Below, piece after piece: positions 1 to 64,000 of a DNA stretch of 64,000 nt (within the stretch, counting starts at the first letter, position 1; every line of letters starts with the position of its first letter). The DNA is from Candidatus Moraniibacteriota bacterium (GTDB lineage: Bacteria > Patescibacteriota > Minisyncoccia > Moranbacterales > GCA-2747515): contig CP175956.1 of NCBI GenBank assembly GCA_046116545.1, forward strand, positions 513,734 to 577,733. The letters run 5' to 3'. The notes under the pieces were generated by a model. The model was not told where the DNA came from. It saw only the letters and a list, made by a program, of their open reading frames with translations, and made no database searches. The position numbers and the translations under genes were made by a program.

Positions 1-600
1 ACAATCAGTTGCTCGTTGACACAAGTCAACATCTTCAAAATACAAAAAAAAGTCTTCATCAAAACCATTTAAGTCTCGTACAAATTTTGTAGTAGAAAAC
101 ATAGCAGCACCACTGACCCAGTCGGTAGTTATTATATCAGTAGATAACCATTTTTTTGTACATAAATTAAAATTATTTTTTAATGTTTGTTGTAGTGTTA
201 TTTTTTCACCAACTGACCAAGGCTCAGGTTGATTTTTTGTAGTTAAAATTTTTGGAGATACTATGGTATTAGAATTTTCCAGATATGTTGTAATTTTTGA
301 TAGATTTTTACAAAATTTTAAAGTGTCTGGATTTAAGAAACAAATAAATTTTGTAGTAACTTCATTCAATCCTATGTTACAAGCAGAGCCATAGCCAATG
401 TTTTTATTTATTTCGATAACTTTTTGATTTTTGAAATTGTGTTGAGATAAGCACACTGGTTTTTTGTCATTATTTACAATAATAACTTCAAATGAGGAAG
501 CATAATTAATTTTGCTTAAATCAGTTAAGCAAATGTTTAATTCGGTAGAGCTATTGTAGTTTACGATAATAAAGGTAATCGTATTATTTTCTTTTTTCAT
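1..600 (-). CDS. Family 2 glycosyltransferase (3' end truncated by window edge)
   Basis: Manual translation of the minus strand from ATG (rc of cat at 598-600): MKKENNTITFIIVNYNSS...FLNPDT...DEDFFLYFEDVDLCQRA, a typical GT2 fold signature. Overlaps the stop of the next GT2 by 17 nt. Confidence 0.6.
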   Translation of the reverse strand, partial: MKKENNTITFIIVNYNSSTELNICLTDLSKINYASSFEVIIVNNDKKPVCLSQHNFKNQKVIEINKNIGYGSACNIGLNEVTTKFICFLNPDTLKFCKNLSKITTYLENSNTIVSPKILTTKNQPEPWSVGEKITLQQTLKNNFNLCTKKWLSTDIITTDWVSGAAMFSTTKFVRDLNGFDEDFFLYFEDVDLCQRATDC

Positions 601-1414
601 AATTCATATATGCTTTATGTACCTGATCTGCTAATGGTTTGTTTTTTTTAAAATCATTATTATTTTTAAATTTACGCAGCGTAAAACGTAAATTAAACCA
701 TACTTTGGCAAGTCCGTGAGAATGTTTGTTGAAAAATAATAATCCAGATAAAACTAAAAAATATGTTTTTTGTGAATTTTCTGTTTCACTTAATTCTTTA
801 TGCCATGCATGAGCAGTTGAAATAATAGCTAATTTAAAACTAGCTTTATGAGCGCGTAATGAAAAATCAGCATCTTCATAATAAAGAAAGAATTGTTCAT
901 CAAAAAGACCTATTTTTTTAAATACATCTGGAGATACAGTCATGATGCAACCGCTGATGTAGTCAGTGGATTGTTTTTTGTGTGTTGCTCGTCCAGTGTA
1001 AAAAGAAATTTTCCCACCATCAAACCAAATAGAAGAAGATTTGTATTTATAGATTATTGGTGAAATTATGTCGGCAGTGCCATTTTGTATTGTGTCTGTA
1101 AGTGTTTTTATACAAGCCTTGTCTAAAATTGTATCAGGATTACAAAAAGTGACTGTAGCTGGATTTCGCTCAAGAGCGAATTTTGCACCAACATTAGCTC
1201 CAGCAGCAAAGCCTATGTTATGAGTGTTATAAATATAAGTAAGATTTGGGTATCTAGATTTGCAAAGTTCAAGGGAATTGTCTCTAGAGGCATTGTCGAC
1301 AATGATAATATTTACGACAACATTTTTGTTGCGCATAATACTATCAATACATTCGATGATATTGTTACCACCATTATAATTTACAATTATGAAGTAGTGT
1401 TTTTTTTGTTGCAT
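584..1414 (-). CDS. Family 2 glycosyltransferase
   Basis: 276 aa. IIVNYNGG...VDNASRDNS...FCNPDT...EDADFSLRA motifs (GT-A fold, DxD-like). Confidence 0.75.
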   Translation of the reverse strand: MQQKKHYFIIVNYNGGNNIIECIDSIMRNKNVVVNIIIVDNASRDNSLELCKSRYPNLTYIYNTHNIGFAAGANVGAKFALERNPATVTFCNPDTILDKACIKTLTDTIQNGTADIISPIIYKYKSSSIWFDGGKISFYTGRATHKKQSTDYISGCIMTVSPDVFKKIGLFDEQFFLYYEDADFSLRAHKASFKLAIISTAHAWHKELSETENSQKTYFLVLSGLLFFNKHSHGLAKVWFNLRFTLRKFKNNNDFKKNKPLADQVHKAYMNYEKRK

Positions 1415-1419
1415 ATAAT

Positions 1420-2832
1420 TTATGATCTTTTTGGTAATATATGCATTATATCATTACGTGTGATAACGCGAAAGGTAAGAAGTAATATAGAATAGATTAT
1501 TATAGAAAATCCTGCATTTATAAAGGGTGAAAAAGGGAAAAACAGGTAAACTAATATCATAGAGGCACCAGCAAATAGTATGAATGGTAGTCGGATAGTT
1601 GTTATTTCATAAGAAGTGTATTTGATAGCTAAGAACATAGTTATTAAAAATACAAAAACTTCAGTAATTACAGATACTACAGCAGCTCCTGTATATGAAT
1701 ATATAGGAATTAATATTATATTGGCACCAATATTTAGGATTGCAGCAATAATTAGCGCAAACATTAATTTTTTTTGCAGAGAGCCAGCTATGAGTATGTT
1801 TGTAAACAAATGTCCAAAAAATATACTAGCAAGTGCAAAAACAAGTATTTGTAGTACAGGAGCTGAATTTTCAAAACCAGGTCCACCCACAATTGCTATA
1901 ATATCAGGAGCTAAAAATACAACACTAATAACTAAAGGAACAACAATAAGTGTAAACATTTTCAATATTATATTTGAGATTTTGATAAACTTCTTTTTAT
2001 CGGTGAATATATATCTAGAAAAAAGTGGAAACATAAGTCCTATTACCATTGCTGGAAAAAAAATAAGAGTTTCTATGATTTTATAGGCCGCACTATAAAT
2101 TCCTACGGCGCTAGTTGTTGTGAAAAATGATAAAAGAATTATATCAATTTTGAAGTATAAAAATGTAACAAAAGCACTTACACCCATTGGAGCCGATTCT
2201 TTCAAAAACAATTTCCAGTAGTCACTATCAAATTTAATGGATATTTTGGTATACTTTTTAGAAAGAAAAAATAACCAAATAAAATTCCAAAACATTGCAA
2301 TAAAAATTGCTACTAATGTGTAAACAAAGCTTAGTTTGTAGTTTATAATAATGAGTAATATTATTACCTGTATTACTTTTCCAGAAAGTTCAACTAATGC
2401 AACTCTATCCATTGCAATATGCTTTTGGAATAATCCATTTAAAAGACCGTAGCTAGACGAAAAAAGAAAAGCTCCAGAAGCAATCAGTATACCAACCTTT
2501 ATATCTTGTTCGTAAGGTAAAAACCAAACAAATAAAGCAGTAAAGAATAATATAGTTAGTGATATTATTAATCTTAATGTAAAAATTCTACTTAAAATCC
2601 AAGATTCATCAGAATTTTCACGTGATATTTTTCTTGTAGCTATTGAGTATAATCCAAAATCTCCAACAGCTGAAAAGAACGCAAAAAAGGCTAAAACAGT
2701 AGCATATTTACCAAAACCATCTGTGCCTAAATATCTAGTAAGCATTCCAATACCAAAGAGAGCCAAAGCAATTGATAATACTTTGGCTATCCCGTTTACA
2801 ATAATGTTATATGAAATCTTTTGTGCAAGCAT
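1420..2832 (-). CDS. Polysaccharide biosynthesis protein / Wzx-like flippase (MOP superfamily)
   Basis: 470 aa with about 12-14 predicted TM helices and an N-terminal layout typical of PST/Wzx exporters. Adjacent to two GT2 genes. Confidence 0.6.
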   Translation of the reverse strand: MLAQKISYNIIVNGIAKVLSIALALFGIGMLTRYLGTDGFGKYATVLAFFAFFSAVGDFGLYSIATRKISRENSDESWILSRIFTLRLIISLTILFFTALFVWFLPYEQDIKVGILIASGAFLFSSSYGLLNGLFQKHIAMDRVALVELSGKVIQVIILLIIINYKLSFVYTLVAIFIAMFWNFIWLFFLSKKYTKISIKFDSDYWKLFLKESAPMGVSAFVTFLYFKIDIILLSFFTTTSAVGIYSAAYKIIETLIFFPAMVIGLMFPLFSRYIFTDKKKFIKISNIILKMFTLIVVPLVISVVFLAPDIIAIVGGPGFENSAPVLQILVFALASIFFGHLFTNILIAGSLQKKLMFALIIAAILNIGANIILIPIYSYTGAAVVSVITEVFVFLITMFLAIKYTSYEITTIRLPFILFAGASMILVYLFFPFSPFINAGFSIIIYSILLLTFRVITRNDIMHILPKRS

Positions 2833-2837
2833 AGTTT

Positions 2838-3323
2838 TTATAATGAATCCATGATGCTTTTTGGTTTTATAATGACCTTGCGTTCTTCTCTTTCACCGAT
2901 ACTTTCTGTTTCAACTCTATCATCACTATCAACTGTCATGTGAACAATTCTCCTTTCGTAAGCATTCATAGGACGTAGTACAATAGGCTTTTTCTCTCCT
3001 GAGGCTTGATTTGCGGCATCCTTTGCAATATTAGCTATCATTCTATCCTTATCTTCTTTATAGCCGTTTATATCTATATTAACTCTATCAGAGTAGCCAT
3101 TTTTATAAAGAATTGATCGAAGTAAATGTTCAAAGGCATATAAATTAGATCCATGTTGTCCTATTAAGAACCGAGAGTCTGTTTTTGTTGTGATGAAACA
3201 TGTAATATTTTTTCTATCCGTTTTTGTGTCCAATTCTTCTTTTATAGAACAATCGGCATCAAAGTCCATTAATTTTAATATTTTATTTACACTACTTTCT
3301 ATTGTCTCGTGTGCATTATCCAT
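2838..3323 (-). CDS. jag: Jag/KhpB-like RNA-binding protein (KH + R3H domains)
   Basis: 161 aa. C-terminal R3H-like segment ...LRPMNAYERRIVHMTV.... Conserved position downstream of yidC. Confidence 0.65.
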   Translation of the reverse strand: MDNAHETIESSVNKILKLMDFDADCSIKEELDTKTDRKNITCFITTKTDSRFLIGQHGSNLYAFEHLLRSILYKNGYSDRVNIDINGYKEDKDRMIANIAKDAANQASGEKKPIVLRPMNAYERRIVHMTVDSDDRVETESIGEREERKVIIKPKSIMDSL

Positions 3324-3437
3324 AATAATTACGTTATATTAATTACTTGTCATTTCGACTGTAGCAATTTAATAATTTTTTTATTAAAGCTACAGTTGAA
3401 ATGACCGTGTGGATAATGTTTATTTGTAAATTTAAAA

Positions 3438-4202
3438 CTATTTTGTTTTTGATTTTATTTCTTTACTATTCATCTTTTCTTTATATATAATATACCATTG
3501 TTGAGCAATCATGAAAACAGTTGATGTCAACCAGTACAAGGCAAGTCCAGAAGGAAATTTAATACCAATGAATAATGTCATAATAGGAACTATGAATAGC
3601 ATTTGTTTTTGCATGATAGTTGCAAAATCAGGAGCATCATCCTTTTTAGCAACCTCAGCTTTTTTATCTTCATTTGCTGCAGTTTTAGCTTGCATCATTT
3701 TTAATTGGTAGAACTGTGCAGCAGCTGTAATAACAGCTAGTAGTATACTTGGTTCAGCAAGGTTCATAATTCCTAGGAACATTCCATTGATAACTTCAGG
3801 AACAGGAATAAAAGAATAAAGATTTTCAGCATGTATTGTTAAAGCATCATTTTCAGCAAGATTGATAATAACACGATACATTGTTATGAAAATAATCATT
3901 TGTATAATAAGCGGCAAACAACCAGCTGCAGGGTTTATTTTGTGTTCTTTATATAGGGCCATTGTTTTTTTTGATAACTGTTCCTTGTCATCTTTGTATT
4001 TTTTTTGTAATTCTTTAATTTTAGGTTGCAATTCTTGCATTTCCTTCTGTGATTCAATTTGTTTTTTTGATAAAGGAACAAGTAATAATTTTATAGCAAT
4101 TGTCATAACAATTATAGCAATTCCAAAATCACCAAAAATGTCATAAAGACCAATAAGTATATTGTAAATAGGTTGATATATAAGTATAAATAAGATTTCC
4201 AT
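3438..4202 (-). CDS. yidC: Membrane protein insertase YidC/Oxa1 (short form)
   Basis: 254 aa multi-TM protein in the rnpA-yidC-jag context. Conserved YidC core helices (…LPLIIQMIIF…, …GLALYWLTSTVFMIAQQ…). Confidence 0.8.
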   Translation of the reverse strand: MEILFILIYQPIYNILIGLYDIFGDFGIAIIVMTIAIKLLLVPLSKKQIESQKEMQELQPKIKELQKKYKDDKEQLSKKTMALYKEHKINPAAGCLPLIIQMIIFITMYRVIINLAENDALTIHAENLYSFIPVPEVINGMFLGIMNLAEPSILLAVITAAAQFYQLKMMQAKTAANEDKKAEVAKKDDAPDFATIMQKQMLFIVPIMTLFIGIKFPSGLALYWLTSTVFMIAQQWYIIYKEKMNSKEIKSKTK

Positions 4203-4219
4203 AAGTATAATTAGTAGTT

Positions 4220-4564
4220 TTAATTAGATAATAGGGATATGTCATGCAGCATTGTTACTAAAATCTCGTAAGCCTCCTTATATGTTAGCACTTTATCACG
4301 ATTTGTATAGGATATAATGATATCAAAGCCAGGCTTTATTTGAGGGTATAGTTCTGTCATAACAGATTGTAATATTCTACGTTGTCTATTTCTATTAACT
4401 GCTAGTAATGAGTGTTTTTTACCAACAATAAATCCTATTCTAGAGCACTTTTCATGATTCACTCTAAAAGACAACAACACGCCACTGTGAAAGTGACGTT
4501 TGCCATGTTTGAATACTCGTATAAAGTCTTTGTTGTGTCGAAGTCGTTTAGTTCTGCCCAACAT
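4220..4564 (-). CDS. rnpA: RNase P protein component
   Basis: 114 aa basic protein (LRHNKDFIRVFKHGKR...). Sits immediately downstream of rpmH. Confidence 0.8.
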   Translation of the reverse strand: MLGRTKRLRHNKDFIRVFKHGKRHFHSGVLLSFRVNHEKCSRIGFIVGKKHSLLAVNRNRQRRILQSVMTELYPQIKPGFDIIISYTNRDKVLTYKEAYEILVTMLHDISLLSN

Positions 4565-4587
4565 GAAATTATATATATTATAGGTGT

Positions 4588-4722
4588 TTAAACAGAAAGT
4601 TTCGCACGACCTTTTTGTCGTCGTCTTTTCAAAACAAGCTGTCCAGATCGTGTCTGCATTCTTTTTAGAAATCCATGTACACGTTTCCGCTTACCTTTTT
4701 TAGGTTGGTATGTTCGCTTCAT
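4588..4722 (-). CDS. rpmH: 50S ribosomal protein L34
   Basis: Manual translation: [44 protein letters not shown] (44 aa), canonical L34. Not in the supplied ORF track (too short). Confidence 0.9.
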
Positions 4723-5099
4723 AACCGAAATAGTCATTAATTAAATATCCCAATAATCATAGCACTACATTGAACAAAAGTCAATAAAATGAAGGTGATT
4801 GGCAAAATAATTGTTTATATATGAGTGCATGTTGTGTGGTCTATGATAAAGTTATTAACATATACGCAAGTTCCTGTTAATAACTTATCCACATGTTATT
4901 AACTAACTGTGGATAACTCAACACATTTTGTTTATTTGTAGATAAATGCTATAATCCTTTAAGAAGAAATTAACTATATATTTACTATGTATGCATGTAT
5001 AGCATGTGGATAACTAAAGTAAGGTCAACTTGGTGTGAAGTGTCTGGTACATTAAGTATTGTTAGAAGGATTTGTATTTAATTTAATTAGCAATTTAAA
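4723..5099. other. oriC: Chromosomal replication origin (oriC) with DnaA boxes
   Basis: AT-rich rpmH-dnaA spacer. Perfect DnaA boxes: TTATCCACA at 4885-4893, TGTGGATAA at 4908-4916 and 5006-5014. Confidence 0.7.
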
Positions 5100-6512
5100 G
5101 TGATGAATAATTCAGAATTGTGGCGTTCAGTTTTGGGGAACATTGAATTGTCTATATCAAAAGCAAATTTTAGCACTTGGTTTAAAAACACAGCAATTTT
5201 ATCTATTGAAAATAATCATGTTGTGGTGGGAGTGCCTAATGGTTTTGCAAAAGAATGGTTGGAGAATAAATATCAATCATATATACTTCAAGCCCTTCGC
5301 AAGGAAACACCAGAAATACATAGTATGAGTTGCGCTGTTTATAATCCGCAAGAGATAGATAATAAGGAAAAATCTAAAGAACAATCTGAGGGAGTTAAAA
5401 ATGACATACAATCTGAAACAAAGAAAATCTCTAGACAAGTTAGCATGCAAAATAATACGACTAGCTCTGATAATTTTACGAAAAATAATATAAGTTTAAA
5501 TTCTAGGTATACATTTGATAATTTCATAGTTGGTGAACACAATGAATTAGCAAAAGCGGCTTGTCATGCAGTTTGTGAAGATGTGGGTAGAATTTATAAT
5601 CCATTATTTATTTATGGAAAAGTGGGACTCGGTAAAACACATTTATTACAATCAATTGGAAACCATGTTCGAGCTGCAGATGCTTCAAAAAAAATTGTTT
5701 ACACAACATCGGAGAGATTTACAGCAGAACTTGTTAATTCTATTAAAAATAACAGAGCAGATAAATTTAAGGAAGAATATCAAAAAGTTGATTTACTTAT
5801 AATTGATGATGTTCAGTTTTTAGCAGGAAAAGAAAAAACACAACAAGAATTTTTTCATATTTTTAATTCTCTATATAACTTAAATAAGCAAATTGTAATT
5901 TCAAGCGACAGACCACCAAAATCTATAAGCACACTGGAAGATAGGTTGCGCTCACGATTTGAAGGAGGGATGATTGTTGATGTTAGTCAACCTGATTTAG
6001 AAACTCGTATCGCAATTCTACGTACCAAGGCTGTTGAAAGAGGTTTCTATCTAAGTGATGATGTATTGCGGTTTATGGCAGAAAATATTAAAAATAATAT
6101 TAGAGAATTGGAGGGAGCGTTAAATAGGGTTATGGCAATTTGTGAGTTATATAAAAAAGAGCCAACTCAGCAAATGGTGGAACAAGCGCTTAGTGAAATA
6201 ATAAAAAGTAATAAAAAAACAGGGGTTCAAAGTAAAAATGTACTGGAAGTAGTTTCAGAATTTTATGAAGTTGATAAAGAAGAGCTATTAAAAAAAGGAC
6301 GTAAAAAGGAAATTGTACGACCTCGTCAGATTGCAATGTATATTTTGCGAGAGGAGATGAACATGTCATATCCAGGGATTGGTAAATATTTTAGTGGACG
6401 TGATCACACAACAGCATTACATGCTGTTGAAAAAATAAAAAGGGAGATTAAAGAAGATGAAAAATTTAAAGATGAAGTTGGATTTTTGAGAGAAAAACTA
6501 TATACGGTATAA
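5100..6512 (+). CDS. dnaA: Chromosomal replication initiator DnaA
   Basis: 470 aa. AAA+ Walker A GKVGLGKTHLL, box VII, C-terminal DNA-binding helix-turn-helix (…RPRQIAMYILREEMN…HTT…). Confidence 0.95.
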   Translation: MMNNSELWRSVLGNIELSISKANFSTWFKNTAILSIENNHVVVGVPNGFAKEWLENKYQSYILQALRKETPEIHSMSCAVYNPQEIDNKEKSKEQSEGVKNDIQSETKKISRQVSMQNNTTSSDNFTKNNISLNSRYTFDNFIVGEHNELAKAACHAVCEDVGRIYNPLFIYGKVGLGKTHLLQSIGNHVRAADASKKIVYTTSERFTAELVNSIKNNRADKFKEEYQKVDLLIIDDVQFLAGKEKTQQEFFHIFNSLYNLNKQIVISSDRPPKSISTLEDRLRSRFEGGMIVDVSQPDLETRIAILRTKAVERGFYLSDDVLRFMAENIKNNIRELEGALNRVMAICELYKKEPTQQMVEQALSEIIKSNKKTGVQSKNVLEVVSEFYEVDKEELLKKGRKKEIVRPRQIAMYILREEMNMSYPGIGKYFSGRDHTTALHAVEKIKREIKEDEKFKDEVGFLREKLYTV

Positions 6513-6551
6513 ATTAATTTGTCGGGGGATATAATCTTTTAATAAAAACTT

Positions 6552-7694
6552 ATGAAAGTAGTTTGCACATATGAAAATTTGAAGAATGCATTGCAAGAAA
6601 CAGAATTTGCAACAAGTAAAAGTGCTCAGTTATCTATTTTGAACAATATTTTAATAGAGACTGATGGAGGTCAGCTTTGTCTTTCGGCTACAAATTTGGA
6701 AATTGGAATTGTTAAAAAAATTCAAGCAAAAATTGATGAGCCAGGTAAAATTGTTGTATCCGCTAGTCTTCTGGGTAGTTTTTTAACAGCTTTAAGAGGA
6801 ACTGAGCATGTAAATATAAGTGTTGAAGGTCGTATTTTAACACTGGAAAGTGGAGCACATAAGGCAAAAATTAATGGTTATGATGTTGAGGACTTCCCGA
6901 TTATTCCTAGCAGCAATGAACAGGATATGATGGAATTATCATTACCTCAACTTAAAACAAGTATATCAAAGGTGTTAAACTTTACATCAAAAGCTGAGAC
7001 TAGGGTAGAGTTGACTGGTGTTTTCATGTCATTTGAAGAAGAATCGATTTGTTCTGTTGCAACAGATAGCTTTAGACTTGGGGAAATGTGTGTGCCATTT
7101 AAAGATTTGATAATTAATAAGGGAACAGGTAATGCTTTAACTGAAAATAATCAACAAATAATATTACCACAGCAATTGTGTGTATATATTAATAGACTCT
7201 CAGATGAACATAAGACAATTCAGTGTAGTATAGAGGAAAACCATTTGTTTTTAATTTGTGATGATCTATATATAACTGCGAGATTAATTGATGGAGCATA
7301 TCCTGACTATAAGCAAATTATACCAACTAGCTCAGTAACCAATGTAATTATAAAAAAAGATGCTTTATTGGAGGCTATGAAAGTGACAACTGTGTTTACA
7401 GGAAAAGAAAGCGGAGAAATACATTTTGATATAAATGAAGGAAAATTAAAAATCACAACAAGACAACAGGAAGTCGGTGAAAACACAACGGAATTAGATA
7501 TTGATTTAAAAGGGGATGCTCAAAATATTGTATTAAATCCTCGTTTTGTAATTGATGGTGTTGGTAAAATTGATGCCGAAAATATTAATATTGCAATAAA
7601 TGGAAATGCAGCGCCAGTTGTGTTTAGAGGTTTTGATAATGAGGAGCTTGATGAAAAGTATACTTATATAGTCATGCCAGTTAAGAGCGCATAA
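6552..7694 (+). CDS. dnaN: DNA polymerase III beta sliding clamp
   Basis: 380 aa immediately after dnaA. Three-domain clamp pattern. Confidence 0.9.
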   Translation: MKVVCTYENLKNALQETEFATSKSAQLSILNNILIETDGGQLCLSATNLEIGIVKKIQAKIDEPGKIVVSASLLGSFLTALRGTEHVNISVEGRILTLESGAHKAKINGYDVEDFPIIPSSNEQDMMELSLPQLKTSISKVLNFTSKAETRVELTGVFMSFEEESICSVATDSFRLGEMCVPFKDLIINKGTGNALTENNQQIILPQQLCVYINRLSDEHKTIQCSIEENHLFLICDDLYITARLIDGAYPDYKQIIPTSSVTNVIIKKDALLEAMKVTTVFTGKESGEIHFDINEGKLKITTRQQEVGENTTELDIDLKGDAQNIVLNPRFVIDGVGKIDAENINIAINGNAAPVVFRGFDNEELDEKYTYIVMPVKSA

Positions 7695-7699
7695 TATAC

Positions 7700-8002
7700 A
7701 TGAAAAACATAACAGATTATATTGCAAGCAAGCAAAAGAAGGTCAAAAAACAGAGAAAAAATAATGTGGAAATAGATTCTCAGACAGTGATGCATCTATT
7801 TTCTTTATCTGTTCGAGATGAATATGGTAGACAAGGCGAAAAGAATATAGTGCCAAAATTTTATAAAAATGGCATTATATTTGTTAGTATACAAAATTCT
7901 ATTTGGGCTCAAGAGTTATGGATGAATAGGAGTTTGTTTGTAAAAAATTTAAATGAAAAAATTGGTCGTGATGTTGTGAAAAATATTAAAATAGCAACTT
8001 AA
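7700..8002 (+). CDS. DUF721 (DciA-like) protein
   Basis: 100 aa. ...IIFVSIQNSIWAQELWMNRSLFVKNLNEKIGRDVVKNIKI matches the DUF721 signature (…V.v.ssaWaqEL.....l...lN..lG...i..I…) recalled from memory. Canonical position next to dnaN. Confidence 0.5.
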   Translation: MKNITDYIASKQKKVKKQRKNNVEIDSQTVMHLFSLSVRDEYGRQGEKNIVPKFYKNGIIFVSIQNSIWAQELWMNRSLFVKNLNEKIGRDVVKNIKIAT

Positions 8003-8017
8003 TTTGGAAGACTTGCT

Positions 8018-8056
8018 AAAAACCCACCCTATTTTTAAATATAGGGTGGGTTTTTA
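8018..8056. terminator. Rho-independent terminator (bidirectional hairpin)
   Basis: aaaaacccaccctat-ttttaaat-atagggtgggttttt: perfect stem flanked by A-run and T-run. Confidence 0.7.
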
Positions 8057-8082
8057 TAATAGTATATGTTGTAATTTAAGAC

Positions 8083-10770
8083 TTAATAAGCTACATCAAC
8101 TGTATTTTTAGCAGAGGCTGTATTTCCAGCATCATCAGTTAATTTAACTTCTATTTCAAGCGTTGAATTATTCTGGTCTTCGGGTATTTTATATTTATAA
8201 GTAGAATCTTTTGATTCATGAACTTTTTTACCCTTAACCCAATACTCTATTTTATCGATGTCATATTCAGTTTCTGGAGTTACTTTTATCGTGAGTGTAT
8301 CAGATTCAACTTTGCTTGGAACTGACAATGATATTTTTGCAGTATATTTTTCAAAATCATCCTTCTCGCAATCATCAGGTTCTTCGTCAAATATTATTTT
8401 GTCATCTTCTTCTTTCTTGTAATATTTTAGTACAGCTTTTTCCCAGTTTTTATACTGAGGATCATCTTTAGGATCATCTGGTCGTTCTCCTTGTGGATCA
8501 TCTTTAATTACAAAATATAAAATATTATGAACATCAGCAAAAATTCGTCTTTTCTTTTTGCTATCTGGACAGTATTTATTTGCTTTACAATACTCATCGT
8601 CATCGTCAGGAAGTTCACATACTTCTATTTTGTCCATAGCAGGTAATTCTCCATCCAAGATATCTTTATCTGTTTTATTTTCATCTTTATCATATTTTGG
8701 AAATTCTTTTCCAGATATTTCTGGATAAGCTTCACGTATAAAATCACGGAATATGGGTCCAGAGGCATTAGCTCCCACACCACCACTATTCATGGAGGAA
8801 TTGTCATTATTGCCACTCCAGACTCCAACAGCAACTTCTGGAGTATATCCCATGGTCCAAGCATCTCGATTTTCATTAGTTGTACCAGTTTTAGCAGCAA
8901 CTGGCCTATCATCAAATTTAAGAGGATTATTTGCACCAAATGCATCAACTCTATACTTATTTGTAGAAAGTATGTGTGACAGCATTCCGACATATTTTTC
9001 ATCAACTATACGTTCACCCTCTGAATCAGTAGCTTCTTCAATGAGTTCACCATTTTTATCTTCTATCTTTAGAATGGATCTTTTAGTTTGGCGCACTCCA
9101 TTATTTGCAAATACAGAAAAGGCAGCCGTGTGATCAAGTAGTTTAACTTCGCCTCCACCAAGAACAAGTGAAAGTCCATATCTATCAGGATCATTCAAGC
9201 TTGTTATTCCAAGTTGTTTTGCAAATTCAATAACCTCTTTTGAATTTGCTAAGTAAAGAGTTTTTACAGCTGGTATATTTAGAGACATTCCAAGTGCTTC
9301 TTTCATTTTTAGAGGTCCCCGGAAGGTTCCATCATAATTTTGAGGACTATAATCATCTTCACCATTGCTAAAGTTTGTTTCAACATCATAAAGAATTGTT
9401 TCTGGTGTATAGCCTTTTTTAAATGCATAAATATAGGCATAAGGTTTAAATGATGAGCCTGGCTGTCTATCTCTTACAGAAACATTTACTTGTCCATCTA
9501 TTTCTTCATCAAAATAGTCTCTAGAGCCAACCATTGTCACTATGTCTCCATTCGAAGGATCAATAGCTGTTAGAGCAGAGTTTTCAGCGTTATATTTTTC
9601 TTTATTTTCAAAGGCTTTATCATGAACAATTCTTTCAGCTATCTGCTGTTTATCCCAATCAAGTGTTGTAATAACTGTTAAACCTTCTTTTTCCAAATAT
9701 TCATTTCCATACTTTTCTTCCAAAAAATCACGTACGTACATTACAAAATGGGGTGCTTTAATATTTTCTGTATTTTTAGTTAGTTTTGCAAAAACATCTT
9801 CTTTTTTTGCACTTTCAGCAGCCTCTGGGGAAATGTATCCAAGACTAACCATTTGATCCAAAGCGTATTCTTGGCGAGTTTTTAAGCGCTCTCTGTAGGA
9901 ACCATAAGGAGAATATTTTGAAGGTGCTTTTGGTAGGGAAGCTAAAATAGTCGCTTCATCTAGTGTGAGGTCTTTTGCATGTTTTCCGAAAAATGTTTGA
10001 GCAGCTGCTTCAATGCCATATGCATTTGAACCATATGGAATTTCATTTAGATACATGCCTATTATGTCATCTTTTGAAAATTTGAGTTCAATTTCAACGG
10101 CAAGTATTAATTCTTTTATTTTTCTAGAAAGGCTACGTTCATTTGTAAGGATGGAATTTTTTACAAACTGTTGCGTAATGGTAGAACCACCACGTCCGCC
10201 TCCAATGTTAAACACATTTGATAAAACAGCATTAGCAACACCTTTAACATCAAAACCAGGGTGATTATAAAAATTATGATCTTCTAGAGAGATTGTTGCT
10301 TGTTTTGCAACGAGTGGAATTTCATCATGAGGAATGATAGTTCGCTTTTCTTCACCATGAATATCATAAAGAAGTACAGTTCCAGTGCGGTCATAAATTT
10401 TTGTGCTTTCATCAATTGTGCGTGTATTAACTTTTCCTGGTTCAGGTAAATCTTTTGCAAAATAAGCAAAAATACCAATAGCAGCTAGTAGTCCAATAGC
10501 AAATAAAACAGCAAAAATTTTTGTAGCTAGTAATGCCCATTTCCTCCAACTATTTTCAGTGTTATTTTTTCTCTTGTTTTTCCTTTTCTTTTTTATCATA
10601 GAAGTTTGAGAAATATTAAGTTGCGTAGTATTTGGATAAACTTTAGATTGTTCTTTTTTGAATTTACCAAAAAACAATGCAGTTGATTTTTTGCATTTAG
10701 TTACTAATTTAGTTACCGAATTTACTCGAGGTTTTTTATCAAAATCACGAGGAGAATACATTTTTTTCAT
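8083..10770 (-). CDS. Class A penicillin-binding protein (glycosyltransferase + transpeptidase) with C-terminal Ig-like extension
   Basis: 895 aa. N-terminal TM. GT51 motifs (EDHNFYNHPG, GGSTITQQ). Transpeptidase SSFKP and KTGTT motifs. Confidence 0.85.
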   Translation of the reverse strand: MKKMYSPRDFDKKPRVNSVTKLVTKCKKSTALFFGKFKKEQSKVYPNTTQLNISQTSMIKKKRKNKRKNNTENSWRKWALLATKIFAVLFAIGLLAAIGIFAYFAKDLPEPGKVNTRTIDESTKIYDRTGTVLLYDIHGEEKRTIIPHDEIPLVAKQATISLEDHNFYNHPGFDVKGVANAVLSNVFNIGGGRGGSTITQQFVKNSILTNERSLSRKIKELILAVEIELKFSKDDIIGMYLNEIPYGSNAYGIEAAAQTFFGKHAKDLTLDEATILASLPKAPSKYSPYGSYRERLKTRQEYALDQMVSLGYISPEAAESAKKEDVFAKLTKNTENIKAPHFVMYVRDFLEEKYGNEYLEKEGLTVITTLDWDKQQIAERIVHDKAFENKEKYNAENSALTAIDPSNGDIVTMVGSRDYFDEEIDGQVNVSVRDRQPGSSFKPYAYIYAFKKGYTPETILYDVETNFSNGEDDYSPQNYDGTFRGPLKMKEALGMSLNIPAVKTLYLANSKEVIEFAKQLGITSLNDPDRYGLSLVLGGGEVKLLDHTAAFSVFANNGVRQTKRSILKIEDKNGELIEEATDSEGERIVDEKYVGMLSHILSTNKYRVDAFGANNPLKFDDRPVAAKTGTTNENRDAWTMGYTPEVAVGVWSGNNDNSSMNSGGVGANASGPIFRDFIREAYPEISGKEFPKYDKDENKTDKDILDGELPAMDKIEVCELPDDDDEYCKANKYCPDSKKKRRIFADVHNILYFVIKDDPQGERPDDPKDDPQYKNWEKAVLKYYKKEEDDKIIFDEEPDDCEKDDFEKYTAKISLSVPSKVESDTLTIKVTPETEYDIDKIEYWVKGKKVHESKDSTYKYKIPEDQNNSTLEIEVKLTDDAGNTASAKNTVDVAY

Positions 10771-10869
10771 ATACCTTTATAATACACTTTTTAATCGTTT
10801 CTGAAAAATGATTGCGTATAGTATATATGAAAAATATGTAAATGTACAGTAATTATTTTTTAAGAGTAT

Positions 10870-11691
10870 TTAATTTTTTTCTGTAATATTTAGGGGGTGT
10901 CTTTTTGAAAGTAGATTGTCTAATAATACTTTTGCCAAATTAATATTGGTTTGTGTAAAATAACTATTGAATAAACATGTTCTATTTATTTCTATCAAAA
11001 AAAATCCAGATTCAGTAATTGCCAAATCTAGCCCAATAAGGTCAAAGGTGTTTTTTTTTATTATTTTTTGAGTAAAATTTAATATATCTAAGGATAATAT
11101 TTCTGAACCTATGACTTTAACTTTGGAGGTTAAAGTTTTTGAACTTTTAACAGTTGCCTCAGGTAATACCTCATTGCAAACTACATATATACGATATTCT
11201 TTTTGTATATGCATTTTATCTTGAATAATATATTTGTTTAAATTCATTTCATCCAATTCAGTTGAATCAAAGAAAATACCTTCAGCTCTACCAGAAATTC
11301 TTTCTTTTGTAATACGATTTTTATTATCTGCATCAGTGATCGAATTTAGTAATTGAGTTTTTGGCATAAAATCAGTAAATATTTGATATTGTAACCACTT
11401 ATCTTCAAAATAAATATCATCAATAGTTTTTAAATTATCAATAATATAGGCATCTTTTTTATTCTTTAATAAAATATCAAAAAGAGATGTTGCAGCATTT
11501 TTATCAAGAACACGGAAATGATATCCAAAGTATATGTAATCATAAGTGTTGTTAATTAATTTTTCTTTCAAATAAGTAGAGCTTTCATGAAAAAAATAAA
11601 AATCTATATCAACTACTGCTTGCATTTCTTGAGTTATATATAGAGGTAATGATAAATCGTTAATTCCAGTTATTAGCAGCATTTTTTTCAT
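10870..11691 (-). CDS. Divergent ATP-grasp-like ligase (hypothetical)
   Basis: 273 aa. C-terminal ...EYRIYVVCNEV...FDLIGLDLAITESGFFLIEINRTC... resembles the ATP-grasp C-domain (E/R..., GxD...lEvN). Last gene of the ATP-grasp block. Confidence 0.4.
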   Translation of the reverse strand: MKKMLLITGINDLSLPLYITQEMQAVVDIDFYFFHESSTYLKEKLINNTYDYIYFGYHFRVLDKNAATSLFDILLKNKKDAYIIDNLKTIDDIYFEDKWLQYQIFTDFMPKTQLLNSITDADNKNRITKERISGRAEGIFFDSTELDEMNLNKYIIQDKMHIQKEYRIYVVCNEVLPEATVKSSKTLTSKVKVIGSEILSLDILNFTQKIIKKNTFDLIGLDLAITESGFFLIEINRTCLFNSYFTQTNINLAKVLLDNLLSKRHPLNITEKN

Positions 11692-11837
11692 ATTGAGCTA
11701 TTTTAGTTATTTAAATAGGAAGTTAGTAGATATTATTGAATAAACTAGTGGGTTACTAGTATTTTTATGATTTCATTTGTAATATTCAATATTAAAAGTT
11801 TTTTGTAAATAAACTTTTTTAATTATAAATAATAGAA

Positions 11838-12788
11838 TTAAGATGAAAGTGTTTTTTTAAATAATTCTATAATAGCTGTATAAACCCGTTCTCTTTCCTC
11901 GAATTGTTTTTCAGTAAAAAATAAACCAGGCATACTATTTAATTCAATTAGCCAAGGCTTTTGATTTTCATCAAACATTAAATCTATTGTATATATTTTA
12001 TTTTTAAATGTAGAGAGTGTATTTTGTACATCAGTAACTAATGTGTTAACACTGGTAGGCAATTGTTCATTTTGTAGTATCTTCATTGAACCGCCCTGGG
12101 ATAAATTAGCAAGGAAAGATCCTTTTTTAGGAATTCTTATGTAACTATAAATCAAGTCATTTTCTATAAAAACGAGTCGCAAATCATGTACAGAATCTGT
12201 AATCCCAGTTATTCCATTAGTGCTGTCTATAAATTCTTGTGCCAAGATTGGAAAGGGTAGTTCAACATTATCGATTTCATTTTTTTGTAAAATATATACA
12301 TTTTTACCTCCACTATCTGAAGATGTTTTTAAAACAACCTTTTCAGTTTTAATGCTTTGAAGGATGCTTTTTAAATCAGTAATATTTAAAGCCTTATAGT
12401 GTTTTTTAGTGTGTTGTGGAAAAAGTAAGCTTGTAAATAATTTATTATCTATAAGATTTGTAAATTCAACATCATTTATAAGGGGAAATATTTCATTGAG
12501 TGATGATTTAAATAAATCAGTTTCAGATTTTGAGCTAGTTTTATCATAAATAAGATCTGGTTTTATATTATAATCACGTATCCAAGAGCCATTTTTATAT
12601 GTCCAAACATATAAAAAAATATTATTTTTATTATCATACCATTTATAAGAAGCTCTATATAATTGAATTCCATGTTGGTTAGCTAATTCATATAGATATT
12701 CATAACAAAGAGTATACCCACTAGTCATATCTGCAAAAGCTGGTCCATTCCAATCCTTTTCACCAAATAATATTAGTACTTTTTTCAT
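11838..12788 (-). CDS. ATP-grasp ligase (RimK/YheCD-like), paralog 2
   Basis: 316 aa. ...ILAQEFIDS...HDLRLVFIEND..YSYIRIPKKGSFLANLSQGGSMKIL...YTIDLMFDENQKPWLIELNSMPGL. Paralogous to 12793..13734. Confidence 0.65.
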   Translation of the reverse strand: MKKVLILFGEKDWNGPAFADMTSGYTLCYEYLYELANQHGIQLYRASYKWYDNKNNIFLYVWTYKNGSWIRDYNIKPDLIYDKTSSKSETDLFKSSLNEIFPLINDVEFTNLIDNKLFTSLLFPQHTKKHYKALNITDLKSILQSIKTEKVVLKTSSDSGGKNVYILQKNEIDNVELPFPILAQEFIDSTNGITGITDSVHDLRLVFIENDLIYSYIRIPKKGSFLANLSQGGSMKILQNEQLPTSVNTLVTDVQNTLSTFKNKIYTIDLMFDENQKPWLIELNSMPGLFFTEKQFEERERVYTAIIELFKKTLSS

Positions 12789-12792
12789 AGTT

Positions 12793-13734
12793 TTATTTAA
12801 AAAATGTTAATAAATTTTCATAAAATTCACTTTGATAAGGTGCTTCACTTTGTTCTAATGTTAATCCAGGTCTAGAATTCATTTCTATAAGCCATAAGTT
12901 ATTATCATTATCAAACATACAATCAATAGCATATATTTTATTTGTAGCATCAATATTTTCTACATTTTGTATAATTTTATTGATAAATTTGTTGATGTCA
13001 TTATTTTGTAAAAGTTCTTTTATTGGAATTACTTTTAGTGTAGCGCCTGTTGATACATTTGCAATACGAGTGTCTTTTTTTGGTATTCGAGCAAATGCGT
13101 AAAAAGGTGTTTGATTTCTAACTATAACTCGGATATCATGATATCCATCAATAAATTCATTCTTCGCTTTTGATGAATCCATAAATTCCTGAGCTAAAAT
13201 AGGGAATATATTGTTTGATATAATATCATTGGCGACAGCTTCTTTTTTTGAAATAAAAATACCAGAACCACCAGATTGACTTAGGGGTTTCACAATAATA
13301 TCAGATGTTTGTAGTGCTATAATTTTAGTTACTTCACTAGGCATATTGATAACAATTGTTTTTGCAGAAAATTCTTCAAAAAAATCAAATGTAAGTGATT
13401 TATTACTTAGGATTTTACTTAATGTCAAATTATTATAAAAAGTGTAATCAGTTGCTATTAATTGCCTAGTCAGCATCTCGCTGGAGTTAATGTAATAGGG
13501 CGATTTGTCATAGATTACATCTGGTGTTATGTTTTTTTTCCAAAGCCAGTTATCATTAATAAAAAATTGTGCTTGTGTAAATGAATTACTTTGAGTATCA
13601 TAATATGATATCGGTGCACGACACAGTATTATATTATTTTTTGCAAAGTATGTATATAAGGCGCTATAACCCAGAGGATCCTTTGTTGGAGATTTAGAAG
13701 GTTCTCCACCAAAAAGAATTAGTATTGTTTGCAT
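12793..13734 (-). CDS. ATP-grasp ligase (RimK/YheCD-like), paralog 1
   Basis: 313 aa. ...KPLSQSGGSGIF...ILAQEFMDS...HDIRVIVRN..FYAFARIPKKDTRIANVSTGATLKVI...YAIDCMFDNDNNLWLIEMNSRPGL. Confidence 0.65.
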   Translation of the reverse strand: MQTILILFGGEPSKSPTKDPLGYSALYTYFAKNNIILCRAPISYYDTQSNSFTQAQFFINDNWLWKKNITPDVIYDKSPYYINSSEMLTRQLIATDYTFYNNLTLSKILSNKSLTFDFFEEFSAKTIVINMPSEVTKIIALQTSDIIVKPLSQSGGSGIFISKKEAVANDIISNNIFPILAQEFMDSSKAKNEFIDGYHDIRVIVRNQTPFYAFARIPKKDTRIANVSTGATLKVIPIKELLQNNDINKFINKIIQNVENIDATNKIYAIDCMFDNDNNLWLIEMNSRPGLTLEQSEAPYQSEFYENLLTFFK

Positions 13735-13751
13735 ATTATTTTTTAAGTTTT

Positions 13752-15155
13752 TTACTTACTAACATCAACTAAAAATTGATGTAGATTTCGTTTGCCAATA
13801 ATTATATCATATTTCATATCACTTCTATCAATAATGTTTACTTGAGCAGGAATTATTTTTTTATCCATTGTAAATTTAGTCTTTACAATAGGGCGAATTG
13901 AGGAGCCACTTGATGCAAAAATTACTGCCACGTCAACTAAATCAGGGATTTTATTTTCAGCTAGAATAGCTTTTTTAATAGACTTTTCGTTTTTTGGAGT
14001 AATCTCGTATTTAGTTAAATCAATTTTATCAAATTCATTTATTACATGTTCAAATCCGAGTGATTTAGCAAGTTTTGTGTCTATTGATGTTGAATAAGCA
14101 CCAGTATCAATTTTTGCTTTTGTTTTAATCTCTGTATTATTTTTTCCGATAATTTTAATTTCTTCAATAGAGCCAATGACATTTTTACCAGACATTCCTT
14201 CAACCTCTTCTTCAATTTCACCACCAAAGAGATTTTTGCCAACAGCTGCTCCACGTATTGCAGATTTAATTTTTAGTCCTTCTACACGTTCAAGTCGACG
14301 TTTAAGTCCTGCCATATTTGCGACTTGGATAGAAAGTCCTGGTCGGGCATTAAGTTCAAGAAATACAGGTCCATTATCTCTATCAATTGCAACATCAGCA
14401 CCTAAAAAACCAAGTCCGGAGGCTTCTTGTGCTTTGATGGCGAGTATTAACATTTCATCCCAGTATGGAATTTTGATACCAGAAAGCAGTAAACGTGTTC
14501 CAGGTACATACTCTATAATTTTTGACTTTCCTTGTACGGCAGTTGTCGTTGTACCTCTAGCCATATCAATTCCAACACCAACACCACCTTGTTGTAAGTT
14601 TGCTTTACCTCCAGATTCTTTTGTGGGAAGTCGAAGCATTGCCATTACGGGTACTTTATTATATATAACAATACGAATATCTGGAATACCTTTATAGGCA
14701 TATGGACGAAACTCTTTTGATAATTTGAGACGTTCTTCAAAAAAAGCTATATCAGGGGTATTTGAAAGGGAATACTCACCATCTAAAATATGTCCTATAT
14801 GAGTTATCAAATCTTCTTTTGTGACTGTTTTGCCATTTCCTTTAATCCAGATGTCATCAGTTCCTTTTTTGCGACCATAAATAACTATAATACCATCACC
14901 ACCAAGACCTTTATTTGGTTTTATAACAAAACTTGGAGGTAGAATACTCCAATCAAAACTTTCTAATGTACGTTTAGAAGAAATTTGTGCAATAAGTCTT
15001 GGGACAGGGACGCCTGCTTTTTTGAGCATACGTTTCGAACGAATCTTGTCATCTGCAAGTCGCTTTGCTTTTTTAAGGTTGTGTGGGCGAATATATGTTA
15101 AATTTCGGGCATTCATCCCAAGTATGTTTTTGCTTGCGCGTATTGATTCAAACAT
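13752..15155 (-). CDS. ATP-grasp ligase (alpha-L-glutamate-ligase-related / ATPgrasp_ST-like) fused to C-terminal retropepsin-like aspartyl-protease domain
   Basis: 467 aa. N-terminal ILGMNARNLTYIRPHN motif, then an ATP-grasp core (...GGDGIIV...FEERL...DIRIVIY...RLPTKESGGKANLQQGGVGV...FLGADVAIDRDNGPVFLELNARPGL). C-terminal ~130 aa with KIDTGAYSTSID (D-T-G-A), compatible with a DUF785 / 'Zn_protease'-type retropepsin domain. Confidence 0.6.
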   Translation of the reverse strand: MFESIRASKNILGMNARNLTYIRPHNLKKAKRLADDKIRSKRMLKKAGVPVPRLIAQISSKRTLESFDWSILPPSFVIKPNKGLGGDGIIVIYGRKKGTDDIWIKGNGKTVTKEDLITHIGHILDGEYSLSNTPDIAFFEERLKLSKEFRPYAYKGIPDIRIVIYNKVPVMAMLRLPTKESGGKANLQQGGVGVGIDMARGTTTTAVQGKSKIIEYVPGTRLLLSGIKIPYWDEMLILAIKAQEASGLGFLGADVAIDRDNGPVFLELNARPGLSIQVANMAGLKRRLERVEGLKIKSAIRGAAVGKNLFGGEIEEEVEGMSGKNVIGSIEEIKIIGKNNTEIKTKAKIDTGAYSTSIDTKLAKSLGFEHVINEFDKIDLTKYEITPKNEKSIKKAILAENKIPDLVDVAVIFASSGSSIRPIVKTKFTMDKKIIPAQVNIIDRSDMKYDIIIGKRNLHQFLVDVSK

Positions 15156-15162
15156 GGGATTT

Positions 15163-15855
15163 TTATTTAATCTTATTTATAACATTGTGAAATCTTAGGT
15201 ACTCATTAAAACGAAGACCTGTCCATTTACCAATGAAAAGATTTATAGGAATAATTAATAAAACAGTAAGTGGGTGGACAAGTATAAGACTTATCATGTA
15301 TCTACCAATAGCAGTAGTTGGTGAAAGAATTGTATATCCAATAAGCGCTATAATTAGCGTTTCAACTGCTAATATAATTGCAGTTTTGTTTCCTTTTTCA
15401 ATTTGTACAGTAACAAATTTTTCAACAAGCATTATTATGATGATAATCGGGAAAATGGCAGTTGATGCAAAACCAGTCCTTCCAAAATATCCAGCAAGTG
15501 CAAGTGTTAAAAGGACGGAAAAGGATACTACAGTTAAGTTTATAGCAACTCTAGGAAGATAAAGTAAACGTAATTTTTTCAATACAAAACGCATACCCAT
15601 ACCAACACAAAGGACTATTGCATAAATAGCAACAGCATATTTAATATCCCAAAAGCTATCTTGTGCAATAAATACAAAAGCAATTGTAATAATAGATGGT
15701 GTATAAATACCAAATGCCTGTATACCAACTATTTGACGCAAAACAACAACGATTGTTATTACTATAGGAAATAACAATAGTAGAGTAATAGTATCTAGAT
15801 TAAGTTGTTGTGCGAGTAAAAATTGTATAATAGGACTGAAGTCAGTTACATTCAT
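15163..15855 (-). CDS. 7-TM integral membrane protein (7TM_transglut-like, no transglutaminase domain)
   Basis: 230 aa with seven hydrophobic helices. 8-nt gap to the ATP-grasp/protease fusion gene. Matches the 7TM partner of ATPgrasp_ST systems by context and topology only. Confidence 0.45.
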   Translation of the reverse strand: MNVTDFSPIIQFLLAQQLNLDTITLLLLFPIVITIVVVLRQIVGIQAFGIYTPSIITIAFVFIAQDSFWDIKYAVAIYAIVLCVGMGMRFVLKKLRLLYLPRVAINLTVVSFSVLLTLALAGYFGRTGFASTAIFPIIIIIMLVEKFVTVQIEKGNKTAIILAVETLIIALIGYTILSPTTAIGRYMISLILVHPLTVLLIIPINLFIGKWTGLRFNEYLRFHNVINKIK

Positions 15856-15882
15856 AGCTTTTGTTATTAAATAGTTATAATT

Positions 15883-16383
15883 CTATTTTGTAATTGTATT
15901 TAAATATTTTCTAGAATTAATGTGACATAGTGCTACAGCAAGTGCATCAGCTGTGTCATCGGGTTTTGGAATACTCTTTAATTTTAACACACTTTTTATC
16001 ATTTTTTGCATTTGCGTTTTGTCAGCTCGGCCATAACCAGTAAGTGATTGTTTTATCTGAAGCGGTGTGTATTCTGCAATTTTTAAACCATCTCTAAAGC
16101 AAGTATTCATAATGACACCACGGGCCTGTGCAACACTTATGACAGTTTTTGCATTTTTAAAATAAAACAAGTCTTCAACTGCAGCTTCAGCAGGTTTGTA
16201 TTTTTTTAAAATAGCAAGTACGTTATCAGTAATTTCTGATAATCTAACAACATCAGACAGTTCTTTTGCTGTCTCGATGTGACCGTATGCAATAACATTA
16301 TTTTTTGTTCCACTATCATTACAGTCAATTATACCCCAACCAACAATAGCAGTACCAGGATCAATCCCAAGTATTCTAATCAT
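15883..16383 (-). CDS. ruvC: Holliday junction resolvase RuvC
   Basis: 166 aa. MIRILGIDPGTAIVGWGII... RNase H-like RuvC start. Confidence 0.85.
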   Translation of the reverse strand: MIRILGIDPGTAIVGWGIIDCNDSGTKNNVIAYGHIETAKELSDVVRLSEITDNVLAILKKYKPAEAAVEDLFYFKNAKTVISVAQARGVIMNTCFRDGLKIAEYTPLQIKQSLTGYGRADKTQMQKMIKSVLKLKSIPKPDDTADALAVALCHINSRKYLNTITK

Positions 16384-16416
16384 ATTTTTATCTTAGAATG
16401 TAGTATTTTAGCACTT

Positions 16417-17124
16417 TTAGGCAACATTGTCAAAGATTTCATTAACATCATCTAGCTCTTCAAGTATTTCGTAAAGATCATCATATTTTTCTGTATCTTC
16501 AGTATTTAGAGTTACTTGTTGTGTTGGATTATATATTAATTTTGCTTCATTTATGGATTCAGCTTCTTTTTCAATTCCTTTTAAGACATTATGCAGACTT
16601 GTAGGACTAGTTATTATTGTTAGATTTGAGTTTTCTTCAAATACATCTTCAGCACCAGCCTCTATAGCAAGTAATTCAGCAGTTTCTATGTCTTTTGGTG
16701 TAATTGATATATAGCCAACAAAATCAAATTGAAAACTTACGCTGCCACTAGGCACAAATTTACCATTATTTTTTTTGAGTGCAGTTTTAACGTCTGTTAA
16801 AGCACGGTTAGTATTATCAGTTGCGCATGTGATAATCATCATTGCCCCACCAGGACCCATACCTTCATAGGTGACTTCTTCAATTCTAGCACTATCATCA
16901 CCAGAGCCTTTTTTCATAGCACGTTCGATATTGTCTTTTGGCATATTAGCTTTTTTTGCTTGGTCTATAGCTAATTTTAAAGCACTATTCATTTCTGGAT
17001 CATTATCTCCATTTTGTACAGCTACCATGATAGCTTTCGCAATACGAGAGAAAACTTTAGATCGTTTAGCATCTGTAACACCTTTTTTATGTTTAATTGT
17101 TGACCATTTACTATGTCCTGACAT
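16417..17124 (-). CDS. yebC: YebC/PmpR family DNA-binding transcriptional regulator
   Basis: 235 aa. MSGHSKWSTIKHKKG... canonical N-terminus. Confidence 0.9.
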   Translation of the reverse strand: MSGHSKWSTIKHKKGVTDAKRSKVFSRIAKAIMVAVQNGDNDPEMNSALKLAIDQAKKANMPKDNIERAMKKGSGDDSARIEEVTYEGMGPGGAMMIITCATDNTNRALTDVKTALKKNNGKFVPSGSVSFQFDFVGYISITPKDIETAELLAIEAGAEDVFEENSNLTIITSPTSLHNVLKGIEKEAESINEAKLIYNPTQQVTLNTEDTEKYDDLYEILEELDDVNEIFDNVA

Positions 17125-17288
17125 AAGTTAGTAGAAGATTAAATATTTTAAAAGTGATTATATCATCTCATTTTTTAGTACTTTTTGCAATTATAGTGTT
17201 GATTTTTTGGACATTATAGCATATGATGTATAATCAGTTTCTAAAAGGAATTATTTGTACTTGAAAAATTAAATAAGGGGAATGTGAG

Positions 17289-18047
17289 ATGAATAGAAAA
17301 ATTGGATTTTCAACAGGTGTTATGTTTCATGTATATAATGCAATGTCAGCTAATATTATTAATATCAGTTCTGATATAGGTTGTGCAGCGTTGGAATTAA
17401 ATGTTCATACATTTCCAGAACATGTTAATTCACTACTAGGACTAAGTGATGATAATGTTATGTTTCGACAACAGTTATCTTGTGCGAATATGGATTCTTT
17501 GTCGTGTCATTTGCCATGCAATATTAATTATATATGCAAGGTACATGATGATGTAATTAGTGCAAAAAGGTCCTTGCAAAATATCGGTATATTCAGTGGT
17601 GTAACAAAACTTGTTAATTATGTTGTGGTACATCCAGATCTTGTTGTGGATTGGGACATTTTTGATGATTTTCCAATTGCTGTAGCAATTGAAAATATGG
17701 ATAATCGTAAAAATACTTTTCGTACACTTCAGGAGTTGCGAGATTTTTTTCAAAAATATCCACAATTCAGATTAGTATTTGATGTACAGCATTGGGTTGT
17801 TAATGATGGTGCTATAAGTGATATCCCAGCTATTATTGCTGAATTTGGTGACAGATTAGCAGGTATTCACCTTAGTGGCGTAGGATCTGATAAATATCAT
17901 GTTCCTGTATGTAGAACGAGACAGCGAGACCTTGTAGAATCACTACAAAACTTGCCAGCACATATCCCAATCATTCTGGAAGGTGTTTGTGAGGATGTTG
18001 ATGAGATGAAGCGTGAATTTGCTTATGTAACAAATATTTTAATATAA
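17289..18047 (+). CDS. Xylose-isomerase-like TIM-barrel protein (AP endonuclease family 2 / Nfo-like)
   Basis: 252 aa. ...HLPCNINY..., IAVAIENMDNRKNTFRTLQELRDFF (cf. Nfo LENTAG...), ...HLSG...DKYHVPV...IPIILEG. Local GC looks higher than neighbours. Confidence 0.4.
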   Translation: MNRKIGFSTGVMFHVYNAMSANIINISSDIGCAALELNVHTFPEHVNSLLGLSDDNVMFRQQLSCANMDSLSCHLPCNINYICKVHDDVISAKRSLQNIGIFSGVTKLVNYVVVHPDLVVDWDIFDDFPIAVAIENMDNRKNTFRTLQELRDFFQKYPQFRLVFDVQHWVVNDGAISDIPAIIAEFGDRLAGIHLSGVGSDKYHVPVCRTRQRDLVESLQNLPAHIPIILEGVCEDVDEMKREFAYVTNILI

Positions 18048-18060
18048 GGAGGAGATAAAA

Positions 18061-18363
18061 ATGAACGAGCATGAAAAAAGCATGGAAGGTCTAGTCATCA
18101 GAGATGACACAGAGACGAGACTTGAGGGATCTAAGGCTAAAATTAAAATATTACAGAATCATATGGCAGATCAGGATGAGCAATTACGTCAGTTTGTTGT
18201 TGCGGTGCGGCACATTCGTGTGGTTCTGGGAAGTTTGCCAAAAGATTGGCATGCAAAGGTGAGTGTGGGTTTTTCTCCAGTAAAGCAAGTTGAGGAAATA
18301 GAAGATATCCTTTCTGAATTGAAGGCTGACAGTTCTGATTGGATACCTCCCAATGAAGATTAA
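18061..18363 (+). CDS. Hypothetical protein
   Basis: 100-aa ORF with a strong SD (aaggaggag) 8 nt upstream. Coupled to the preceding gene. Confidence 0.4.
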   Translation: MNEHEKSMEGLVIRDDTETRLEGSKAKIKILQNHMADQDEQLRQFVVAVRHIRVVLGSLPKDWHAKVSVGFSPVKQVEEIEDILSELKADSSDWIPPNED

Positions 18364-18390
18364 TATTTATTTAAAAGAAGATAGTATAAT

Positions 18391-18424
18391 AAACCAACAA
18401 AGATAAATCTTTGTTGGTTTTTAT
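18391..18424. terminator. Bidirectional rho-independent terminator
   Basis: aaaccaacaaagataaatctttgttggttttt hairpin between convergent genes. Confidence 0.6.
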
Positions 18425-21384
18425 TTACATAAGTCAAATTTTTGTGAAGTGGGTGTTGTAAAAAGATAGGGCTTTTCACATGGTTGGGTTGGTAAATCTA
18501 TTTGTGTAGGCGTATAAGAATATGCCAAGACTTGATTTAATTTCAATGTTTCAGAGAAAGATTGGGCTATTAGAATAGTTTTATGCAAAAGAGAGTTTAT
18601 ATTTTGCAGAAGTGTTACAAACAAGTTTGAATTTGTCTGTACAATATCTCGTGAAGTATTGTTGGAAGAATTGTAAACAGCATTTATGGCGACTTTATTT
18701 TCCAAAATTTGTTGAGAAAACATTTTTTCATTTTTAATTGCTTGAGAAATAATTTGTTGAGTTTGATGTTGTTTTTCTAAATTAACTGGAATGGTCCATG
18801 TCCAGATACCATCAATTTTTTCAAATGATGAATTGTCTTGTATAGATATGTCTTTATGACCATATTTTTGTTTATCGGCAACGGATCCATTTGGACGACG
18901 AATTTCTATAACACCTGTTTTGTTAGGGAGACTGATAGCTGTATATTTTTTGGTTATTTTTTTAGTTTTTCCAGGCTTTAATATTAATTTGTCATAAATT
19001 GGATGATTCACTAAAGTTTTTTCTTTTACTCCTGTGGCGATGCTCCAATTTTGGAGATTAATTTTTTCTTTACTTTCATTTTTTATAATAATATATTCAA
19101 CACCACTATCTTTTCCGCTAGGATTTGGAACTATTTTTGTAATTTCAATTTTGTGTTTGGGGTATTTTTTGACGGTAACAGTGAATTTTTTTATTATTTC
19201 TTCACTTTTATCTTGAATTCGTAGGTTGCCATGATAAGTACCAGTTTTTGTGTATCTGTGTCGAGTTTTCCATAAATAACTTTTACGACCATCACCAAAG
19301 TCCCAACGAACTTTTAATTTCTCGCTATCTTTGTCAGTAGCTTTTGTTTTAAAATTAGCATAAACATTTTTATAAGAATTTTTATCTATATCAAATTTTG
19401 TAATGGTTGGAAGATTATTAAAAACATTCTTTTTGCTAGGTGTTAAATATTTGCTCCATCGCCAACTTTTTGAATCAGTATTGTAATTGTAAGAAATATC
19501 TTCTCGGGATGATTTATAAGATATTGAGCTTACTATTTTTTCGTTTGGTGCTGTGAGTGAGACGGTTTCATTGCTATTATTTAGTGCAAAAGAAAAATTT
19601 TTCCTGTAAATTGTGAAAAATGATTTTGGTTCAATGTACTGTTTAGTTGGAAATGTGTAGGTGCCAGTCTTGGAAGAATCTTTTAGCATCCAATTTTTAA
19701 GGTTAATTTTAATGTTGTTTGGATTATAAATTTCTATAAATTCATCAGTTTTTTCAACACCACTTGGATTTGGAAGTATCTCATTTAATAATAATTTAGG
19801 ATATTTTATAGTGCGTGGATCAATTGCATTTTTTGTACCAGGAGTTGGTTCTGCATTATACCAATATTCAGCATAATTTATAGACTTGCCTTTTTGAGAA
19901 TCATTGTATTTGATTTGTGAAGTAATGGAACAGTTAGGTGCAATGAGTGAAATATTATCTCCAGAATTATTTAGAGTGAACCTGAAATGGTCTTTTGTAA
20001 GTTTGATATAAAGTAAGGTTGTGTCTGGGTTTTTGTTTTCTAATGTTCCAGAAATTGTTGAGGAATCTGTTAATTTCCAACCATCTAAAGATACTTTGTC
20101 AGGATTGTAAAGTTCAATAAATTCTTCTGTTTCTGTGCAATGGGGAGTATCTTTTTTGCAAGGATTAGGATAAATTTCATTTATACGAACAGTACTAGAT
20201 AAATTTGTAGGCAAATAATCACCAGGAAAAGGACATTTGTTTATATGAAAATCAGCTTTATTGTTGTCAGTGTCAATATATTTACCATCTTTTTTATTTC
20301 GCTCAATACTTTCATTTTTGTTTGGACTTTGAGTTGATGTTTCTTCATATAAACAAGTATTTCCGAAGCCAACTTTATCAATGATATTGTCGTTATCATC
20401 GTATAAAATAATCGTTGAATCATTAGTTATGGTAGCACTTTGACTAGAGAATGTAATACTATTAGTCCAAGCAGGCTTAGGATTATCCTTATGTGTGATT
20501 ATGAGATATTTGTGAGCTTCGATCACGCCAGTAAAAGCGCGTGAAGATATAAGATTTTTATCTTTTTTTATTTTATCACACTTATTTTTATCTGTTGTTC
20601 TAGTTATATTTCTTTTCAAACTATAACCATTGAGAATGATATTTTTATCAGTTGTATTATATAATTCTATGTATTCCTCATGATGTTTTGAGTTGGAGGC
20701 GGAAGTATCCAATAATATTTCAGTAATGAGGATAGTTTTTTCTATAATTGGAATATCTTCTAGTGGAATCTCAGATTTATTTTTTGTAAGAGGTTTTGTG
20801 ATAGTTTGTATAGTTTCTTTACTTGTACTTGTAGGTTCAAAATTTATGTCTGTATCACTAGCATCTTGTTTCATTGGAGGAGTTTCAGTATATGCCTCGA
20901 TAGAGTGCTCTGTAGAGATATCTTTTTGTTTAGGCAGGCTTTCTTTTGAAATAGATTCATTTTCAATAGTCTTTTCTTTTTCTTGTGATGTAGTAGATTC
21001 ATTTTGAGATGTGGAAATAGAGTCACAATCCGATTCTACTGTCTTTGTTTCAGATTTATCAGCAGTAATTTTTGTGGATTTGGAGGGTTTTTCATCTTTT
21101 GTAATCGATTTTTTATCTGTATCTTTTTTTGTAGTGGACAGACATGTCTGTCCACTACAGTTATCAACATCTTCTATGTCAGAAGTAGTTATGTCAGATT
21201 TGGATTTCTCACTATTTTTGGTAGAAATAGGCTTTGCATCAGTGGAGTTAGTGGTAGTCTCATCAAGAGAAAAAACACTATGTGAAAACAAAGAAAAAAG
21301 ACAAAATAATAATAAAATACCTTTAAGAAGTGTAGGGGATAATATGGTAAAAACTTTTTTCATACAAAAATAAGTTAGCAACAA
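18421..21384 (-). CDS. Large secreted surface protein with four lamin-tail-domain (LTD) repeats, a PKD domain and a Ser/Thr-rich low-complexity linker
   Basis: 987 aa. Signal peptide, then a long S/T/K/D/E-rich region. Repeated ...NEI(L/Y)PNP...(E/D)(F/Y)IE(I/L)YN(P/T)... (LTD) occurs four times. WDFGDGRKS...GTYHGNLRIQD is PKD-like. Confidence 0.7.
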   Translation of the reverse strand: MLLTYFCMKKVFTILSPTLLKGILLLFCLFSLFSHSVFSLDETTTNSTDAKPISTKNSEKSKSDITTSDIEDVDNCSGQTCLSTTKKDTDKKSITKDEKPSKSTKITADKSETKTVESDCDSISTSQNESTTSQEKEKTIENESISKESLPKQKDISTEHSIEAYTETPPMKQDASDTDINFEPTSTSKETIQTITKPLTKNKSEIPLEDIPIIEKTILITEILLDTSASNSKHHEEYIELYNTTDKNIILNGYSLKRNITRTTDKNKCDKIKKDKNLISSRAFTGVIEAHKYLIITHKDNPKPAWTNSITFSSQSATITNDSTIILYDDNDNIIDKVGFGNTCLYEETSTQSPNKNESIERNKKDGKYIDTDNNKADFHINKCPFPGDYLPTNLSSTVRINEIYPNPCKKDTPHCTETEEFIELYNPDKVSLDGWKLTDSSTISGTLENKNPDTTLLYIKLTKDHFRFTLNNSGDNISLIAPNCSITSQIKYNDSQKGKSINYAEYWYNAEPTPGTKNAIDPRTIKYPKLLLNEILPNPSGVEKTDEFIEIYNPNNIKINLKNWMLKDSSKTGTYTFPTKQYIEPKSFFTIYRKNFSFALNNSNETVSLTAPNEKIVSSISYKSSREDISYNYNTDSKSWRWSKYLTPSKKNVFNNLPTITKFDIDKNSYKNVYANFKTKATDKDSEKLKVRWDFGDGRKSYLWKTRHRYTKTGTYHGNLRIQDKSEEIIKKFTVTVKKYPKHKIEITKIVPNPSGKDSGVEYIIIKNESKEKINLQNWSIATGVKEKTLVNHPIYDKLILKPGKTKKITKKYTAISLPNKTGVIEIRRPNGSVADKQKYGHKDISIQDNSSFEKIDGIWTWTIPVNLEKQHQTQQIISQAIKNEKMFSQQILENKVAINAVYNSSNNTSRDIVQTNSNLFVTLLQNINSLLHKTILIAQSFSETLKLNQVLAYSYTPTQIDLPTQPCEKPYLFTTPTSQKFDLCK

Positions 21385-21449
21385 TATTCCCCTAAATATT
21401 AGTTATAAGAATAGCAAATTGTTTTGTATATGGTCAAATTTAATAATAT

Positions 21450-21478
21450 AAAACCACCAATTTGAATTGGTGGTTTTT
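21450..21478. terminator. Rho-independent terminator hairpin
   Basis: aaaaccaccaatttgaattggtggttttt. Confidence 0.6.
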
Positions 21479-21483
21479 GAAAT

Positions 21484-22029
21484 TTAAGTGGATGTGGCGT
21501 GAGTAGGGGACTTCTTTTTAATCTGAGCCATTATATAGCTTTTTGTTTTATAAGGGTCTCCTACAGAGCGAAATATAAAGTTTGATTGTTCTGCTGCTGT
21601 TTGTACTGTTACATCGCCATAATTTAGGATTGTTTGAAAAAATCCCTTAACATCTGTTGAAACATCTTGGACATGATTGTATTTTAATTCACTCACTTGT
21701 CGTGAAAACAACCCTTTTTGTTCTACGTTTACTATTCTGTCTGTAGTTATTATCCAGATATCTAAATAATAATCAAACCATATTATAAATCCATAAATCC
21801 AAATAAGCAGTAGGAAAAATGTTTGCAAAAAGAAAAATAGTGTTTTGCCACCACCACCTGCAAAATCTTCGAATATATAGGGGTACATTATCGTGCTTAT
21901 TGCCATGAGTGTTAGGAGTCCAAATATTGGAATATATTGGACAAACATATTAAACCAATGTCTGTGTATTATGTGTAGAATTTTTTCATCAGAATGTTGA
22001 GCTGAAAAATAAAAATCAAGGGATTTCAT
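21484..22029 (-). CDS. Membrane protein with bacterial PH (bPH_2/YdbT-like) domain
   Basis: 181 aa. Two N-terminal TM helices, then ...TDRIVNVEQKGLFSRQVSELKYNHVQDV...GDVTVQTA..., typical of a bPH_2 domain. Confidence 0.5.
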   Translation of the reverse strand: MKSLDFYFSAQHSDEKILHIIHRHWFNMFVQYIPIFGLLTLMAISTIMYPYIFEDFAGGGGKTLFFFLQTFFLLLIWIYGFIIWFDYYLDIWIITTDRIVNVEQKGLFSRQVSELKYNHVQDVSTDVKGFFQTILNYGDVTVQTAAEQSNFIFRSVGDPYKTKSYIMAQIKKKSPTHATST

Positions 22030-22034
22030 AATAT

Positions 22035-22262
22035 TTAGTAGTAAAGATTATTATTATAAAACAAATCATTAAATGGAACATTTAAAAACAGAATTACATT
22101 TGCGAGAACTAATGTAATAGTGACAACTATATAAACTGTTATTAAGGGTGTTGTGAATTTAGGATTTATGGAATATTTTTGTAGTCTAGTTATTATGAAA
22201 AAGCTAGCAAAAACAACTGCTAAAATAAACATAAAATAAAGTATAGCAAAGAGTACTAGCAT
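22035..22262 (-). CDS. Small membrane protein (hypothetical)
   Basis: 75 aa with two hydrophobic helices. Overlaps the ruvB stop. Confidence 0.35.
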
Positions 22263-23290
22263 AATTTTTTATTTAATTTTTCATAAGCGTATTCTGTAAC
22301 TACTCTACCACGAGGTGATCTAGCCAGGAAGCCTTGCTGCATTAGATATGGTTCATAGACATCCTCAATAGTTTGAACTTCTTCAGATAGAGCATTTGCA
22401 ATAGTAGAAACTCCTACAGGACCACCATCAAATTTATCTATAATTAGATTTAAGAATTCTCTGTCAGTTGGCTCTAACCCATGTTCGTCAATATCTAACA
22501 TGTCTAGAGTTTTATTAGCAACTATTTTATCAATTGAATCAATATCATGAACGTCAGCCCAATCCCGAGATCTCTTTAGAAGTCTATTTGCAATTCTAGG
22601 TGTTTGTCTGGCTGACCTTGCAATACAAGCTGCTCCCTCGGCGTCTATCTCACATTCTAGTATGGAAGCACTTCTTTTAATAATACTTTCTATATCATCT
22701 TGATTATAAAATTCTAATCTGTGAGTCACTCCAAACCGGTCTCTAAGTGGACCAGTAAGGGAGCCCATGCGTGTTGTTGCACCAATAAGCGTAAACTTAG
22801 GTAAATCAATTTGAAGAGCCTGAGCACTCGGTCCCTTTCCAACAACGAGGTCTAATTTGTGATCCTCCATAGCAGGATAAAGTACTTCTTCAACAGATTT
22901 ATTTAGTCTATGAATTTCATCTATAAATAACACGTCGCCATCTTGCATATTTGTGAGAATTGATCCAAGATCACCAACTCGTTCAATTGCTGGGCCAGAT
23001 GTTGTTTTAATATTTACGTTCATTTCTCTGGCAATGATATTAGCGAGTGTGGTTTTACCAAGTCCTGGGGGGCCATATAATAAAACATGTTCAAGTGGTT
23101 CGCCTCGTTTTTTTGCAGCAGCTAAAAATATTTTTAATTGTTTTTTGATTTTCTCTTGTCCAACATAATCTTCTAATTGTTGAGGTCTTAGAGTGTAATT
23201 AATGCTAAATTCACTAGAAGTTGATTCATCATCTAAATCTATTTTGTCATTTTGTACTTCTGGATCCTGCTCGTGAGTTATTAGTGTCAT
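22256..23290 (-). CDS. ruvB: Holliday junction branch-migration ATPase RuvB
   Basis: 344 aa. [18 protein letters not shown] Walker A and winged-helix C-terminus. Confidence 0.95.
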
Positions 23291-23663
23291 AATAGATTTT
23301 TTAGATTAATATGAAAGTTTTTTCTTTCCCTTGCGTAATATATTGTAGCACTACTTGACAAGATTTCAAAGGTGTGCTAAAGTAGTAAGTCGAGTAAGGA
23401 AGTCTTCAAAAAGCTTTATTTCGACACAATTTTATAGGTTGCTTTTAAAATTTGATATTTTTATGTCTGTAGGCATATTATGGGCTTTACTATCTTTTAA
23501 GCTCATACGGAAGTTATAATCCAGATCGGGTTCTTGTGGTTTCGGCTGCGGCTCTCCTCGATTTCTCTTCTCCCCGCATGAGTCATTGACCTTGCGGGTA
23601 TGCTGCCTACGGTTTTACCTAGGTTAGATGATTGTCTGCAGGCATAAAAATATCAAAACTAAT

Positions 23664-23699
23664 ATAAAAAACCTCTAGAGATAATTCTGGAGGTTTTTA
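23664..23699 (-). terminator. Rho-independent terminator of the PilB-like gene
   Basis: Stem cctccaga/tctggagg followed by a T-run on the minus strand. Confidence 0.65.
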
Positions 23700-23711
23700 T
23701 TTTTGTGGCCA

Positions 23712-26700
23712 TTATAGCGTCGTAACTCGCTTTACTTCTTCTAGTGTTGTTATGCCTTCGAGTGCTTTGAGAATTGCATCTTGTTCCATTGTGAGCATTC
23801 CATTTTCGACGGCTTTTTTCTTGATGTCTGGTGCTAATGATCCGTGAGCTATCATTTCTCGTAAATCATCATCCATTATAAATATTTCACTAATAACTGT
23901 TCTTCCTTTATAGCCAATTCCATTGCACTCCTCACATTTTCCAGGAGTATATAATTTGTCTTGTTGTGGTTGTTCTATTGTTACTTTTGGAGAAATACTT
24001 TCTAAAACGTTTGTAATTATTGATTTGTCAGTTTCAGATATAGGGGTTTCTATTTTACAACTACATAGTACACGGACAAGTCGTTGCGCGATAAACGCAT
24101 TTGTTGCGGTTGTGAGATCATCAGTGCTAACGCCTAGATTTATAAGTCTTTGAATTGCGCCGACAGCATCATTTGTATGTAGTGAAGATATAAGTAGATG
24201 TCCTGTAAGAGCCGCATTAATAGCAGTTGTGGCAGTTTCATCATCACGAATCTCACCAACTAACAAGATGTCAGGATCTTGACGTAATAGAGCTCGGAGA
24301 GCATTGCCAAATGTATAACCAGCTTCTTTGTCTATCTGCGTTTGCAATATGCCATCCAGTTGATATTCAATTGGATTTTCAATTGTAATAATTTTTATAT
24401 CGGGACTACTTATTTCACTTAGCACACTATAAAGAGTAGTTGTTTTACCAGAGCCAGTTGGTCCAGTATTCAACACTACACCATAAGGTTTTGTGACTTG
24501 AGACATTATTCTGTCTAGATTATATTTACGAATTCCTATTGAATGAATATCAAGATTAACGTTATCTCTATTTAACAGTCTAAGTACAATTGTTTCACCA
24601 TAACCTCCAACAATAATTGAAACACGAACATCAACATTTAATTCTGTTTCATCTTCTTTTTCATAATTAATACGAAAACGACTGTCAGAGACACCTTGAC
24701 GTATTGTTGTTGGGATATCACTTATGATTTTTACTTTACTTAATAACAGTGGGTAGCTCATAAGAGGTATTTTGGTGATTGATTGAAGTACTCCATCAAC
24801 ACGCATTCTGATATCAACATATTCTTCTTGAGGTTCTATGTGAATATCACTAGATTTAAGAATTGCTCCATAAGACAGTATTGTAGGAAGCATATCTTTG
24901 TCCTCAGTATCATTGATTGTTTTATTCATCTCATCAAAGTTGCCAGCATTTTCTTCAGCTAGTTTTTGTAGGGAGTATTTAACGAAAATACCACGAGATA
25001 GTGACTGAGACATTAGGTCATCATATAATGATTCGATTAATTCACCTTCGGTTGTAACTCGCATAACCTCTTCAATCGTAGTAACTCCTTCAAGTGCTTT
25101 TAGAACACCATCTTGCGTCATTGTTACGAAGCCTTCTTCGATAGCTTCTTTCATCATGTCGGTTTCACTGGCTAAGTCTAAAATAAGTTGTTCAATTTTA
25201 TTAGACATTGTTAGTATTTCAAAAATACCTATACGTCCTTTATATCCAGTTCCATGACATTTATCACAGCCAATAGCACGATAAATCTCCTTTATTTCTT
25301 TTGGAACAGTTAGCTTTGCCTTTGGAGAAATTAGTGAAATCATTTTCATGAAAGTGTTTTTTGTTTCTTGGGCTGGCTCATAAGATTCTTTGCAGTGTTC
25401 ACATAGAGTTCGTACAAGTCGTTGGGCCATGAAAATATTTGTTGCAGAAGGAATGAGCGTAGGCTTAACACCTAACTCCATCAATCTAGGGACAGTTGCA
25501 ATGGCATTATTTGTATGAAGTGTTGAAAGTACAAGATGTCCAGTTAGGGCAGCATTGATAGCCACATCAGCAGTTTCATCATCACGAATCTCACCAACTA
25601 ATACAACATCCGGATCTTGACGCACAACAGCGCGTAATCCCTTGGAAAATGTATAACCACGATCCTTTGCTACTTGAGTCTGTGATATTCCATCTAGTTG
25701 ATATTCAATAGGGTCTTCAATTGTAATAATTTTTGTTTCTGGAGTTTTAATATGATTTATTAGTGTGTATAGGGTTGTTGTCTTACCAGAACCAGTTGGT
25801 CCAGTTGTGAGTAGCATTCCAGCATTCTTAGCAATATTTTTTTGAATATCTTCAAATGCTTTCCCCTTTAATCCGAGGCTATTAATATCAACGGTAACAC
25901 TATCACTTCGCAAAAGTCGCATCACGAGACCTTCAAATTGTTTCCCAGGAATGGTAGATACACGAACATCAACACGTGTTTCAGGATTTAGCATAAATTC
26001 AAAATGTCCATCTTGTGCAAGATCACGTACATTTATTTTCATTTTACTCATTAACTTGATACGGTTGATGAGTAATTGATAGACATGTTCAGGTATCTCA
26101 ACAATTTTTTGTAAGACACCGTCGATACGATAACGTATGCGAACTGTTTCTCTCTGAGGCTCTATGTGAACATCACTAGCTCCAAGCTTTAATGCACCAG
26201 AAAATAGAATATTTAAAATTTCAGTAGTTGGTAAGGCATCAGCATTATCTTTTAGTTTTAATAATTTTCCAAGACTATCTTCAAAGGCTTCTAAATCCTC
26301 TCCTTCAAGAGTTAGTCGCATGGTATCAATGGAGTCTATAAAATACGCAGTTTTATATTGTCGCAATAATTTATCTTTAGAGGCTTCTGATATTACAAAT
26401 AATTCAGTTTGCCAGCCCTGCCGTGTTTCAAAGTCAGTTATAAAATCTTGCAATGTAGTGCTTTCAGGTGTAGAAGTTGCTAATTTTAACATTTTTCCAA
26501 TACGATGAAATACAAAAATATTATATTTTTTTGCATCATCTTCTGAAATTATAGACACATCTTCGTTGGCAACAGGTATAATATTTAAATCAATATAAGG
26601 AAGCTCAGCTTTTTTTGCTTTTCGTACAGCAAAATCTTCTTCACCTTTAGATTTGAGTTGTTTTAGTGTGCGATCAGTTTCTTTTGCATGCAAAGCATCA

Positions 26701-26735
26701 GTATTTCCTTTGTGTTGTTTTATTTTTATAACCAT
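23712..26735 (-). CDS. Tandem-duplicated type II secretion / type IV pilus assembly ATPase (two complete GspE/PilB modules in one polypeptide)
   Basis: 1007 aa. Two Walker A boxes (TTGPTGSGKTTTLYTL and NTGPTGSGKTTTLYSV). Two Walker B/Asp boxes (VLVGEIRDDETA and LLVGEIRDDETA). Two His boxes (LSTLHTN and ISSLHTN). Two tetracysteine clusters (CEHC...CDKC and CSCK...CEEC). Each module is preceded by a GspE N2-like domain. Confidence 0.8.
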   Translation of the reverse strand: MVIKIKQHKGNTDALHAKETDRTLKQLKSKGEEDFAVRKAKKAELPYIDLNIIPVANEDVSIISEDDAKKYNIFVFHRIGKMLKLATSTPESTTLQDFITDFETRQGWQTELFVISEASKDKLLRQYKTAYFIDSIDTMRLTLEGEDLEAFEDSLGKLLKLKDNADALPTTEILNILFSGALKLGASDVHIEPQRETVRIRYRIDGVLQKIVEIPEHVYQLLINRIKLMSKMKINVRDLAQDGHFEFMLNPETRVDVRVSTIPGKQFEGLVMRLLRSDSVTVDINSLGLKGKAFEDIQKNIAKNAGMLLTTGPTGSGKTTTLYTLINHIKTPETKIITIEDPIEYQLDGISQTQVAKDRGYTFSKGLRAVVRQDPDVVLVGEIRDDETADVAINAALTGHLVLSTLHTNNAIATVPRLMELGVKPTLIPSATNIFMAQRLVRTLCEHCKESYEPAQETKNTFMKMISLISPKAKLTVPKEIKEIYRAIGCDKCHGTGYKGRIGIFEILTMSNKIEQLILDLASETDMMKEAIEEGFVTMTQDGVLKALEGVTTIEEVMRVTTEGELIESLYDDLMSQSLSRGIFVKYSLQKLAEENAGNFDEMNKTINDTEDKDMLPTILSYGAILKSSDIHIEPQEEYVDIRMRVDGVLQSITKIPLMSYPLLLSKVKIISDIPTTIRQGVSDSRFRINYEKEDETELNVDVRVSIIVGGYGETIVLRLLNRDNVNLDIHSIGIRKYNLDRIMSQVTKPYGVVLNTGPTGSGKTTTLYSVLSEISSPDIKIITIENPIEYQLDGILQTQIDKEAGYTFGNALRALLRQDPDILLVGEIRDDETATTAINAALTGHLLISSLHTNDAVGAIQRLINLGVSTDDLTTATNAFIAQRLVRVLCSCKIETPISETDKSIITNVLESISPKVTIEQPQQDKLYTPGKCEECNGIGYKGRTVISEIFIMDDDLREMIAHGSLAPDIKKKAVENGMLTMEQDAILKALEGITTLEEVKRVTTL

Positions 26736-26825
26736 ATTTTTTGATTGTCTATTTATATCTTTAAAAAGTTATAAATAGCTTATTTATTTTATTTTAGTAT
26801 ATCATTTTATCTGTGTATTTGAAAG

Positions 26826-26857
26826 AAAAACTCATCTTTTTAGGATGAGTTTTTTTG
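26826..26857. terminator. Rho-independent terminator hairpin
   Basis: aaaaactcatctttttaggatgagttttttt. Confidence 0.6.
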
Positions 26858-26878
26858 ATTTATATATATTTGTAAAAG

Positions 26879-28096
26879 TTATTTTATTTGTTTTGTGTAT
26901 GGAGCTAATATACTGCAAATCTCTTTTGTTGCAGTAGGTATTGTTGTTGAGGCGAGGGGTAGTCTATAAGTCTTATTTGGAAGTTCTGAAATATTTTTAA
27001 TATCAGATTTATCTAAGTTTATATTAGATCTTTTCATATCAATAAGTGCGATTAATTTAGCCTTTTCATTTTCGTAAAATAAGATGAAGATTTGTCCTGA
27101 TGGATAATTTTCTTTCATTTTTTCTAAGATGGAATAAATATGATGCTTTTTAGCCTCAGTTTGTTCAATGTCTTTGTATGTAAGTGATGAAATGACAGTT
27201 TTTTCATTGTACTTTGATGTCGTAAAATTTTTCATAGCACGACCCCAAAGTTTCAATAGTGAAAAGGGAAGGTTTCTGTATAAATTTTGAATTATTGTTT
27301 GTTGACTTGCTCCAAGCTCTATTAATTTACTAGATAATGTCATGGATTTTGGAGTTGTTTTATTATTTTGAAAGCTGTGTGTTTCACTTATTATTCCAGT
27401 CAATAAACATTGAGCACAATCTTTTGATAAATTATCTTTTTGAAGTTGTTCAAAAATTTCAGCAACCACTTCAGATATAGAAGAAGCAATGTTACTAACA
27501 ATGTTGACTTGTCCAAATTGTTCATTTGAGCTTTTATTGTCTATATTAATAATGGGTAGTTCATAAAAAATATCAGGTATTTCTTCATACAATTTGCCCA
27601 TAGATTCTTTATCAGTTGCTCCAAGTGTAATAATTACATCAAATGGAAATTTGCCAGGTAAAAAAGAAAAATCACGTGAATCCACCATGCCTTTTTCAGG
27701 TGTTACGTATATTTTTAATTCTTCATTTAGGACTTCTGTTTTTACATCTAGAATTTTATTGTATTTTGTATTGAAAGATAGGATTAAATCACGAGTTCCA
27801 GATATTGAATGTGTAATTTTAGTACTAGTTGGTTTAGGTAAAAAACTAAAAAGTGAAATTTGTTCATAAGGGTCATTAAATGCGATTGTGGTTTTGATAC
27901 TTTTGAAGTCACAAAAATGAGCTATCGCAAGTGCTGCAGAAAACTGGTCACCTCTTGGATTTTCTGGAAGTAAAACTAAAACATGTTCACTATCAGTCAC
28001 AAGCTTTTCAAATTGTCTGATTTCCGATTTCGGCATGAGCGAATTTTTTCTTAACAGTTGATAGTGAACATTAGCAATACAAAAAGAAATTGTCAA
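26879..28096 (-). CDS. NrnA-like DHH/DHHA1 family protein with degenerate catalytic motifs
   Basis: 405 aa. Co-linear with B. subtilis NrnA (VLVLLPENPRGDQFSAALAIAHF vs HVRPDPDAYGS...). The DHH motif position reads IDNKS and the GGGH motif is not recognisable. Confidence 0.4.
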   Translation of the reverse strand: MTISFCIANVHYQLLRKNSLMPKSEIRQFEKLVTDSEHVLVLLPENPRGDQFSAALAIAHFCDFKSIKTTIAFNDPYEQISLFSFLPKPTSTKITHSISGTRDLILSFNTKYNKILDVKTEVLNEELKIYVTPEKGMVDSRDFSFLPGKFPFDVIITLGATDKESMGKLYEEIPDIFYELPIINIDNKSSNEQFGQVNIVSNIASSISEVVAEIFEQLQKDNLSKDCAQCLLTGIISETHSFQNNKTTPKSMTLSSKLIELGASQQTIIQNLYRNLPFSLLKLWGRAMKNFTTSKYNEKTVISSLTYKDIEQTEAKKHHIYSILEKMKENYPSGQIFILFYENEKAKLIALIDMKRSNINLDKSDIKNISELPNKTYRLPLASTTIPTATKEICSILAPYTKQIK

Positions 28097-28226
28097 TGAA
28101 TTTTGAAAATCTTAGAAAAGTACTCAATCGAATTGATTGACTTGGGATTAAAAAAATGATACATTTTTTTAATTAGTAAGTTCTTTGTAAAGATAGATTA
28201 AGTTTTTTCAAAAGGAGATTAATTTA

Positions 28227-28571
28227 ATGAATTTTTCAGTATCAGTGCAAAAAATAATAGCATTGCTGTCACTTTATGTGGAGGGCTACGTATTCGTTTG
28301 GGTATTAAATCATTTTTTTACATTACCAATTAGTAGTAGCATTGTGTATTTTATTGTTTTGCAATTTGGGGTTGTGTGGTTTGGTATTTTTGCCATAGCA
28401 ATTGCAGATGCGTATGATACAAGAAATAAAACATTGGATAACCTGTTTTATGGTCAAAAAGTAATTGTGGGAGGACCTAATTTTTTCATCGGAATTTTTG
28501 GTACAATAGCATGTATAATAGCTTTTCCTATGTTAATTATTTTGACTAATCTAAATTATGGAAAATCCTAG
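28227..28571 (+). CDS. Small integral membrane protein (hypothetical)
   Basis: 114 aa with 3-4 TM helices. Confidence 0.4.
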   Translation: MNFSVSVQKIIALLSLYVEGYVFVWVLNHFFTLPISSSIVYFIVLQFGVVWFGIFAIAIADAYDTRNKTLDNLFYGQKVIVGGPNFFIGIFGTIACIIAFPMLIILTNLNYGKS

Positions 28572-28582
28572 GGGTTTATTTT

Positions 28583-28616
28583 AGAGTGATGTTTATATAT
28601 AAACATCACTCTTTTA
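28583..28616 (+). terminator. Rho-independent terminator
   Basis: Perfect palindrome agagtgatgtttatat/atataaacatcactct followed by tttt. Confidence 0.7.
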
Positions 28617-29043
28617 AATTATTTTATTCTAGTGTCACCAGAAGTTATTTTAGAAATATCATTATATTACAAAAAAAATAAAAAAGGAGAAAGTAAATTT
28701 ACATTCTCCTTTTTAAAATTGTAGTATTTGAAGTTTTCAAAAAATGATTATTTTTAGCGGCTTATAAAAAGAGATTCCTTTATAAAAATCCTTTTTGGTG
28801 GAGCTACAGTAGGTGCCTGTATACAGAATCTATGTTGCTTCATGAATCTGTCACTATTGGACAAAATTGCTGCAAGATTAATCTTTGTTAAATCTAATTT
28901 TGCTTTTTTCATCAAGCTTCTCCCATATGTTGAAATTTATTCAAATGTTTTTAATAAACTAATCTACATTTATAATAGTTGGAAAATGAAGAAAACTCAA
29001 GAAATAATTGATTCTTTTGTAAAAATATCGTATTCTACAGGAG

Positions 29044-29505
29044 ATGAAAAATGCAACAACAGGCACAATAGAACAAACATATGAATTAGCTAGTGATTTT
29101 GTGAAAGAAATGGTTAATGGTGGTTTTTTAGTGTGTTTAGATGGTGATTTAGGTGCAGGTAAAACTACATTTACACAAGGTATTTTAAAAGAATTTGAAG
29201 CTCAGGGACCGTATACATCACCGACATTCAATATTATCAAAGAATATGATGTTAATAAATATGGTATTGAAAAAATTTATCACATAGATGCGTATAGAAT
29301 AGGTAGTGATGATATGGAACTCATAGGTTGGAGTGATATCATAGAAAATGATAAAGCACTTATTGTCATAGAGTGGCCAGAAAATGTCAGTGAAATATTG
29401 CCACAAAATAAATTCGTGATATCATGTGAATGGGTAAGTGAAAATGAAAGAAAATATAATTTTAACAGTGTCATTGCGAGGAGGCACAACGAAGCAATCT
29501 CGTAA
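29044..29505 (+). CDS. tsaE: tRNA threonylcarbamoyladenosine biosynthesis ATPase TsaE
   Basis: 153 aa. DGDLGAGKTTFTQGIL P-loop, canonical TsaE. The last 12 codons are encoded by a dispersed repeat. Confidence 0.8.
   Translation: MKNATTGTIEQTYELASDFVKEMVNGGFLVCLDGDLGAGKTTFTQGILKEFEAQGPYTSPTFNIIKEYDVNKYGIEKIYHIDAYRIGSDDMELIGWSDIIENDKALIVIEWPENVSEILPQNKFVISCEWVSENERKYNFNSVIARRHNEAIS
29469..29505. repeat. Dispersed ~37-nt repeat, family B (copy 1, single arm, inside the 3' end of tsaE)
   Basis: tgtcattgcgaggaggcacaacgaagcaatctcgtaa is near-identical to tgtctttgcgaggaggtacgacgaagcaatcttaaaa at 51017-51053. Confidence 0.6.
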
Positions 29506-29523
29506 AGAACAAAAAACAATAAT

Positions 29524-30306
29524 ATGAAAAAACCAATAGGAGTAGCACTCAGCTGCTGTGCATTTCTAGTATTGACGGGATGTCAGCAAGATAGTCAAAT
29601 AGCAAATAAACAAGCGCAACAGACCGAAAAAGCAAAGGGATATGTGAAAACATTGACTGATATAAATACGGAAGCAAAAAAGAATTTAGAAGATGCTGTA
29701 AATAAAGAAAATGATAAACTAGAAAAGGCACTAGAAGACACAATAGGAAAAGGAGACGTTGCAAATAAAGTAAATAATAATTCACAACAATCAAAAACTA
29801 TGGATAATATACCCCAGCAAATTAATATGGAATTTGCACAAACATGTAAAAGTGCAACATTAAAAACTAACAAAGGAGACATAACGATTAAATTTTATAA
29901 TGAAGACGCACCAGTAGCAGTTGCAAACTTCTGTACAATTTCAGATAAAGGTGATTATGATAATGTGGTTTTTCATAGAGTTATTAAGGATTTCATGATT
30001 CAAGGTGGTGATCCTGATGGGACAGGATTTGGAGGACCTGATTATAAGTTTGGTGATGAAATTCACTCAAATAACAAAAATAACGTAGGAACAATTGCGC
30101 TAGCAAATAGTGGACCAGGTACAAATGGTAGTCAATTTTTTATCAATACAGCACCAAATAATTTTCTAGATACAAAACACACAGTATTTGGTGAAGTTAC
30201 AGGAGGTATGGATGTTGTAACTACAATCGAAGAAGTAGAAGTAGGAGCACAAGATAAACCAGTTGAAGATGTGATTATTGAAAGTGTAGTATTGGTGAAA
30301 GAATAA
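29524..30306 (+). CDS. Cyclophilin-type peptidyl-prolyl cis-trans isomerase, probable lipoprotein
   Basis: 260 aa. Signal peptide with LTGC lipobox. ...VFHRVIKDFMIQGGDP...GPGTNGSQFFI cyclophilin motifs. Confidence 0.85.
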   Translation: MKKPIGVALSCCAFLVLTGCQQDSQIANKQAQQTEKAKGYVKTLTDINTEAKKNLEDAVNKENDKLEKALEDTIGKGDVANKVNNNSQQSKTMDNIPQQINMEFAQTCKSATLKTNKGDITIKFYNEDAPVAVANFCTISDKGDYDNVVFHRVIKDFMIQGGDPDGTGFGGPDYKFGDEIHSNNKNNVGTIALANSGPGTNGSQFFINTAPNNFLDTKHTVFGEVTGGMDVVTTIEEVEVGAQDKPVEDVIIESVVLVKE

Positions 30307-30333
30307 ATGTTGTACAAAATATGAGAATTTTGT

Positions 30334-30368
30334 AGTGGACGGTCATGACCGTCCACTATTTTTGATTT
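30334..30368 (+). terminator. Rho-independent terminator
   Basis: agtggacggtcatgaccgtccact + atttttgatttt. Confidence 0.7.
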
Positions 30369-30529
30369 TAATAATGTCGTTAAATGGATTAGTCCAGTGT
30401 ATTGGTATGCATGATATCTAAATAAAAAAGCCTTGACAAAACCTCTATTTTACTACATAATAGAGGCAAATAAAAGCTTCAAATTAAAGATGTATTTTTA
30501 GTAAGAATATTATTATTTATTACAATATT

Positions 30530-31006
30530 ATGAATATAATTGATAAAATCACAGGGATGATCTTTGGATTATTTGGGTCAATTATTGCAGGTTTTTGCGT
30601 ATCTCTAATAACATCCTTTTTAACAGACAATCAGTGGACTATATTATTAGCAGGTTTCATCATTGGAGTAACTAGTAGTTTTGCAAATGCATTTGGTCCT
30701 TTGGTATCTAGTTCACAAGTCTTAAGTGATAAAATTTATTCCAAAAGAGACATGGAGCAGGCAGTGGCATCATTTCTATTAACTTTTGTTGTGGTAAGTC
30801 TTCCGTTATTTCCTTATATATTAGTAAATGATCTAGTACTAGCTCGTATGATTTCTGTTATGACAGGATTAGTTTTACTATTTATTTTTGGAGTACAACA
30901 TGCTCAGTTGAAGCATTACTCACCATTACTATATGGATTCATGATGGTTGCTATAGGATTTGTTTCAGCATACATTTGTTCATATATTGCACATATTTTA
31001 ATGTAA
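30530..31006 (+). CDS. Integral membrane protein (hypothetical)
   Basis: 158 aa with 4-5 TM helices. Confidence 0.4.
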   Translation: MNIIDKITGMIFGLFGSIIAGFCVSLITSFLTDNQWTILLAGFIIGVTSSFANAFGPLVSSSQVLSDKIYSKRDMEQAVASFLLTFVVVSLPLFPYILVNDLVLARMISVMTGLVLLFIFGVQHAQLKHYSPLLYGFMMVAIGFVSAYICSYIAHILM

Positions 31007-31104
31007 ATAAAAGCCCAGAGAAAAAGCCCACAAATATTAATTTAATATATGTGGGCTATATTTCTGTAAATTGTAATGTTATACAATAAGTCCATTAAAC
31101 GTTT

Positions 31105-31413
31105 TTACTCTGAACAGGTGTGTAACGACCCATCTTTTTTGAAATAAGGCACTATAGCATTGCCTGAAGGATTTCTACTAGCTTTGCCTACGCGCAAATA
31201 CTGAACATCATTTACACATAAGATTTCAAAATAAATGTTATCTCTCCTGTCCTTTCTAGTATCAGTAGGGTGTGAAATGCGAGTGCCTACGATGTGGGTT
31301 CGTCCTCTTATAATTTTTTCTTTTGAGTGACATTGAGTACTAATTAATATTAATACAATAGCAATAGATAAAACTATAATTTTTTTCATGATCTTTTCCT
31401 CGATTTTTTTCAA
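31105..31413 (-). CDS. Small secreted protein (hypothetical)
   Basis: 102-aa ORF. Probable real start at the internal MKKIIVLSIAIVLIL signal peptide. Confidence 0.35.
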   Translation of the reverse strand: MKKIEEKIMKKIIVLSIAIVLILISTQCHSKEKIIRGRTHIVGTRISHPTDTRKDRRDNIYFEILCVNDVQYLRVGKASRNPSGNAIVPYFKKDGSLHTCSE

Positions 31414-31536
31414 GAGTTAATCTTCTGTTAACCTTTTTGTTAACTATGTAATATACCATAGCTATGAAAAAATAGTATAAAATGTGTTAAAGATGAAATT
31501 AAGGAAAAAATATACAGTTGGTTTTTTCCTTAAACA

Positions 31537-31565
31537 TTGACAAAACTAGCATATTTTACTATAAT
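31537..31565 (+). promoter_or_regulatory. Consensus sigma-70 promoter (TTGACA-17-TATAAT) for the trmB-like gene
   Basis: ttgaca (31537-31542), 17-nt spacer, tataat (31560-31565), about 30 nt before the ATG at 31596. Confidence 0.6.
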
Positions 31566-31595
31566 GAAAGTAATAACATAAATAATATCATTTTT

Positions 31596-32333
31596 ATGAA
31601 TAAGCTATATAAAGAACTCAAAATCTTTGGTTTAACTGAATACGAATCATTGGTATACATGGCACTTTTGGAGACGGGAGAAGCTAATATTGCGCAATTA
31701 ACTAAAAAATCAGGTGTAAATAGGAGTACTGTGTATTTAGCAATTGAATCTTTGAAGAAAAAAGGACTTATAAGTTCAGTAAAAAAACGAAAAACCTTAT
31801 TTTATGCTGAAGATCCGAGAAAAATGATCGATAATTTAGAAAGACAGAAAGAAAAGTTGGAAAAAGTTATGCCTAGTTTTTTAGCCATTTTTGCACTTCT
31901 GGATAAAAAACCAGACATTCGATTTTTTGAGGGAGAGGAGGGAATTAAAGAAATATATAAAGATATCTTAAAAACATCAAATCAAGAAATGCTCGCATGG
32001 TATTCCAATGATTACAAAGAATTTTTTGACAAAAGCTTTTTCTTTGATTTTTTTATACCAGAGCGAAAGAAAAATAAAATCTGGTTGCGAGCAATATATC
32101 CTGAAAATGAATCAATGAGAAATTTAGCAAGTAATAATGTAGAATCTTTACGACAGACTAGATTTATCAAGAATGACAAATTTAATATTGAATGTGAAAT
32201 TTGTTTATATGAAAATAATAAAATTGGAATTGTGTCATATAAAGATGAATTTGGAATTATTATAGCTAGCCAAAGTATTTTTAATACACTAAAATCCATC
32301 TTTGAAGTTATGTGGGATGGTGGTTCAGAATGA
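31596..32333 (+). CDS. TrmB-family transcriptional regulator
   Basis: N-terminal wHTH: MNKLYKELKIFGLTEYESLVYMALLETGEANIAQLTKKSGVNRSTVYLAIESLKKKGLI. Start moved from the ORF-track 31518 to 31596 because the promoter lies inside the 5' extension. Confidence 0.65.
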   Translation: MNKLYKELKIFGLTEYESLVYMALLETGEANIAQLTKKSGVNRSTVYLAIESLKKKGLISSVKKRKTLFYAEDPRKMIDNLERQKEKLEKVMPSFLAIFALLDKKPDIRFFEGEEGIKEIYKDILKTSNQEMLAWYSNDYKEFFDKSFFFDFFIPERKKNKIWLRAIYPENESMRNLASNNVESLRQTRFIKNDKFNIECEICLYENNKIGIVSYKDEFGIIIASQSIFNTLKSIFEVMWDGGSE

Positions 32334-32535
32334 TATTTATAGAAAATGTAGTCTTGATAATAAAGTATAAAGGGATAAGGTGAAATAGATGATAAGGCAA
32401 TGTTTAACCTTGGGACATTCAAAGGTTGGACCTTTTTTGCATACTGGGAGCAATGATACAAAAGCCCCCCATTCCTTTTAAAAGAGGAGGTTTTGGTAGT
32501 GGTAAGCAATATCAAAATTATTGAAGAATGTGGTT

Positions 32536-32570
32536 TAAACCCCCTCTGTCCTTCGGACATATCCCCCTTA
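32536..32570. repeat. Dispersed ~35-nt repeat, family A with UUCG-type hairpin (copy 1, intergenic)
   Basis: aaaccccctctgtccttcggacatatcccccttaa, compared with aaaccccctctgttcttcggacatctccccctcaa at 48994-49028. Contains the gtcc-ttcg-ggac tetraloop hairpin. Confidence 0.6.
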
Positions 32571-32765
32571 AAAAGGTGAGATGTTTATGGTTAATCTTTT
32601 ATGAAATAGCAATTAGATTACTAAACTTAGCTATCTAGTTGATATTTTTTGCGTAGATTGAGTAAGGGTTGTATTATTGTAGAGATAGGTTTTGTGTCTG
32701 TCCTTTAAGATGAAACATAAGACACCCACAAGGAGTGTCACTACAATTATTTATAAACAATTTTT

Positions 32766-35420
32766 ATGACAAAATCAGAAAAGAAAACTTTACTTTTACT
32801 TGATGGAAATGCGATTGTGCATCGGGCTTATCATGCTATTCCACCTCTTACCAATGACGAGGGAATTCAGACCAATGCTGTTTTTGGGTTTACTTCTACA
32901 CTTCTTACTGTACTTGAGAAATTTCAGCCGGATTATATTGTAGCTACCTTTGATTTGCCAGGGAAGAATTTTCGACATGATATGTACAGTGATTACAAGG
33001 CAACTCGCAAGGAAACTCCGGAAGATCTAATTCCTCAATTTGACCTTGTCAAAGATGTTGTGAGGTCAATGGGGATTGTGATTGCTGAGATGGAAGGGTA
33101 TGAAGCTGATGATGTGATAGGGACTATTGCAAAGCAGGCAAGTGGTGATAAAGTAGAGACAATTATTGTAACAGGTGATAAAGATACTTTGCAATTAGTA
33201 GATGATCATGCTCGTGTGTTTACAATGAGTCGAGGGATTCATGACATGGTGCTTTATGACAGAGAACTTGTAAAAGAAAAGATGGGAGTAACAGTTGAAC
33301 AAATTCCAGATTATAAAGGTTTGCGAGGGGATAGTAGTGATAATATACCGGGAGTAAAAGGTGTGGGTGAGAAGACTGCGATAGCACTACTCTCAGAATA
33401 TGGAGACCTTGATGGAGTGTATGCAAACCTTAATAATATAAAAGATGCATGGCGTAAAAAGCTTGAAACAGATAAAGAGAAAGCATTTCTCTCAAAAGAA
33501 TTAGGCATTATCAAAACTGATGTGCCAATAGAACCTATTAATTATGATTTTGCCAAAACTTCTGATATGACTTTTGATACTGCTCGTAAAATGTTTTTGC
33601 AAATGGGATTCACAAGTCTTTTGAAGCGTTTACCTGAAAATGGAGAAGATAAAAATAATGGAGAAGAAATAAAAATAAAAACATTGGAAGGGTCTCAAGT
33701 AAAAAAAACATTAGAGAGTTTAAAAAATAAAAAAACTGTTGTAGCTGTTGATTGTTCTGATGGCGTTATCTATGGTCTGGCAATTGTGGTTGATGATGAA
33801 TTGTTATATATACAAATTAATAAGGAGTCGAAGAACGTGTGTGTTGAGTTTTTGGAGGATGATAATATTAAAAAAATAATTTTTGATATTAAGGATATGA
33901 TGCATGAATTAAAAAAATGCAAAATTGTCCTAAAAGGTGGTGTACAGGATGTTTTGTTGCAGGCTTATATTACGCAACAAAACAAGAAGTTAAAGTTCGA
34001 TACATTGGTATTTGATGTGTTTGGTGTGATGTTGGAGAAAAAAGCCACAGGTGCACAAATGGCGTTGGAACTTAGGGATAATGATAATGAAAAACAAACG
34101 GTTTGTGAAAAAGTATATTATACAAATGGATTAGCTAGTCATTTTGATAAAAAAATTAGTGAAACGTTGAAAACTCAAAAAGAAAAAGCAAATATTCAAA
34201 CAATGCTGGATACTATGGAGATGCCACTCATTGAAATTTTGTTTAACATGGAGGAACGAGGGATTAAACTTGATAAAAATACGTTTAGTAAAATAGCAGA
34301 GTACATTGATGGAAATATAGAAGAATTATCAGAAAACATTTATAAGCATGCAGAAGAAGTATTTAATATTAACTCAACAAAGCAATTAAGAGTAATTCTT
34401 TTTGAAAAACTTGGAATTGATACGAAAGATATTAAAAAAACAAAAACAGGATTTTCAACAGCATCTAGTGAATTAGATAAAATTAGAGATGTTCATCCGA
34501 TAGTAGAAAATATTGAAAAATACAGAGAATTATTTAAACTTAAATCTACATATATAGATGTGTTACCGACTTTGACGGATAGTGAAAATAAAATTCATAC
34601 AACATTTAATCAAGCAGTTACTTCAACAGGAAGGTTGTCATCTTCTGAGCCAAATTTGCAAAATATTCCAATTCGTACAGAAGAAGGTCGGAAAATGCGT
34701 GATGGCTTTGTAGCGAGTGATGGATATGTATTTGTTAGTGCTGATTATTCTCAAATCGATCTGCGGTGCGTTGCACATGCAAGCGGAGATAAGACAATGA
34801 TTAAGGCATTTAATGAAGGTGCTGATATTCACACAACTACAGCCGCAACAGTAATGGGTAAAAATCCAGAAGAAATTACAAAAATTGAGAGAGCGAGTGC
34901 AAAAGAATTAAATTTTGGACTTATTTATGGAATGGGGGCACATGGATTTGCAGTAGCAGCTGGTATAAGTAGGGAAGAAGCAAAAGAATTTATAGCAACA
35001 TATTTTGAAAAATTTGCTGGTGTAAAGACATATATAGAAAATACAAAAAAAGAAGCGGCTGAAGTCGGGTATGTAGAAACATTATTTGGTCGTAGGAGAT
35101 ATGTGCCAAATATAACTGCAAAAAATTTCATGTTAAAAAGTGGAGCTGAACGTGCAGCAATTAATATGCCAATTCAAGGACTTGCTGCAGATATAATGAA
35201 ATTAGCAATGATAGCGGCAGATAGATATATTGCAAAAACATATAGTGAAGGAGACGTATACGCAATATTGCAAGTACATGATGAAATTATATTTGAGGTT
35301 AAAAAAGAAATTGTAGAAGAATTTAATAAAAATATAGTAAGAGTAATGGAAAACGTTTGTAAATTGTCAGTACCCTTAGTAGTGGATACGGAAAGCGGTG
35401 ATAATTGGGGAGAACTTTAG
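32766..35420 (+). CDS. polA: DNA polymerase I
   Basis: 884 aa. 5'-3' exonuclease N-terminus (LLLDGNAIVHRAYHA), polymerase motifs A/B/C (DYSQIDLR, RRxxKxxNFGxxYG, VHDEI). Confidence 0.95.
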   Translation: MTKSEKKTLLLLDGNAIVHRAYHAIPPLTNDEGIQTNAVFGFTSTLLTVLEKFQPDYIVATFDLPGKNFRHDMYSDYKATRKETPEDLIPQFDLVKDVVRSMGIVIAEMEGYEADDVIGTIAKQASGDKVETIIVTGDKDTLQLVDDHARVFTMSRGIHDMVLYDRELVKEKMGVTVEQIPDYKGLRGDSSDNIPGVKGVGEKTAIALLSEYGDLDGVYANLNNIKDAWRKKLETDKEKAFLSKELGIIKTDVPIEPINYDFAKTSDMTFDTARKMFLQMGFTSLLKRLPENGEDKNNGEEIKIKTLEGSQVKKTLESLKNKKTVVAVDCSDGVIYGLAIVVDDELLYIQINKESKNVCVEFLEDDNIKKIIFDIKDMMHELKKCKIVLKGGVQDVLLQAYITQQNKKLKFDTLVFDVFGVMLEKKATGAQMALELRDNDNEKQTVCEKVYYTNGLASHFDKKISETLKTQKEKANIQTMLDTMEMPLIEILFNMEERGIKLDKNTFSKIAEYIDGNIEELSENIYKHAEEVFNINSTKQLRVILFEKLGIDTKDIKKTKTGFSTASSELDKIRDVHPIVENIEKYRELFKLKSTYIDVLPTLTDSENKIHTTFNQAVTSTGRLSSSEPNLQNIPIRTEEGRKMRDGFVASDGYVFVSADYSQIDLRCVAHASGDKTMIKAFNEGADIHTTTAATVMGKNPEEITKIERASAKELNFGLIYGMGAHGFAVAAGISREEAKEFIATYFEKFAGVKTYIENTKKEAAEVGYVETLFGRRRYVPNITAKNFMLKSGAERAAINMPIQGLAADIMKLAMIAADRYIAKTYSEGDVYAILQVHDEIIFEVKKEIVEEFNKNIVRVMENVCKLSVPLVVDTESGDNWGEL

Positions 35421-35427
35421 AATAATA

Positions 35428-35463
35428 AAATCCTGATTGATATTTTATCAGTCAGGATTTTTG
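35428..35463 (+). terminator. Rho-independent terminator
   Basis: aatcctgattgatattttatcagtcaggatttttt. Confidence 0.7.
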
Positions 35464-35483
35464 AAAAAGTGATATAACAGTTG

Positions 35484-35849
35484 TTATAAACGGTATGCTT
35501 GCAAAAGTGCTGTAACTTCACGTAAGCGAATTGTTAATTCGTCAAGTTCAGTAGTTAAGTACCCAAATTTTTGTGCTAGTGCCTCATTAATAAGGTTATC
35601 ATCTAGTGACTGTGTCCAACCAGTGATGTCATAAGATACAAGTGGCATCCCTGCTTTATTGCAAATTTTGATAACGATACTATTACATTTATGATTTTTT
35701 GTTTTCATATAGACATGTATCAAAAGAAGATGTTTATCATAACACAGTAAAGTATCAAAAGTTTCTTGATGTGGAGTGCATAATCCTTTTAATTCTCTAG
35801 CTTTCGATTCAGACACACTATTTAAATTAATTTGAAATGTTACCGGCAT
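35484..35849 (-). CDS. Hypothetical protein
   Basis: 121-aa ORF. No recognisable motif. Confidence 0.3.
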   Translation of the reverse strand: MPVTFQINLNSVSESKARELKGLCTPHQETFDTLLCYDKHLLLIHVYMKTKNHKCNSIVIKICNKAGMPLVSYDITGWTQSLDDNLINEALAQKFGYLTTELDELTIRLREVTALLQAYRL

Positions 35850-36258
35850 TATTTTTCCTCCAAGTGGAAAATTTTATGAGACAATTTTTATTGTCATATT
35901 TAGTGTGTTCCGCAACCATAATCTATCCACCCATCTTTTTTGAGAAGATTTCGACAGGCGAAACAGATATGATATTTCATTTGTATGTTTTTTTTCATTA
36001 TGAAAAAATCACATATTTTTTTATAACACTCATCACAATTATTATCGTATTTAACAAGAAATGTTAACATAATAAGCCTCTTTTTTTAAAGAATAGTTAG
36101 TGTTTTCTGATTAGGAAATAATAATTTTATCACATGCTACTTGCATGAGTATTCAATGATTGCATATAAAGAATATTTTGTACATAGTTTGTTTTTTGGG
36201 TTATAGTTATTCAATGTGATATACTATAAAAAGTGTTAAATAATTATTTAGTAAATTT

Positions 36259-37461
36259 ATGAATAAAAAGTTTATTTCAACAGTTGGATTTGGCTGTATT
36301 GCAGTTGTGGCACTTGCTGGATGTGGGTGTAGTAAAGATAAAAAAGAGATAGCTCCAGTCGAGGAGGAAAAAGAAATGGTAGGACTTATACCGTATGAAG
36401 AACCAGAAAATGCTAGTGTCATAACTGGACTTGCTTGTGATAATAATGATAAGCGAGCTTTTTCTATAATGTATAGTGGTAGCATTGATGCTCGACCTTA
36501 TTGGAAAAATCTTGATAAGGCAGACATGGTTTTGGAGATGCCACATAGGATGCATAATGAGCCAAGATTGATGGGAACATTTCAATGTGAAACTCCTGAT
36601 GAAATAGGGCCGATGCGTAGTGGACGAGTTGATCATATGGCTGTAGCTGATTCACTTGGAGCTGTATTTGTAACATGGGGAAAGTCAATTGTAGCAGCAG
36701 CAGCAATGAACAAAGAACTTGCTGATAATCTAGAAGTTGGAAGTGGTACAACATCAAGTGATGGTACTCGGGCTGGATATATTGATCCAAATATTACATT
36801 TTATAGTGCTAACTCTGCATATGCTGATTTAAATGGGATAATAAAAATGTCGCAAGACAAGGGGTATGGTGGAGAAAATTTAACAGAGGGATTTAAACAT
36901 CAGGGTGAAATTGCAAGAGAAAATCGGCCAGAGCATGGAACGGTAGATGTAAAATTTGACACTAGTCAGCATCGTATTAAATATGAATATGATCCAGAGA
37001 CAAATTCATACAAAAGATTTCATAAGGGTGAGCCGAGTATAGATTATGCAAGTGGTGAACAATATGCACCAAAAAATATTATAGGAATTGTAGCCAAAAG
37101 AGATAGTTGGTTAGCAGAAAAAGATTATGTTGTGGATGGGTTATTGGATCCGTGGAGTGGAGTGCCTGAAGAAAAAATAGAGAGTAACCAATATCCAAAT
37201 ATGCAATTGGGAGATCCATGGTTTGATACTGTATTTGAAGGAGAGGCTGAATTTTATTTCAATGGACAAGAAATAGATGGTACGTGGAAAAGAGAAAAAG
37301 GAACTAACAAAACATTTGCATTTTATGATGAGAGTGGACAAGAAGTTCATTTTGTACCAGGACAAATTTGGATGCACGTTTTGCCACATGGTCAAAAAAT
37401 CAGTTATGAAGATGCAGAAGAATATCAAGATCGATTGGAGGATGAAAAAACTTTGCAGTAA
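36259..37461 (+). CDS. DUF3048 (YerB-like) family lipoprotein
   Basis: 400 aa. Lipobox LAGCGC. ...DARPYWKNLDKADMVLEMPH...EIGPMRSGRVDHMAV...VTWGKS matches the DUF3048 pattern (…ARPQsGL.kADiVyE……iGPvRSaR…hvGGs). Confidence 0.55.
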   Translation: MNKKFISTVGFGCIAVVALAGCGCSKDKKEIAPVEEEKEMVGLIPYEEPENASVITGLACDNNDKRAFSIMYSGSIDARPYWKNLDKADMVLEMPHRMHNEPRLMGTFQCETPDEIGPMRSGRVDHMAVADSLGAVFVTWGKSIVAAAAMNKELADNLEVGSGTTSSDGTRAGYIDPNITFYSANSAYADLNGIIKMSQDKGYGGENLTEGFKHQGEIARENRPEHGTVDVKFDTSQHRIKYEYDPETNSYKRFHKGEPSIDYASGEQYAPKNIIGIVAKRDSWLAEKDYVVDGLLDPWSGVPEEKIESNQYPNMQLGDPWFDTVFEGEAEFYFNGQEIDGTWKREKGTNKTFAFYDESGQEVHFVPGQIWMHVLPHGQKISYEDAEEYQDRLEDEKTLQ

Positions 37462-37483
37462 ATCAATTGTGATTTTTGCATGA

Positions 37484-37523
37484 AAAAGGTCCAACCTAAG
37501 GTTAACCCTAGGTTGGACCTTTT
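37484..37523 (+). terminator. Rho-independent terminator
   Basis: aaaaggtccaacctaaggttaaccctaggttggacctttt. Confidence 0.7.
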
Positions 37524-37580
37524 GATTGTTGTGATATAATAGAAATATAGCAGATATTCAGAATAATTATAATATTTTTT

Positions 37581-38525
37581 ATGATTTTATTTTTTTATGG
37601 TGAGGAAACTTATCAATCTTCACAAAAAGTAAAACAACTAAAGAAAAATTTTTTTGAAAAAAATCCAAACGGAGATGGTTTGGTTGAATTTGATTGTGAT
37701 GAAGATTGTAATATTGCAAATATTAAGCAGTCTTTTGGTGAGCAAAGCTTATTTGCTACAAAAAAATTAATAATTATACAAAATTTTTTTGCAAATACAA
37801 AAGCACCAGAACAAAAAGATATTATCGAACGACTTGAAAACAATATTGATGATATCATTGTATTTTTTGAAAATGGTAAAGTGAAAAAAAATGCTGTGTT
37901 GTTTAAGTGGTTAAACAATAATGCAGACACTATTAAAGAAAGTAATTTATTGGACGATTATACTCTGGAGGAATGGATTGGTAATCAATTTAAAAAAAAT
38001 GATACAAAAATTGAAAATGATGCGAAAAAAGAATTAATTTTGTTTGTTGGAAATGATTTGTGGAAGTTGTCACAAGAAATCGAGAAATTAATTTGTTATG
38101 TTAATAAAGGAACGGTTAAAATATGTTATGTGCATGAAATTGTAAAAGGAAAAATTGATGCTGATATGTTTGAGATGATAGAGGCAGTTGCATCAGGAAA
38201 TCGTGGAGTAGCATTAAAACTGTTAAATAAGCAGATTGCAGCGGGAGATGATAAATTTCATATCTTTAGTATGTATGCATATCAAGTAAGGACCTTGGTA
38301 AATGTGGGTAGTGCAATGGAGGATGGGTTGCGAGATAAAAGTATGATAGCTAGTAGCGTGAAACTACATCCGTTTGTTGTGCAAAAGTCTATAGGAATGG
38401 TTGATAGATTGTCATATGCAAAAATAAAACAAATGCATAAAATGTTGGTTAAATATGATTTTGATATAAAGTTAGGTAATTGTGATATTGATTCAGCTTT
38501 AGATTTATTTATTGTAAATTCATAA
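37581..38525 (+). CDS. holA: DNA polymerase III delta subunit
   Basis: 314 aa. N-terminal ILFFYGEETY... and overall size and helical C-terminus typical of HolA. Confidence 0.5.
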   Translation: MILFFYGEETYQSSQKVKQLKKNFFEKNPNGDGLVEFDCDEDCNIANIKQSFGEQSLFATKKLIIIQNFFANTKAPEQKDIIERLENNIDDIIVFFENGKVKKNAVLFKWLNNNADTIKESNLLDDYTLEEWIGNQFKKNDTKIENDAKKELILFVGNDLWKLSQEIEKLICYVNKGTVKICYVHEIVKGKIDADMFEMIEAVASGNRGVALKLLNKQIAAGDDKFHIFSMYAYQVRTLVNVGSAMEDGLRDKSMIASSVKLHPFVVQKSIGMVDRLSYAKIKQMHKMLVKYDFDIKLGNCDIDSALDLFIVNS

Positions 38526-38535
38526 TAAAATAATT

Positions 38536-39375
38536 ATGAAGAAGGTAGGTGTAATAATATTAAGTATACTGATTGTAGTGGCAACAATGGGATTAGCCTC
38601 TATGACACGTACACCTAATCATGACAGATCTTGGGAATTAGGTCATGATAAGTTGCCACAAATTCAAATATCCGGAGATAATATTACCATACAAAATATG
38701 CGTGATTTCACATGGAATGTTGATGGTGGGGCAGATGGTAAATATATTACAGATAAATTTAAACTTAGTGAAATGGACAGTGTTGATGTTATAATTTCAC
38801 ATTTTGATGATTTTCATGGACTAGCGCATATTTTCATTACATTTGGTTTTGAAAATGATGAATACATTGTTGTTTCAGTAGAAACTAGACGAGAAGAAAA
38901 TGAAGCTTTTTCACCATGGACTGGTTTATTAAATAAATTTGAACTTATCTATGTTGTCGGAACAGAAAGAGATATAATAGGAACACGTACAAATGTTCGT
39001 GGTGAAAAGGTTTATTTATATAATGTAGATGCTGAACCAAAAACTATACAAAAGTTATTTAAATTAATTGCAGAGGACATCAATGTTATTTATGATACTC
39101 CCAAATTTTATAATACGTTATCATGGAATTGTATAAATGCAATAACTAGAAGAGTGGAAGATGTTGCTGATGTTAATTTTCCAGTTACGTATAAAATGTT
39201 GCTACCAGGATTTGTTGATGAAGTTCTCTATGATATGGAAATAATTAGACAAAAAGGCACATTTGAAGAAATAGAAATGAAAGCAGAAATAGATAATGAT
39301 AGAGTAGATAGGGATAGTGAGGATTTTTCAAATCAAATTCGGACACAATTTAAAACACAGTTATCATCGACATAA
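38536..39375 (+). CDS. DUF4105 (Lnb N-terminal-like) domain membrane-anchored protein
   Basis: 279 aa. ...IQNMRDFTW...SVETRREENEAFSPWTGLLNKFELIYVVGTERDIIGTRTNVRGEKVYLY...PKFYNTLSWNCINAI matches the DUF4105 signature. Confidence 0.55.
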   Translation: MKKVGVIILSILIVVATMGLASMTRTPNHDRSWELGHDKLPQIQISGDNITIQNMRDFTWNVDGGADGKYITDKFKLSEMDSVDVIISHFDDFHGLAHIFITFGFENDEYIVVSVETRREENEAFSPWTGLLNKFELIYVVGTERDIIGTRTNVRGEKVYLYNVDAEPKTIQKLFKLIAEDINVIYDTPKFYNTLSWNCINAITRRVEDVADVNFPVTYKMLLPGFVDEVLYDMEIIRQKGTFEEIEMKAEIDNDRVDRDSEDFSNQIRTQFKTQLSST

Positions 39376-39405
39376 AAAAGTCATTGATGTGTATATTGAT
39401 AAAGG

Positions 39406-39432
39406 AAAAGGCAATATGGCATTGCTTTTTTT
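39406..39432 (+). terminator. Rho-independent terminator
   Basis: gcaat-atggc-attgc + ttttttt. Confidence 0.55.
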
Positions 39433-39507
39433 GTATATTTCTGTAATGATTGTGCAAAAGAGGAAAGAGATGTTCATGAACAATTAAATAGAGGAGAAGG
39501 CTGACTT

Positions 39508-40494
39508 ATGGAAAAGAAAAATATTGAATTACCACCAGTTATATTGGCAAGTGGTACGATGGGTTTTTTTGGTGAGGGTTATCCGTACCATAAATTTATC
39601 CAGCCGTTTGCATGGATTGCAAAAAAGTTATCGATGTTTGTAGTAAAAACAGTAACGGTTGATGCAGTGGTGGGAAATATGCCACTCAAAGACGATAGTT
39701 CACCATCGTCAATGCGACCAGATTGTATCTTTATAGATTTCAAAAGATGGTTGTGTGGTGGCATGCTCAATGCTGTAGGTTTGAGCAATTTTGGGGTAGA
39801 ATATTATCTCAAAAAAGGATTATGGCAAAAATGTAGAAAACCATGGGCACTTTCATTGATGTTGGTGAGAGGGACACGTGAAGAACGTATCGAAGAAGCG
39901 CGGGAATTTGTTGAAATTATGCGCAGATATTTGCATGAATTTAATATATTGCCAATTCTCAAATTAAATATTTCTTGTCCTAATACTTGTCATGATGTTT
40001 CTGGTTTGGTAGGGGAGCAACGAGAGATTTTGAGTATCTTGGCACCTCTGGAGTTAGAGATTGTCGTAAAAGTAAATGCACTTTCAGATATTGAAAGTGT
40101 ACGCAAGATTGCTGAGCATGAAGCTTGTAGTGGTATTTGTGTATCAAATACATTGCCATGGGCTGAGCTACCTGACTGGATTAAATGGGAGGTTTTTCCA
40201 GAATTTACAGAGTCACCACTTAAAAAGTATGGTGGTGGAGGATTTTCAGGAAAACAATTATTGAAATATGTAGTTGTATGGATTGCACGTGCACGGCAGG
40301 CTGGTATCACAAAACCAATTATTGGCGGAGGTGGTATTTTCACACCTTTGGGTGTATGGCAAATGTATCGCGCAGGTGCTAGTGCTATATCAATAGGTTC
40401 ACCACTGTTGTTTAGACCGTGGATGATATTGTTTAATATTCTGACAGCATTTATGTTGTTCAAGTTATTTCCAAAATGGAGGTGTGATTTATGA
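39508..40494 (+). CDS. pyrD: Dihydroorotate dehydrogenase-like flavoenzyme (class 1 type)
   Basis: 328 aa. ...ILASGTMGFFGEG..., ...LNISCPNT... (catalytic Cys motif), C-terminal IGGGGIFTP...AGASAISIGS. Confidence 0.6.
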   Translation: MEKKNIELPPVILASGTMGFFGEGYPYHKFIQPFAWIAKKLSMFVVKTVTVDAVVGNMPLKDDSSPSSMRPDCIFIDFKRWLCGGMLNAVGLSNFGVEYYLKKGLWQKCRKPWALSLMLVRGTREERIEEAREFVEIMRRYLHEFNILPILKLNISCPNTCHDVSGLVGEQREILSILAPLELEIVVKVNALSDIESVRKIAEHEACSGICVSNTLPWAELPDWIKWEVFPEFTESPLKKYGGGGFSGKQLLKYVVVWIARARQAGITKPIIGGGGIFTPLGVWQMYRAGASAISIGSPLLFRPWMILFNILTAFMLFKLFPKWRCDL

Positions 40495-41555
40495 AAGTAT
40501 ATACAAAAGGTGGTTTCACATATGGTGAAATAATTATGCCAAGTAATTTTCATGTACATTGGCGTGAAATCTCACAGTTTTTTTGGACAGTTGGATGGAG
40601 TGCTGTGCAGTTCCGTTATGCATTAGGTATGCTAAATACTAAAAAACCTTTAGCAGACGTAATTGATGCAAATAGTTATTGTATTGAAGCACAAACAGAA
40701 GGGAAATTGGTCAATAAGCAATTTCGACCTTTTGTAGCATTATATTTAACAGATGAAACTACAGTAGAAGATATTGATGCAGCGGTCAAATCAGCATACA
40801 TACTTGCAGCTAAGTTGTATCCTTGTGGAGCAACGACAGGCTCAGATTCTGGTGTGACTAATTTAAAAAAGATGTGGCCAATATTTGCTCGTATGGAGGA
40901 AAAAGATTTACCTTTGTGTTTGCATGGTGAAGTCACTAATCCAAAAGTGGCACTCTGGGATAGAGAACGTGTTTTTGTTGATATGAAATTATCTCTTATC
41001 CACGATGCATTTCCAAAACTTCGTATTATTTTGGAACATGTATCTACAAAAGAAGGTGTGCAGTTTATACAAAGTACACCACCTAATGTGGCTGCAACAG
41101 TTGCACCACAATATATGTTATTTAATTGTAATGATGTATATATGTGGCCAAGTCGCAATTGTTATCCAGTTATCAATTCTCCGACAGATCAAGAATCTGT
41201 AATTTCTTTAGCTGTTAGTGGAAGAAAAGATTGTTTTCTTGGAACAGATGGAGCATCACATGCAGATGAATATAAATTTTGTGATGGGGGTAATGGAGGA
41301 TGTTTAAATGAATTTTATGCAATACCTTTGTATTTAAAAGCATTTGAACACGCTGAATCAGTAAAAAAGTTTAATGATTTTGCGGGTGTGTTTGGTCCAC
41401 AATTTTACAACTTGGAACTCCCAACAGAAATTATGAAAGTATGTCGTACTCCTCATATTGTTGAGAGATGTACGCAGATAAGTTCTGATAAGTTTGGGAC
41501 ACCATTTTTAGCAGGTGAAGTTTTAGATTGGCAAGTGGATGAAATATTGTTATAG
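40491..41555 (+). CDS. pyrC: Dihydroorotase (E. coli-type class II)
   Basis: 354 aa. Co-linear with E. coli PyrC: HVHWRE..., ...LYLTDETT...AAKLYP.GATT.S..GVT..., ...LCLHGEV..., ...ILEHV.TK..., ...FLGTDGASHA..., ...FLAGEVLDWQV. Confidence 0.8.
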   Translation: MKVYTKGGFTYGEIIMPSNFHVHWREISQFFWTVGWSAVQFRYALGMLNTKKPLADVIDANSYCIEAQTEGKLVNKQFRPFVALYLTDETTVEDIDAAVKSAYILAAKLYPCGATTGSDSGVTNLKKMWPIFARMEEKDLPLCLHGEVTNPKVALWDRERVFVDMKLSLIHDAFPKLRIILEHVSTKEGVQFIQSTPPNVAATVAPQYMLFNCNDVYMWPSRNCYPVINSPTDQESVISLAVSGRKDCFLGTDGASHADEYKFCDGGNGGCLNEFYAIPLYLKAFEHAESVKKFNDFAGVFGPQFYNLELPTEIMKVCRTPHIVERCTQISSDKFGTPFLAGEVLDWQVDEILL

Positions 41556-41569
41556 TTCAAAAAAATATT

Positions 41570-41610
41570 TCCCAGGTATCATAAATCATGATACCTGGGA
41601 TTTTTATTTT
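41570..41610. terminator. Bidirectional rho-independent terminator (pyrC / rpsT)
   Basis: tcccaggtatcat-aaat-catgatacctggga + tttttatttt. Confidence 0.7.
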
Positions 41611-41677
41611 GTTATAAATAGAGTGTATGAATGTCACTTTAAAATAAAAACCGCTTTTGAAACCGCTTTTTGTAAGT

Positions 41678-41944
41678 TTATTTTTTTGCAGCTACAACCA
41701 TTTTATTTAGTCGTGATTTCTTGCGTGATGCTGTATTTTTCTTTAGTGCATTTTTTTGAACAGCTTTGTCCAAAGTTTTTTGTGAAAGTTTTAGATACTC
41801 ATCAATTTTTTTTGTATCTTTTTCAGCAACAGCTTTTTCTAGATTTTTGATAGCTGATCGGTAAGCTCCACGAATTTTACGGTTTTTTTCTGTGTTTTTT
41901 AAAGTAACCTTCATGTACTTTTTACCTGCATCTTTGATTGGCAT
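41678..41944 (-). CDS. rpsT: 30S ribosomal protein S20
   Basis: 88-aa basic helical protein. ...AYRSAIKNLEKAV...KNALKKNTASRKKSRL..., S20-like. Confidence 0.8.
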   Translation of the reverse strand: MPIKDAGKKYMKVTLKNTEKNRKIRGAYRSAIKNLEKAVAEKDTKKIDEYLKLSQKTLDKAVQKNALKKNTASRKKSRLNKMVVAAKK

Positions 41945-42163
41945 AATATTTTTAGTAAATTTTAGTAACTAATTGTTACTAGTTGTTAATTAATTGAGCA
42001 TCAATAAAAATTATTATTATAGAACTGAGAAATCCATAATGATAATCGTTTCTCTTTTATATCATATATATTGACTTTTGGCAATGCTTAGATAAGGTGT
42101 TACACTAGTTTGTATAAATGTATTACAGTGCATTTTTTGCAGCTAAATTATAAATGTTAGAAT

Positions 42164-42733
42164 ATGATAGGTTTTTTGAGTGGGAAAATAATAAATAAAG
42201 ATGAAGATAAAATAATAATAAATGTAAATGGTGTTGGATATGTTGTATATTTGACTGAATTAGGCCTTGAGCAGTGTATGGATGGGCAAGATGTTGATAT
42301 AAGTATTTATACGCATGTAAGAGAACAAGAAATCACATTGTATGGATTTTTGCAGGTTGAAGAACAGGAAATTTTTGAACTTCTCATAAGTGTATCGGGC
42401 ATTGGTCCAAAGGCAGGACTGAAAATTCTTGCAGTTGCAGATGTGCAGACAATTATTCTTGCGATTGCAAATGAAGATACTTCAATTTTAACGAAAGTTT
42501 CTGGCATAGGTCCAAAGATTGCAAAGAAGGTTGTGAATGAGCTCTCAGGTAAGGTAGTCGCACCAGTTGGTGCAGCTATAGGTGATGCATTGGCTCAAAG
42601 TGATGCTATTGATGCTCTTAGGTCTATGGGGTACACCGCAGCAGAAGCAAGGAATGCGTTGGATGGATTACCTAAAGATACAACAGATGTTGGTGAATGT
42701 GTTAAGTATGCTCTTAAAAACTTAGGAAAATAA
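42164..42733 (+). CDS. ruvA: Holliday junction DNA helicase RuvA
   Basis: 189 aa. MIGFLSGKI... OB-fold N-terminus, two HhH motifs (GIGPK x2), C-terminal domain III. Confidence 0.85.
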   Translation: MIGFLSGKIINKDEDKIIINVNGVGYVVYLTELGLEQCMDGQDVDISIYTHVREQEITLYGFLQVEEQEIFELLISVSGIGPKAGLKILAVADVQTIILAIANEDTSILTKVSGIGPKIAKKVVNELSGKVVAPVGAAIGDALAQSDAIDALRSMGYTAAEARNALDGLPKDTTDVGECVKYALKNLGK

Positions 42734-42737
42734 TTTT

Positions 42738-43418
42738 ATGAATAATGAAAAGGGAAAATTATATATAGTGGCAACACCAATTGGAAATTTAAGTGATATG
42801 ACTTTTCGTGCTATTGATATTTTGAATAGTGTGGATTTGATTGCATGTGAAGATACCAGAGTTACAAAAAAATTACTTGGACATTATGATATTGAAACAA
42901 AAACAATAACATATCATCAACATACAAAAGACAATAAGGCTCAGGAGATTATTGATGAAATAAATAATGGTAAGAATATTGCAGTTGTAACTGATGCAGG
43001 AACTCCAGGTGTTAGTGATCCGGGTAATAAACTGGTGTCTATTGCGGTTGAAAATGATATTAAAATTGAACCAATTCCAGGTGCATCAGCAATAAGTGCA
43101 ATTATGTCTATTGCTGGAATAGATATGCAGAAATTTACATTTTTAGCTTATCCTCCTCATAAAAAGGGAAGACAGACATTTTTTACTAATGTTTCAGAAA
43201 GTAAAATTCCTGTTATTTATTATGATAGTGTACATCGTGTTTTGAAAAATTTAAATTTATTGCAAGAATTAATGCCTGATGCAAAAATTGTTCTAGGTAG
43301 AGAACTTACAAAAATGCATGAAGAAGTTGTAAGAGGTACTGTTGCGGATGTCATAGAATATTTTGAAAATAATGCAGATAAAATAAGGGGTGAATTTGTT
43401 GTTGTAGTGTATACGTAA
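42738..43418 (+). CDS. rsmI: 16S rRNA (cytidine1402-2'-O)-methyltransferase RsmI
   Basis: 226 aa. LYIVATPIGNLSDMTFRAIDIL...IACEDTR tetrapyrrole-methylase fold. Confidence 0.8.
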   Translation: MNNEKGKLYIVATPIGNLSDMTFRAIDILNSVDLIACEDTRVTKKLLGHYDIETKTITYHQHTKDNKAQEIIDEINNGKNIAVVTDAGTPGVSDPGNKLVSIAVENDIKIEPIPGASAISAIMSIAGIDMQKFTFLAYPPHKKGRQTFFTNVSESKIPVIYYDSVHRVLKNLNLLQELMPDAKIVLGRELTKMHEEVVRGTVADVIEYFENNADKIRGEFVVVVYT

Positions 43419-43702
43419 ATTTGTTAGTTGTTTTAAAGAAAGAGTAAAAAGCATGACAAGAGAGATCTACATTATTTCATTGATGAGTTTTTTGCAATCT
43501 TATGTAAAATGTTAGGATACCATTTCTAACTATTACTTAGTGTAGTGGCGCGGTCTTGTACCCGCCATGTGTATATAATGCGAGGACAGCCACAAGGGCA
43601 TGTCCCTACAAGTGAATCATTGAGTAAGAGTTTATTGAAAAAGGTATTATTATTTATTATTTTTTTTGATAATTGTTTGAGTACTTATTAAGATACCTTA
43701 AT

Positions 43703-43740
43703 AAAAAAACCTCTCATATATGTGAGAGGTTTTAGTTTTG
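43703..43740. terminator. Bidirectional rho-independent terminator
   Basis: aaaaaaacctctcatatatgtgagaggtttt. Confidence 0.65.
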
Positions 43741-43758
43741 TGGTTTTAAATGTTCGTC

Positions 43759-44094
43759 CTATCGGCGTCTTGTGATAATAAGTGCAATGACAGCACCAAC
43801 TAATGCACCAACACCAGCAGCAATTCCAATTGATTTTTCTGGATTATCTTGTACATAAACTCGTGCATTTTCATGAGTTTCTACAGCCTTTGCTTTTGCA
43901 GCTTCAGCAGTATCAGTTACTTTTTGCTTTGCAGCATCGTATTGTACAGTAGCAGCATCTTTAGCAGCGTCATATTTTGCTGTAGCACCTTCTCGTACAT
44001 CTCCATATGCATCTGTTCCTTTTGCCAATAATTCATCAGCTTTTCCTGCAGCATCTGCAGTTGCTTTTGTGATAGGTCCTTTTTTCTTTGCCAT
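43759..44094 (-). CDS. DUF883 (ElaB/YqjD-like) C-tail-anchored membrane protein
   Basis: 111 aa. Helical N-terminus and C-terminal ...QDNPEKSIGIAAGVGALVGAVIALIITRRR, as in ElaB/YqjD. Confidence 0.55.
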   Translation of the reverse strand: MAKKKGPITKATADAAGKADELLAKGTDAYGDVREGATAKYDAAKDAATVQYDAAKQKVTDTAEAAKAKAVETHENARVYVQDNPEKSIGIAAGVGALVGAVIALIITRRR

Positions 44095-44122
44095 AATTAT
44101 TTTTATTAATTATTAATTAAAG

Positions 44123-44494
44123 TTAAATTTGTTTATTTTTTTGTAGTAGTCCAGCTATTAGTGCAATGATAAATACAATAGTACCAATTATCAAAAATCC
44201 AAACCAAGCTCCAAATCCACTAAGTTCTCCTAGCCATAGTGATAGACCAGTTATAGCAAATACAAATCCAATAAGTCCAAGTAAAATTATTGCAAATAAC
44301 ATCACAGCATTTTGAACAATTTGATTTACTGTTTGTTTTGCTTGCTCAAGCGTTTCACTAACTGTATTTTGAATACGTTCAACGATATTTTGTTGAGCTA
44401 TTTGTAAAAAAGAACTTACAATTTCTGAAATTGTGCTCATCAGAGTTGATTCAGCTTGCTCAACAATTTGCTCCTCTTGTTGTATATCTGACAT
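44123..44494 (-). CDS. YqjE-like (holin-X / Phage_holin_3_6-like) small membrane protein
   Basis: 123 aa with two C-terminal TM helices. Operon partner of the DUF883 gene, as in E. coli yqjD-yqjE. Confidence 0.35.
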   Translation of the reverse strand: MSDIQQEEQIVEQAESTLMSTISEIVSSFLQIAQQNIVERIQNTVSETLEQAKQTVNQIVQNAVMLFAIILLGLIGFVFAITGLSLWLGELSGFGAWFGFLIIGTIVFIIALIAGLLQKNKQI

Positions 44495-44601
44495 ATTATT
44501 TTTTTATCATTTATGATGCAAGTATATCATGAAAATATAAAAAATCAATAAAAAAATCAGCGCAACTACAGTTGTAGTTACGCTGATGAAGTTCAAGTAT
44601 A

Positions 44602-44994
44602 CTAATGTGATTGATTTCTGCGCATATTACGTAAGTGCAGAAATGTTTCATTAAACATTGCAAATGTTTCTATCATGAGTCTATTTTTTAAGATTTCATC
44701 ATGATAGTGATTGAATGCACAAATACATCCTTCCAGCGGGAAGTTTGCAAGCTTAAGCATGAAAAATACTGCTTTAGCAGAAACTGTCTTAGATTTAATG
44801 ACGGCTTTTATGATATGCATGTCATCGCGATTGATAGTACCAACAATATCCCAGGTAGTACTTTCTGTAAAAGAGTTTTTTTGCAATTCTTTGCAAAGAT
44901 ATTCTTCATAATCCTTGCCTGAAGTCATTAACACACAAACCTTGCCACAAATATCATAAGCAATCTTGTTTTGCAGTGGAAATTTTGAATTCAT
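44602..44994 (-). CDS. Hypothetical protein, paralog B of a tandem pair
   Basis: ORF-track entry 44602..45117. Start moved to the MNSKFPLQNK Met because the longer version overlaps paralog A by 104 nt. Shares about 30% identity with 45014..45511 (SG.DY...DI......DDh.lI..ilK(S/T)K(S/T)V). Confidence 0.4.
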   Translation of the reverse strand: MNSKFPLQNKIAYDICGKVCVLMTSGKDYEEYLCKELQKNSFTESTTWDIVGTINRDDMHIIKAVIKSKTVSAKAVFFMLKLANFPLEGCICAFNHYHDEILKNRLMIETFAMFNETFLHLRNMRRNQSH

Positions 44995-45013
44995 GACACA
45001 CCTCTGTGTAGTT

Positions 45014-45511
45014 TTATTGTCTGCATAAAGCTTTGCGCAAAATGCGTAACATTTCAGGATCTCCACCGACATTATTGCATAATTCAACGGCATCCATTTG
45101 AAATAAATGTTTTTCAAAGCATTTTGCTAACCCACGTCCTCTGTTAGCATTTTTTGCATAGGCACCGTAAATAAGGTTTTTTATAAACTTAGGATCTGTA
45201 GTGTGTGTTTCACCAGCAACAATGCATAACATTTCTGAAAAACCTATTTTTTCTAAGATGCTAAGTGCTTTTGTTGCAGGAACTGATTTGGTTTTGAGTA
45301 TTGTCATGATGAGTTTGTGGTCATCGGCGCAATAATCAAAAAAATCATCAATATCTGATGTAGTTAAATTCATTACAGAAAGATTTTCTGTTGCCAATGT
45401 AACATAATCATTACCACTCTGTTTTTGTGAAGTGATAACCGTTTTTAACACGTTGATGTTAATAGGTGTATGAGAAGACGTTGTTGTTTGCATAAGTTTT
45501 CCTCCATGCAT
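45014..45511 (-). CDS. Hypothetical protein, paralog A of a tandem pair
   Basis: 165 aa. Divergent from the GGDEF gene at 45707. Confidence 0.4.
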   Translation of the reverse strand: MHGGKLMQTTTSSHTPININVLKTVITSQKQSGNDYVTLATENLSVMNLTTSDIDDFFDYCADDHKLIMTILKTKSVPATKALSILEKIGFSEMLCIVAGETHTTDPKFIKNLIYGAYAKNANRGRGLAKCFEKHLFQMDAVELCNNVGGDPEMLRILRKALCRQ

Positions 45512-45706
45512 TTTTTAAAGTGCTGTGATTGATTTGTCGCATTAATTGCGAACTTATTACTATAGCAAAAAATAGTGATTTTGTCAAGCTTTTATGTAGG
45601 ATTTATGGATATTTGGTATATTGACAGTAGTTAATTGAGGGTGTATGTTAAATAACTGTGATAGTTATTTAAAAGTAATAGTTTTTACAAAGTCTACTGA
45701 GGAGGG

Positions 45707-46393
45707 TTGATGACGATGAAAACACAAAGTATGTGTGGTAGAACATGGTATTTTTTGTCACAAATCTTATTATTTTTTGGATCTGAAAAATTAGCTAATC
45801 ATAGTTTGGTAAAATGTGAAAAGGACAATTATGAATTAACTGTAGAAATAGCAGATTTAAGAGATACAGTGGAAAAAATAACAGAATACCTAGCAAAAGA
45901 AAAAGAAAAGAATAATAAAGATTTTTTGACAGGTCTTTATAACAGATCTTTTTTGCAGGAGACTGGTACGGAAATAATAAAAAATTGTCAAAGACAAAAT
46001 CAACCATGGGGAATAATATTTATAGATATTGATGACTTTAAATCGGTAAATGATACAATGGGTCATGATGTTGGTGACGGTGTCTTGGTAGAATTTGCAA
46101 AAGCATTGAGGAAATGCTCTAGGTCTGGAGATTTTTGCATTAGACTTGGAGGAGATGAATTTGTAGTATTGTTTTCTAATATAGATAGTTATGAAAATTT
46201 AGTTATATTTGCAAATAGGTTAAGTGATTTTGTAGAAGAAGCATTTGAAAAAACTTTTAAAATAACATTAAGTATAGGATGTAATTTTGTTGAAAAAGGG
46301 AGTCTTACGTCAATTGATAATGCTCTAAAAAGAGCAGATAAAGCAATGTATCATTCAAAAAGTAATGGTAAAAATCAAGCTCATTGCGCATAA
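45707..46393 (+). CDS. GGDEF-domain diguanylate cyclase with N-terminal TM/coiled coil
   Basis: 228 aa. ...GLYNRSFL...IFIDIDDFKSVNDTMGHDVGD...RLGGDEFVV... with an intact GGDEF. Confidence 0.85.
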   Translation: MMTMKTQSMCGRTWYFLSQILLFFGSEKLANHSLVKCEKDNYELTVEIADLRDTVEKITEYLAKEKEKNNKDFLTGLYNRSFLQETGTEIIKNCQRQNQPWGIIFIDIDDFKSVNDTMGHDVGDGVLVEFAKALRKCSRSGDFCIRLGGDEFVVLFSNIDSYENLVIFANRLSDFVEEAFEKTFKITLSIGCNFVEKGSLTSIDNALKRADKAMYHSKSNGKNQAHCA

Positions 46394-46396
46394 TAC

Positions 46397-46432
46397 AAAA
46401 CACTCAGATTTATTGAATCTGAGTGTTTTTTT
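46397..46432 (+). terminator. Rho-independent terminator
   Basis: aaaacactcagatttattgaatctgagtgttttttt. Confidence 0.7.
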
Positions 46433-46486
46433 CTTGCTTTAAGACCTTTTTTCATCTATGCTAATAAATATATTAATATTGAAATT

Positions 46487-47908
46487 ATGAATAAAAACTT
46501 TTATATCACAACAACACTCCCTTATGTGAATGCAGCGCCGCACATAGGTTTTGCAAGTGAAATTATTTATGCAGATGTGCGAGCACGGTTTGAAAAATCT
46601 ATTGGAAATAATGTGATTTTTAATACTGGGACAGATGAGCATGGTGCAAAAATTTGGCAAAATGCTAGTGATGCAGAAAGTGATCCTCAGGAATATGTAG
46701 ATGAATATGCAGCAACATTTGATGAATTGAAGCAAATGTTGAATTTGAGTTATACAAATTTTGTGAGAACTACAGATAAGAATCATATTACAGCAGCGCA
46801 AGAAATTTGGAAAAGAGTGAATGATAATGGATTTATTTACAAAAAACAGTATAGCGTAAAGTATTGTGTAGGTTGTGAATTAGAAAAAACTGATAGTGAT
46901 TTAGAAAAGGGAGAATGTCCATTGCATCCTGGTAAAGAACTTGAATTAATAGAAGAAGAAAATTATTTTTTCAAATTTAGTGAGTTTGGAGATAAACTAT
47001 TGGATTTGTATAAAGATAATCCCGAGTTTGTAGTGCCACAAAAAAGATTAAATGAAATTAGTGCATTTGTAGAGCGAGGATTACAAGATTTTTCAATTTC
47101 AAGAGTGGCTAGTAAAATGCCTTGGGGAGTGTCTGTGCCAGGAGATGATACTCAGGTTATGTATGTGTGGTTTGACGCACTTACAAACTATATTTCTACA
47201 CTAGGTTGGCCAAAAGATACAGAAAACTTTGAAAACTTTTGGGGGACTATAGAGAGTCCAAATGCAATCCAAATCGCAGGTAAAGATAACTTGCGACAAC
47301 AAAGTGCTATGTGGCAAGCAATGCTCATGGCTGCGGATTTACCAACAAGTAAACAAGTTTTTATAAATGGATTTATAGGTGTGGATGGGCAAAAAATGAG
47401 TAAATCAATAGGGAATGTAATAGCACCTAGTGAAATGGTAGAAAAATATGGAATAGATGGAACTAGATATCTATTGCTAACAAAAGGAACTTTTGGAGAG
47501 GATAACGATATATCTTGGGAAAAGCTTGATGCAAAATATAATGCAGATTTGGCTAATGGACTAGGAAATCTGACAGCAAGAATTATTACGCTTGCAGGTG
47601 ATATCGAATTTGAAAAACCAGAAGTTGATATAAAACAATTGGAAAGCAATATAAATAAAATGGCACTCAATAGTGCACTTGAAAGTATCTGGAAAATTGT
47701 AGAAATTGCAAATAAACATATAGAAGAAACAAAACCATGGGAACTTCGAAAAAATGATGAAAAGGAATTTGAAGTTGTAATGAAAAAGCTTTTAGTTGAT
47801 TTGAATACAATTTCAATTTTGATAGAATCATTTTTACCAGAAACGGCTCAGAGAATTCAGGATGCTTTGCAAAACCGTGAACGAGTAATTCTTTTTGAGA
47901 GGTTATAA
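46487..47908 (+). CDS. metG: Methionyl-tRNA synthetase (short form, no C-terminal tRNA-binding extension)
   Basis: 473 aa. PYVNAAPHIGF (HIGH-region variant), CxxC...CP zinc knuckle, KMSKS. Confidence 0.85.
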   Translation: MNKNFYITTTLPYVNAAPHIGFASEIIYADVRARFEKSIGNNVIFNTGTDEHGAKIWQNASDAESDPQEYVDEYAATFDELKQMLNLSYTNFVRTTDKNHITAAQEIWKRVNDNGFIYKKQYSVKYCVGCELEKTDSDLEKGECPLHPGKELELIEEENYFFKFSEFGDKLLDLYKDNPEFVVPQKRLNEISAFVERGLQDFSISRVASKMPWGVSVPGDDTQVMYVWFDALTNYISTLGWPKDTENFENFWGTIESPNAIQIAGKDNLRQQSAMWQAMLMAADLPTSKQVFINGFIGVDGQKMSKSIGNVIAPSEMVEKYGIDGTRYLLLTKGTFGEDNDISWEKLDAKYNADLANGLGNLTARIITLAGDIEFEKPEVDIKQLESNINKMALNSALESIWKIVEIANKHIEETKPWELRKNDEKEFEVVMKKLLVDLNTISILIESFLPETAQRIQDALQNRERVILFERL

Positions 47909-47933
47909 TAATTTAAGTCAGGCAAGTTTTGTT

Positions 47934-48527
47934 ATGAAAATAATTCAAATAGTAATTACAATTTTTGCACTATCTTTAGCAGCTGTTCATATATTTTTGC
48001 CAAATTTAAAAATTGATGCAATTACAATAACTCTTGTAGTTATTGCAATTATTCCTTGGCTTGCTCCATTAATTAAAACTTTGGAATTTCCAGGCGGCTG
48101 GAAGGTTGAATTTAGTGAAAAATTGAAAAAAGTTGAGATAGATGTGGAAAAAGCTGGTTTAATTGATGAACAACTGGTTGGGGATATTCAAAAGTATTCA
48201 TTTACAAATGTGGCTGATTCAAATGTAGCACTTATGCTTGCAGGTCTCAGAATTGAATTAGAAAAAAGTTTAAAGGTGTTGGCAAAGTGTCATAATATTG
48301 AACTACATAGATATAACAGTATCGCAGTCGTAATAATTAAATTACATAAATTAGATATTATTTCAGATGAGGAACAATATATTTTAAATGAAACAATAGG
48401 AATTTTAAATCGTGCTGTACATGGTGAATATATTGATTACCAAGAGGCACAAAGGGTTAAATCTGTTGGTTTAAAAGTGTTGGGTGAATTTGAAAAAAAA
48501 ATAATTGAAAATAAATTATGCAAATAA
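47934..48527 (+). CDS. Membrane-anchored hypothetical protein
   Basis: Two N-terminal TM helices, then a helical domain. Start set at MKIIQIV... instead of ORF-track 47895 to avoid overlap with metG. Confidence 0.35.
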   Translation: MKIIQIVITIFALSLAAVHIFLPNLKIDAITITLVVIAIIPWLAPLIKTLEFPGGWKVEFSEKLKKVEIDVEKAGLIDEQLVGDIQKYSFTNVADSNVALMLAGLRIELEKSLKVLAKCHNIELHRYNSIAVVIIKLHKLDIISDEEQYILNETIGILNRAVHGEYIDYQEAQRVKSVGLKVLGEFEKKIIENKLCK

Positions 48528-49360
48528 TAGACTCACACGCACATGTGCATGATAAAAAATTTGATGAAGATCGTGAAGCTGTAATTCAACGGTCTTTTGA
48601 TGATGGGGTGGAAAAAATTATTACTGTTGGCACAAATGAAAAGACATCTTTTGAGGCGATTGAACTTGCCCAGAAGTATGAAAATATTTATGCAACAATT
48701 GGGTTACATCCGTTGCACTTATTTGAGGCTAGTAATTGTGATCCTGAAGAGCAATTTGTAGAGGATTTTGATTATGATAAGTATTTGCAATTGGCAAAAA
48801 ATGAAAATGTTGTAGCTATTGGAGAAGTTGGGTTGGATTATCATCATTTTGGAGAAGGTGATGATGTGGAAACTATTAAAAAAGAACAACGGAGAGTTTT
48901 TATTGAGTTTATTAATATTTGTAAAGAGGTGAAAAAGCCTATTGTTGTGCATTGTTGGGATGGTTATGGTGAGTTGTTGGAGATTTTAGCACAAAACCCC
49001 CTCTGTTCTTCGGACATCTCCCCCTCAAGGAAGGGGAGAGGATATGGTGTAATTCATAGTTATATTGGTAGTTGGAAGAATGCGGAGAAATTTATTGAAT
49101 TGGGTTATAAGATTGGATTAAATGGAATTGCAACTTATGGTGAGTCATATGATAAGCTTATTAGAAATATAGATTTGAAGGATTTACTTATTGAAACAGA
49201 TGCTCCATATTTGCCACCACGACCCTTACTACGAGAAAATAGATGTGAGCCAAAGGATGTTAGATTAGTGGCAGAGAAAATTGCACAAGTAAAGGAAATT
49301 AATGTGGGAGAAGTCATCAAACAAATTACAAAAAATACTGAAGAATTATTTAAAATATAA
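48518..49360 (+). CDS. tatD: TatD-family metal-dependent DNase, with an in-frame repeat-derived insertion
   Basis: 280 aa. IDSHAHVH...(TatD motif)...GEVGLDY...; the segment NPLCSSDISPSRKGRGY is encoded by a repeat family A copy. Confidence 0.8.
   Translation: MQIIDSHAHVHDKKFDEDREAVIQRSFDDGVEKIITVGTNEKTSFEAIELAQKYENIYATIGLHPLHLFEASNCDPEEQFVEDFDYDKYLQLAKNENVVAIGEVGLDYHHFGEGDDVETIKKEQRRVFIEFINICKEVKKPIVVHCWDGYGELLEILAQNPLCSSDISPSRKGRGYGVIHSYIGSWKNAEKFIELGYKIGLNGIATYGESYDKLIRNIDLKDLLIETDAPYLPPRPLLRENRCEPKDVRLVAEKIAQVKEINVGEVIKQITKNTEELFKI
48994..49028. repeat. Dispersed ~35-nt repeat, family A (copy 2, in-frame inside tatD)
   Basis: aaaccccctctgttcttcggacatctccccctcaa. 32/35 identical to 32536-32570. 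Followed by the ggaaggggagag inverted partner of ctcccc. Confidence 0.6.
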
Positions 49361-49438
49361 AATAGGAAAATGCCTAAAATGAATGATGGAATAATAATTT
49401 TTTAGGACATGCTATAATATAGGCGGTTAATATTAATT

Positions 49439-50260
49439 TTGAATATTATGAACATGGAAGCAAATTTTTTTAATAATTCAAGTGAAGAAAAGGATTTGAG
49501 TGAAATTGAGAAAAAAAGAAAAAGAGTTGAACAACTAGGAGAGGCTGACACTTCATATGAAGATTCTAAATATGATCTTGCAAAAAGAGAGGGTGAAAAG
49601 AGGGAGAAGTTTGTAAAAATGGGGATTGCTACTGAAAATATTGAAGAATTAGCAGATGATTTTTCTGATGAAACTTTGATGGCTATGGAAAATGAAAAAG
49701 CAAAGGGTTTGGATGATTTAACAGGTTTGAAAAATAGGAATGCATATAACAATGACATTCCAACTTTTGTTGAAATGAGTAAAAGAGAGGGTCATGATAG
49801 TTCTTTTTTGATGCTTGATTTTGATCACTTTAAACGAGTGAATGATGAACATGGGCATGGAGCAGGTGATACGGCTTTGCAAAAAATATCAGCTATTATC
49901 AAAGATACTGTGAGGGGTTCAGATGTGGTATATCGTTATGGTGGTGAGGAGTTCGTTGTTTTTTTACCAGACACAGACTCACGTGGTGCACAGGAAACAG
50001 CTGAAAAAATAAGACGTGCCGTAGAAGATGCTGAGATTGTAGTTGTGGATAATGATAGTAATGAAGAAATTACTTTAAAAAAGACGATAAGTGTGGGATG
50101 CGTCGGCACGGATCAAATTGAAAATTGGAAAAACATTGATAGTGAAAAGTTTGCAGGTGTTATTGCTGGATATGCAGATCGTGCATTGTACGCCTCAAAA
50201 GAAAATGGAAGAAATCAAGTCACTATGTTTAGCGAGAGTTTGAAAGAAATAAAAAAATAA
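49439..50260 (+). CDS. GGDEF-domain diguanylate cyclase (GGEEF variant) with N-terminal coiled-coil region
   Basis: 273 aa. ...LTGLKNRNAY...LMLDFDHFKRVNDEHGHGAGD...RYGGEEFVV.... Confidence 0.85.
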   Translation: MNIMNMEANFFNNSSEEKDLSEIEKKRKRVEQLGEADTSYEDSKYDLAKREGEKREKFVKMGIATENIEELADDFSDETLMAMENEKAKGLDDLTGLKNRNAYNNDIPTFVEMSKREGHDSSFLMLDFDHFKRVNDEHGHGAGDTALQKISAIIKDTVRGSDVVYRYGGEEFVVFLPDTDSRGAQETAEKIRRAVEDAEIVVVDNDSNEEITLKKTISVGCVGTDQIENWKNIDSEKFAGVIAGYADRALYASKENGRNQVTMFSESLKEIKK

Positions 50261-50273
50261 ATACAAGATTCAA

Positions 50274-50308
50274 ATAAAAACACACTACATATAGTGTGTT
50301 TTTATTTT
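50274..50308 (+). terminator. Rho-independent terminator
   Basis: aaaaacacactacatatagtgtgttttt + attttat. Confidence 0.7.
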
Positions 50309-50389
50309 ATATTTATACAACTTGGGGTGTTGACGAAAGTTTGTGAAGTGATACAATTATAATCCAATAATTAATTAATAATATAAATT

Positions 50390-51010
50390 ATGGCAATGCA
50401 ATGTGAAGATGAAATGGTGTTTATGGAATCATGTTTCAACAATCATCCAGTGATTGGAGAAAAAGTTATTGATAGAGAGTTTGAAATTTTTCAAGGAAAA
50501 ACTTTCAAAAAAACTAAACTGTCAACTTTGTACAAAAATAAGTGGTTGGTATTATTTTTCTATCCAGCAGACTTTACTTTTATTTGTCCTACAGAATTGG
50601 AAGATCTTGCAGCGGCTTATACAAAATTGAAAAAACTTGGTGTAGAAGTTGTGACTGTATCAACTGATACAGTATTTACTCATAAAGCATGGCATGATTC
50701 TTCAGAAGCTATTGGAAAAGTAAAATACCCAATGGCAGCAGATCCAACAGGACAACTATGTCGTGATTTTGGAGTTATGATTGAAGATGAGGGATTAGCA
50801 CTTCGTGGTACATTTATTATCAATCCAAAAGGAGAATTGAAAGCAATGGAAGTACATGATAATAGTATTGGACGAGATGTTGATGAATTGATTAGAAAAA
50901 TTCAAGCAGCGCAATTTGTAGAAAAAAATAAAGGACAAGTTTGTCCTGCTAAATGGACTCCAGGAGCAAAGACTTTGAAACCTGGTATAAACTTGGTAGG
51001 AAAAATATAA
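50390..51010 (+). CDS. Typical 2-Cys peroxiredoxin (AhpC/Prx1 family)
   Basis: FTFICPTEL peroxidatic Cys motif and C-terminal GQVCPAKW resolving Cys. Confidence 0.85.
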   Translation: MAMQCEDEMVFMESCFNNHPVIGEKVIDREFEIFQGKTFKKTKLSTLYKNKWLVLFFYPADFTFICPTELEDLAAAYTKLKKLGVEVVTVSTDTVFTHKAWHDSSEAIGKVKYPMAADPTGQLCRDFGVMIEDEGLALRGTFIINPKGELKAMEVHDNSIGRDVDELIRKIQAAQFVEKNKGQVCPAKWTPGAKTLKPGINLVGKI

Positions 51011-51016
51011 TTTTAG

Positions 51017-51110
51017 TGTCTTTGCGAGGAGGTACGACGAAGCAATCTTAAAAAGTATTTATAAATACTACTGAGATTGCCACGTCGCTAAATGCTTCTC
51101 GCAATGACAT
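51017..51110. repeat. Repeat family B, palindromic copy (two inverted arms around an AT palindrome)
   Basis: Left arm tgtctttgcgaggaggtacgacgaagcaatc. Right arm gattgccacgtcgctaaatgcttctcgcaatgaca is its imperfect reverse complement. Central agtatttataaatact. Confidence 0.55.
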
Positions 51111-51186
51111 GTTTTATATACAAATAGGGGGCATCTGTTTAATTTACAGACAGTTGCCTCTTCTTTTGACCCTTAAAACATAAAAT

Positions 51187-53811
51187 ATGACAATAACAAA
51201 GATAAAAAAGAGAAATAAGAAAGTTGTGGATTTTGATAGAAATCGTATTGAGATTGCTATTGAGAAAGCTTGTACGGAGGTTGGAGAGATAGATAAGTCA
51301 TTTATCAAGCCACTTACAGATGAGATAATTCATGATTTAGAATATTCTTTTGAAGATGATTGTAATGAGATATCACCAACTGTTGAAGATGTCCAAGATA
51401 TTATAGAGAGACATTTAGTAAGTGCAAACAAATATGAAGTAGTAAAAGCATATATTTTGTATAGGGCAGGACGAGGTGAAGAACGTGCTGAAAAAGAACA
51501 GGATTTGAAAGAGCAATTTGAACAACACACTTTGAAGGTTATTAAAGATGATGGTTCAAGGGAAAATTTCAATAATAACAAGATAAAAAAAGTACTTGAT
51601 AGAGCGACTATTGGATATAAGAGACAGTGTACATTTAAAGTTTTTACGCAAGCATTTAAGAAAAATATTGTAGAAGATATTAAAACTTCAGACATAAACA
51701 AATTGATGATAAAAACTTGCATTGATTTAGTTAGTGTCGAAAATATACATTGGCAACATGTAGCTGCTCGTATTTTTGTAAGTAATTTGTATAAACAAGC
51801 TACTAGGAATAGGGATATGTCAATGAAAGAGCTTTATACACCAGAAGCATATAAAGATTTATTTGATGAATACATTGAAAATGGATTATATTATAAAGAT
51901 TTTTATAAATATTATTCAGAAGAAGATATTTTAAAAGCTGGAAAGTTGCTTAGTGAAAATACTGATAAGTCTTATGAATACACGACTGTATTATCATTAG
52001 AAAAAAGATATCTATTAAATCCAAATGGAGTTGTAAAAGAATTACCTCAAGAATTATACATGTCTGTTGCACTTTTTCTGGCTATTCCAGAGTCTGATGA
52101 GAATAGATTAAAATTTGCTATGAAGCTATATAAGCATTGCAGTGAGCAGAGAATTTCTCTACCTACTCCAACACTATTAAATGCTAGAACGAACTACAAT
52201 CAACTCTCAAGTTGTTTTAAAGCTAACGTAGATGATGATTTGCGAGCTATTTTTCATAGTTTTGAGAATATGGCACAAATATCAAAATTTGGTGGTGGTG
52301 TAGGTGTTTATTGGGGAAATATTCGTGCCAGAGGGGGATCTATTAGAGGTGTTTATGGAGCAAGTGGAGGCGTGAATCCTTGGATAAAAATTGTAAATGA
52401 TACAGCCATTGCTGTAAATCAGTTAGGTTCTAGACTCGGTGCTATTTCTGTGACTTTGGATGTATGGCATTTAGATATACATGACTTTTTAGATTTGCAG
52501 ACAGAAACAGGGGATATACGATCAAAAGCTTTTGATGTTTTTCCAGCTGTTTCAATGCCTGATATTTTCATGAGGAGAGTGCAAAATGATGAGGAATGGA
52601 CACTTTTTGATCCACATGAGATCAATGAAAAATACGGCAAAAAATTACAAGATAATTTTGGGGATGAATTTGAAAAGTTTTATGAAGAACTTGAAAAAGA
52701 TGATGAGCTAAAAATGAAAAAAACAGTTTCTGCAAAAGATCTATTTAAAAAGTTTATGAAGATAGCTGTTGAAACGGGTATGCCCTATGTGTTTTTTCGA
52801 GATACTATAAATGCAGTGAATCCAAATAAGCATGCTGGAAATATTTATAGTTCACAACTTTGTACTGAAATTTGTCAAAATACTTCTCCAACTAAATTTA
52901 TAGAAGAGGTAATTGAAGATGGAAAGATTGTTATAAGATATGAGCCTGGAGATTTTGTAGTTTGTAATCTTGCTTCTATAAATGTTGCGAAGGTTTATGA
53001 AGAAAAAGTAATTGCAGATGTGATACCAACTGTTATGCGAGTTTTGGACAATGTGATAACGCTTAATTATTATCCTATAAAAGAAGCAGAAAGAACTGCT
53101 ATGAGATACAGAAGTGTTGGTTTGGGATATTTAGGACTTGCTGAGTATTTGGCAACTAGAAAAATAGCGTATGAAACACAAGAAGCGCGTGACGAAGTAA
53201 ATAAGTTATTTGAAAAATATACGTATCATACATACAGAGCTTCTGCAGATATTGCAATTGAGCGAGGTGCGTATCAATTGTGGGAGGGAAGTGAATATAG
53301 TAAAGGAATATTATTAGGAAGAAAACAGGCTTGGTATACAAAAAATACTGGTAGAGCAGCTGAGTGGAAAAAGCTTTTTACAGATATAAAAAGCACTGGT
53401 GTGAGATTTGGATATCATACAGCGCCTGCACCAAACACTTCAACCGCGGGATTAGTTGGAACTACTGCAGCACTGCTTCCAATTTATAAAAGATATTTTG
53501 TGGAAACAAATTTGTCAGCGCCAACTGTAAGAGTTGCTCCTAAATTGGATAAGGAAAACTTTTGGTATTACAAAGAGTATGTATCAATGGATATGAATGA
53601 TGTAATTGATATGATGAGCGTGATTTATCAATGGGTTGATCAGTCAGTTAGTTTTGAATGGATGATAGATCCATCACGCACAAGTCCAAAGAAATTATAT
53701 GAATATTATATGAATGCATGGGAAAAGAAAATTAAGACAGTGTATTATGTAAGGAGTTTGTCAGGAGAGGTTCAAAAGACAGATAATGTATGCATCAGTT
53801 GTTCAGGTTAA
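51187..53811 (+). CDS. nrdA: Ribonucleoside-diphosphate reductase alpha subunit (class I) with N-terminal ATP-cone
   Basis: 874 aa. ATP-cone VVDFDRNRIEIAIEKA. Catalytic ...SQLCTEI..., C-terminal CxxC tail. Confidence 0.9.
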   Translation: MTITKIKKRNKKVVDFDRNRIEIAIEKACTEVGEIDKSFIKPLTDEIIHDLEYSFEDDCNEISPTVEDVQDIIERHLVSANKYEVVKAYILYRAGRGEERAEKEQDLKEQFEQHTLKVIKDDGSRENFNNNKIKKVLDRATIGYKRQCTFKVFTQAFKKNIVEDIKTSDINKLMIKTCIDLVSVENIHWQHVAARIFVSNLYKQATRNRDMSMKELYTPEAYKDLFDEYIENGLYYKDFYKYYSEEDILKAGKLLSENTDKSYEYTTVLSLEKRYLLNPNGVVKELPQELYMSVALFLAIPESDENRLKFAMKLYKHCSEQRISLPTPTLLNARTNYNQLSSCFKANVDDDLRAIFHSFENMAQISKFGGGVGVYWGNIRARGGSIRGVYGASGGVNPWIKIVNDTAIAVNQLGSRLGAISVTLDVWHLDIHDFLDLQTETGDIRSKAFDVFPAVSMPDIFMRRVQNDEEWTLFDPHEINEKYGKKLQDNFGDEFEKFYEELEKDDELKMKKTVSAKDLFKKFMKIAVETGMPYVFFRDTINAVNPNKHAGNIYSSQLCTEICQNTSPTKFIEEVIEDGKIVIRYEPGDFVVCNLASINVAKVYEEKVIADVIPTVMRVLDNVITLNYYPIKEAERTAMRYRSVGLGYLGLAEYLATRKIAYETQEARDEVNKLFEKYTYHTYRASADIAIERGAYQLWEGSEYSKGILLGRKQAWYTKNTGRAAEWKKLFTDIKSTGVRFGYHTAPAPNTSTAGLVGTTAALLPIYKRYFVETNLSAPTVRVAPKLDKENFWYYKEYVSMDMNDVIDMMSVIYQWVDQSVSFEWMIDPSRTSPKKLYEYYMNAWEKKIKTVYYVRSLSGEVQKTDNVCISCSG

Positions 53812-53836
53812 TTTTTAAAAAAGTATTAAATAGATT

Positions 53837-54877
53837 ATGACAAAATTAAAAAAGAGACCAATATTTAATCCAAAAGGAAATGATGATGTAGAAAAGCGTA
53901 CTATTATAAATGGAAATACTACAGGTTTATTTCAATTGAATGCTACAAAATATCAGTGGGCAACTGCATTGTATCCTGTGATGATTGGAAACTTTTGGGT
54001 TCCAGAAAAAGTATCAGGACTCAAAGATGATGCGCGTATGTTTCAAAAAGATTTAACAAAAGAAGAACAAGAAGCATATAAAGGGATTCTTTCTTTTTTA
54101 ATTTTTCTTGATTCTATTCAAACTGTAAATCTGCCAAATTTTTCAGATTACATAACTTCTCCTGAAGTAAATTTGATTTTATCAATCCAAGCATATCAAG
54201 AAGCAATTCATTCTCAGTCATATGCAACAATTTTAGAGACTGTTGTAGACGGGGAGGATAGGGATGATATATATTATTATTGGCGTGATGATAAAATTTT
54301 GTTGAATAGAAATAAATACATAGGACAAATCTATCAAGATTTTATAGATAATCCAAATGATAAAACTTTTTTCAAAGGTATTGTAGCTAATTATTTATTG
54401 GAGTCGTTATATTTTTATAATGGGTTTGCATTTTTTGATACTCTTGTAGATCATACAAAAATGTTAGCAACTGGTAGAATGATAGCTTATATACGTAGAG
54501 ATGAATTAACGCATGTTACATTATTTGCTCACATTATAAAAGAAATTCAACAAGAGTTTCCAGATATTTATGATGAAAAGGTGATACGTGAAATGACTAA
54601 AATTGCAGTAGAGCAAGAGATTGAATGGAGTAAGCATATACTTGGAAATAAAATACCAGGACTTAACAGTAGGACGACAGTAGATTATACAAGATGGTTG
54701 GCTAATCAAAGAATGGAGTTATTAGGATTGACACCATTATATCCAGAGGCAATTGAAAATCCATATAAACATCTAGATAGACTTCAAGATACAAATAGTG
54801 ATAAAGGAAACTTCTTTGAGTCAACAGTTGTGAATTATACACAATCAAGTAGCATGAATGGAAGTTGGGATTTTTAA
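53837..54877 (+). CDS. nrdB: Ribonucleoside-diphosphate reductase beta subunit
   Basis: 346 aa. Di-iron ligand motifs ...QEAIHSQSY..., ...ESLYF.., ...DELTHV.... Confidence 0.9.
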   Translation: MTKLKKRPIFNPKGNDDVEKRTIINGNTTGLFQLNATKYQWATALYPVMIGNFWVPEKVSGLKDDARMFQKDLTKEEQEAYKGILSFLIFLDSIQTVNLPNFSDYITSPEVNLILSIQAYQEAIHSQSYATILETVVDGEDRDDIYYYWRDDKILLNRNKYIGQIYQDFIDNPNDKTFFKGIVANYLLESLYFYNGFAFFDTLVDHTKMLATGRMIAYIRRDELTHVTLFAHIIKEIQQEFPDIYDEKVIREMTKIAVEQEIEWSKHILGNKIPGLNSRTTVDYTRWLANQRMELLGLTPLYPEAIENPYKHLDRLQDTNSDKGNFFESTVVNYTQSSSMNGSWDF

Positions 54878-54907
54878 GAACGTATAATAATATCTGTGAA
54901 AATGAAA

Positions 54908-54950
54908 AACACCCTCAGCTCATTATGAGTGGGGGTGTTCTATATTTTTT
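54908..54950. terminator. Bidirectional rho-independent terminator
   Basis: aacaccctca-gctcattat-gagtgggggtgtt + tatattttttggg. Confidence 0.65.
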
Positions 54951-54961
54951 GGGACAATGAC

Positions 54962-55321
54962 TTAGTGCGTTGATTTACTGACAAGTGCATGAAATAATGA
55001 TTGTCCAATATTTTGAGTCAGTCCTTGTGCGTAACTAGTAAAATCACGACGTGTCATATTTGATTTGTGTATAACTCGAAGGGCTTTGTGATGTGTATCA
55101 CCTGACTGGTTAGTGAGGAAAATAAAGATAAATCCGGTAACACGACGAGTTCTTTTGGATTTTCCGTTTGATTTTTTATACATGTAACGTTGATGATAAC
55201 TGCGAATCTCACAATGTGTCCATTGGTTAAAGTTTTGTGCAAGTTCTTTTGGAATTTCTGGTTTTACTCGATGTATAGCAGCTTTTTGTAAAGCAACGTT
55301 TACGGTAGCACGTTTTTTCAT
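54962..55321 (-). CDS. Highly basic hypothetical protein next to tRNA-Leu
   Basis: 119-aa K/R-rich ORF. No confident family assignment. Confidence 0.3.
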   Translation of the reverse strand: MKKRATVNVALQKAAIHRVKPEIPKELAQNFNQWTHCEIRSYHQRYMYKKSNGKSKRTRRVTGFIFIFLTNQSGDTHHKALRVIHKSNMTRRDFTSYAQGLTQNIGQSLFHALVSKSTH

Positions 55322-55415
55322 ACCAAACCTCTCTTTTTGGTTGAATTAATAAAAAGAACTATGTAAAAACAAAACAAAGCAATCTTAACTGTAAAATCAC
55401 TTTGTTTTATTTTTG

Positions 55416-55500
55416 TGCTGAGGAGAGGACTTGAACCTCCACGGGATTAACTCCCACTAGGGCCTAAACCTAGCGCGTCTACCAATTCCGCCACCCCAGC
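55416..55500 (-). tRNA. tRNA-Leu (anticodon UAG)
   Basis: rc: GCTGGGGTGGCGGAATTGGTAGACGCGCTAGGTTTAGGCCCTAGTGGGAGTTAATCCCGTGGAGGTTCAAGTCCTCTCCTCAGCA. Anticodon loop tTTAGgc, long variable arm, T-loop GGTTCAAGTCC. Confidence 0.85.
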
Positions 55501-55590
55501 AATATTACCTAGTATACGCATTTGTCAGCATTTTGCAATGTTGACAAAAATCATTAAATGTGCTATATTAATATATTACGATAGATATGA

Positions 55591-56355
55591 TTGTTATTTA
55601 ACAACAAAAATACCAGGAGGTATATTATGAAGAAGATTACAATTACAGTATTGTTTTGTGTATTATTTGCAACACCAGTATTTGCAAATACTTTTCATAT
55701 AGCAGAAGGAACTTTGCTAAGAAGTAGAGTTGATGCAACTTTGATGAATTACGAGGGCAATGAAGATCAAGTTATGGATTCCAGAGGTGGAGTCTATACA
55801 GTGCAGCTGTATAACTGGTCTGGTAATTGCAGAGAGGCTAGAGTATACGCGCCTAATGGAGCTGTTGCGCAAACTAGTATTTGTGTCCAACGGCCTCAGA
55901 CTAACAGAGTAAGTCAACGGCCAGTAAATCAAAGGTCTCAGTATAACATTCAGTATCAAGATGCAATGCGTAATAAGCAATTACATCTTGCGCAAGCTCA
56001 GAATAATGTAGGACAACAATCCAGTGGTTGGTTTGCTGACAAGCCTGGATTACAGTTTGGTATTCGGGGCAATCCGGATTCACCGTTTCAAGCAGTGGAC
56101 ACACAGCATGTTCCTCTTAATCAAATTTATGCAATGAGTGATGAAGATTTTGCAAGGTTTAGAGAGAGAACGGACTGGGCAACTAGTAGTTATATTCCAC
56201 AAACGATTCAGAACAGTGGAGATGCTGCTGAGGCTGGTACACGGTGGACTAGTGGTAATTATAATAATAGTTACCAACAAAATGCAATTCCAGAGGCATT
56301 TAATCAAGGTTTTGCTGATATTATTAATAGAGGATTAAGTAATATTTTCAATTAA
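55591..56355 (+). CDS. Secreted Q/N-rich hypothetical protein
   Basis: Signal peptide MKKITITVLFCVLFATPVFA (probable true start 55627). Low-complexity N/Q/S-rich C-terminal half. Higher local GC. Confidence 0.4.
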   Translation: MLFNNKNTRRYIMKKITITVLFCVLFATPVFANTFHIAEGTLLRSRVDATLMNYEGNEDQVMDSRGGVYTVQLYNWSGNCREARVYAPNGAVAQTSICVQRPQTNRVSQRPVNQRSQYNIQYQDAMRNKQLHLAQAQNNVGQQSSGWFADKPGLQFGIRGNPDSPFQAVDTQHVPLNQIYAMSDEDFARFRERTDWATSSYIPQTIQNSGDAAEAGTRWTSGNYNNSYQQNAIPEAFNQGFADIINRGLSNIFN

Positions 56356-56513
56356 ATGGGATGAAAATGAGAAAAATATTATTAATAGCAGTCAAAATCA
56401 TAGACCACGTCAACAACAGTGGCAAGAAGGATGGTAACAACATCTTTCTATAAAAAATAAACAGCGTTTCACTTTAACATAAGCGAAACGCTGTTTTTCT
56501 TTTTTGATATTAG

Positions 56514-56810
56514 TTATTTCACAATACTTTTAATCCTAGCAGCTTCTTGATCTAATGCTGGAGACTTTTCATATTCTCCATGATGTCTTGTATCATTGCC
56601 ATAGGTGTGTTTTTTTTGATCAAGGTGAAAACTAATTTGTACATTGCGACCTTCGGTTTTTACATACATATGAAATCGAGGATAGCCAGCTCGTGCTTGT
56701 GGATTAATAAAGCTCATTTCACCTTGGTCTGTTTTGTGTTGATATTGGTAACCAGCTCTTCTGAGTGCTGTTACAGGATTTGTTGATAAATTTTCAATTG
56801 TGAATCTCAT
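56514..56810 (-). CDS. Hypothetical protein
   Basis: 98-aa ORF. No recognisable motif. Confidence 0.3.
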   Translation of the reverse strand: MRFTIENLSTNPVTALRRAGYQYQHKTDQGEMSFINPQARAGYPRFHMYVKTEGRNVQISFHLDQKKHTYGNDTRHHGEYEKSPALDQEAARIKSIVK

Positions 56811-56970
56811 ATATTTTTAATAAAAAATTTATAAATTATATCATTTTGAACTTGAGTTAGAATCTAAATTAGACTATTTATATGAACAATGTAGATCCCG
56901 GGTCACAGCCCAGGACGTCTTTCTCTTGAACAGAGTTCAATTCACCTTGAAGCCCGGGATGACAAGTGTA

Positions 56971-58428
56971 TTATTTGACCCAGTGTTTATCTTTTATCTT
57001 TTCTTCATCACACATTCGTTTTTCTTCTATTTTATCTTTTGCTAAATTTTGCAATGTATCCAGGTCTTCATTTTTTAGTAGCAAGGCTCTTTTTGATAAA
57101 TGTTTTAGTGTATTTTGGGAGGGGTCTTCAATTACTTCAGCTAATAGTACATTTAGGATCGCACCAATTTGAGGTCCTGGTGTAAAATCTAAATCCTGTA
57201 ACATTATATCTCCATTTAACTTTAGCATCTTTACGCTGATTGGGTCAGTAGATACTTTGTCTACCATATATTCAAAATGTCGGAGTTTATAAGGCTTTGC
57301 TTTTGGAGTGTTTGAGCCAAGTCTATCTCCAATACGTACAGCCATTAAGTCTTTCATATTTTCAAGTCCAACTTTTTTGATAAGTCTGCGGACAGCTGTT
57401 TCTGTTACTTCATCAACGCTATAATAAAACATGTGATTTTTTACCAATAGTACAGTTTTATCAATAATTTTTTTGGAAAATTTCATTCTATTCATTATCA
57501 CGCCAGTCATGCGAGCACTTATATATTCATGATTATGAAAGGTGCAATCACGACCACTACCTTGTTTTGATTCTGGTTTTCCTATGTCATGAAAAAGTGC
57601 AGCAAGACGCACTTCTAGTTTTTTGCTTGGACATTTATCAGCAGCTTTTAAGTTGTGTTCCCAAACTGTGAGTGTATGATGATGGTTTTGTTCCACTCCT
57701 ATGCCGTATTCTAATTCTGGCAAAAAATGTGTCAGCAGGCCAGTGTCACAAAGCATTTGAATGCCATGTTGGGGGTGGTCGCTTAAAACTATTTTTACAA
57801 ATTCATCACGTACTCTTTCTATGGAAATGTTATTAAGTAGAGAATCTTTTTGAGTTATTGCCATGGATGTTTTTTCTTCGATTGTAAAATTGAGCTCCGC
57901 AGCAAATCTCACAGCACGCATCATGCGAAGAGCATCCTCATCAAAACGTTCAATAGGATTCCCCACTGCTTTTATAAGTTTTTTTGAAATATCATCTTGA
58001 CCGTTAAAGGGGTCTATAAGTGTATTATTTATATCAAGCGCCAGAGCATTCATTGTAAAATCTCTACGGGACAAATCTTCCGCTAGAGTTTCTGCAAACT
58101 CTACTTCATCAGGTCGTCTGTTATCTGAGTAGGTAGATTCAATTCTATAAGTAGTAACTTCGACAATATCATGTTCACGATCTTTTTTTCCAACAGATAA
58201 AAATGGTTCAACTTTTACACCAACTGTACCAAAATCATTTTCATAAAAACTATCGGGAAAAATTTCTTGCACTTGCTCAGGCTTTGCATTTGTCGTGACA
58301 TCCCAGTCTTTAGGTATGCGGTCAACAGTTAAGTCACGCACGCAACCACCAACAATATACGCTTCAAAATCAGCATCTGTAAGCGCTTGTAAAACTTCTT
58401 TTACTTCGTTAGGAATTGAATTTATCAT
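56971..58428 (-). CDS. cca: CCA-adding tRNA nucleotidyltransferase with C-terminal HD domain
   Basis: 485 aa. GGCVRDL...DWDVTT pol-beta nucleotidyltransferase head. HD motif (LFHDIGK). Confidence 0.85.
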   Translation of the reverse strand: MINSIPNEVKEVLQALTDADFEAYIVGGCVRDLTVDRIPKDWDVTTNAKPEQVQEIFPDSFYENDFGTVGVKVEPFLSVGKKDREHDIVEVTTYRIESTYSDNRRPDEVEFAETLAEDLSRRDFTMNALALDINNTLIDPFNGQDDISKKLIKAVGNPIERFDEDALRMMRAVRFAAELNFTIEEKTSMAITQKDSLLNNISIERVRDEFVKIVLSDHPQHGIQMLCDTGLLTHFLPELEYGIGVEQNHHHTLTVWEHNLKAADKCPSKKLEVRLAALFHDIGKPESKQGSGRDCTFHNHEYISARMTGVIMNRMKFSKKIIDKTVLLVKNHMFYYSVDEVTETAVRRLIKKVGLENMKDLMAVRIGDRLGSNTPKAKPYKLRHFEYMVDKVSTDPISVKMLKLNGDIMLQDLDFTPGPQIGAILNVLLAEVIEDPSQNTLKHLSKRALLLKNEDLDTLQNLAKDKIEEKRMCDEEKIKDKHWVK

Positions 58429-58635
58429 ATATTTTATAGTAGCGTAAAATCATAGTTTTTGCTAGTTTATAGAATACTTGTTATTATGAACATATGATAA
58501 AAATACATACAAATAGTATGGCATGTTGTTGCAGCTCTTATTGTGAGAGTTGTTGATTTTGTGTAAATAAGTCAGGAATAGTAACTCTCAAATCCAATGA
58601 GGGTTTTTTATTTTAAAAAATTTAATTAAAAATAT

Positions 58636-59532
58636 ATGATTTACAATAATGTAATAGAAATGATTGGTAATACACCAATGATAAAATTAAATAATATAAC
58701 TAATGATGAAAAAGTAGAAATATTTGCAAAACTTGAAGGACAAAATCCTAGCGGTTCAATAAAAGATAGAATTGCACTTGCAATGATAGAACAAGCTGAG
58801 AAAGATGGCAGTCTAACAAAAGATAAAATAATTATAGAACCAACATCAGGTAATACTGGAATAGCGTTGGCTATGATTGGAGCTGTAAAAGGGTATAGAG
58901 TACATGTTGTGATGAGTAAAGCTGTTTCAATGGAGAGGAGAAAAATGATTGAAATTTTTGGAGCAGATGTAATTTTGACTGATGGAAAAGATGGTACAGA
59001 TGGAGCAATAAGAAGAGCTCATGAAATAGTTCAAGAAAATTCAGAAAAGTATTTCATGCCAAATCAATTTTCAAATGAGTATAATAAATTAGCACATTAT
59101 AAGACAACAGCTAAGGAAATTTGGGAACAAATGGATGGAAGAATTGATTACTTTGTGTCAGCACTCGGAACATCAGGAACTATTATGGGAGTAGGAAAGG
59201 GATTAAAAGAATTTGATAAAGATATAAAAATAGTTGAAGCTCAGCCAGTAAGGGGGCATTATATTCAGGGATTAAAAAATATGCAAGAAGCAATAGTTCC
59301 TGAAATTTACGATGACAGCCAAATTGATATAAGTATAAAAATTGATTCAGAAAACGCTTTTAAAATGGCTAGAAACATAATGAAAAAAGAAGGAATATCA
59401 GTTGGCATGAGTAGCGGAGCAGTGATGGATGCAGTGACTCAATTATTTGAAAATATAAAGATAAATAGTCGAATAGTTGTAATATTTCCAGATAGAGGTG
59501 AAAAATATGCAAGTACAGTACTTTTTAATTAG
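58636..59532 (+). CDS. cysK: Cysteine synthase (O-acetylserine sulfhydrylase), PLP-dependent
   Basis: 298 aa. GNTPMIKL, NPSGSIKDR (PLP-Lys), TSGNTGIALA, GTSGT motifs. Confidence 0.85.
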   Translation: MIYNNVIEMIGNTPMIKLNNITNDEKVEIFAKLEGQNPSGSIKDRIALAMIEQAEKDGSLTKDKIIIEPTSGNTGIALAMIGAVKGYRVHVVMSKAVSMERRKMIEIFGADVILTDGKDGTDGAIRRAHEIVQENSEKYFMPNQFSNEYNKLAHYKTTAKEIWEQMDGRIDYFVSALGTSGTIMGVGKGLKEFDKDIKIVEAQPVRGHYIQGLKNMQEAIVPEIYDDSQIDISIKIDSENAFKMARNIMKKEGISVGMSSGAVMDAVTQLFENIKINSRIVVIFPDRGEKYASTVLFN

Positions 59533-59567
59533 ATAGGATATTTTACTAGTTACGAAGTTAGTATAAT

Positions 59568-59598
59568 AAAAAACCGTTACGCCCCGTAACGGTTTTTT
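59568..59598. terminator. Bidirectional rho-independent terminator (cysK / infB)
   Basis: aaaaaaccgttacgccccgtaacggtttttt. Confidence 0.7.
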
Positions 59599-59617
59599 AT
59601 GATGAGATGTAGTGGAA

Positions 59618-61387
59618 TTACAGTTCTTTAGGTTTTAGTATCTCTGTGTAGAGTTGTAAGTTGTCACCAAGCTTGATTTTAGTTTCACCTTTGAATGTTA
59701 AGCCACATTCTTTATCTTTTTTCACTTCGTCTATGTCAACTTTATTGTGTTGCAAGTTTGTTAATTCACCAGTTCCAATTTGATTTTCTTTTCTGAAAAT
59801 ATCAATCTTTACATCCTTAGCAACAATTTTACCTTTAGTTACTTTACCGCCAATAATCATCCTATCTTTTTCTGTAAAAAATACACCAAGCACTTCAAGT
59901 TCTCCGATATCAGTTCGCTCTATTTCGTCAGGTAGCATAGCTACTAGTCTTTCCTTTATATCATCAACTAATTCATAAATAACTTTGTATGTTGATATTG
60001 TAACTTCAGCATCAGTAGCCATTCGTCCTGCAACTGGACTTACAGAAACATTAAATCCATAGAGGATAGCTTCAGAACTACTAGCCATACGTACATCTGA
60101 TTCTGTTACATTTCCAACTCCAGTATCTATATAATTTACAGCAACTTTTCCTTGGGGAATTGCACCAAGTATTTGGGCTATAGCCTCAATAGATCCTTGA
60201 ACATCTGATTTTATAATTATATTTAATTTTGGAATACCATCATTGTCAGTAATGCTTTTGACTTGTTTTTTATCACCAGTCAATTTACTAGCAACATTTT
60301 GAGATTTAAGACGAGCGCTCCTCTTTGCGTTGGCAACTTGGATGACATCATTTGTTTCAGCAGTATCAGTAAGTCCAAATATTACAACTGGAGTTGATGG
60401 AGGTGCTTTTTCCATAGGGTCACCTCTGTGATTTTCCATTCTTCGTATACGACCATAAGTCTTTCCAGCATTTACATCTTGACCAACTTTCAAAGTTCCA
60501 GTTTTCACAACTGCAGTAGCAACAGGTCCTTTTTGAGGATCTTTATGAGATTCAAGTATAATAGCTAATCCATCACGAGTAGAATTTGCTTTGAAGTCTT
60601 CTACTTCGGCAAGTAATAAAATACTTTCAAGTATATCAGTTACACCAATATTATTTTTAGCACTTATTTCATTGCAAATAACTTTTCCACCCCATTCTTC
60701 TATCATAATGTCATGTTCAGCTAGTTCTTGCTTTACTCTTGCTGTGTTTGCATTGGGTTTGTCAATTTTATTTATAGCGACAATTGTTGGAATTTTCTTT
60801 GCTGTTAAATATTTGATGACCTCTTTTGTTTGTGGACGTACGCCATCGTCAGCAGCAACAACTAATACAGCAATATCAGCAATAGAAACACCTCGTTCAC
60901 GCATAGCAGCAAATGCTTCATGTCCTGGAGTATCAATAAATGTAATGTGCTTTCCTCGTTTTTTTACTTGATAAGCACTAATATGTTGAGTTATTCCTCC
61001 TGATTCACTACTTGCAACAGATGCTTGTCTTAATGTATCTAGTAGTGTTGTTTTACCATGATCAACATGTCCTAGGATTGTAACAATCGGAGGACGACTC
61101 TCTAATTTTTCATCAGATCTTTTTTCTTTTTCACAAATATCAAGAACTTTTTCAAGTGTCATCATTTCATCATCACCAACTTCTAAGTCTTCGCTAACAG
61201 AGTAACCCATATCTTCGGCGATTATAGCAGCTGTATCATAATCTACCTCTTCGTTAATAGTTGCCATGATGCCATTTTGCATAAGTTCAGTAATAAGTTC
61301 TGTTGCAGGAATATCAAGAATTTCCGCAAACTTTTTTACAGTTACAGTTGATGGTATTTTAACAGCTTTAATTTCTTCTTCAGTCAT
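59618..61387 (-). CDS. infB: Translation initiation factor IF-2 (short N-terminus)
   Basis: 589 aa. GHVDHGKTTLLD G1, DTPGH, NKID G4, C-terminal beta-barrels. Confidence 0.9.
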   Translation of the reverse strand: MTEEEIKAVKIPSTVTVKKFAEILDIPATELITELMQNGIMATINEEVDYDTAAIIAEDMGYSVSEDLEVGDDEMMTLEKVLDICEKEKRSDEKLESRPPIVTILGHVDHGKTTLLDTLRQASVASSESGGITQHISAYQVKKRGKHITFIDTPGHEAFAAMRERGVSIADIAVLVVAADDGVRPQTKEVIKYLTAKKIPTIVAINKIDKPNANTARVKQELAEHDIMIEEWGGKVICNEISAKNNIGVTDILESILLLAEVEDFKANSTRDGLAIILESHKDPQKGPVATAVVKTGTLKVGQDVNAGKTYGRIRRMENHRGDPMEKAPPSTPVVIFGLTDTAETNDVIQVANAKRSARLKSQNVASKLTGDKKQVKSITDNDGIPKLNIIIKSDVQGSIEAIAQILGAIPQGKVAVNYIDTGVGNVTESDVRMASSSEAILYGFNVSVSPVAGRMATDAEVTISTYKVIYELVDDIKERLVAMLPDEIERTDIGELEVLGVFFTEKDRMIIGGKVTKGKIVAKDVKIDIFRKENQIGTGELTNLQHNKVDIDEVKKDKECGLTFKGETKIKLGDNLQLYTEILKPKEL

Positions 61388-61407
61388 GATGCAATGATAT
61401 TAGTTGA

Positions 61408-61902
61408 TTAGTTAGCAGTTGCTATTACGGTTTTTTCTTCTTCAGTGAGTTCATTTTCTACAGGTTGTCCACTTGAAATTTCTTTTGTGTAAATTCTAGT
61501 ACCTTCTCTAGTATGCAGTGATGATAGAACTATTCCATCATCAGCACTATTTAGTAGTGCTAATGCAAAGCTTTGATTGCCAGCTCGCTCACCAAATGGA
61601 TTAAATCTTACTAGCCCAATCTTGTTAAGGCCTTTGTGAGATTGTTTATTTATGGTATTTGAAATATTGAAAAGTTCTTGTATTTCAGTGTCGAGTGTAA
61701 TGAGTTTTTTATTATTATTTAATAGAATTTCTTCCAGATCAACTCCTTTTTTGCCAGAAAATAATATGGCAATTTCTTTTTGAAGTTTAGTTATTCGAAA
61801 AAAATTTATTATAGAAATAATAAGTGTAACAAGCAATAATATTATTGCTATAACGCTTAATATTGCAATAATGCTTTGATTGGAAGAATAAAATTCAGTC
61901 AT
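61408..61902 (-). CDS. Membrane-anchored hypothetical protein (DUF4446-like)
   Basis: 164 aa. N-terminal TM plus coiled coil. ...VRFNPFGERAGNQSFALALLNSADDGIVLSSLHTREGTRIYTKEIS resembles the DUF4446 signature (recalled from memory). Confidence 0.35.
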   Translation of the reverse strand: MTEFYSSNQSIIAILSVIAIILLLVTLIISIINFFRITKLQKEIAILFSGKKGVDLEEILLNNNKKLITLDTEIQELFNISNTINKQSHKGLNKIGLVRFNPFGERAGNQSFALALLNSADDGIVLSSLHTREGTRIYTKEISSGQPVENELTEEEKTVIATAN

Positions 61903-61957
61903 ATTACTATTGAATAATTATTAAAAATAATAGCATCAAAAACATGTCTTGTAAAGG

Positions 61958-61984
61958 AAAAAGCGCTTGTAAAGCGCTTTTTTA
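61958..61984. terminator. Rho-independent terminator hairpin
   Basis: aaaaagcgcttgtaaagcgctttttt. Confidence 0.6.
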
Positions 61985-62004
61985 TTATTAGTGTTTGAGC
62001 TTAA

Positions 62005-62784
62005 TTATTCTTGAAATAATATATCTAGATATTCCCAAAATTTAACACCACCACCAATTTCACCTATACATTCAGCAGCTTCTGATTTTGTACGTGCATT
62101 GGGATGAAGTCCGTCAATTGGGAAGTGACGAAATACCCATTTTACATCATCCTTATAATCTCCCATTAAATTCAGTGTAGATGTATGAAATTTCTTACAA
62201 AAAGGACAGTCTACATCAGAGTATTCTATTACAGTTATACGTGCATTCTCACCGCCTTTAATCCAGTCATCAGCAGTTACAGTGTCAATTTCTCTGTCAT
62301 TACTAATATCTTTTGCTTGTGGATCATTGCCAGCTAGTAAGTCATCAAAAAACTCTCTGATGCCTTTTTCTGTTTGTGCACCTGGTATTTCATAGATAGC
62401 ATCATCAATCAATACAAAACTATGAGGAGTTCCTTGTACACCAGCTTTTTTACCACTATCAATATCAGATTGTACAGCATCAGCATATCTTTTTTCTTCC
62501 ATGCATATATCAAATTCTTCTTTGTTTATATCCATAGAAACCAATGTTGCATCTAATGATAATTTAGGAACTGATTTTTTAGCTACAACTTTAGTTTTTT
62601 GTATAGGCGCTTGTTTTGGATTGAATTTACCAAACGATATCTTATTTGTAATTGTTCCGATTAATAAAAATAAGAGAACTATAGCAAGAGCACACATAGC
62701 ACCAAACCAAAATGAATGCCAATGTGTTCGGTAGCCAGTATCTTTATTTGAGCTTTCTTGAATTTTTTCTTTTTGTTTATCCAT
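62005..62784 (-). CDS. DsbA/BdbD-like thiol:disulfide oxidoreductase, membrane-anchored
   Basis: 259 aa. N-terminal TM. Thioredoxin-fold CPFC active site (DVDCPFCKKFH). Confidence 0.7.
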   Translation of the reverse strand: MDKQKEKIQESSNKDTGYRTHWHSFWFGAMCALAIVLLFLLIGTITNKISFGKFNPKQAPIQKTKVVAKKSVPKLSLDATLVSMDINKEEFDICMEEKRYADAVQSDIDSGKKAGVQGTPHSFVLIDDAIYEIPGAQTEKGIREFFDDLLAGNDPQAKDISNDREIDTVTADDWIKGGENARITVIEYSDVDCPFCKKFHTSTLNLMGDYKDDVKWVFRHFPIDGLHPNARTKSEAAECIGEIGGGVKFWEYLDILFQE

Positions 62785-63084
62785 AAAAATTTTATTAAAT
62801 TAAATGTAATTATATAGTAAGTATTTTTGAGATATTGTGCAAGAGTGAAATAGTAAAGTACTCTATTTGTAACTATTCAGATTTATTTAAGAACTATCGT
62901 TTTTGCGAACAGAAGTCATATTGTTTGTGCCACGTGAAGCAATCTTTGATAGATAATCAATAATCTCAAAGAGATTGCGTCGCTTAACTACATGAAATAT
63001 CTCAGCTACTCGCAAGGACACTTATATTGCAGAAAATTGAAAATTCTTTTATTATGTAAATTATAAAACATAAATTAAAAAGAT

Positions 63085-63789
63085 ATGATTTCACAATATA
63101 CAGTTAATCTAATAGAAAAAAAGGAAATAGCAGAAAATACCTTTCAACTTATACTTACGAAACCAAAAGATTTTTCTTTCAGTCCAGGACAGTTTATGTT
63201 TCTTGATTTCCCCAATCCAGTAAACACTGACGATAATCCAACATTTCGAGCAATGTCTATAGCATCTTCACCATGTGAAGAAAACTTGATGTTTATAATG
63301 AGGGGGAGCGAAAGTGCATTTAAGCAAAATATGGAAGCAATGCAAATAGATGATCCAATCATAGTAAAGGGGCCAATGGGACACATAACACTTCCACAAA
63401 ATATAAATCAACCAATGGCATTTATAGTTGCTGGAGTAGGAATAACACCAGCAAGAGCAATGATAAAGCATGAAGAACATCAAAAAGTAGACAGGCAAGT
63501 AACACTTTTATATGCTAGTAAAACAAAAAATTCAATAGCCTTATTTGACGAATTAAAAAATGTAGAATTAAAAAACTATAATCCTGTATTTACGCTAACT
63601 AGAGAAGAAGGTGAATGGGATGGTGAAACAGGACGTATAAATGAAGAGATGATAAGAAAATATGTTGACGAGATAGAAAAAACAATGTACTATATTGTAG
63701 GTACGAAAGCATTCACTGAATCCATGAAAGAAATATTGGAAAATATGGGGATAGCAAAGGAAAACGTACAATTTGACAATTTTGGATAA
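63085..63789 (+). CDS. Ferredoxin-NADP+ reductase-like FAD/NAD(P)-binding oxidoreductase
   Basis: 234 aa. RAMSIASSP (RxYS FAD motif), GPMGH, FIVAGVGITPARAM (NAD(P) binding). Confidence 0.6.
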   Translation: MISQYTVNLIEKKEIAENTFQLILTKPKDFSFSPGQFMFLDFPNPVNTDDNPTFRAMSIASSPCEENLMFIMRGSESAFKQNMEAMQIDDPIIVKGPMGHITLPQNINQPMAFIVAGVGITPARAMIKHEEHQKVDRQVTLLYASKTKNSIALFDELKNVELKNYNPVFTLTREEGEWDGETGRINEEMIRKYVDEIEKTMYYIVGTKAFTESMKEILENMGIAKENVQFDNFG

Positions 63790-63810
63790 GGAACAGCAGT
63801 CAAATTGACT

Positions 63811-63883
63811 GCGGGTATAGTATAACGGCTCATTATGTCAGCCTTCCAAGCTGAAGATGCGGGTTCGATTCCCGCTACCCGCT
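63811..63883 (+). tRNA. tRNA-Gly (anticodon UCC)
   Basis: GCGGGTA acceptor pairs with TACCCGC. Anticodon stem tcagc/gctga with loop cTTCCaa. T-arm GCGGGTTCGATTCCCGC. No encoded CCA. 3-bp D stem and 4-nt variable loop. Confidence 0.8.
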
Positions 63884-63894
63884 CATTTTTCTAC

Positions 63895-63925
63895 AAAAAC
63901 CGCTTGCTTAAGCGGTTTTTGTTTT
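63895..63925 (+). terminator. Rho-independent terminator
   Basis: aaaaaccgcttgcttaagcggtttttgtttt. Confidence 0.7.
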
Positions 63926-64000
63926 GTGATATAATGAAGTATATAAATATAAAATAAAAACATGCATAGACAAATGTCAACTATAAAAGGTCTCGGGATA

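Follow-up and report, generated by a model that had tools for sequence, protein, structure and literature searches.

A PilB/GspE-type ATPase with two motor modules in a single chain in a Candidatus Moraniibacteriota bacterium

The ATPase gene and its neighbors

The window analyzed, a 64-kb stretch of DNA from a Candidatus Moraniibacteriota bacterium, carries dnaA/dnaN at positions 5103-7694 and, farther along, a minus-strand open reading frame (ORF) with an ATG start, 1,007 codons, and zero internal stops. The first-pass annotation had named no strand for this ORF. The product is identical to a protein (P0001) that is listed by NCBI as 'GspE/PulE family protein [Candidatus Moraniibacteriota bacterium]'. 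The features of the locus are as follows.

22256..23290, minus strand: RuvB, the downstream neighbor, conserved
23667..23698, no strand: terminator-like palindromic hairpin (A-run, 14-bp stem, T-run), consensus scan
23712..26735, minus strand: whole ORF, stop codon included; tandem PilB/GspE-type ATPase, 1,007 aa, identical to P0001
26824..26856, no strand: terminator-like palindromic hairpin between the DHH gene and the ATPase start, consensus scan
26879..28036, minus strand: DHH-family phosphoesterase, 385 aa, weak NrnA-like match; the upstream neighbor, conserved

One hairpin lies 14 nt past the ATPase stop codon; the number of hits in the promoter and terminator scans was not above the shuffled expectation. 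Fused loci (L003 to L006) were compared with loci in which the ATPase has a single module (L009, L011, L012, and L013). The gene order TsaE/DHH - ATPase - RuvB - bPH - LTD/PKD - YebC - RuvC was common to both kinds of locus. The DHH neighbor was also present in L003, L004, L009, L011, and L013, and the RuvB neighbor in L004, L006, L009, L011, L012, and L014.

Two complete motor modules in one chain

The chain order is N1 - N2D1 - CTD1 - 49-aa linker - N2D2 - CTD2, with an N2 domain (N2D) and an ATPase domain (CTD) in each module, all on the minus strand:

26355..26606, minus strand: N1 domain (MshEN/GSPII-type), aa 44-127; Pfam PF05157, 24.7 bits versus a cut-off of 23.1
25866..26240, minus strand: N2 domain of module 1, aa 166-290; canonical alpha2/alpha2-beta4 loop residues R225, N235, Q241, and G243; R258 and R273
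25050..25865, minus strand: ATPase domain of module 1, aa 291-562; motifs in homolog alignment
24903..25049, minus strand: inter-module linker, aa 563-611; conservation and AF2 model
24528..24902, minus strand: N2 domain of module 2, aa 612-736; R686, R704, and R719 kept
23715..24527, minus strand: ATPase domain of module 2, aa 737-1007; motifs in homolog alignment

The N1 domain, a region folded as alpha/beta in the AF2 model (pLDDT ~84-88), was detected by Pfam once per chain, before module 1 only. Module 2, without N1, is made up of the ~49-aa linker, its N2 domain, and its ATPase domain. The linker includes an invariant tyrosine (Y571) and four residues (L574, M575, Q577, and L579) that are at least 90% conserved, all in a conserved helix; after the helix, the AF2 model has a short low-confidence stretch (574-580) and then helices that lead into the second N2 domain. 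The pTM of the AF2 monomer model was 0.53, so that the placement of the modules relative to each other is not confidently predicted. The nearly invariant M575 was also considered as an internal start that would give a free module 2; no Shine-Dalgarno-like sequence was found upstream of it, nor at the true start.

The first-pass annotation had described a single 1,007-aa ORF with two full PilB/GspE modules, each with an N2-like domain before its ATPase domain, and both profile matches and motifs proved to be doubled. Walker A (GPTGSGKT) starts at aa 312 and 758 (312-319 and 758-765). The Asp box reads IEDPIE in module 1 (339-344) and IENPIE in module 2 (785-790). The Walker B regions (377-385 and 823-831) both begin with VGEIRD, and the His boxes contain STLHT at 404 and SSLHT at 850, with the histidine pairs H400/H407 and H846/H853. 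Two tetracysteine motifs had also been claimed. Each half does contain four cysteines, but only the first set has the CxxC...CxxC form (C445xxC448...C490xxC493), whereas the second is C891xC893...C934xxC937.

The halves had been described as diverged, which proved correct: the two motor halves align over 414 aa with 48% identity (E = 6e-131), and the protein contains each of the two peptides cited as examples, LVLSTLHTNNAIATV and LLISSLHTNDAVGAI. At the DNA level, the identity of the halves was at most 76% over 236 nt, with a spacing of 1332-1338 nt.

It could be supposed that two adjacent ordinary ATPase genes had been fused by a sequencing or gene-calling error. We regard the probability of this as negligible, in agreement with the first-pass annotation. 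There are no long exact repeats in the ATPase DNA, and therefore nothing there to mislead an assembler. The 1,007-aa product was called with identical sequence on 4-5 contigs of different assemblies and projects, and the architecture is kept in homologs at 39-81% identity from NCBI, JGI, ENA, and Logan assemblies. The linker is likewise kept at the protein level. No points favoring an artifact were found in the sequence and homolog data. The ATPase gene is real and conserved.

Conservation of catalytic residues in both modules

The residues expected to be needed for catalysis were compared in 86 aligned homologs. The Walker A lysines (K318/K764), the glutamates E344/E790 and E382/E828, the histidines H400/H846 and H407/H853, and all eight cysteines were invariant, as was the CxC form of the first zinc knuckle in module 2. 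The N2-domain arginines R258/R704 and R273/R719 were also invariant. Their 15-residue spacing and motif context suggest that R258/R273 and R704/R719 correspond to R271/R286 of PilB from Geobacter metallireducens (PilB-Gm), which sense the gamma-phosphate (PMC5424180). Judged by motif spacing, the Arg position of the QDGR motif is that of R257 in PilB-Gm, the open-state partner of the Asp-box Glu (PMC5424180). This position is Arg in all 32 second modules compared, versus His in 19 and Arg in 10 of 32 first modules.

Mean pairwise identity was similar in the two modules, both for the N2 domain (0.616 in module 1 versus 0.611 in module 2) and for the ATPase domain (0.72 versus 0.665). As judged from the alignments, neither module has lost any part of the catalytic apparatus, and purifying selection acts on the two to a similar degree. 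The possibility that one module is a degenerate pseudo-ATPase was rejected for the tandem family, given the invariant catalytic residues in both. The Asn of the Asp box in the window protein (N787) is a sporadic D/N variant, present in 8 of 117 second modules, with the equivalent change in 4 of 117 first modules.

Both modules resemble extension-type ATPases

The Pfam T2SSE profile (PF00437) matched the protein in two stretches with 732.5 bits (cut-off, 24.9), the best of which, aa 165-559, covered profile positions 3-370 of 370. The models for GspE (TIGR02533) and PilB (TIGR02538) also each matched in two stretches. For modules 1 and 2, respectively, the scores were 482 and 375 bits with the PilB model (cut-off, 675.65), 473 and 402 bits with the GspE model (cut-off, 630.25), 252 and 218 bits with the ComGA model NF041000 (cut-off, 300), and 187 and 156 bits with the PilT model TIGR01420 (cut-off, 319.1). 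Thus, each module was below every cut-off. The whole protein exceeded the PilB and GspE cut-offs (844 and 862 bits) only as the sum of two modules, and its PilT score of 329.5 bits was again such a sum. This is a pitfall for annotation, as summed scores pass the PilB, GspE, and even PilT cut-offs when neither module does so alone.

As the first-pass annotation had proposed checking, each half was compared with PilB, GspE, and PilT models, and both matched PilB/GspE above PilT. Against PDB sequences, module 2 reached 300 bits with PilF/PilB, compared with 107 bits for PilT. Both modules are, by these comparisons, extension-type rather than PilT-type, and a fusion of PilB with PilT was rejected because module 2 scores as extension-type. 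With one N1 for two motor modules, the chain departs from the N1-per-module trait of extension-type ATPases.

A division of labor, in which one module is the extension motor and the other serves in PilT-like retraction or as a regulatory, noncatalytic module, seems very unlikely. Module 2 lacks N1, as PilT does, and first modules often have His for the canonical Arg of the QDGR motif. An unrelated two-module protein (P0138; two T2SSF-like and two T2SSE domains) even has one module without the Walker A lysine. However, apart from the low PilT score, module 2 still has the tetracysteine motif that typifies extension ATPases, no catalytic residue varies in either module, and the Asp-box variation is sporadic in both.

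Comparison with structures of G. metallireducens PilB (5TSG/5TSH/6OLJ) and Thermus thermophilus PilF (5IT5/5OIU/6F8L) revealed the same N2D-plus-CTD fold in PilB 5TSH and PilF 5IT5 as in the tandem ATPase module (TM 0.92; root mean square deviation, ~2.5 Å). Sequence identity to the modules is ~40-42%; Walker A, the Asp box, the atypical Walker B, the His box, the N2-domain arginines, and the tetracysteine motif are common to PilB/PilF and both modules, and N1 precedes the first module as in PilB/PilF. In contrast, every solved PilB/PilF chain has one motor module and the tandem ATPase has two, the second of which differs from PilB/PilF in its missing N1, its CxC first zinc knuckle, and its changed alpha2/alpha2-beta4 surface. 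In PilF, it is the N-terminal GSPII domain that has been multiplied, and the motor has not.

GspE/EpsE proteins (PDB 1P9R, 4KSR/4KSS, and 4PHT) were the best sequence matches for the core of module 1 (~345 bits) and have the same N1-N2-CTD order. Their N1 domain is the GspL-binding one in 4PHT, according to the title of that entry. Unlike the tandem ATPase, GspE/EpsE have a single module per chain, and an artificial Hcp1 fusion was needed for the GspE hexamer of 4KSR, whereas the covalent link in the tandem ATPase is natural. The setting of GspE/EpsE, diderm type II secretion with a secretin, is lacking in bacteria of the candidate phyla radiation (CPR) (PMC6744442).

Distribution and origin of the fusion

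The first-pass annotation had suggested looking for the same fusion in related genomes. The two-module architecture was found in more than 130 full-length homologs (clusters) at 39-81% identity in Moranbacteria, Parcubacteria, and Paceibacterota. Two full modules were present in 132 of the 270 proteins examined, and a further search added 16 more; among the best 120 homologs, 117 were 1000-1049 aa long.

In a neighbor-joining tree of the modules, whose deep branches are very short, all 33 second modules and the middle module of a three-module variant formed one clade (Jaccard, 0.97; bootstrap mean, 0.94), and first modules were mixed with single-module proteins. The single clade points to one old duplication as the shared origin of all second modules in the sequences compared. 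In addition to the one three-module variant, there are other fusions of independent origin, at least two or three in number.

Six proteins (P0131, P0135, P0144, P0151, P0172, and P0198) were considered as unfused orthologs of module 1 or module 2 only, and were treated as probable fragments. P0131 and P0144 carry part of the neighboring module, the other four are on 1.9-3.5-kb contigs, and all six nest within the module clades.

Single-module PilB proteins of other Parcubacteria (the P0136/P0323 family, P0370, and P0380) are 555-565 aa long and share 42-46% identity with the window ATPase. They are positional orthologs, in the order DHH - PilB - RuvB, and group with first modules in the tree. 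The neighbor-joining tree is compatible with either a pre-duplication state or a secondary loss of module 2 in these proteins. Because a single-module PilB is present in the same DHH-PilB-RuvB locus of related lineages, the fusion is, on sequence evidence, an in-place elaboration of an ordinary CPR PilB.

Duplicated P-loop modules that diverged after duplication are also found in tandem ring ATPases and in F1/V1 alpha3beta3. The tandem PilB resembles KaiC, ClpB/Hsp104, p97, and NSF, which stack two rings, in having two modules per chain. In F1/V1 alpha3beta3, the members are encoded by separate genes and one is noncatalytic, whereas both modules of the tandem PilB look catalytic from their sequences.

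Relation of the ATPase to type IV pili

No pilC, pilM, pilT, or pilin genes were found anywhere in the 64-kb window or, at six related loci, up to 10 kb away; the ATPase is thus linked to pili by homology only. It is conceivable that the ATPase powers another task, such as DNA uptake by a competence pseudopilus, secretion, or translocation. The lack of pilus genes in the window, the conserved position among DNA-repair neighbors (DHH - ATPase - RuvB, in some cases followed by YebC and RuvC), and per-module scores under the PilB, GspE, and ComGA equivalog cut-offs are in line with such a role, which we nevertheless think distinctly improbable. The single-module proteins at the same locus have an ordinary PilB-like N1+N2+CTD organization, small genomes may keep gene order near oriC without functional linkage, and even a competence pseudopilus would count as a type IV filament. 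Furthermore, CPR bacteria widely carry PilB, PilC, PilM, PilN, PilO, and pilins (PMC6744442). Presumably, the filament that this motor builds is type IV pilus-like, with its genes in another part of the genome.

Possible assembly of three chains into a six-module ring

In PilB-type rings, which are two-tiered, the N2 domain of one subunit and the ATPase domain of its neighbor form a rigid packing unit (PMC5424180). On balance, we favor the interpretation that the ATPase is the ordinary PilB-type extension/assembly motor of this lineage, with N2D and CTD duplicated within the gene and six modules from three chains arranged in a single ring. Three of the packing units would then lie within a chain (CTD1 with N2D2), and the other three would each join CTD2 of one chain to N2D1 of its neighbor. 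Such a ring would have only three N1 anchors and would present two alternating N2 faces to the platform protein, canonical in module 1 and modified in module 2. As a model, the trimer-of-dimers stoichiometry is plausible. The numbers of modules per chain found so far, 2 and 3, are both divisors of six.

In the C2 (CCOCCO) state of PilB, each half-ring contains subunits in three different states, and subunits that face each other across the ring work as a pair (PMC5424180). The first-pass annotation had proposed that a covalent dimer would hard-wire this C2 alternation, an idea that did not hold up: three dimers (M1-M2-M1-M2-M1-M2, with M1 and M2 denoting the modules) allow at most C3 symmetry. 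As opposite subunits act together in C2, the two-fold axis would map module 1 onto module 2. Moreover, each position in the rotary C2 model passes through all of the states in turn, which leaves nothing hard-wired, and the retention of catalytic residues in both modules fits cycling of every module rather than fixed roles. With module 1 opposite module 2, the canonical cycle of two sites at a time could run only if modules of both types were active, and both look catalytically complete in sequence.

The PilC/GspF platform protein is internally duplicated and has been modeled as a trimer under the hexameric ATPase (6:3 ATPase:platform), with each Cyto domain binding one ATPase N2 domain via the alpha2 helix and the alpha2-beta4 loop (PMC10790770). 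On the N2 surface modeled to bind the platform, module 2 has lost the equivalents of R225, N235, Q241, and G243. These positions are 84-100% conserved in single-module proteins and 100% conserved in first modules, but 36-61% conserved in second modules. The N2 domain of module 2 has conserved features of its own, a gained GGxGET signature and the invariant residues R686 and F687. Like the tandem ATPase, the platform protein has an internal tandem duplication through which three chains yield six equivalent domains; unlike it, the platform is a membrane protein of another family, and the likeness is an analogy drawn from the PilC of another system.

A further interpretation is a C3 pseudo-hexamer whose alternating N2 faces are specialized for two non-identical cytoplasmic repeats of a trimeric platform protein, locking the register of motor and platform. 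We consider this rather unlikely. If it were true, the functional repeat would be the two-module unit (three-module in the triple variant), and the motor would step by 120 degrees or work by a non-rotating, reciprocating mechanism rather than a 60-degree rotary C2 cycle. In that case, the repeated independent fusions would imply that heterogeneity within the ring is accessible and advantageous for this motor family.

A relaxed platform-facing surface would be equally expected if module 2 formed a second ring with no contact to the platform. Six chains could form a dodecamer of modules, with a platform-facing ring of first modules, bearing six N1 anchors, on a ring of second modules. Most natural tandem ring ATPases, such as KaiC, ClpB/Hsp104, p97, and NSF, form two stacked rings. 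Stacking would preserve a 1:1 ratio of N1 to its anchor protein, and the conserved, partly helical linker does not resemble a free tether. We nonetheless judge a stacked double ring to be unlikely, if the least so of the alternatives to a single ring of three chains. The rigid unit of N2D and neighboring CTD, and the two tiers already present in one PilB-type ring, argue against it, and to our knowledge no member of the PilT/VirB11-like superfamily stacks motor rings. The N2 domain of module 2 also keeps its nucleotide-sensing arginines in addition to its own conserved features. That module numbers of 2 and 3 divide six is a weak further argument. P0138 was dropped as stoichiometric support for an in-plane ring; it is a singleton whose relatives carry one ATPase module.

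Implications

A search of the literature for PilB/GspE proteins in tandem, double, or fused form and for pili of Moranbacteria returned nothing relevant, and a natural covalent PilB dimer appears to be undescribed in the literature searched. How ATP turnover is coupled to filament growth in PilB-type motors is still argued, and there is debate about the geometry with which the ATPase contacts the platform trimer (PMC10790770). The two-module chain and the three-module variant, as a covalent dimer and a covalent trimer made by nature, permit site-specific asymmetric mutation, in which one module is killed alone. In engineered single-chain ClpX, the asymmetric-mutation experiment was reportedly decisive. 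The tandem ATPase also sets a constraint, in that any motor symmetry must tolerate two non-identical alternating modules and, in a ring of three chains, only three N1 anchors. A large group of uncultivated Parcubacteria is also marked out by the fusion, and these are bacteria in which pili are thought to be central to a host-dependent lifestyle (PMC6744442).

Two PilB/GspE-type modules in one gene

The minus-strand open reading frame at 23712-26735 has an ATG start and zero internal stops, and its product is 1007 aa long. Pfam T2SSE matched two stretches of the product (732.5 bits), the NCBIfam GspE and PilB models matched it twice each, and alignment of the protein with itself paired residues 153-562 with 600-1006 at 48% identity (E = 6e-131). 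A motif search located the following in the first and second motor modules (M1 and M2).

Walker A: GPTGSGKT at aa 312 and aa 758
Asp box: IEDPIE at aa 339, IENPIE at aa 785
Walker B: VGEIRD at aa 377 and aa 823
His box: aa 404 and aa 850
Zinc cysteines, M1: C445xxC448...C490xxC493
Zinc cysteines, M2: C891xC893...C934xxC937, a variant zinc knuckle

Pfam placed an N1 domain of the MshEN/GSPII type at aa 44-127, in a single copy. The two T2SSE stretches, the paired motifs, and the one N1 domain give the order N1-N2D1-CTD1-linker (~49 aa)-N2D2-CTD2, where N2D is the N2 domain and CTD the RecA-like C-terminal ATPase domain. The two full motif sets with N2 domains reported in the first-pass annotation were thus recovered by Pfam, NCBIfam, and motif search. 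Its description of a two-module frame stands, with the amendments that it gave no strand, that N1 is single, and that the second zinc knuckle is a variant.

The two-module gene is not an artefact. The identical protein (P0001; named [quoted passage not shown] by NCBI) is present on several contigs that come from different projects, among them one of 1.29 Mb, JGI 3300085957, and NCBI GCA_008633355.1. The DNA of M1 and M2 is only 72-76% identical, in patches 1332-1338 nt apart, and no long exact repeat was found between the modules, so there is nothing there to yield a chimeric assembly. The top 120 database clusters include 117 of 1000-1049 aa, whose alignments run the full length at 52-81% identity; the sources that are named are Moranbacteria/Moraniibacteriota, the Parcubacteria group, and Patescibacteria. 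A search of 50%-identity cluster representatives added 14 two-module proteins, some named "Parcubacteria group bacterium GW2011_GWA2_47_8" or "Candidatus Paceibacterota"; 11 belong to the main family (978-1018 aa, 39-47% identity), and the remaining three (P0129, P0133, and P0138) were kept apart from it. A later search yielded 16 additional two-module proteins. The inter-module linker is kept in an alignment of 86 sequences (Y571 invariant; L574, M575, Q577, and L579 at least 90% conserved). The earlier view of the fusion as a real gene is therefore upheld by independent contigs and by conservation of architecture and linker in relatives, which extend from Moranbacteria to Parcubacteria/Paceibacterota, down to 39% identity; an assembly artefact is ruled out on the same evidence.

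The codon for the nearly invariant linker residue M575 (window 25011-25013) might in principle start translation internally and give a free M2. No Shine-Dalgarno-like sequence was found upstream of M575, nor upstream of the annotated start of the frame.

Both modules are extension type and apparently catalytic

In the 86 homologues the Walker A lysines (K318, K764), Asp-box glutamates (E344, E790), Walker B glutamates (E382, E828), His-box histidines (H400/H407, H846/H853), N2D arginines (R258/R273, R704/R719), and all eight cysteines are invariant. Judged from motif spacing rather than alignment, these would match E357, H413/H420, and R271/R286 described for Geobacter PilB (PMC5424180). Mean pairwise identity among orthologues was 0.616 for M1 versus 0.611 for M2 in N2D, and 0.72 versus 0.665 in CTD. 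The N787 of the second Asp box is a variant that turns up sporadically, and other members show this change in M1 too.

Comparison of each half with PilB, GspE, and PilT models, as proposed earlier, found both to be PilB/GspE-like and far weaker matches to PilT. M2 alone scored ~300 bits against solved PilF/PilB chains and ~107 bits against PilT, and 375-402 bits with NCBIfam PilB/GspE versus 156 bits with PilT. The AlphaFold2 (AF2) model (mean pLDDT, 79.4; pTM, 0.53; low confidence at aa 1-13, 131-159, and 574-580) provided a module that superimposed on PilB 5TSH/5TSG and PilF 5IT5 with a TM score of 0.92 and rmsd of ~2.5 A. Among solved structures, none has two modules in one chain. By their invariant residues, PilB/PilF-leaning scores, and fold match, M1 and M2 are both extension type and apparently catalytic.

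Motifs, fold, and relative scores place the protein in the T2SSE superfamily and its extension-type clade. Each module alone falls below the curated equivalog cut-offs for PilB, GspE, ComGA, and PilT; the whole protein exceeds those for PilB, GspE, and PilT only because the two modules add up. Naming tandem proteins automatically from whole-sequence scores can thus mislead.

The modules have diverged. Only M1 carries the N1 anchor domain. R225, N235, Q241, and G243, in the N2D alpha2 helix and alpha2-beta4 loop, are 100% conserved in M1 and 84-100% in single-module proteins, versus 36-61% for the M2 equivalents. In an AF2-multimer model of PulE6:PulF3, this surface binds the cytoplasmic repeats of the platform protein, which is trimeric and internally duplicated (PMC10790770). 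The QDGR-motif arginine is R in 32/32 M2 modules, whereas in M1 it is H in 19/32 and R in 10/32. Residues 462-478, between the cysteine pairs, are conserved in M1 but variable in M2 and single-module proteins, and a GGxGET signature is M2's own.

The fused gene occupies the locus of ordinary PilB

Features of the surrounding window were as follows.

3438-4564: rnpA/yidC-like genes, adjoining dnaA/dnaN
5103-7694: dnaA/dnaN
10870-29505: conserved Parcubacteria order of three ATP-grasp genes, 7TM_transglut, RuvC, YebC, LTD/PKD, bPH_2, RuvB, ATPase, DHH, and TsaE
18421-21363: secreted LTD/PKD protein, 980 aa
23667-23698: terminator-like hairpin flanking the ATPase gene
26824-26856: terminator-like hairpin on the other side

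With dnaA/dnaN in it, and rnpA/yidC-like genes next to these, the window lies near the origin of chromosome replication and probably spans that region. The hairpins are treated as mere sequence features, because the scan did not exceed shuffled expectation. No pilC, pilM, pilT, or pilin genes were found within the 64-kb window.

A DHH-family phosphoesterase gene lies upstream of the ATPase and RuvB downstream, with the bPH_2 membrane protein, large LTD/PKD protein, YebC, RuvC, 7TM protein, and ATP-grasp genes farther out. This gene order recurs around fused homologues with 54-63% ATPase identity and a triple-module variant (loci L003-L006), and also around ordinary single-module PilB of 555-565 aa on other Parcubacteria contigs (L009-L013). 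Because this order is common to both, the fused gene is the positional orthologue of ordinary candidate phyla radiation (CPR) PilB, elaborated in place. An accessory paralogue was rejected, since the locus is that of single-module PilB.

Probable old duplication and further fusions

Neighbor joining of 128 HMM-delimited modules (100 bootstraps; deep branches very short) united all 33 main-family M2 modules and the middle module of the triple variant in one clade (best-split Jaccard, 0.97; bootstrap mean, 0.94). M1 modules were paraphyletic, interspersed with single-module proteins. M1 and M2 of one protein share 36-53% identity, and M1-M1 and M2-M2 identities between orthologues are much higher. 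The monophyly of M2 and this greater distance within proteins point to one old duplication behind the main family. Given the short deep branches, the single-module proteins with shared synteny may either be older than this event or have lost M2 afterwards.

In P0129 (995 aa), P0133 (994 aa; L014 8001-10985, adjoining RuvB), and P0138, M1 and M2 are mutual sisters (74%, 55%, and 44% identical, respectively), which indicates further independent fusions; the internal duplications of P0129 and P0133 appear more recent.

The triple variant, P0020 (1460 aa; L003 10001-14383; JGI 3300022698), was found as one cluster on one contig, with the same DHH-flanked synteny. Over the first 80 alignment columns its middle module is 72-76% identical to its own third module versus 25-32% to its first; at the C-terminal end it is 62-79% identical to the first versus 38-50% to the third. 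This hybrid, M2-like in its N-terminal part and M1-like in its C-terminal part, is the product expected of unequal crossing-over.

P0138 (1047 aa; L015 8001-11144, NCBI GCA_964384625.1, contig CAYLNH010000035.1) has two soluble stretches at its N-terminus that resemble T2SSF (PilC/GspF cytoplasmic domain); its two T2SSE modules come after these, and there is no Walker A lysine in the first of the two modules (GPTGSGTTT). Its context (ECF sigma/anti-sigma, sulfatase, MoxR/BatA) does not look like CPR. It is a singleton, and its relatives form a family of ~610-640 aa with a T2SSF-like region and one T2SSE module, one named Candidatus Brocadiia.

Possible ring assembly

In PilB, an N2D and the CTD of the neighboring chain form a rigid packing unit; six units make a C2 (CCOCCO) ring, in which ATP turnover takes place at two opposite sites at once (PMC5424180). 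We favor, as somewhat probable, a six-module ring assembled from three tandem chains. Three packing units would be CTD1+N2D2 pairs within a chain, which the linker tethers, and three would be CTD2+N2D1' pairs between neighboring chains. The ring would have three N1 anchors, with M1 placed opposite M2. Because of that placement both module types would have to be fully active, which agrees with the data. The platform protein, a trimer with an internal duplication, would be a parallel case. The earlier idea that fusion hard-wires C2 alternation is geometrically wrong: three dimers give C3 symmetry, and each position visits all states in the rotary model.

The three-chain ring is something we infer, because the AF2 monomer model leaves the relative position of M1 and M2 unfixed, because the relaxed platform-facing M2 surface would fit a second, stacked ring of M2 modules as well as a single ring, and because the link to a pilus is by homology. 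The stacked arrangement seems improbable. Besides homology, the putative pilus link draws on the fact that CPR bacteria generally carry pilus genes (PMC6744442).

Database records label the protein simply as GspE/PulE family protein. In a full-text literature search of partial coverage, neither a PilB/GspE in tandem, double, or fused form nor a pilus ATPase of Moranbacteria was found described. The cycle of these ring motors is debated, and the tandem ATPase is for that question both a natural tool and a constraint.

Follow-up and report, generated by a model that had tools for sequence, protein, structure and literature searches.

A short hairpin-forming repeat upstream of polA and in frame within tatD of a Moraniibacteriota genome, with relatives across bacterial phyla

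What kind of sequence can occupy both an intergenic spacer and the reading frame of a conserved enzyme? Palindromic repeats inserted in frame have been described at length in Rickettsia and in a few Proteobacteria. Here we analyse 64,000 nucleotides (64 kb, hereafter ‘the window’) of the genome of a Candidatus Moraniibacteriota bacterium, in which nearly the same short GC-rich sequence lies upstream of polA and inside an intact tatD gene.

A sequence-only reading of this DNA had reported two copies of a 35-nt pattern, and both exist: the pattern has exactly two matches in the window, at 32537-32571 and 48994-49028, so that the earlier tatD coordinates were exact and the intergenic ones (given as 32536-32570) one base off. 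The two copies share 32 of 35 bases, and none of 100 dinucleotide shuffles of the window contains a match. There is no third copy in the 64 kb window, even when up to eight mismatches to the 29-nt core of the pattern are allowed. Against a window GC content of 31%, both copies stand out as GC islands, and four of the five runs of at least five cytosines in the window belong to them.

The core of the repeat family is the 29-mer CCCCCTCTGTCCTTCGGACATCTCCCCCT, which a flank alignment of genome matches resolves into CCCCCTCT-GTCC-TTC-GGAC-ATCTCCCCCT. Its two C-rich arms, CCCCCTCT and TCTCCCCC, are mirror images flanking a mini-hairpin with a stem of 4-5 bp (hairpin A), and a loop of 2-7 nt on the 3′ side of the 29-mer leads to the complement AGGGGGAGA, a G-rich arm that pairs with the second C-rich arm to form hairpin B. 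The whole repeat is GC-rich and measures roughly 45-65 nt, and in fuller copies a three-way junction is closed by a second G-rich arm, or the copy is perfectly palindromic or part of an inverted doublet. We scored 101 exact copies that had sufficient sequence downstream: 40 have a flawless 3′ arm and 28 an arm with a single mismatch, 15 have a flawless second G-rich arm, AGAGGGGG, which pairs with the first C-rich arm, and 19 are accompanied by an inverted 29-mer no more than 260 nt away. The copy at locus L040 is perfectly palindromic for the 29-mer. As a three-way junction, the family consensus folds at -35.9 kcal/mol (z = -4.3).

Both window copies follow this plan on the forward strand. 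The tatD copy (48994..49041) consists of AAA, the core (48997-49025), the loop CAAGGAA and the G-rich arm GGGGAGAGG (49033-49041), and its core has a single mismatch to the cross-phylum consensus, C to T at 49007, which turns the stem of hairpin A (49005..49015, GTTC-TTC-GGAC) into one with a G.U wobble. Hairpin B, the ctcccc/ggggag inverted partner already noticed in the sequence-only reading, is present at 49018..49038 (CTCCCC at 49018-49023 with GGGGAG at 49033-49038). The intergenic copy (32537..32585) comprises AAA, the core (32540-32568), the loop TAAAAA and a degenerate G-rich arm, GGTGAGAT (32575-32582), and likewise differs from the consensus at a single position, C to A at 32561; its hairpin A lies at 32548..32558 (GTCC-TTC-GGAC). 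The central hairpin had been taken for gtcc-UUCG-ggac, a description that needs correction, as the stem is GTCC-TTC-GGAC, 11 nt with a 3-nt loop. A UUCG tetraloop was therefore rejected: c(UUCG)g is out of register with this stem, and folding likewise speaks against it. The window copies have degenerate 3′ arms (GGTGAGAT and GGGGAGAGG), which leave them without any folding advantage over shuffled sequence (z = -0.08 and 0.04), and they may no longer be active.

The structure of hairpin A is borne out beyond the window. An arms-only metagenome scan (CCCCCTCT-N10-14-ATCTCCCCC) returned at least 120 loci, and among the matches listed nearly every middle segment forms a hairpin in which the stem bases change in pairs (for example GTCC/GGAC, GGCC/GGCC, GCCC/GGGC, GTCGC/GCGAC and GTCAC/GTGAC). 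In an alignment of 76 distinct copies among these matches, which took in only copies whose outer three pairs can form, 99.7% of cells are paired and there are 55 double changes; none of 500 shuffles reaches this level, and slid registers come nowhere near it. The inner pair, scored without that filter, shows 21 double changes and one break. Gathering-threshold or E-value scans of Rfam 15 gave no family match for the window, for 18 loci with the TTC loop or for 10 loci of the Rhizobiales type, so that a known Rfam family was rejected for both loop types. A literature search by the 29-mer sequence and its six peptide translations returned no relevant paper.

The repeat extends far outside its source organism, with many further copies in other genomes that are either intergenic or in frame within unrelated genes. 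Scanning one genome per GTDB species with CCCCCTCTGTNCTTCGGACATNTCCCCCT, we found 101 non-window copies of the exact 29-mer in 90 stretches from roughly 60 species-representative metagenome-assembled genomes (MAGs) of at least ten phyla. The carriers include Abditibacteriota, Bacteroidota (Bacteroidaceae, Chitinophagaceae), Patescibacteria (Moranii-, Gracili-, SR1, Nomura- and Peribacteria), Saganbacteria, Melainabacteria, Spirochaetota, Chloroflexota, Clostridia (one MAG) and Gammaproteobacteria MAGs, as well as Brevefilum. One 4.7 Mb Abditibacterium contig, labelled chromosome_2, holds about 20 exact copies, mostly as inverted doublets.

A plasmid blastn search returned 47 records covering element positions 1-43, all from Alphaproteobacteria and, except for five Roseomonas records, from Rhizobiales. 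The two of these records that we inspected carry cccccctctgtcctgccggacatctccccctcaaggggggagat in inverted doublets, one copy with the compensatory stem gccc/gggc. Rhizobiales replicons thus hold inverted doublets of the form CCCCCCTCTG(T/G/C)CCTGCCGG(A/C/G)CATCTCCCCC-loop-GGGGGGAGAT, an abundant version with the same core as the window repeat and a 4-nt instead of a 3-nt loop; the family is in this respect also wider than its source organism. A phage-borne element was considered and rejected: 2.9 million IMG/VR contigs contain no exact match to the 29-mer, and GenBank phages gave only two short partial matches.

The tatD host gene (48518..49360, forward strand) encodes an intact TatD-family hydrolase of 280 amino acids that retains the invariant residues H7, H9, E103, H145, H180 and D228, with all invariant metal-binding and catalytic positions of the alignment kept. 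Within it the repeat encodes NPLCSSDISPSRKGRGY directly before GVIHS, the position next to the conserved GV(I)H motif given in the sequence-only reading; the peptide string across the insert reads QNPLCSSDISPSR. In all, codons 49001..49045 (forward strand) specify an extra loop, L162-Y176, with 15 residues where insert-free orthologues have 4. We aligned 36 TatD proteins and scored four states between ...LEIL-x-x-N-P and GVIHS, assigning 34 and leaving two as ambiguous. No insert is found in 24 of the 36, including the nearest relative (85% identical), which have only a short PV(E/D)K(K/L/R) stretch or a close variant, and the proposal that the segment of about 11 residues is an insertion holds. 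The same repeat occurs in three (the window protein, P0008 and P0025), a different one in six, which encodes N-T-L-T-L-N-P-S-P-T-G-R-G-R-K at the same codon from the DNA ACCCTCACCCTCAATCCCTCTCCCACAGGGAGAGGG, another C-rich tract with a hairpin, and an unrelated extra segment in one (P0058).

The three carriers share more than a peptide: their DNA reads AAC CCC CTC TGT CCT TCG GAC ATC TCC CCC T with 0-1 changes, so the likeness is not a coincidence of translation, although the proteins themselves are only 65-78% identical to one another. In a neighbour-joining tree built without the insert columns, carriers adjoin insert-free sisters (P0001/P0005, P0008/P0013 and P0006/P0012), and are thus polyphyletic. 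Since insert-free proteins keep the PVEKK of distant outgroups, residues that the carriers have lost, the empty state is ancestral; the repeat was either gained more than once at this codon or moved between lineages by recombination. Empty sites read CAAAACCC / CAA AAC CC(T), which exactly matches the 5′ end of Moranbacteria-type copies; such copies as a rule follow (G)CAAAA, and this likeness hints at a target preference or at microhomology. No target-site duplication or exact junction can be defined at tatD, where the filled and empty sister pairs are too diverged.

A similar patchiness is seen at the other locus. As proposed from the sequence, the second copy lies upstream of polA, in the spacer (32334..32765) between a TrmB-like gene (31518-32333) and polA (32766-35420); a terminator-like palindrome (32399-32437) and a C-rich/G-rich remnant (32460-32495) lie in this spacer too. 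Three of three relatives whose PolA is 79-84% identical lack the copy from their polA upstream region. They share conserved blocks of this spacer and carry other small palindromes near the position of the copy, of the type TGTCAT(A/T)..CGAGCGAAG; the spacer is thus a landing area for several repeat families, and the intergenic copy is lineage-specific.

Residence within genes is not peculiar to tatD. Spanning ORFs and Pfam domains place exact copies in frame in ten other proteins, with all six frames in use. Host domains lie on both sides of the repeat in LeuRS, a PglZ response regulator, a GDP-fucose-synthase-like epimerase, a histidine kinase, a RecD-like helicase and HypF, and the repeat falls inside the matched domain in the IleRS C-terminal domain, RNase R (RNB domain), RNase HII and a radical-SAM protein; the insert in LeuRS is an entire inverted doublet, located between the catalytic domain and the anticodon-binding domain. 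A word-index search for proteins with the six-frame peptides yielded only four candidates, too few to be informative. By crude ORF calls there is no orientation bias: the four arrangements relative to flanking genes number 13, 12, 9 and 6, and within genes 14 copies are same-sense and 13 antisense.

How such an insert might be borne is suggested by an AlphaFold2 model of the window TatD built from the alignment (mean pLDDT 90, pTM 0.89). Residues 160-176 form a coil between the helix at 150-159 and the strand at 177-180, pLDDT falls below 50 at residues 166-173, and the closest solved homologue, Thermotoga TatD 1j6o, is without the insert residues. The segment is accordingly predicted to be a disordered surface loop between an α-helix and a β-strand. 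In a TIM barrel, a helix-to-strand loop lies on the face opposite the catalytic one. The 29-mer core has no stop codon in any of its six frames, and the insert is tolerated, we suggest, for this reason and because its site is on the barrel face away from the active site.

The anatomy of the repeat, its spread across phyla, the covariation of its stem, its patchy presence at orthologous sites, its in-frame residence in unrelated genes and its predicted loop location are together consistent with a non-autonomous selfish repeat of the REP/RPE kind, which the host translates through and tolerates, a reading to which we give a probability of roughly 0.7. Patchy presence suggests that the repeat moves. 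Presumably a host- or IS-encoded enzyme would act on it in trans, in folded single-stranded form; one copy would have landed in the spacer upstream of polA and another in the tatD loop between a helix and the β-strand of the GVIH histidine, where the ribosome would read it through as a disordered surface loop of 15 residues, and the stem of hairpin A would be free to change as long as pairing is kept. The tatD copy is thus probably translated rather than removed. Only two copies are seen in 64 kb of the source genome, and in the DNA surveyed we found neither a transposase nor an empty and filled pair close enough to define an insertion junction.

It also counts against the selfish-repeat reading that the 29-mer is much better conserved than a decaying selfish insert should be. 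Among its codons that specify the same residue in the three tatD carriers, the third base is the same in 7 of 7, compared with 40% of comparable codons in the rest of tatD (P = 0.0017), where synonymous sites are near saturation, and the two substitutions within the carriers’ 29-mers are first-position and non-synonymous. The next 18-20 nt (the loop and G-rich arm) have diverged among the carriers at several positions and by indels, by eye some 15-20% from the lineage consensus, and the second tatD repeat type decays ordinarily: P0006 and P0002 differ at about 8 of 42 positions (also read by eye). Constant third bases next to ordinary decay elsewhere mean that protein function does not explain the conservation of the 29-mer. 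Its constancy would instead call for recent independent insertions, for gene conversion from other copies or for selection on the DNA or RNA sequence.

The last of these is the basis of the main rival, which we judge unlikely: that the 29-mer is a functional nucleic-acid motif, either a DNA or RNA site to which a conserved factor binds or a structure with a regulatory or stabilising role, and that selection maintains its nucleotides even within coding regions, so that its spread would reflect recruitment. The invariant synonymous positions favour it, as do the constancy across phyla, the covarying stem, the pyrimidine mirror arms, which are invariant in the sample though the search pattern fixed both of them, and the two free positions of the query, which are C and C in 101 of 101 non-window matches. 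Some copies (L063 and L028) lie just upstream of start codons with their G-rich arm in the Shine-Dalgarno position. Part of this apparent invariance is, however, inflated, because an exact-match search favours the least diverged copies. The motif also occurs in both orientations with no bias relative to genes, in all six frames of unrelated proteins and in spacers whatever the arrangement of the genes around them. Its presence varies among close relatives, it has no Rfam family, and in other relatives the tatD codon concerned holds a different family of repeats, all of which sits poorly with recruitment for a function.

A bolder and rather doubtful version would make the 29-mer a sequence-specific module, near-invariant across at least ten phyla and at synonymous sites, that is recognised by conserved machinery and, with sister families, targets the same tatD codon repeatedly. 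The recogniser might be an enzyme that mobilises the repeat but has no RAYT hallmarks, or else a host factor that binds the pyrimidine mirror repeat and hairpin. One sister family can be written ACCCTCACCC...CCCTCTCCC-loop-GGGAGAGGG. If true, this would define a pan-bacterial class of site-selective coding palindromes.

We consider it very improbable that the insert is an adaptive TatD surface loop gained in this lineage, its likeness to the intergenic copy being secondary. The peptide NPLC(P/S)(S/T)DISP is kept in three orthologues with the reading frame intact, but the conservation is at the nucleotide level, third positions included, both substitutions are non-synonymous and the segment is predicted to be disordered; moreover, most orthologues have no insert, others have an unrelated repeat in its place, and this DNA also occurs between genes and, in other proteins, in other reading frames. 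Chance resemblance or an assembly artefact, for which the one argument is that every match in the genome collection is a MAG, is hardly credible given the absence of matches in 100 shuffles, the in-frame position at the same tatD codon in three independent assemblies that each have a different 3′ tail, and the presence of the repeat in complete Rhizobiales replicons of cultured strains and in the Abditibacterium contig labelled as a chromosome.

The selfish-repeat reading, which we prefer, brings RPE-like in-frame behaviour to a reduced Patescibacteria genome, with a core shared nearly base for base with Bacteroidota, Abditibacteriota and Cyanobacteria-related lineages and, with a change of loop, with Rhizobiales. 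Such repeats account for unusual proline/glycine-rich inserts and for false small ORFs annotated in MAGs, and mark insertion-tolerant loops in conserved enzymes. With two repeat families at one site in close relatives, tatD offers a convenient natural test bed for the questions that the repeat raises, namely why 29 bases stay constant across phyla and at synonymous sites, and whether a known class of transposase or some other mover carries them.

Among known systems, the sequence-only reading had likened the element to small intragenic mobile repeats of the REP or Correia kind. [quoted passage not shown] Like the MITEs Correia and NEMIS of Neisseria, the window repeat is non-autonomous, forms hairpins and lies in or beside coding regions, often co-transcribed with genes; it is shorter than most MITEs, however, and we found no parent IS and no Correia-type signature of terminal repeats with target duplication. 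The full-form repeat is palindromic, so its ends are inverted repeats, and in some AT-rich genomes the TA...TA flanks seem to belong to the palindrome and not to a duplication. Several repeats of Rhizobiales (RIME, the Sm-repeats and the A/B/C palindromes of S. meliloti, and Bru-RS of Brucella) are reportedly longer mosaic units of 100 bp or more; Rhizobiales replicons carry the core of the window repeat in doublets, and we set it beside these named repeats by description only.

Like REPs and REPINs, the window family consists of short GC-rich stem-loops that occur as singletons and inverted doublets, mostly extragenic and in part intragenic. Hairpin B with hairpin A gives the imperfect palindrome of 20-40 bp with a stem-loop that is typical of REPs, and inverted doublets as in REPINs are present in Abditibacterium and the Rhizobiales-type relatives, both window copies being singletons. 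REPs lack the extra 5′ module, the C-rich arm with its covarying mini-hairpin. No GTAG/CTAC tag is present, 103 copies having A, CA, AC or GC before the C run. Some REP families are common to several phyla, and the CGTC REPs, found in five, have no known dedicated transposase; REPs are mostly extragenic, some intragenic, and often lie in genes of DNA or RNA metabolism (Di Nocera et al. 2013, PMC3733652). CGTC REPs have a terminal CGTC (or TGTC/CCTC) tag, an 8-9 bp stem starting A-T, T-A, a loop of 4-5 nt and a short tail (PMC3733652). The layout of hairpin B (ATCTCCCCC / loop / GGGGGAGAT), a 9-bp stem opening A-T, T-A with a 4-5 nt loop, fits theirs, but the CGTC tag is missing, the four bases before hairpin B being GGAC, GGCC or GGGC and part of the covarying hairpin A. 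A tblastn search of 1.57 Mb with approximate IS200 TnpA and YafM queries gave one weak match (L164, E = 6e-4), with no Pfam support and no flanking pair of repeats. At an Abditibacterium locus (L072), the two doublets flank ordinary genes and not a transposase, as judged from ORF translations alone. With both tags absent and no RAYT found in this limited DNA, we do not file the repeat in those REP families.

In behaviour the repeat also matches the Rickettsia palindromic elements (RPEs), repeats of about 95-150 bp in Rickettsia (Ogata et al. 2000, as summarised in PMC3733652). The window family is smaller, at about 45-65 nt, and occurs in many phyla, and we liken it to RPEs by what they do, as that summary describes them. 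The RPE trait of in-frame insertion with an extra surface segment is found here in tatD and in the ten genes with Pfam domains around the repeat. On that footing both are small palindromic repeats that settle in spacers and in frame within housekeeping genes, add extra loop peptides to their hosts and are patchily distributed among relatives.

Six TatD orthologues in the 36-sequence alignment (P0002, P0003, P0004, P0006, P0007 and P0010) carry a different repeat at the tatD codon where the window element is inserted, as in the tatD genes at positions 3777-4613 of L096 and 501-1337 of L223, two loci fetched from other genomes. At the DNA level this alternative repeat reads ACCCTCACCCTCAATCCCTCTCCC-ACA-GGGAGAGGG, and it encodes the peptide TLTLNPSPTGRG. 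With a different repeat at exactly the codon used by the window element, this tatD site is one where C-rich hairpin repeats have landed repeatedly.

Upstream of polA in relatives, copy 1 of the window element is absent, and palindromic repeats of the TGTCATATCGAGCGAAG... type, single or in doublet, are found just upstream of the gene (L224 1190-1290, L225 350-460 and L226 1205-1250). In the window itself, 45 nt upstream of copy 1, a C-rich tract is joined by a loop to a G-rich one (AAAAGCCCCCCATTCCTTTTAAAAGAGGAGGTTTT, 32460-32495); this stretch contains the single run of five or more C that the window holds beyond the element copies. It may be the decayed relic of some related element.

Elsewhere, the window element occurs as inverted doublets on the Abditibacterium contig CBDASK010000003.1 (loci L001, L006, L024, L058, L071 and L072). 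The outer flanks of these doublets, 15-30 nt long, differ between loci, yet inside each doublet they are inverted repeats of one another. Either copying between the arms or the upkeep of a long hairpin would account for this. The Rhizobiales version, with its 4-nt loop, is found on pSymB of S. meliloti Ak57 in an ORF downstream of mtaB (L099 1090-1720) that is absent from the plasmid gene table; three in-frame copies there, in an acidic, proline-rich stretch, encode the peptides ISSPAGEMPGTAEG, APPSVPSGHLPLKGE and ISPLEGEMPGRAEG.

The window also holds two terminator-like palindromes related to each other (AAGGTCCAACC...GGTTGGACCTTTT), one downstream of a TrmB-like gene (32399-32437) and the other 5 kb off (37483-37523). 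Two more GC-rich islands of 75-79 nt stand out in this AT-rich stretch (43536-43610 and 23521-23599); no Rfam family matches either of them at the gathering score.

At L164 859-1398, 800 nt away from a lone copy of the window element, is a 180-aa ORF. Its tblastn match, obtained with approximate query sequences, is weak and it has no Pfam match at E <= 0.001; its HVH and YLHHNPCRKGLV motifs recall those of REP-associated tyrosine transposases. The window further contains another family of small repeats, with the sequence (A)GTGTC(A/T)TTGCGAGGAGG...CGAAGCAATCT, as a singleton at 29467-29507 and as an inverted doublet at 51.0-51.1 kb (51015-51055, with its inverted partner at about 51073-51108). 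With a TGTC tag followed by a stem that starts with AT, this family resembles in layout the CGTC-tagged REPs (Di Nocera 2013, PMC3733652).

Follow-up and report, generated by a model that had tools for sequence, protein, structure and literature searches.

Two places in the window, the 64,000-nt stretch of DNA from a Candidatus Moraniibacteriota bacterium analysed here, carry the same short sequence: the end of tsaE and the spacer between a peroxiredoxin gene and nrdA, where it is part of a large palindrome. Such an arrangement raises the question of whether the sequence is an RNA signal of the neighbouring genes or a mobile piece of DNA. The explanation that appears probable is a very small non-autonomous REP-type repeat, a new structural family in the CGTC-tagged REP superfamily, inserted and mobile as DNA.

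Copies of the Repeat in the Window

The 31-nt consensus TGTCWTTGCGAGGAGGYACRACGAAGCAATC, proposed in an earlier note on this DNA, is real: it has two exact matches in the window, at 29469–29499(+) and 51017–51047(+), and none in 100 dinucleotide shuffles. The two copies are identical at 28 of 31 positions, and their G+C-rich boxes are conspicuous against the AT-rich background of the window (31.9% G+C). A less strict search with two boxes (TTGCGAG ... GCAATC) additionally recovers the right arm at 51 kb and a further copy near 63 kb. The units and their parts are as follows.

29469–29501, plus strand: single unit at the tsaE end; TGTC 29469–72, ATTGC 29473–77, GA-G 29478–80, apical GA-G[GCA]C-AA, C-GAA 29490–93, GCAAT 29494–98, tail CTC 29499–29501
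51017–51049, plus strand: left unit of the peroxiredoxin–nrdA dimer; TGTC, TTTGC, GA-G, apical GA-G[GTA]C-GA, C-GAA, GCAAT, tail CTT
51048–51074: spacer of this dimer, 27 nt measured between the GCAATC ends, and thus overlapping the tail of the left unit (51048–51049)
51075–51109, minus strand: right unit of this dimer; minus-strand reading TGTCATTGCGAG-AAGCATTTAGCGAC-GTGGCAATC
62898–62946 (to 62944 without the final TT), plus strand: left unit, degenerate, of another head-to-head dimer; CGTT-TTTGC-GAA...26 nt...GAAGCAATC-TT
62973–63020, minus strand: right unit of this second dimer; TGTC-CTTGC-GAG...GCGAC-GCAATC, differing from the conserved boxes at 2 positions

The palindrome at 51 kb has the right arm (51075–51109) and the AT-palindromic center that had been described for it: a perfect 16-nt palindrome, AGTATTTATAAATACT, lies at 51054–51069 within the 27-nt spacer and forms the tip of the long hairpin. 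The right arm, in reverse complement, is a unit whose middle part is longer (TGTCATTGCGAGAAGCATTTAGCGACGTGGCAATC); its apical hairpin is GC[ATTTA]GC. The left unit carries a mutation in the first stem position, T for A at 51021 (TTTGC). The tsaE copy had been taken for a half-copy of this palindrome; the relation is the reverse, with the tsaE copy being the full basic unit and the palindrome of about 94 nt a head-to-head dimer of two units. As anticipated from its sequence, the region folds strongly: as RNA, 51005–51125 forms one long hairpin of −44.8 kcal/mol (z −8.1), and as DNA it reaches −22.7 kcal/mol (z −5.5), with 0 of 200 shuffles as good in either case.

The degenerate pair at 62.9 kb has a 28-nt spacer, is located between the divergent genes 62005–62784(−) and 63085–63789(+), and folds no better than shuffled sequence. 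The repeat is confirmed as a dispersed family. Across the five window units, the tag is TGTC in four and CGTT in one, and the tails are CTC, CTT, CTC, CTT, and CTC. The units at 29469 and 51017 belong to the longer apical type, their apical stem being a single pair, G[GCA]C and G[GTA]C, respectively.

A weaker third match, suggested at 43585–43610, does not hold, as the region has 4 + 4 mismatches to the two boxes and is missed by a two-box scan allowing at most 3 mismatches in total. The region was rejected as a family member and is instead a minus-strand GTAG-tagged hairpin, belonging to a pair at 43542–43567(+) and 43584–43609(−). Further GTAG-tagged REP-like hairpins of the form GTAGTGGAC...GTCCAC, with perfect 9-bp stems, are found at 21131–21158 and 30332–30355. 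Since GTAG hairpins coexist with CGTC-type units in the window, the source genome carries both REP superfamilies. A generic scan for GTAG or YGTC followed by any 6-bp stem gives no more matches than shuffled sequence, and only the specific families stand out.

The window contains other repeats as well. A 35-nt repeat, AAACCCCCTCTGTYCTTCGGACATMTCCCCCTYAA, with an internal hairpin occurs at 32537–32571 and 48994–49028 (91% identical) and possibly represents a further dispersed family. At 32399–32437 and 37483–37523, related hairpins, AAGGTCCAACCT...AGGTTGGACCTTTT, each precede a T run and look like shared intrinsic terminators. In addition, a 236-nt direct repeat (24232–24467 and 25570–25805, 76% identical) is located inside a 1007-aa ORF, 23712–26735(−), whose orthologue in locus L243 has two T2SSE domain matches, indicating a duplicated domain.

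Architecture of the Unit

The family was defined with the exact scan pattern CATTGCGAG-N5-30-GAAGCAATC, which is present in at least 120 stretches of viral contigs and at least 120 stretches of one-genome-per-species contigs; 445 units in 243 sequences were sampled from the matches listed. The consensus of these 445 units is YGTC - ATTGC - GA - G[variable]C - GAA - GCAAT - C(C/T)(A/C), with a length of 26–50 nt. Conserved flank positions are limited to Y(−5), GTCA, and Y(+1). GTCA was part of the genome search pattern, whereas the viral pattern held only CA; the GT before CA is nearly invariant in viral units even though it lay outside the viral search pattern. A pyrimidine (C or T) occupies position −5 in 94% of single units and in 91% of dimer units and is followed by GTC, outside the stem. 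The stem ATTGC/GCAAT begins with an A-T pair in 361 of 376 units and continues with a T-A pair in 371 of 376. After GCAAT, the tail in dimers is C, then C (69%) or T (30%), then A (60%), and in single units it is C, then T/C, then C/A.

Above the stem, a purine internal loop (GA opposite GAA), present on the tagged strand only, is conserved and is followed by a closing G-C pair. The apical region is under constraint as a hairpin: 245 distinct versions have 2.44 consecutive outer pairs on average against 0.57 (sd 0.05) in shuffled versions. Apical stems are very diverse and compensatory, with loops mainly of 3–4 nt and apical lengths from 3 to more than 40 nt. The commonest apical version, CGNAGC, gives GCGNAGC with the closing G, and the longer type carries a second GA...GA module, GA-GCGNAGC-GA. 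By nearest-neighbor energies, single units are not stable hairpins (z about 0). However, tandem sheared G-A pairs, which nearest-neighbor folding does not model, stabilize internal loops such as GA/GAA, and d(GCGAAGC) is an unusually stable DNA mini-hairpin. The stability of single units would rest on these sheared G-A and GNA-loop effects. The asymmetry between G-T and A-C mismatches, a test for selection at the RNA level, yields 3 versus 5 cases, too few for use.

In terms of organization, 189 of the 445 units are single, 203 belong to head-to-head dimers, in which the GCAATC ends point toward one another, 17 are tail-to-tail, and 36 are in tandem arrays. A head-to-head pair can fold as one long hairpin or cruciform. 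The spacer of such pairs has a median of 23.5 nt (interquartile range 21–27), and 92 of 98 distinct dimers are heterodimers; hence, the spacers of the window dimers (27 and 28 nt) and their unequal arms are typical of the family. Tandem arrays with a period of 30–50 nt and without spacers occur at L049 2696–2818, L020 29–101, L021 5118–5172, and L129 1372–1506, showing local amplification of the unit. Sister families share the frame GTCAT(T/C)-stem...stem-(A/G)ATC; in one of them, GTCATTCTGAGCGCAGCGAAGAATC, the outer stem is altered on both sides (ATTCT/AGAAT) and GAG...GAA is kept.

Distribution in Bacteria and Phages

The repeat is not confined to the source genome but is spread over bacterial phyla and phages. 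Among the matches listed, the hosts comprise more than 12 bacterial phyla and tailed phages. The listed genome matches include many Alphaproteobacteria (Bradyrhizobium, sphingomonads, Rhodospirillales), Gammaproteobacteria, Desulfobacterota, Chloroflexota, Bacteroidota (Pedobacter, Chryseobacterium, Tannerella), Cyanobacteria (Nostoc, Microcoleus), Melainabacteria, Planctomycetota, Zixibacteria, Latescibacterota, Ignavibacteria, Helicobacter rodentium (Campylobacterota), Sporomusa (Bacillota), and Patescibacteria, including a Doudnabacteria genome. With the dimer as query, Novosphingobium, Methylosinus, and Methylobacterium plasmids and a Helicobacter canis prophage are matched as well. On one Novosphingobium megaplasmid, the dimer query matches at 40 places or more, and the 40-kb piece of it that was examined has one strict unit. 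That the boxes should be almost the same in more than 12 phyla is not accounted for by any mechanism known to us.

Portal, major head, and tail-fiber genes identify two of the viral contigs rich in units as true tailed phages; here, the units are situated in the short gaps between structural genes. In the related tailed phages L038, L054, L062, L066, and L042, a unit is located directly 5' of the portal gene, at a median of 46 nt over 12 loci.

Insertion at the End of tsaE

The single unit of the window lies at the 3' end of the following gene.

29044–29505, plus strand: tsaE ORF, 153 aa; Pfam TsaE domain at residues 9–137, unit-encoded residues 143–153

That the repeat encodes the end of TsaE is correct for the last 11 codons, VIARRHNEAIS; 12 residues had been claimed with 11 listed, and the stop codon, TAA at 29503–29505, is not within the unit but one codon (TCG) beyond it. 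Among the 20 closest orthologues, 17 end in ..RKYxFxx or in short unrelated tails, and the end VIARRH(N/D/R)(E/G)AIS is restricted to the window TsaE and two others (76% and 68% identical). The tail is therefore element-encoded, as most orthologues end 11 residues earlier, and the suggestion that the element has remodeled the TsaE C-terminus is upheld by this alignment.

The same conclusion is reached at the DNA level. The site is filled in L244 and L245 and empty in L243 and L246. In two syntenic relatives, the empty site reads TTTAAT TAA TTTTTAAAAT ATG; the filled site is longer by about 50 bases, made up of the unit plus a short stretch rich in A, and its new stop codon comes after TCG. An insertion over the tsaE stop codon thus lengthened the protein by 11 residues. 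The two states are intermixed in a tree built from the TsaE core (P0002 beside P0003/P0004, P0005 beside P0015), so that at least two gains or losses have taken place at this spot. The odd TsaE C-terminus is thereby accounted for, which is of use in annotation: the peptides VIARRH.. and, in other frames, SLRG.. and ..LLAMT are to be expected as spurious extensions or small ORFs wherever the unit inserts.

The Peroxiredoxin–nrdA Spacer

The dimer at 51 kb stands between a peroxiredoxin gene and nrdA, which encodes the large subunit of a class I ribonucleotide reductase with ATP cones. The features of this spacer, in addition to the dimer, are as follows.

50390–51010, plus strand: peroxiredoxin gene (AhpC/TSA family); the dimer begins 7 nt past its stop codon, in the 3' untranslated stretch
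51127–51170, plus strand: conserved hairpin and T-run, separate from the repeat; GGGGGCATCTG...CAGTTGCCTC TTCTTTTGA

The spacer was compared over five informative loci, found in metagenomes through relatives of the peroxiredoxin. It carries the element in the window and in L248 and is empty in L249 and L250. In L248, the left unit of the dimer is decayed, and the loop is different from and shorter than that of the window. At the same spot, L247 has two units of other CGTC-type families (ATTCCCC...GGGGAAT and ...CCGGAAT), which suggests either a preferred insertion spot or the replacement of one element by another. The L247 units form a head-to-head pair at 670–810, TGTCATTCCCC..GGGGAAT and ..CCGGAATGACA, of which the second has a long apical hairpin rich in AT.

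The hairpin and T-run at 51127–51170, starting 18 nt beyond the dimer, are directly 5' of nrdA in all five relatives, with or without the repeat, and show one compensatory change, from G-C to A-U. Judged from the sequence, this structure probably serves either to terminate the peroxiredoxin transcript or as an attenuator in the nrdA leader. As it is kept whether or not the dimer is present, the dimer has been inserted between the peroxiredoxin stop codon and 51127–51170.

These comparisons bear on the reading of 51017–51109 as mainly a cis-acting RNA, namely a terminator, an attenuator of nrdA, or a 3' stabilizer of the peroxiredoxin mRNA, which the earlier note had raised in part and which we consider unlikely. 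The very stable hairpin (−44.8 kcal/mol), its position 7 nt past the peroxiredoxin stop codon, and the TGTTTTAT that follows it are consistent with such a role, and E. coli REPs can shield upstream mRNA against 3' exonucleases. The survey of Di Nocera, De Gregorio and Rocco (2013, BMC Genomics 14:522; PMC3733652) likewise argues that many REPs are transcribed and lie near the 3' ends of ORFs. However, L249 and L250 lack the dimer yet keep the hairpin and T-run beside nrdA, and both the loop and the left arm have diverged in L248. The unit is also found within the tsaE coding region and in the divergent promoter spacer at 62.9 kb, and across the family its orientation is not biased relative to genes (see below). 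A simple terminator scan makes no call at the dimer hairpin and its TGTTTTAT. In the Rfam search of the window, only two tRNAs reach the gathering score and no family matches the repeat, permissive thresholds included; at 50990–51140 there are only microRNA matches at chance level.

The dimer may affect the end of the peroxiredoxin transcript, but regulation is at most a side effect, because the dimer is absent in close relatives, its loop is unconserved, a separate terminator-like hairpin is present, and the unit also occurs in coding sequence and in a divergent spacer. For this window, a candidate regulatory hairpin upstream of nrdA thereby loses its support.

Strand Orientation and Probable Mode of Movement

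With gene orientation taken from crude ORF calls, single units between co-directional genes are antisense in 31 cases and sense in 28. At loci with at least 80% of the coding length on one strand, sense and antisense single units number 61 and 52, respectively (p = 0.45). Adjacent single units in one locus are co-oriented in 25 of 31 pairs (p = 9e-4), the pairs coming mainly from phage contigs. In phage contig L015, all six units are antisense to the portal, capsid, and tail genes, and in L038 and L003 the units are sense. An orientation that is free of gene direction, combined with co-oriented neighbors and an internal loop on the tagged strand, points to a strand-specific process unrelated to transcription. 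These observations favor a mobile element acting at the DNA level, probably as a single strand, rather than an RNA regulator.

Transposition of single strands coupled to the lagging strand is established for IS200/IS605 elements (PMC6006769). By analogy, the closest precedent would be the HUH enzymes of the IS200/IS605 and RAYT type, which transpose single strands at the replication fork. Among 1799 clustered ORFs around units (8-kb loci), no mobilizing enzyme and no recurrent transposase-like family is found; the recurrent neighbors are phage structural proteins, ABC-F proteins, histidine kinases, and short-chain dehydrogenases. No RAYT-like neighbor is seen in the sampled loci, and no RAYT association of the YGTC-tagged unit is known to us.

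As the empty sites in close relatives show, the units are inserted DNA. The filled/empty pattern could be obtained by repeated deletion as well as by insertion, and no target-site duplication is definable from the two comparisons, at the tsaE end and in the peroxiredoxin–nrdA spacer. The description of the element as MITE-like, made from the sequence of the dimer, stands with respect to its miniature, non-autonomous behavior and the filled and empty sites at both loci, but is doubtful in the sense of a classical MITE, as single units insert alone. In the classical form, the dimer would be a deletion derivative of a DDE-type IS with the terminal inverted repeats TGTCATTGCGAG...CTCGCAATGACA, moved by cut-and-paste with target duplication. 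We regard this as highly improbable, although the 5'-TG...CA-3' ends, the inverted arms, the length of 93 nt, the intergenic position, and the filled and empty sites all agree with it. One-ended single units are about as common as dimer units (189 versus 203), and it is a single unit that has inserted alone at tsaE. Furthermore, there is no clear target duplication, no transposase gene with such ends and no parent element occurs among the loci, and the interior of the arm is a constrained hairpin, for which a protein-bound double-stranded terminal repeat has no need.

Comparison with Known REP Systems

REPs have been divided into GTAG-tagged and CGTC-tagged superfamilies (PMC3733652). In that survey, CGTC REPs have an unpaired tag, CGTC or often TGTC (CCTC allowed), stems of 8–9 bp that nearly always start with A-T, loops of 4–5 nt, and a 3-nt tail near CCA. 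Their head-to-head arrangement is predominant and the tail-to-tail arrangement rare, intragenic copies are occasional, there is no dedicated transposase, and they were found in 5 phyla. The typical REP position near the 3' end of an ORF is also that of the peroxiredoxin–nrdA dimer. Among named repeats, Neisseria dRS3 and Rickettsia RPE-6 correspond to CGTC-1, and Rickettsia RPE-4 corresponds to CGTC-4.

Measured against this description, the present units share with CGTC REPs the tag, the stem start of A-T then T-A, the CCA-like tail, and the head-to-head bias (203 versus 17 units). They are also mostly intergenic near ORF ends, with some in-frame copies and no transposase neighbor, and are common in Alphaproteobacteria. 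The stem, however, differs. Where CGTC-1 to -4, as characterized in the survey, have a continuous stem of 8–9 bp, the present units have a stem of 5 bp followed by the GA/GAA internal loop and a free apical hairpin. Their hosts likewise extend beyond the 5 phyla given there and include Patescibacteria, Chloroflexota, Cyanobacteria, Planctomycetota, Desulfobacterota, Zixibacteria, Bacillota, Campylobacterota, and tailed phages. According to the peptides in its supplement, CGTC-2 corresponds to a hairpin of the ATTCCGAA type and CGTC-3 to one of the ATCGCCGGG type, and the peptides expected from the ATTGC-GA...GAA-GCAAT family are absent from the survey's intragenic REP list (PMC3733652). The survey's authors state that classes with bulges may have been missed in their search. 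Because the units do not have the stem and loop by which the survey defines its classes, and because bulged classes were possibly missed in 2013, the family is filed as a new structural family and not under CGTC-1 to -4. It is set apart from these four classes by the text, table, and peptide descriptions given for them (PMC3733652). A text search of the literature with the DNA strings of the unit and its encoded peptides returned nothing relevant.

The dRS3 repeat is a 20-bp ATTCCCNNNNNNNNGGGAAT (PMC1797815). Like dRS3 (ATTCCC-N8-GGGAAT), the present unit has the GTCATT...AATC frame, and dRS3-like units co-occur with it in L133 and L232. Its stem, however, is ATTGC rather than ATTCCC and is interrupted; dRS3 is found in long arrays with RS spacers, whereas the present units are mostly singles or dimers. 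The 20-bp dRS3 unit itself is absent from the window.

The case of dRS3 (CGTC-1 in the survey; PMC3733652), at which filamentous prophages integrate by means of a transposase that the phage encodes (PMC1797815), brings in another reading, namely that the units are recombination or integration target sites kept by a recombinase or transposase and do not copy themselves, as has been proposed for dRS3 and the Nf phages of Neisseria. The different CGTC-type units at one peroxiredoxin–nrdA position in different lineages would fit such target sites, as would the units at gene boundaries in tailed phages, which could aid module exchange. We nevertheless find it quite unlikely, as it leaves the multiplication of the sites and the constraint on the apical hairpin unaccounted for, and there is no recombinase near the units. 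It is compatible with the mobile REP-type repeat preferred here and does not exclude it.

With GTAG REPs and REPINs, the units share the small hairpins, the inverted doublets as the likely replicative form, and the high copy number, and some Pseudomonas REPs have GA...GAA around their palindrome. Unlike the GTAG REP/REPIN–RAYT systems, they carry the tag YGTC; REPIN–RAYT systems are lineage-specific and vertically inherited, whereas the unit is near-identical across phyla. RPE-4 and RPE-6 resemble the unit in their in-frame insertion into protein genes, as at the tsaE end, but have other stem sequences, and RPEs are often gene-internal; the unit at tsaE instead takes the place of the C-terminal end. 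Integron attC sites are similar in architecture only, with a conserved outer stem, an unpaired center, a variable terminal structure, and folded single-stranded DNA. Unlike attC, the much shorter unit has no R/L box consensus (RYYYAAC/GTTRRRY), no cassette context, and no integrase.

Comparison by eye with the hammerhead core, k-turns, SRP RNA domain IV, attC, dif, and CRISPR repeats led to their rejection, as the conserved positions do not correspond.

Proposed Mode of Action and Significance

Under the preferred explanation of a mobile REP-type repeat, the functional form of the unit would be a folded single DNA strand. It would be copied or moved in trans by a structure-specific enzyme encoded away from the repeats, and the mobilization step would probably take place during replication. 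The copies in the window would have no dedicated cellular function, save possible side effects on transcript ends; they are ordinary selfish DNA.

A further-reaching proposal is held only tentatively, as a possibility on the doubtful side: that this is an undescribed modular CGTC-type family in which 20 bases are kept almost unchanged in more than 12 phyla, including tiny AT-rich genomes, and in tailed phages, which would imply a conserved trans-acting factor for the folded single strand. If true, this factor would recognize the tag, the tandem G-A internal loop, and the apical GNA mini-hairpin, and the co-orientation of neighboring units suggests that it acts in replication. Its discovery would explain the spread of CGTC REPs in the absence of a dedicated transposase, for which the 2013 survey had no answer. 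Meanwhile, within a little-studied class of repeats, the family offers a handle for the hunt for such an enzyme, with its searchable signature, modular hairpin, wide range of hosts including phages, and filled and empty sites.
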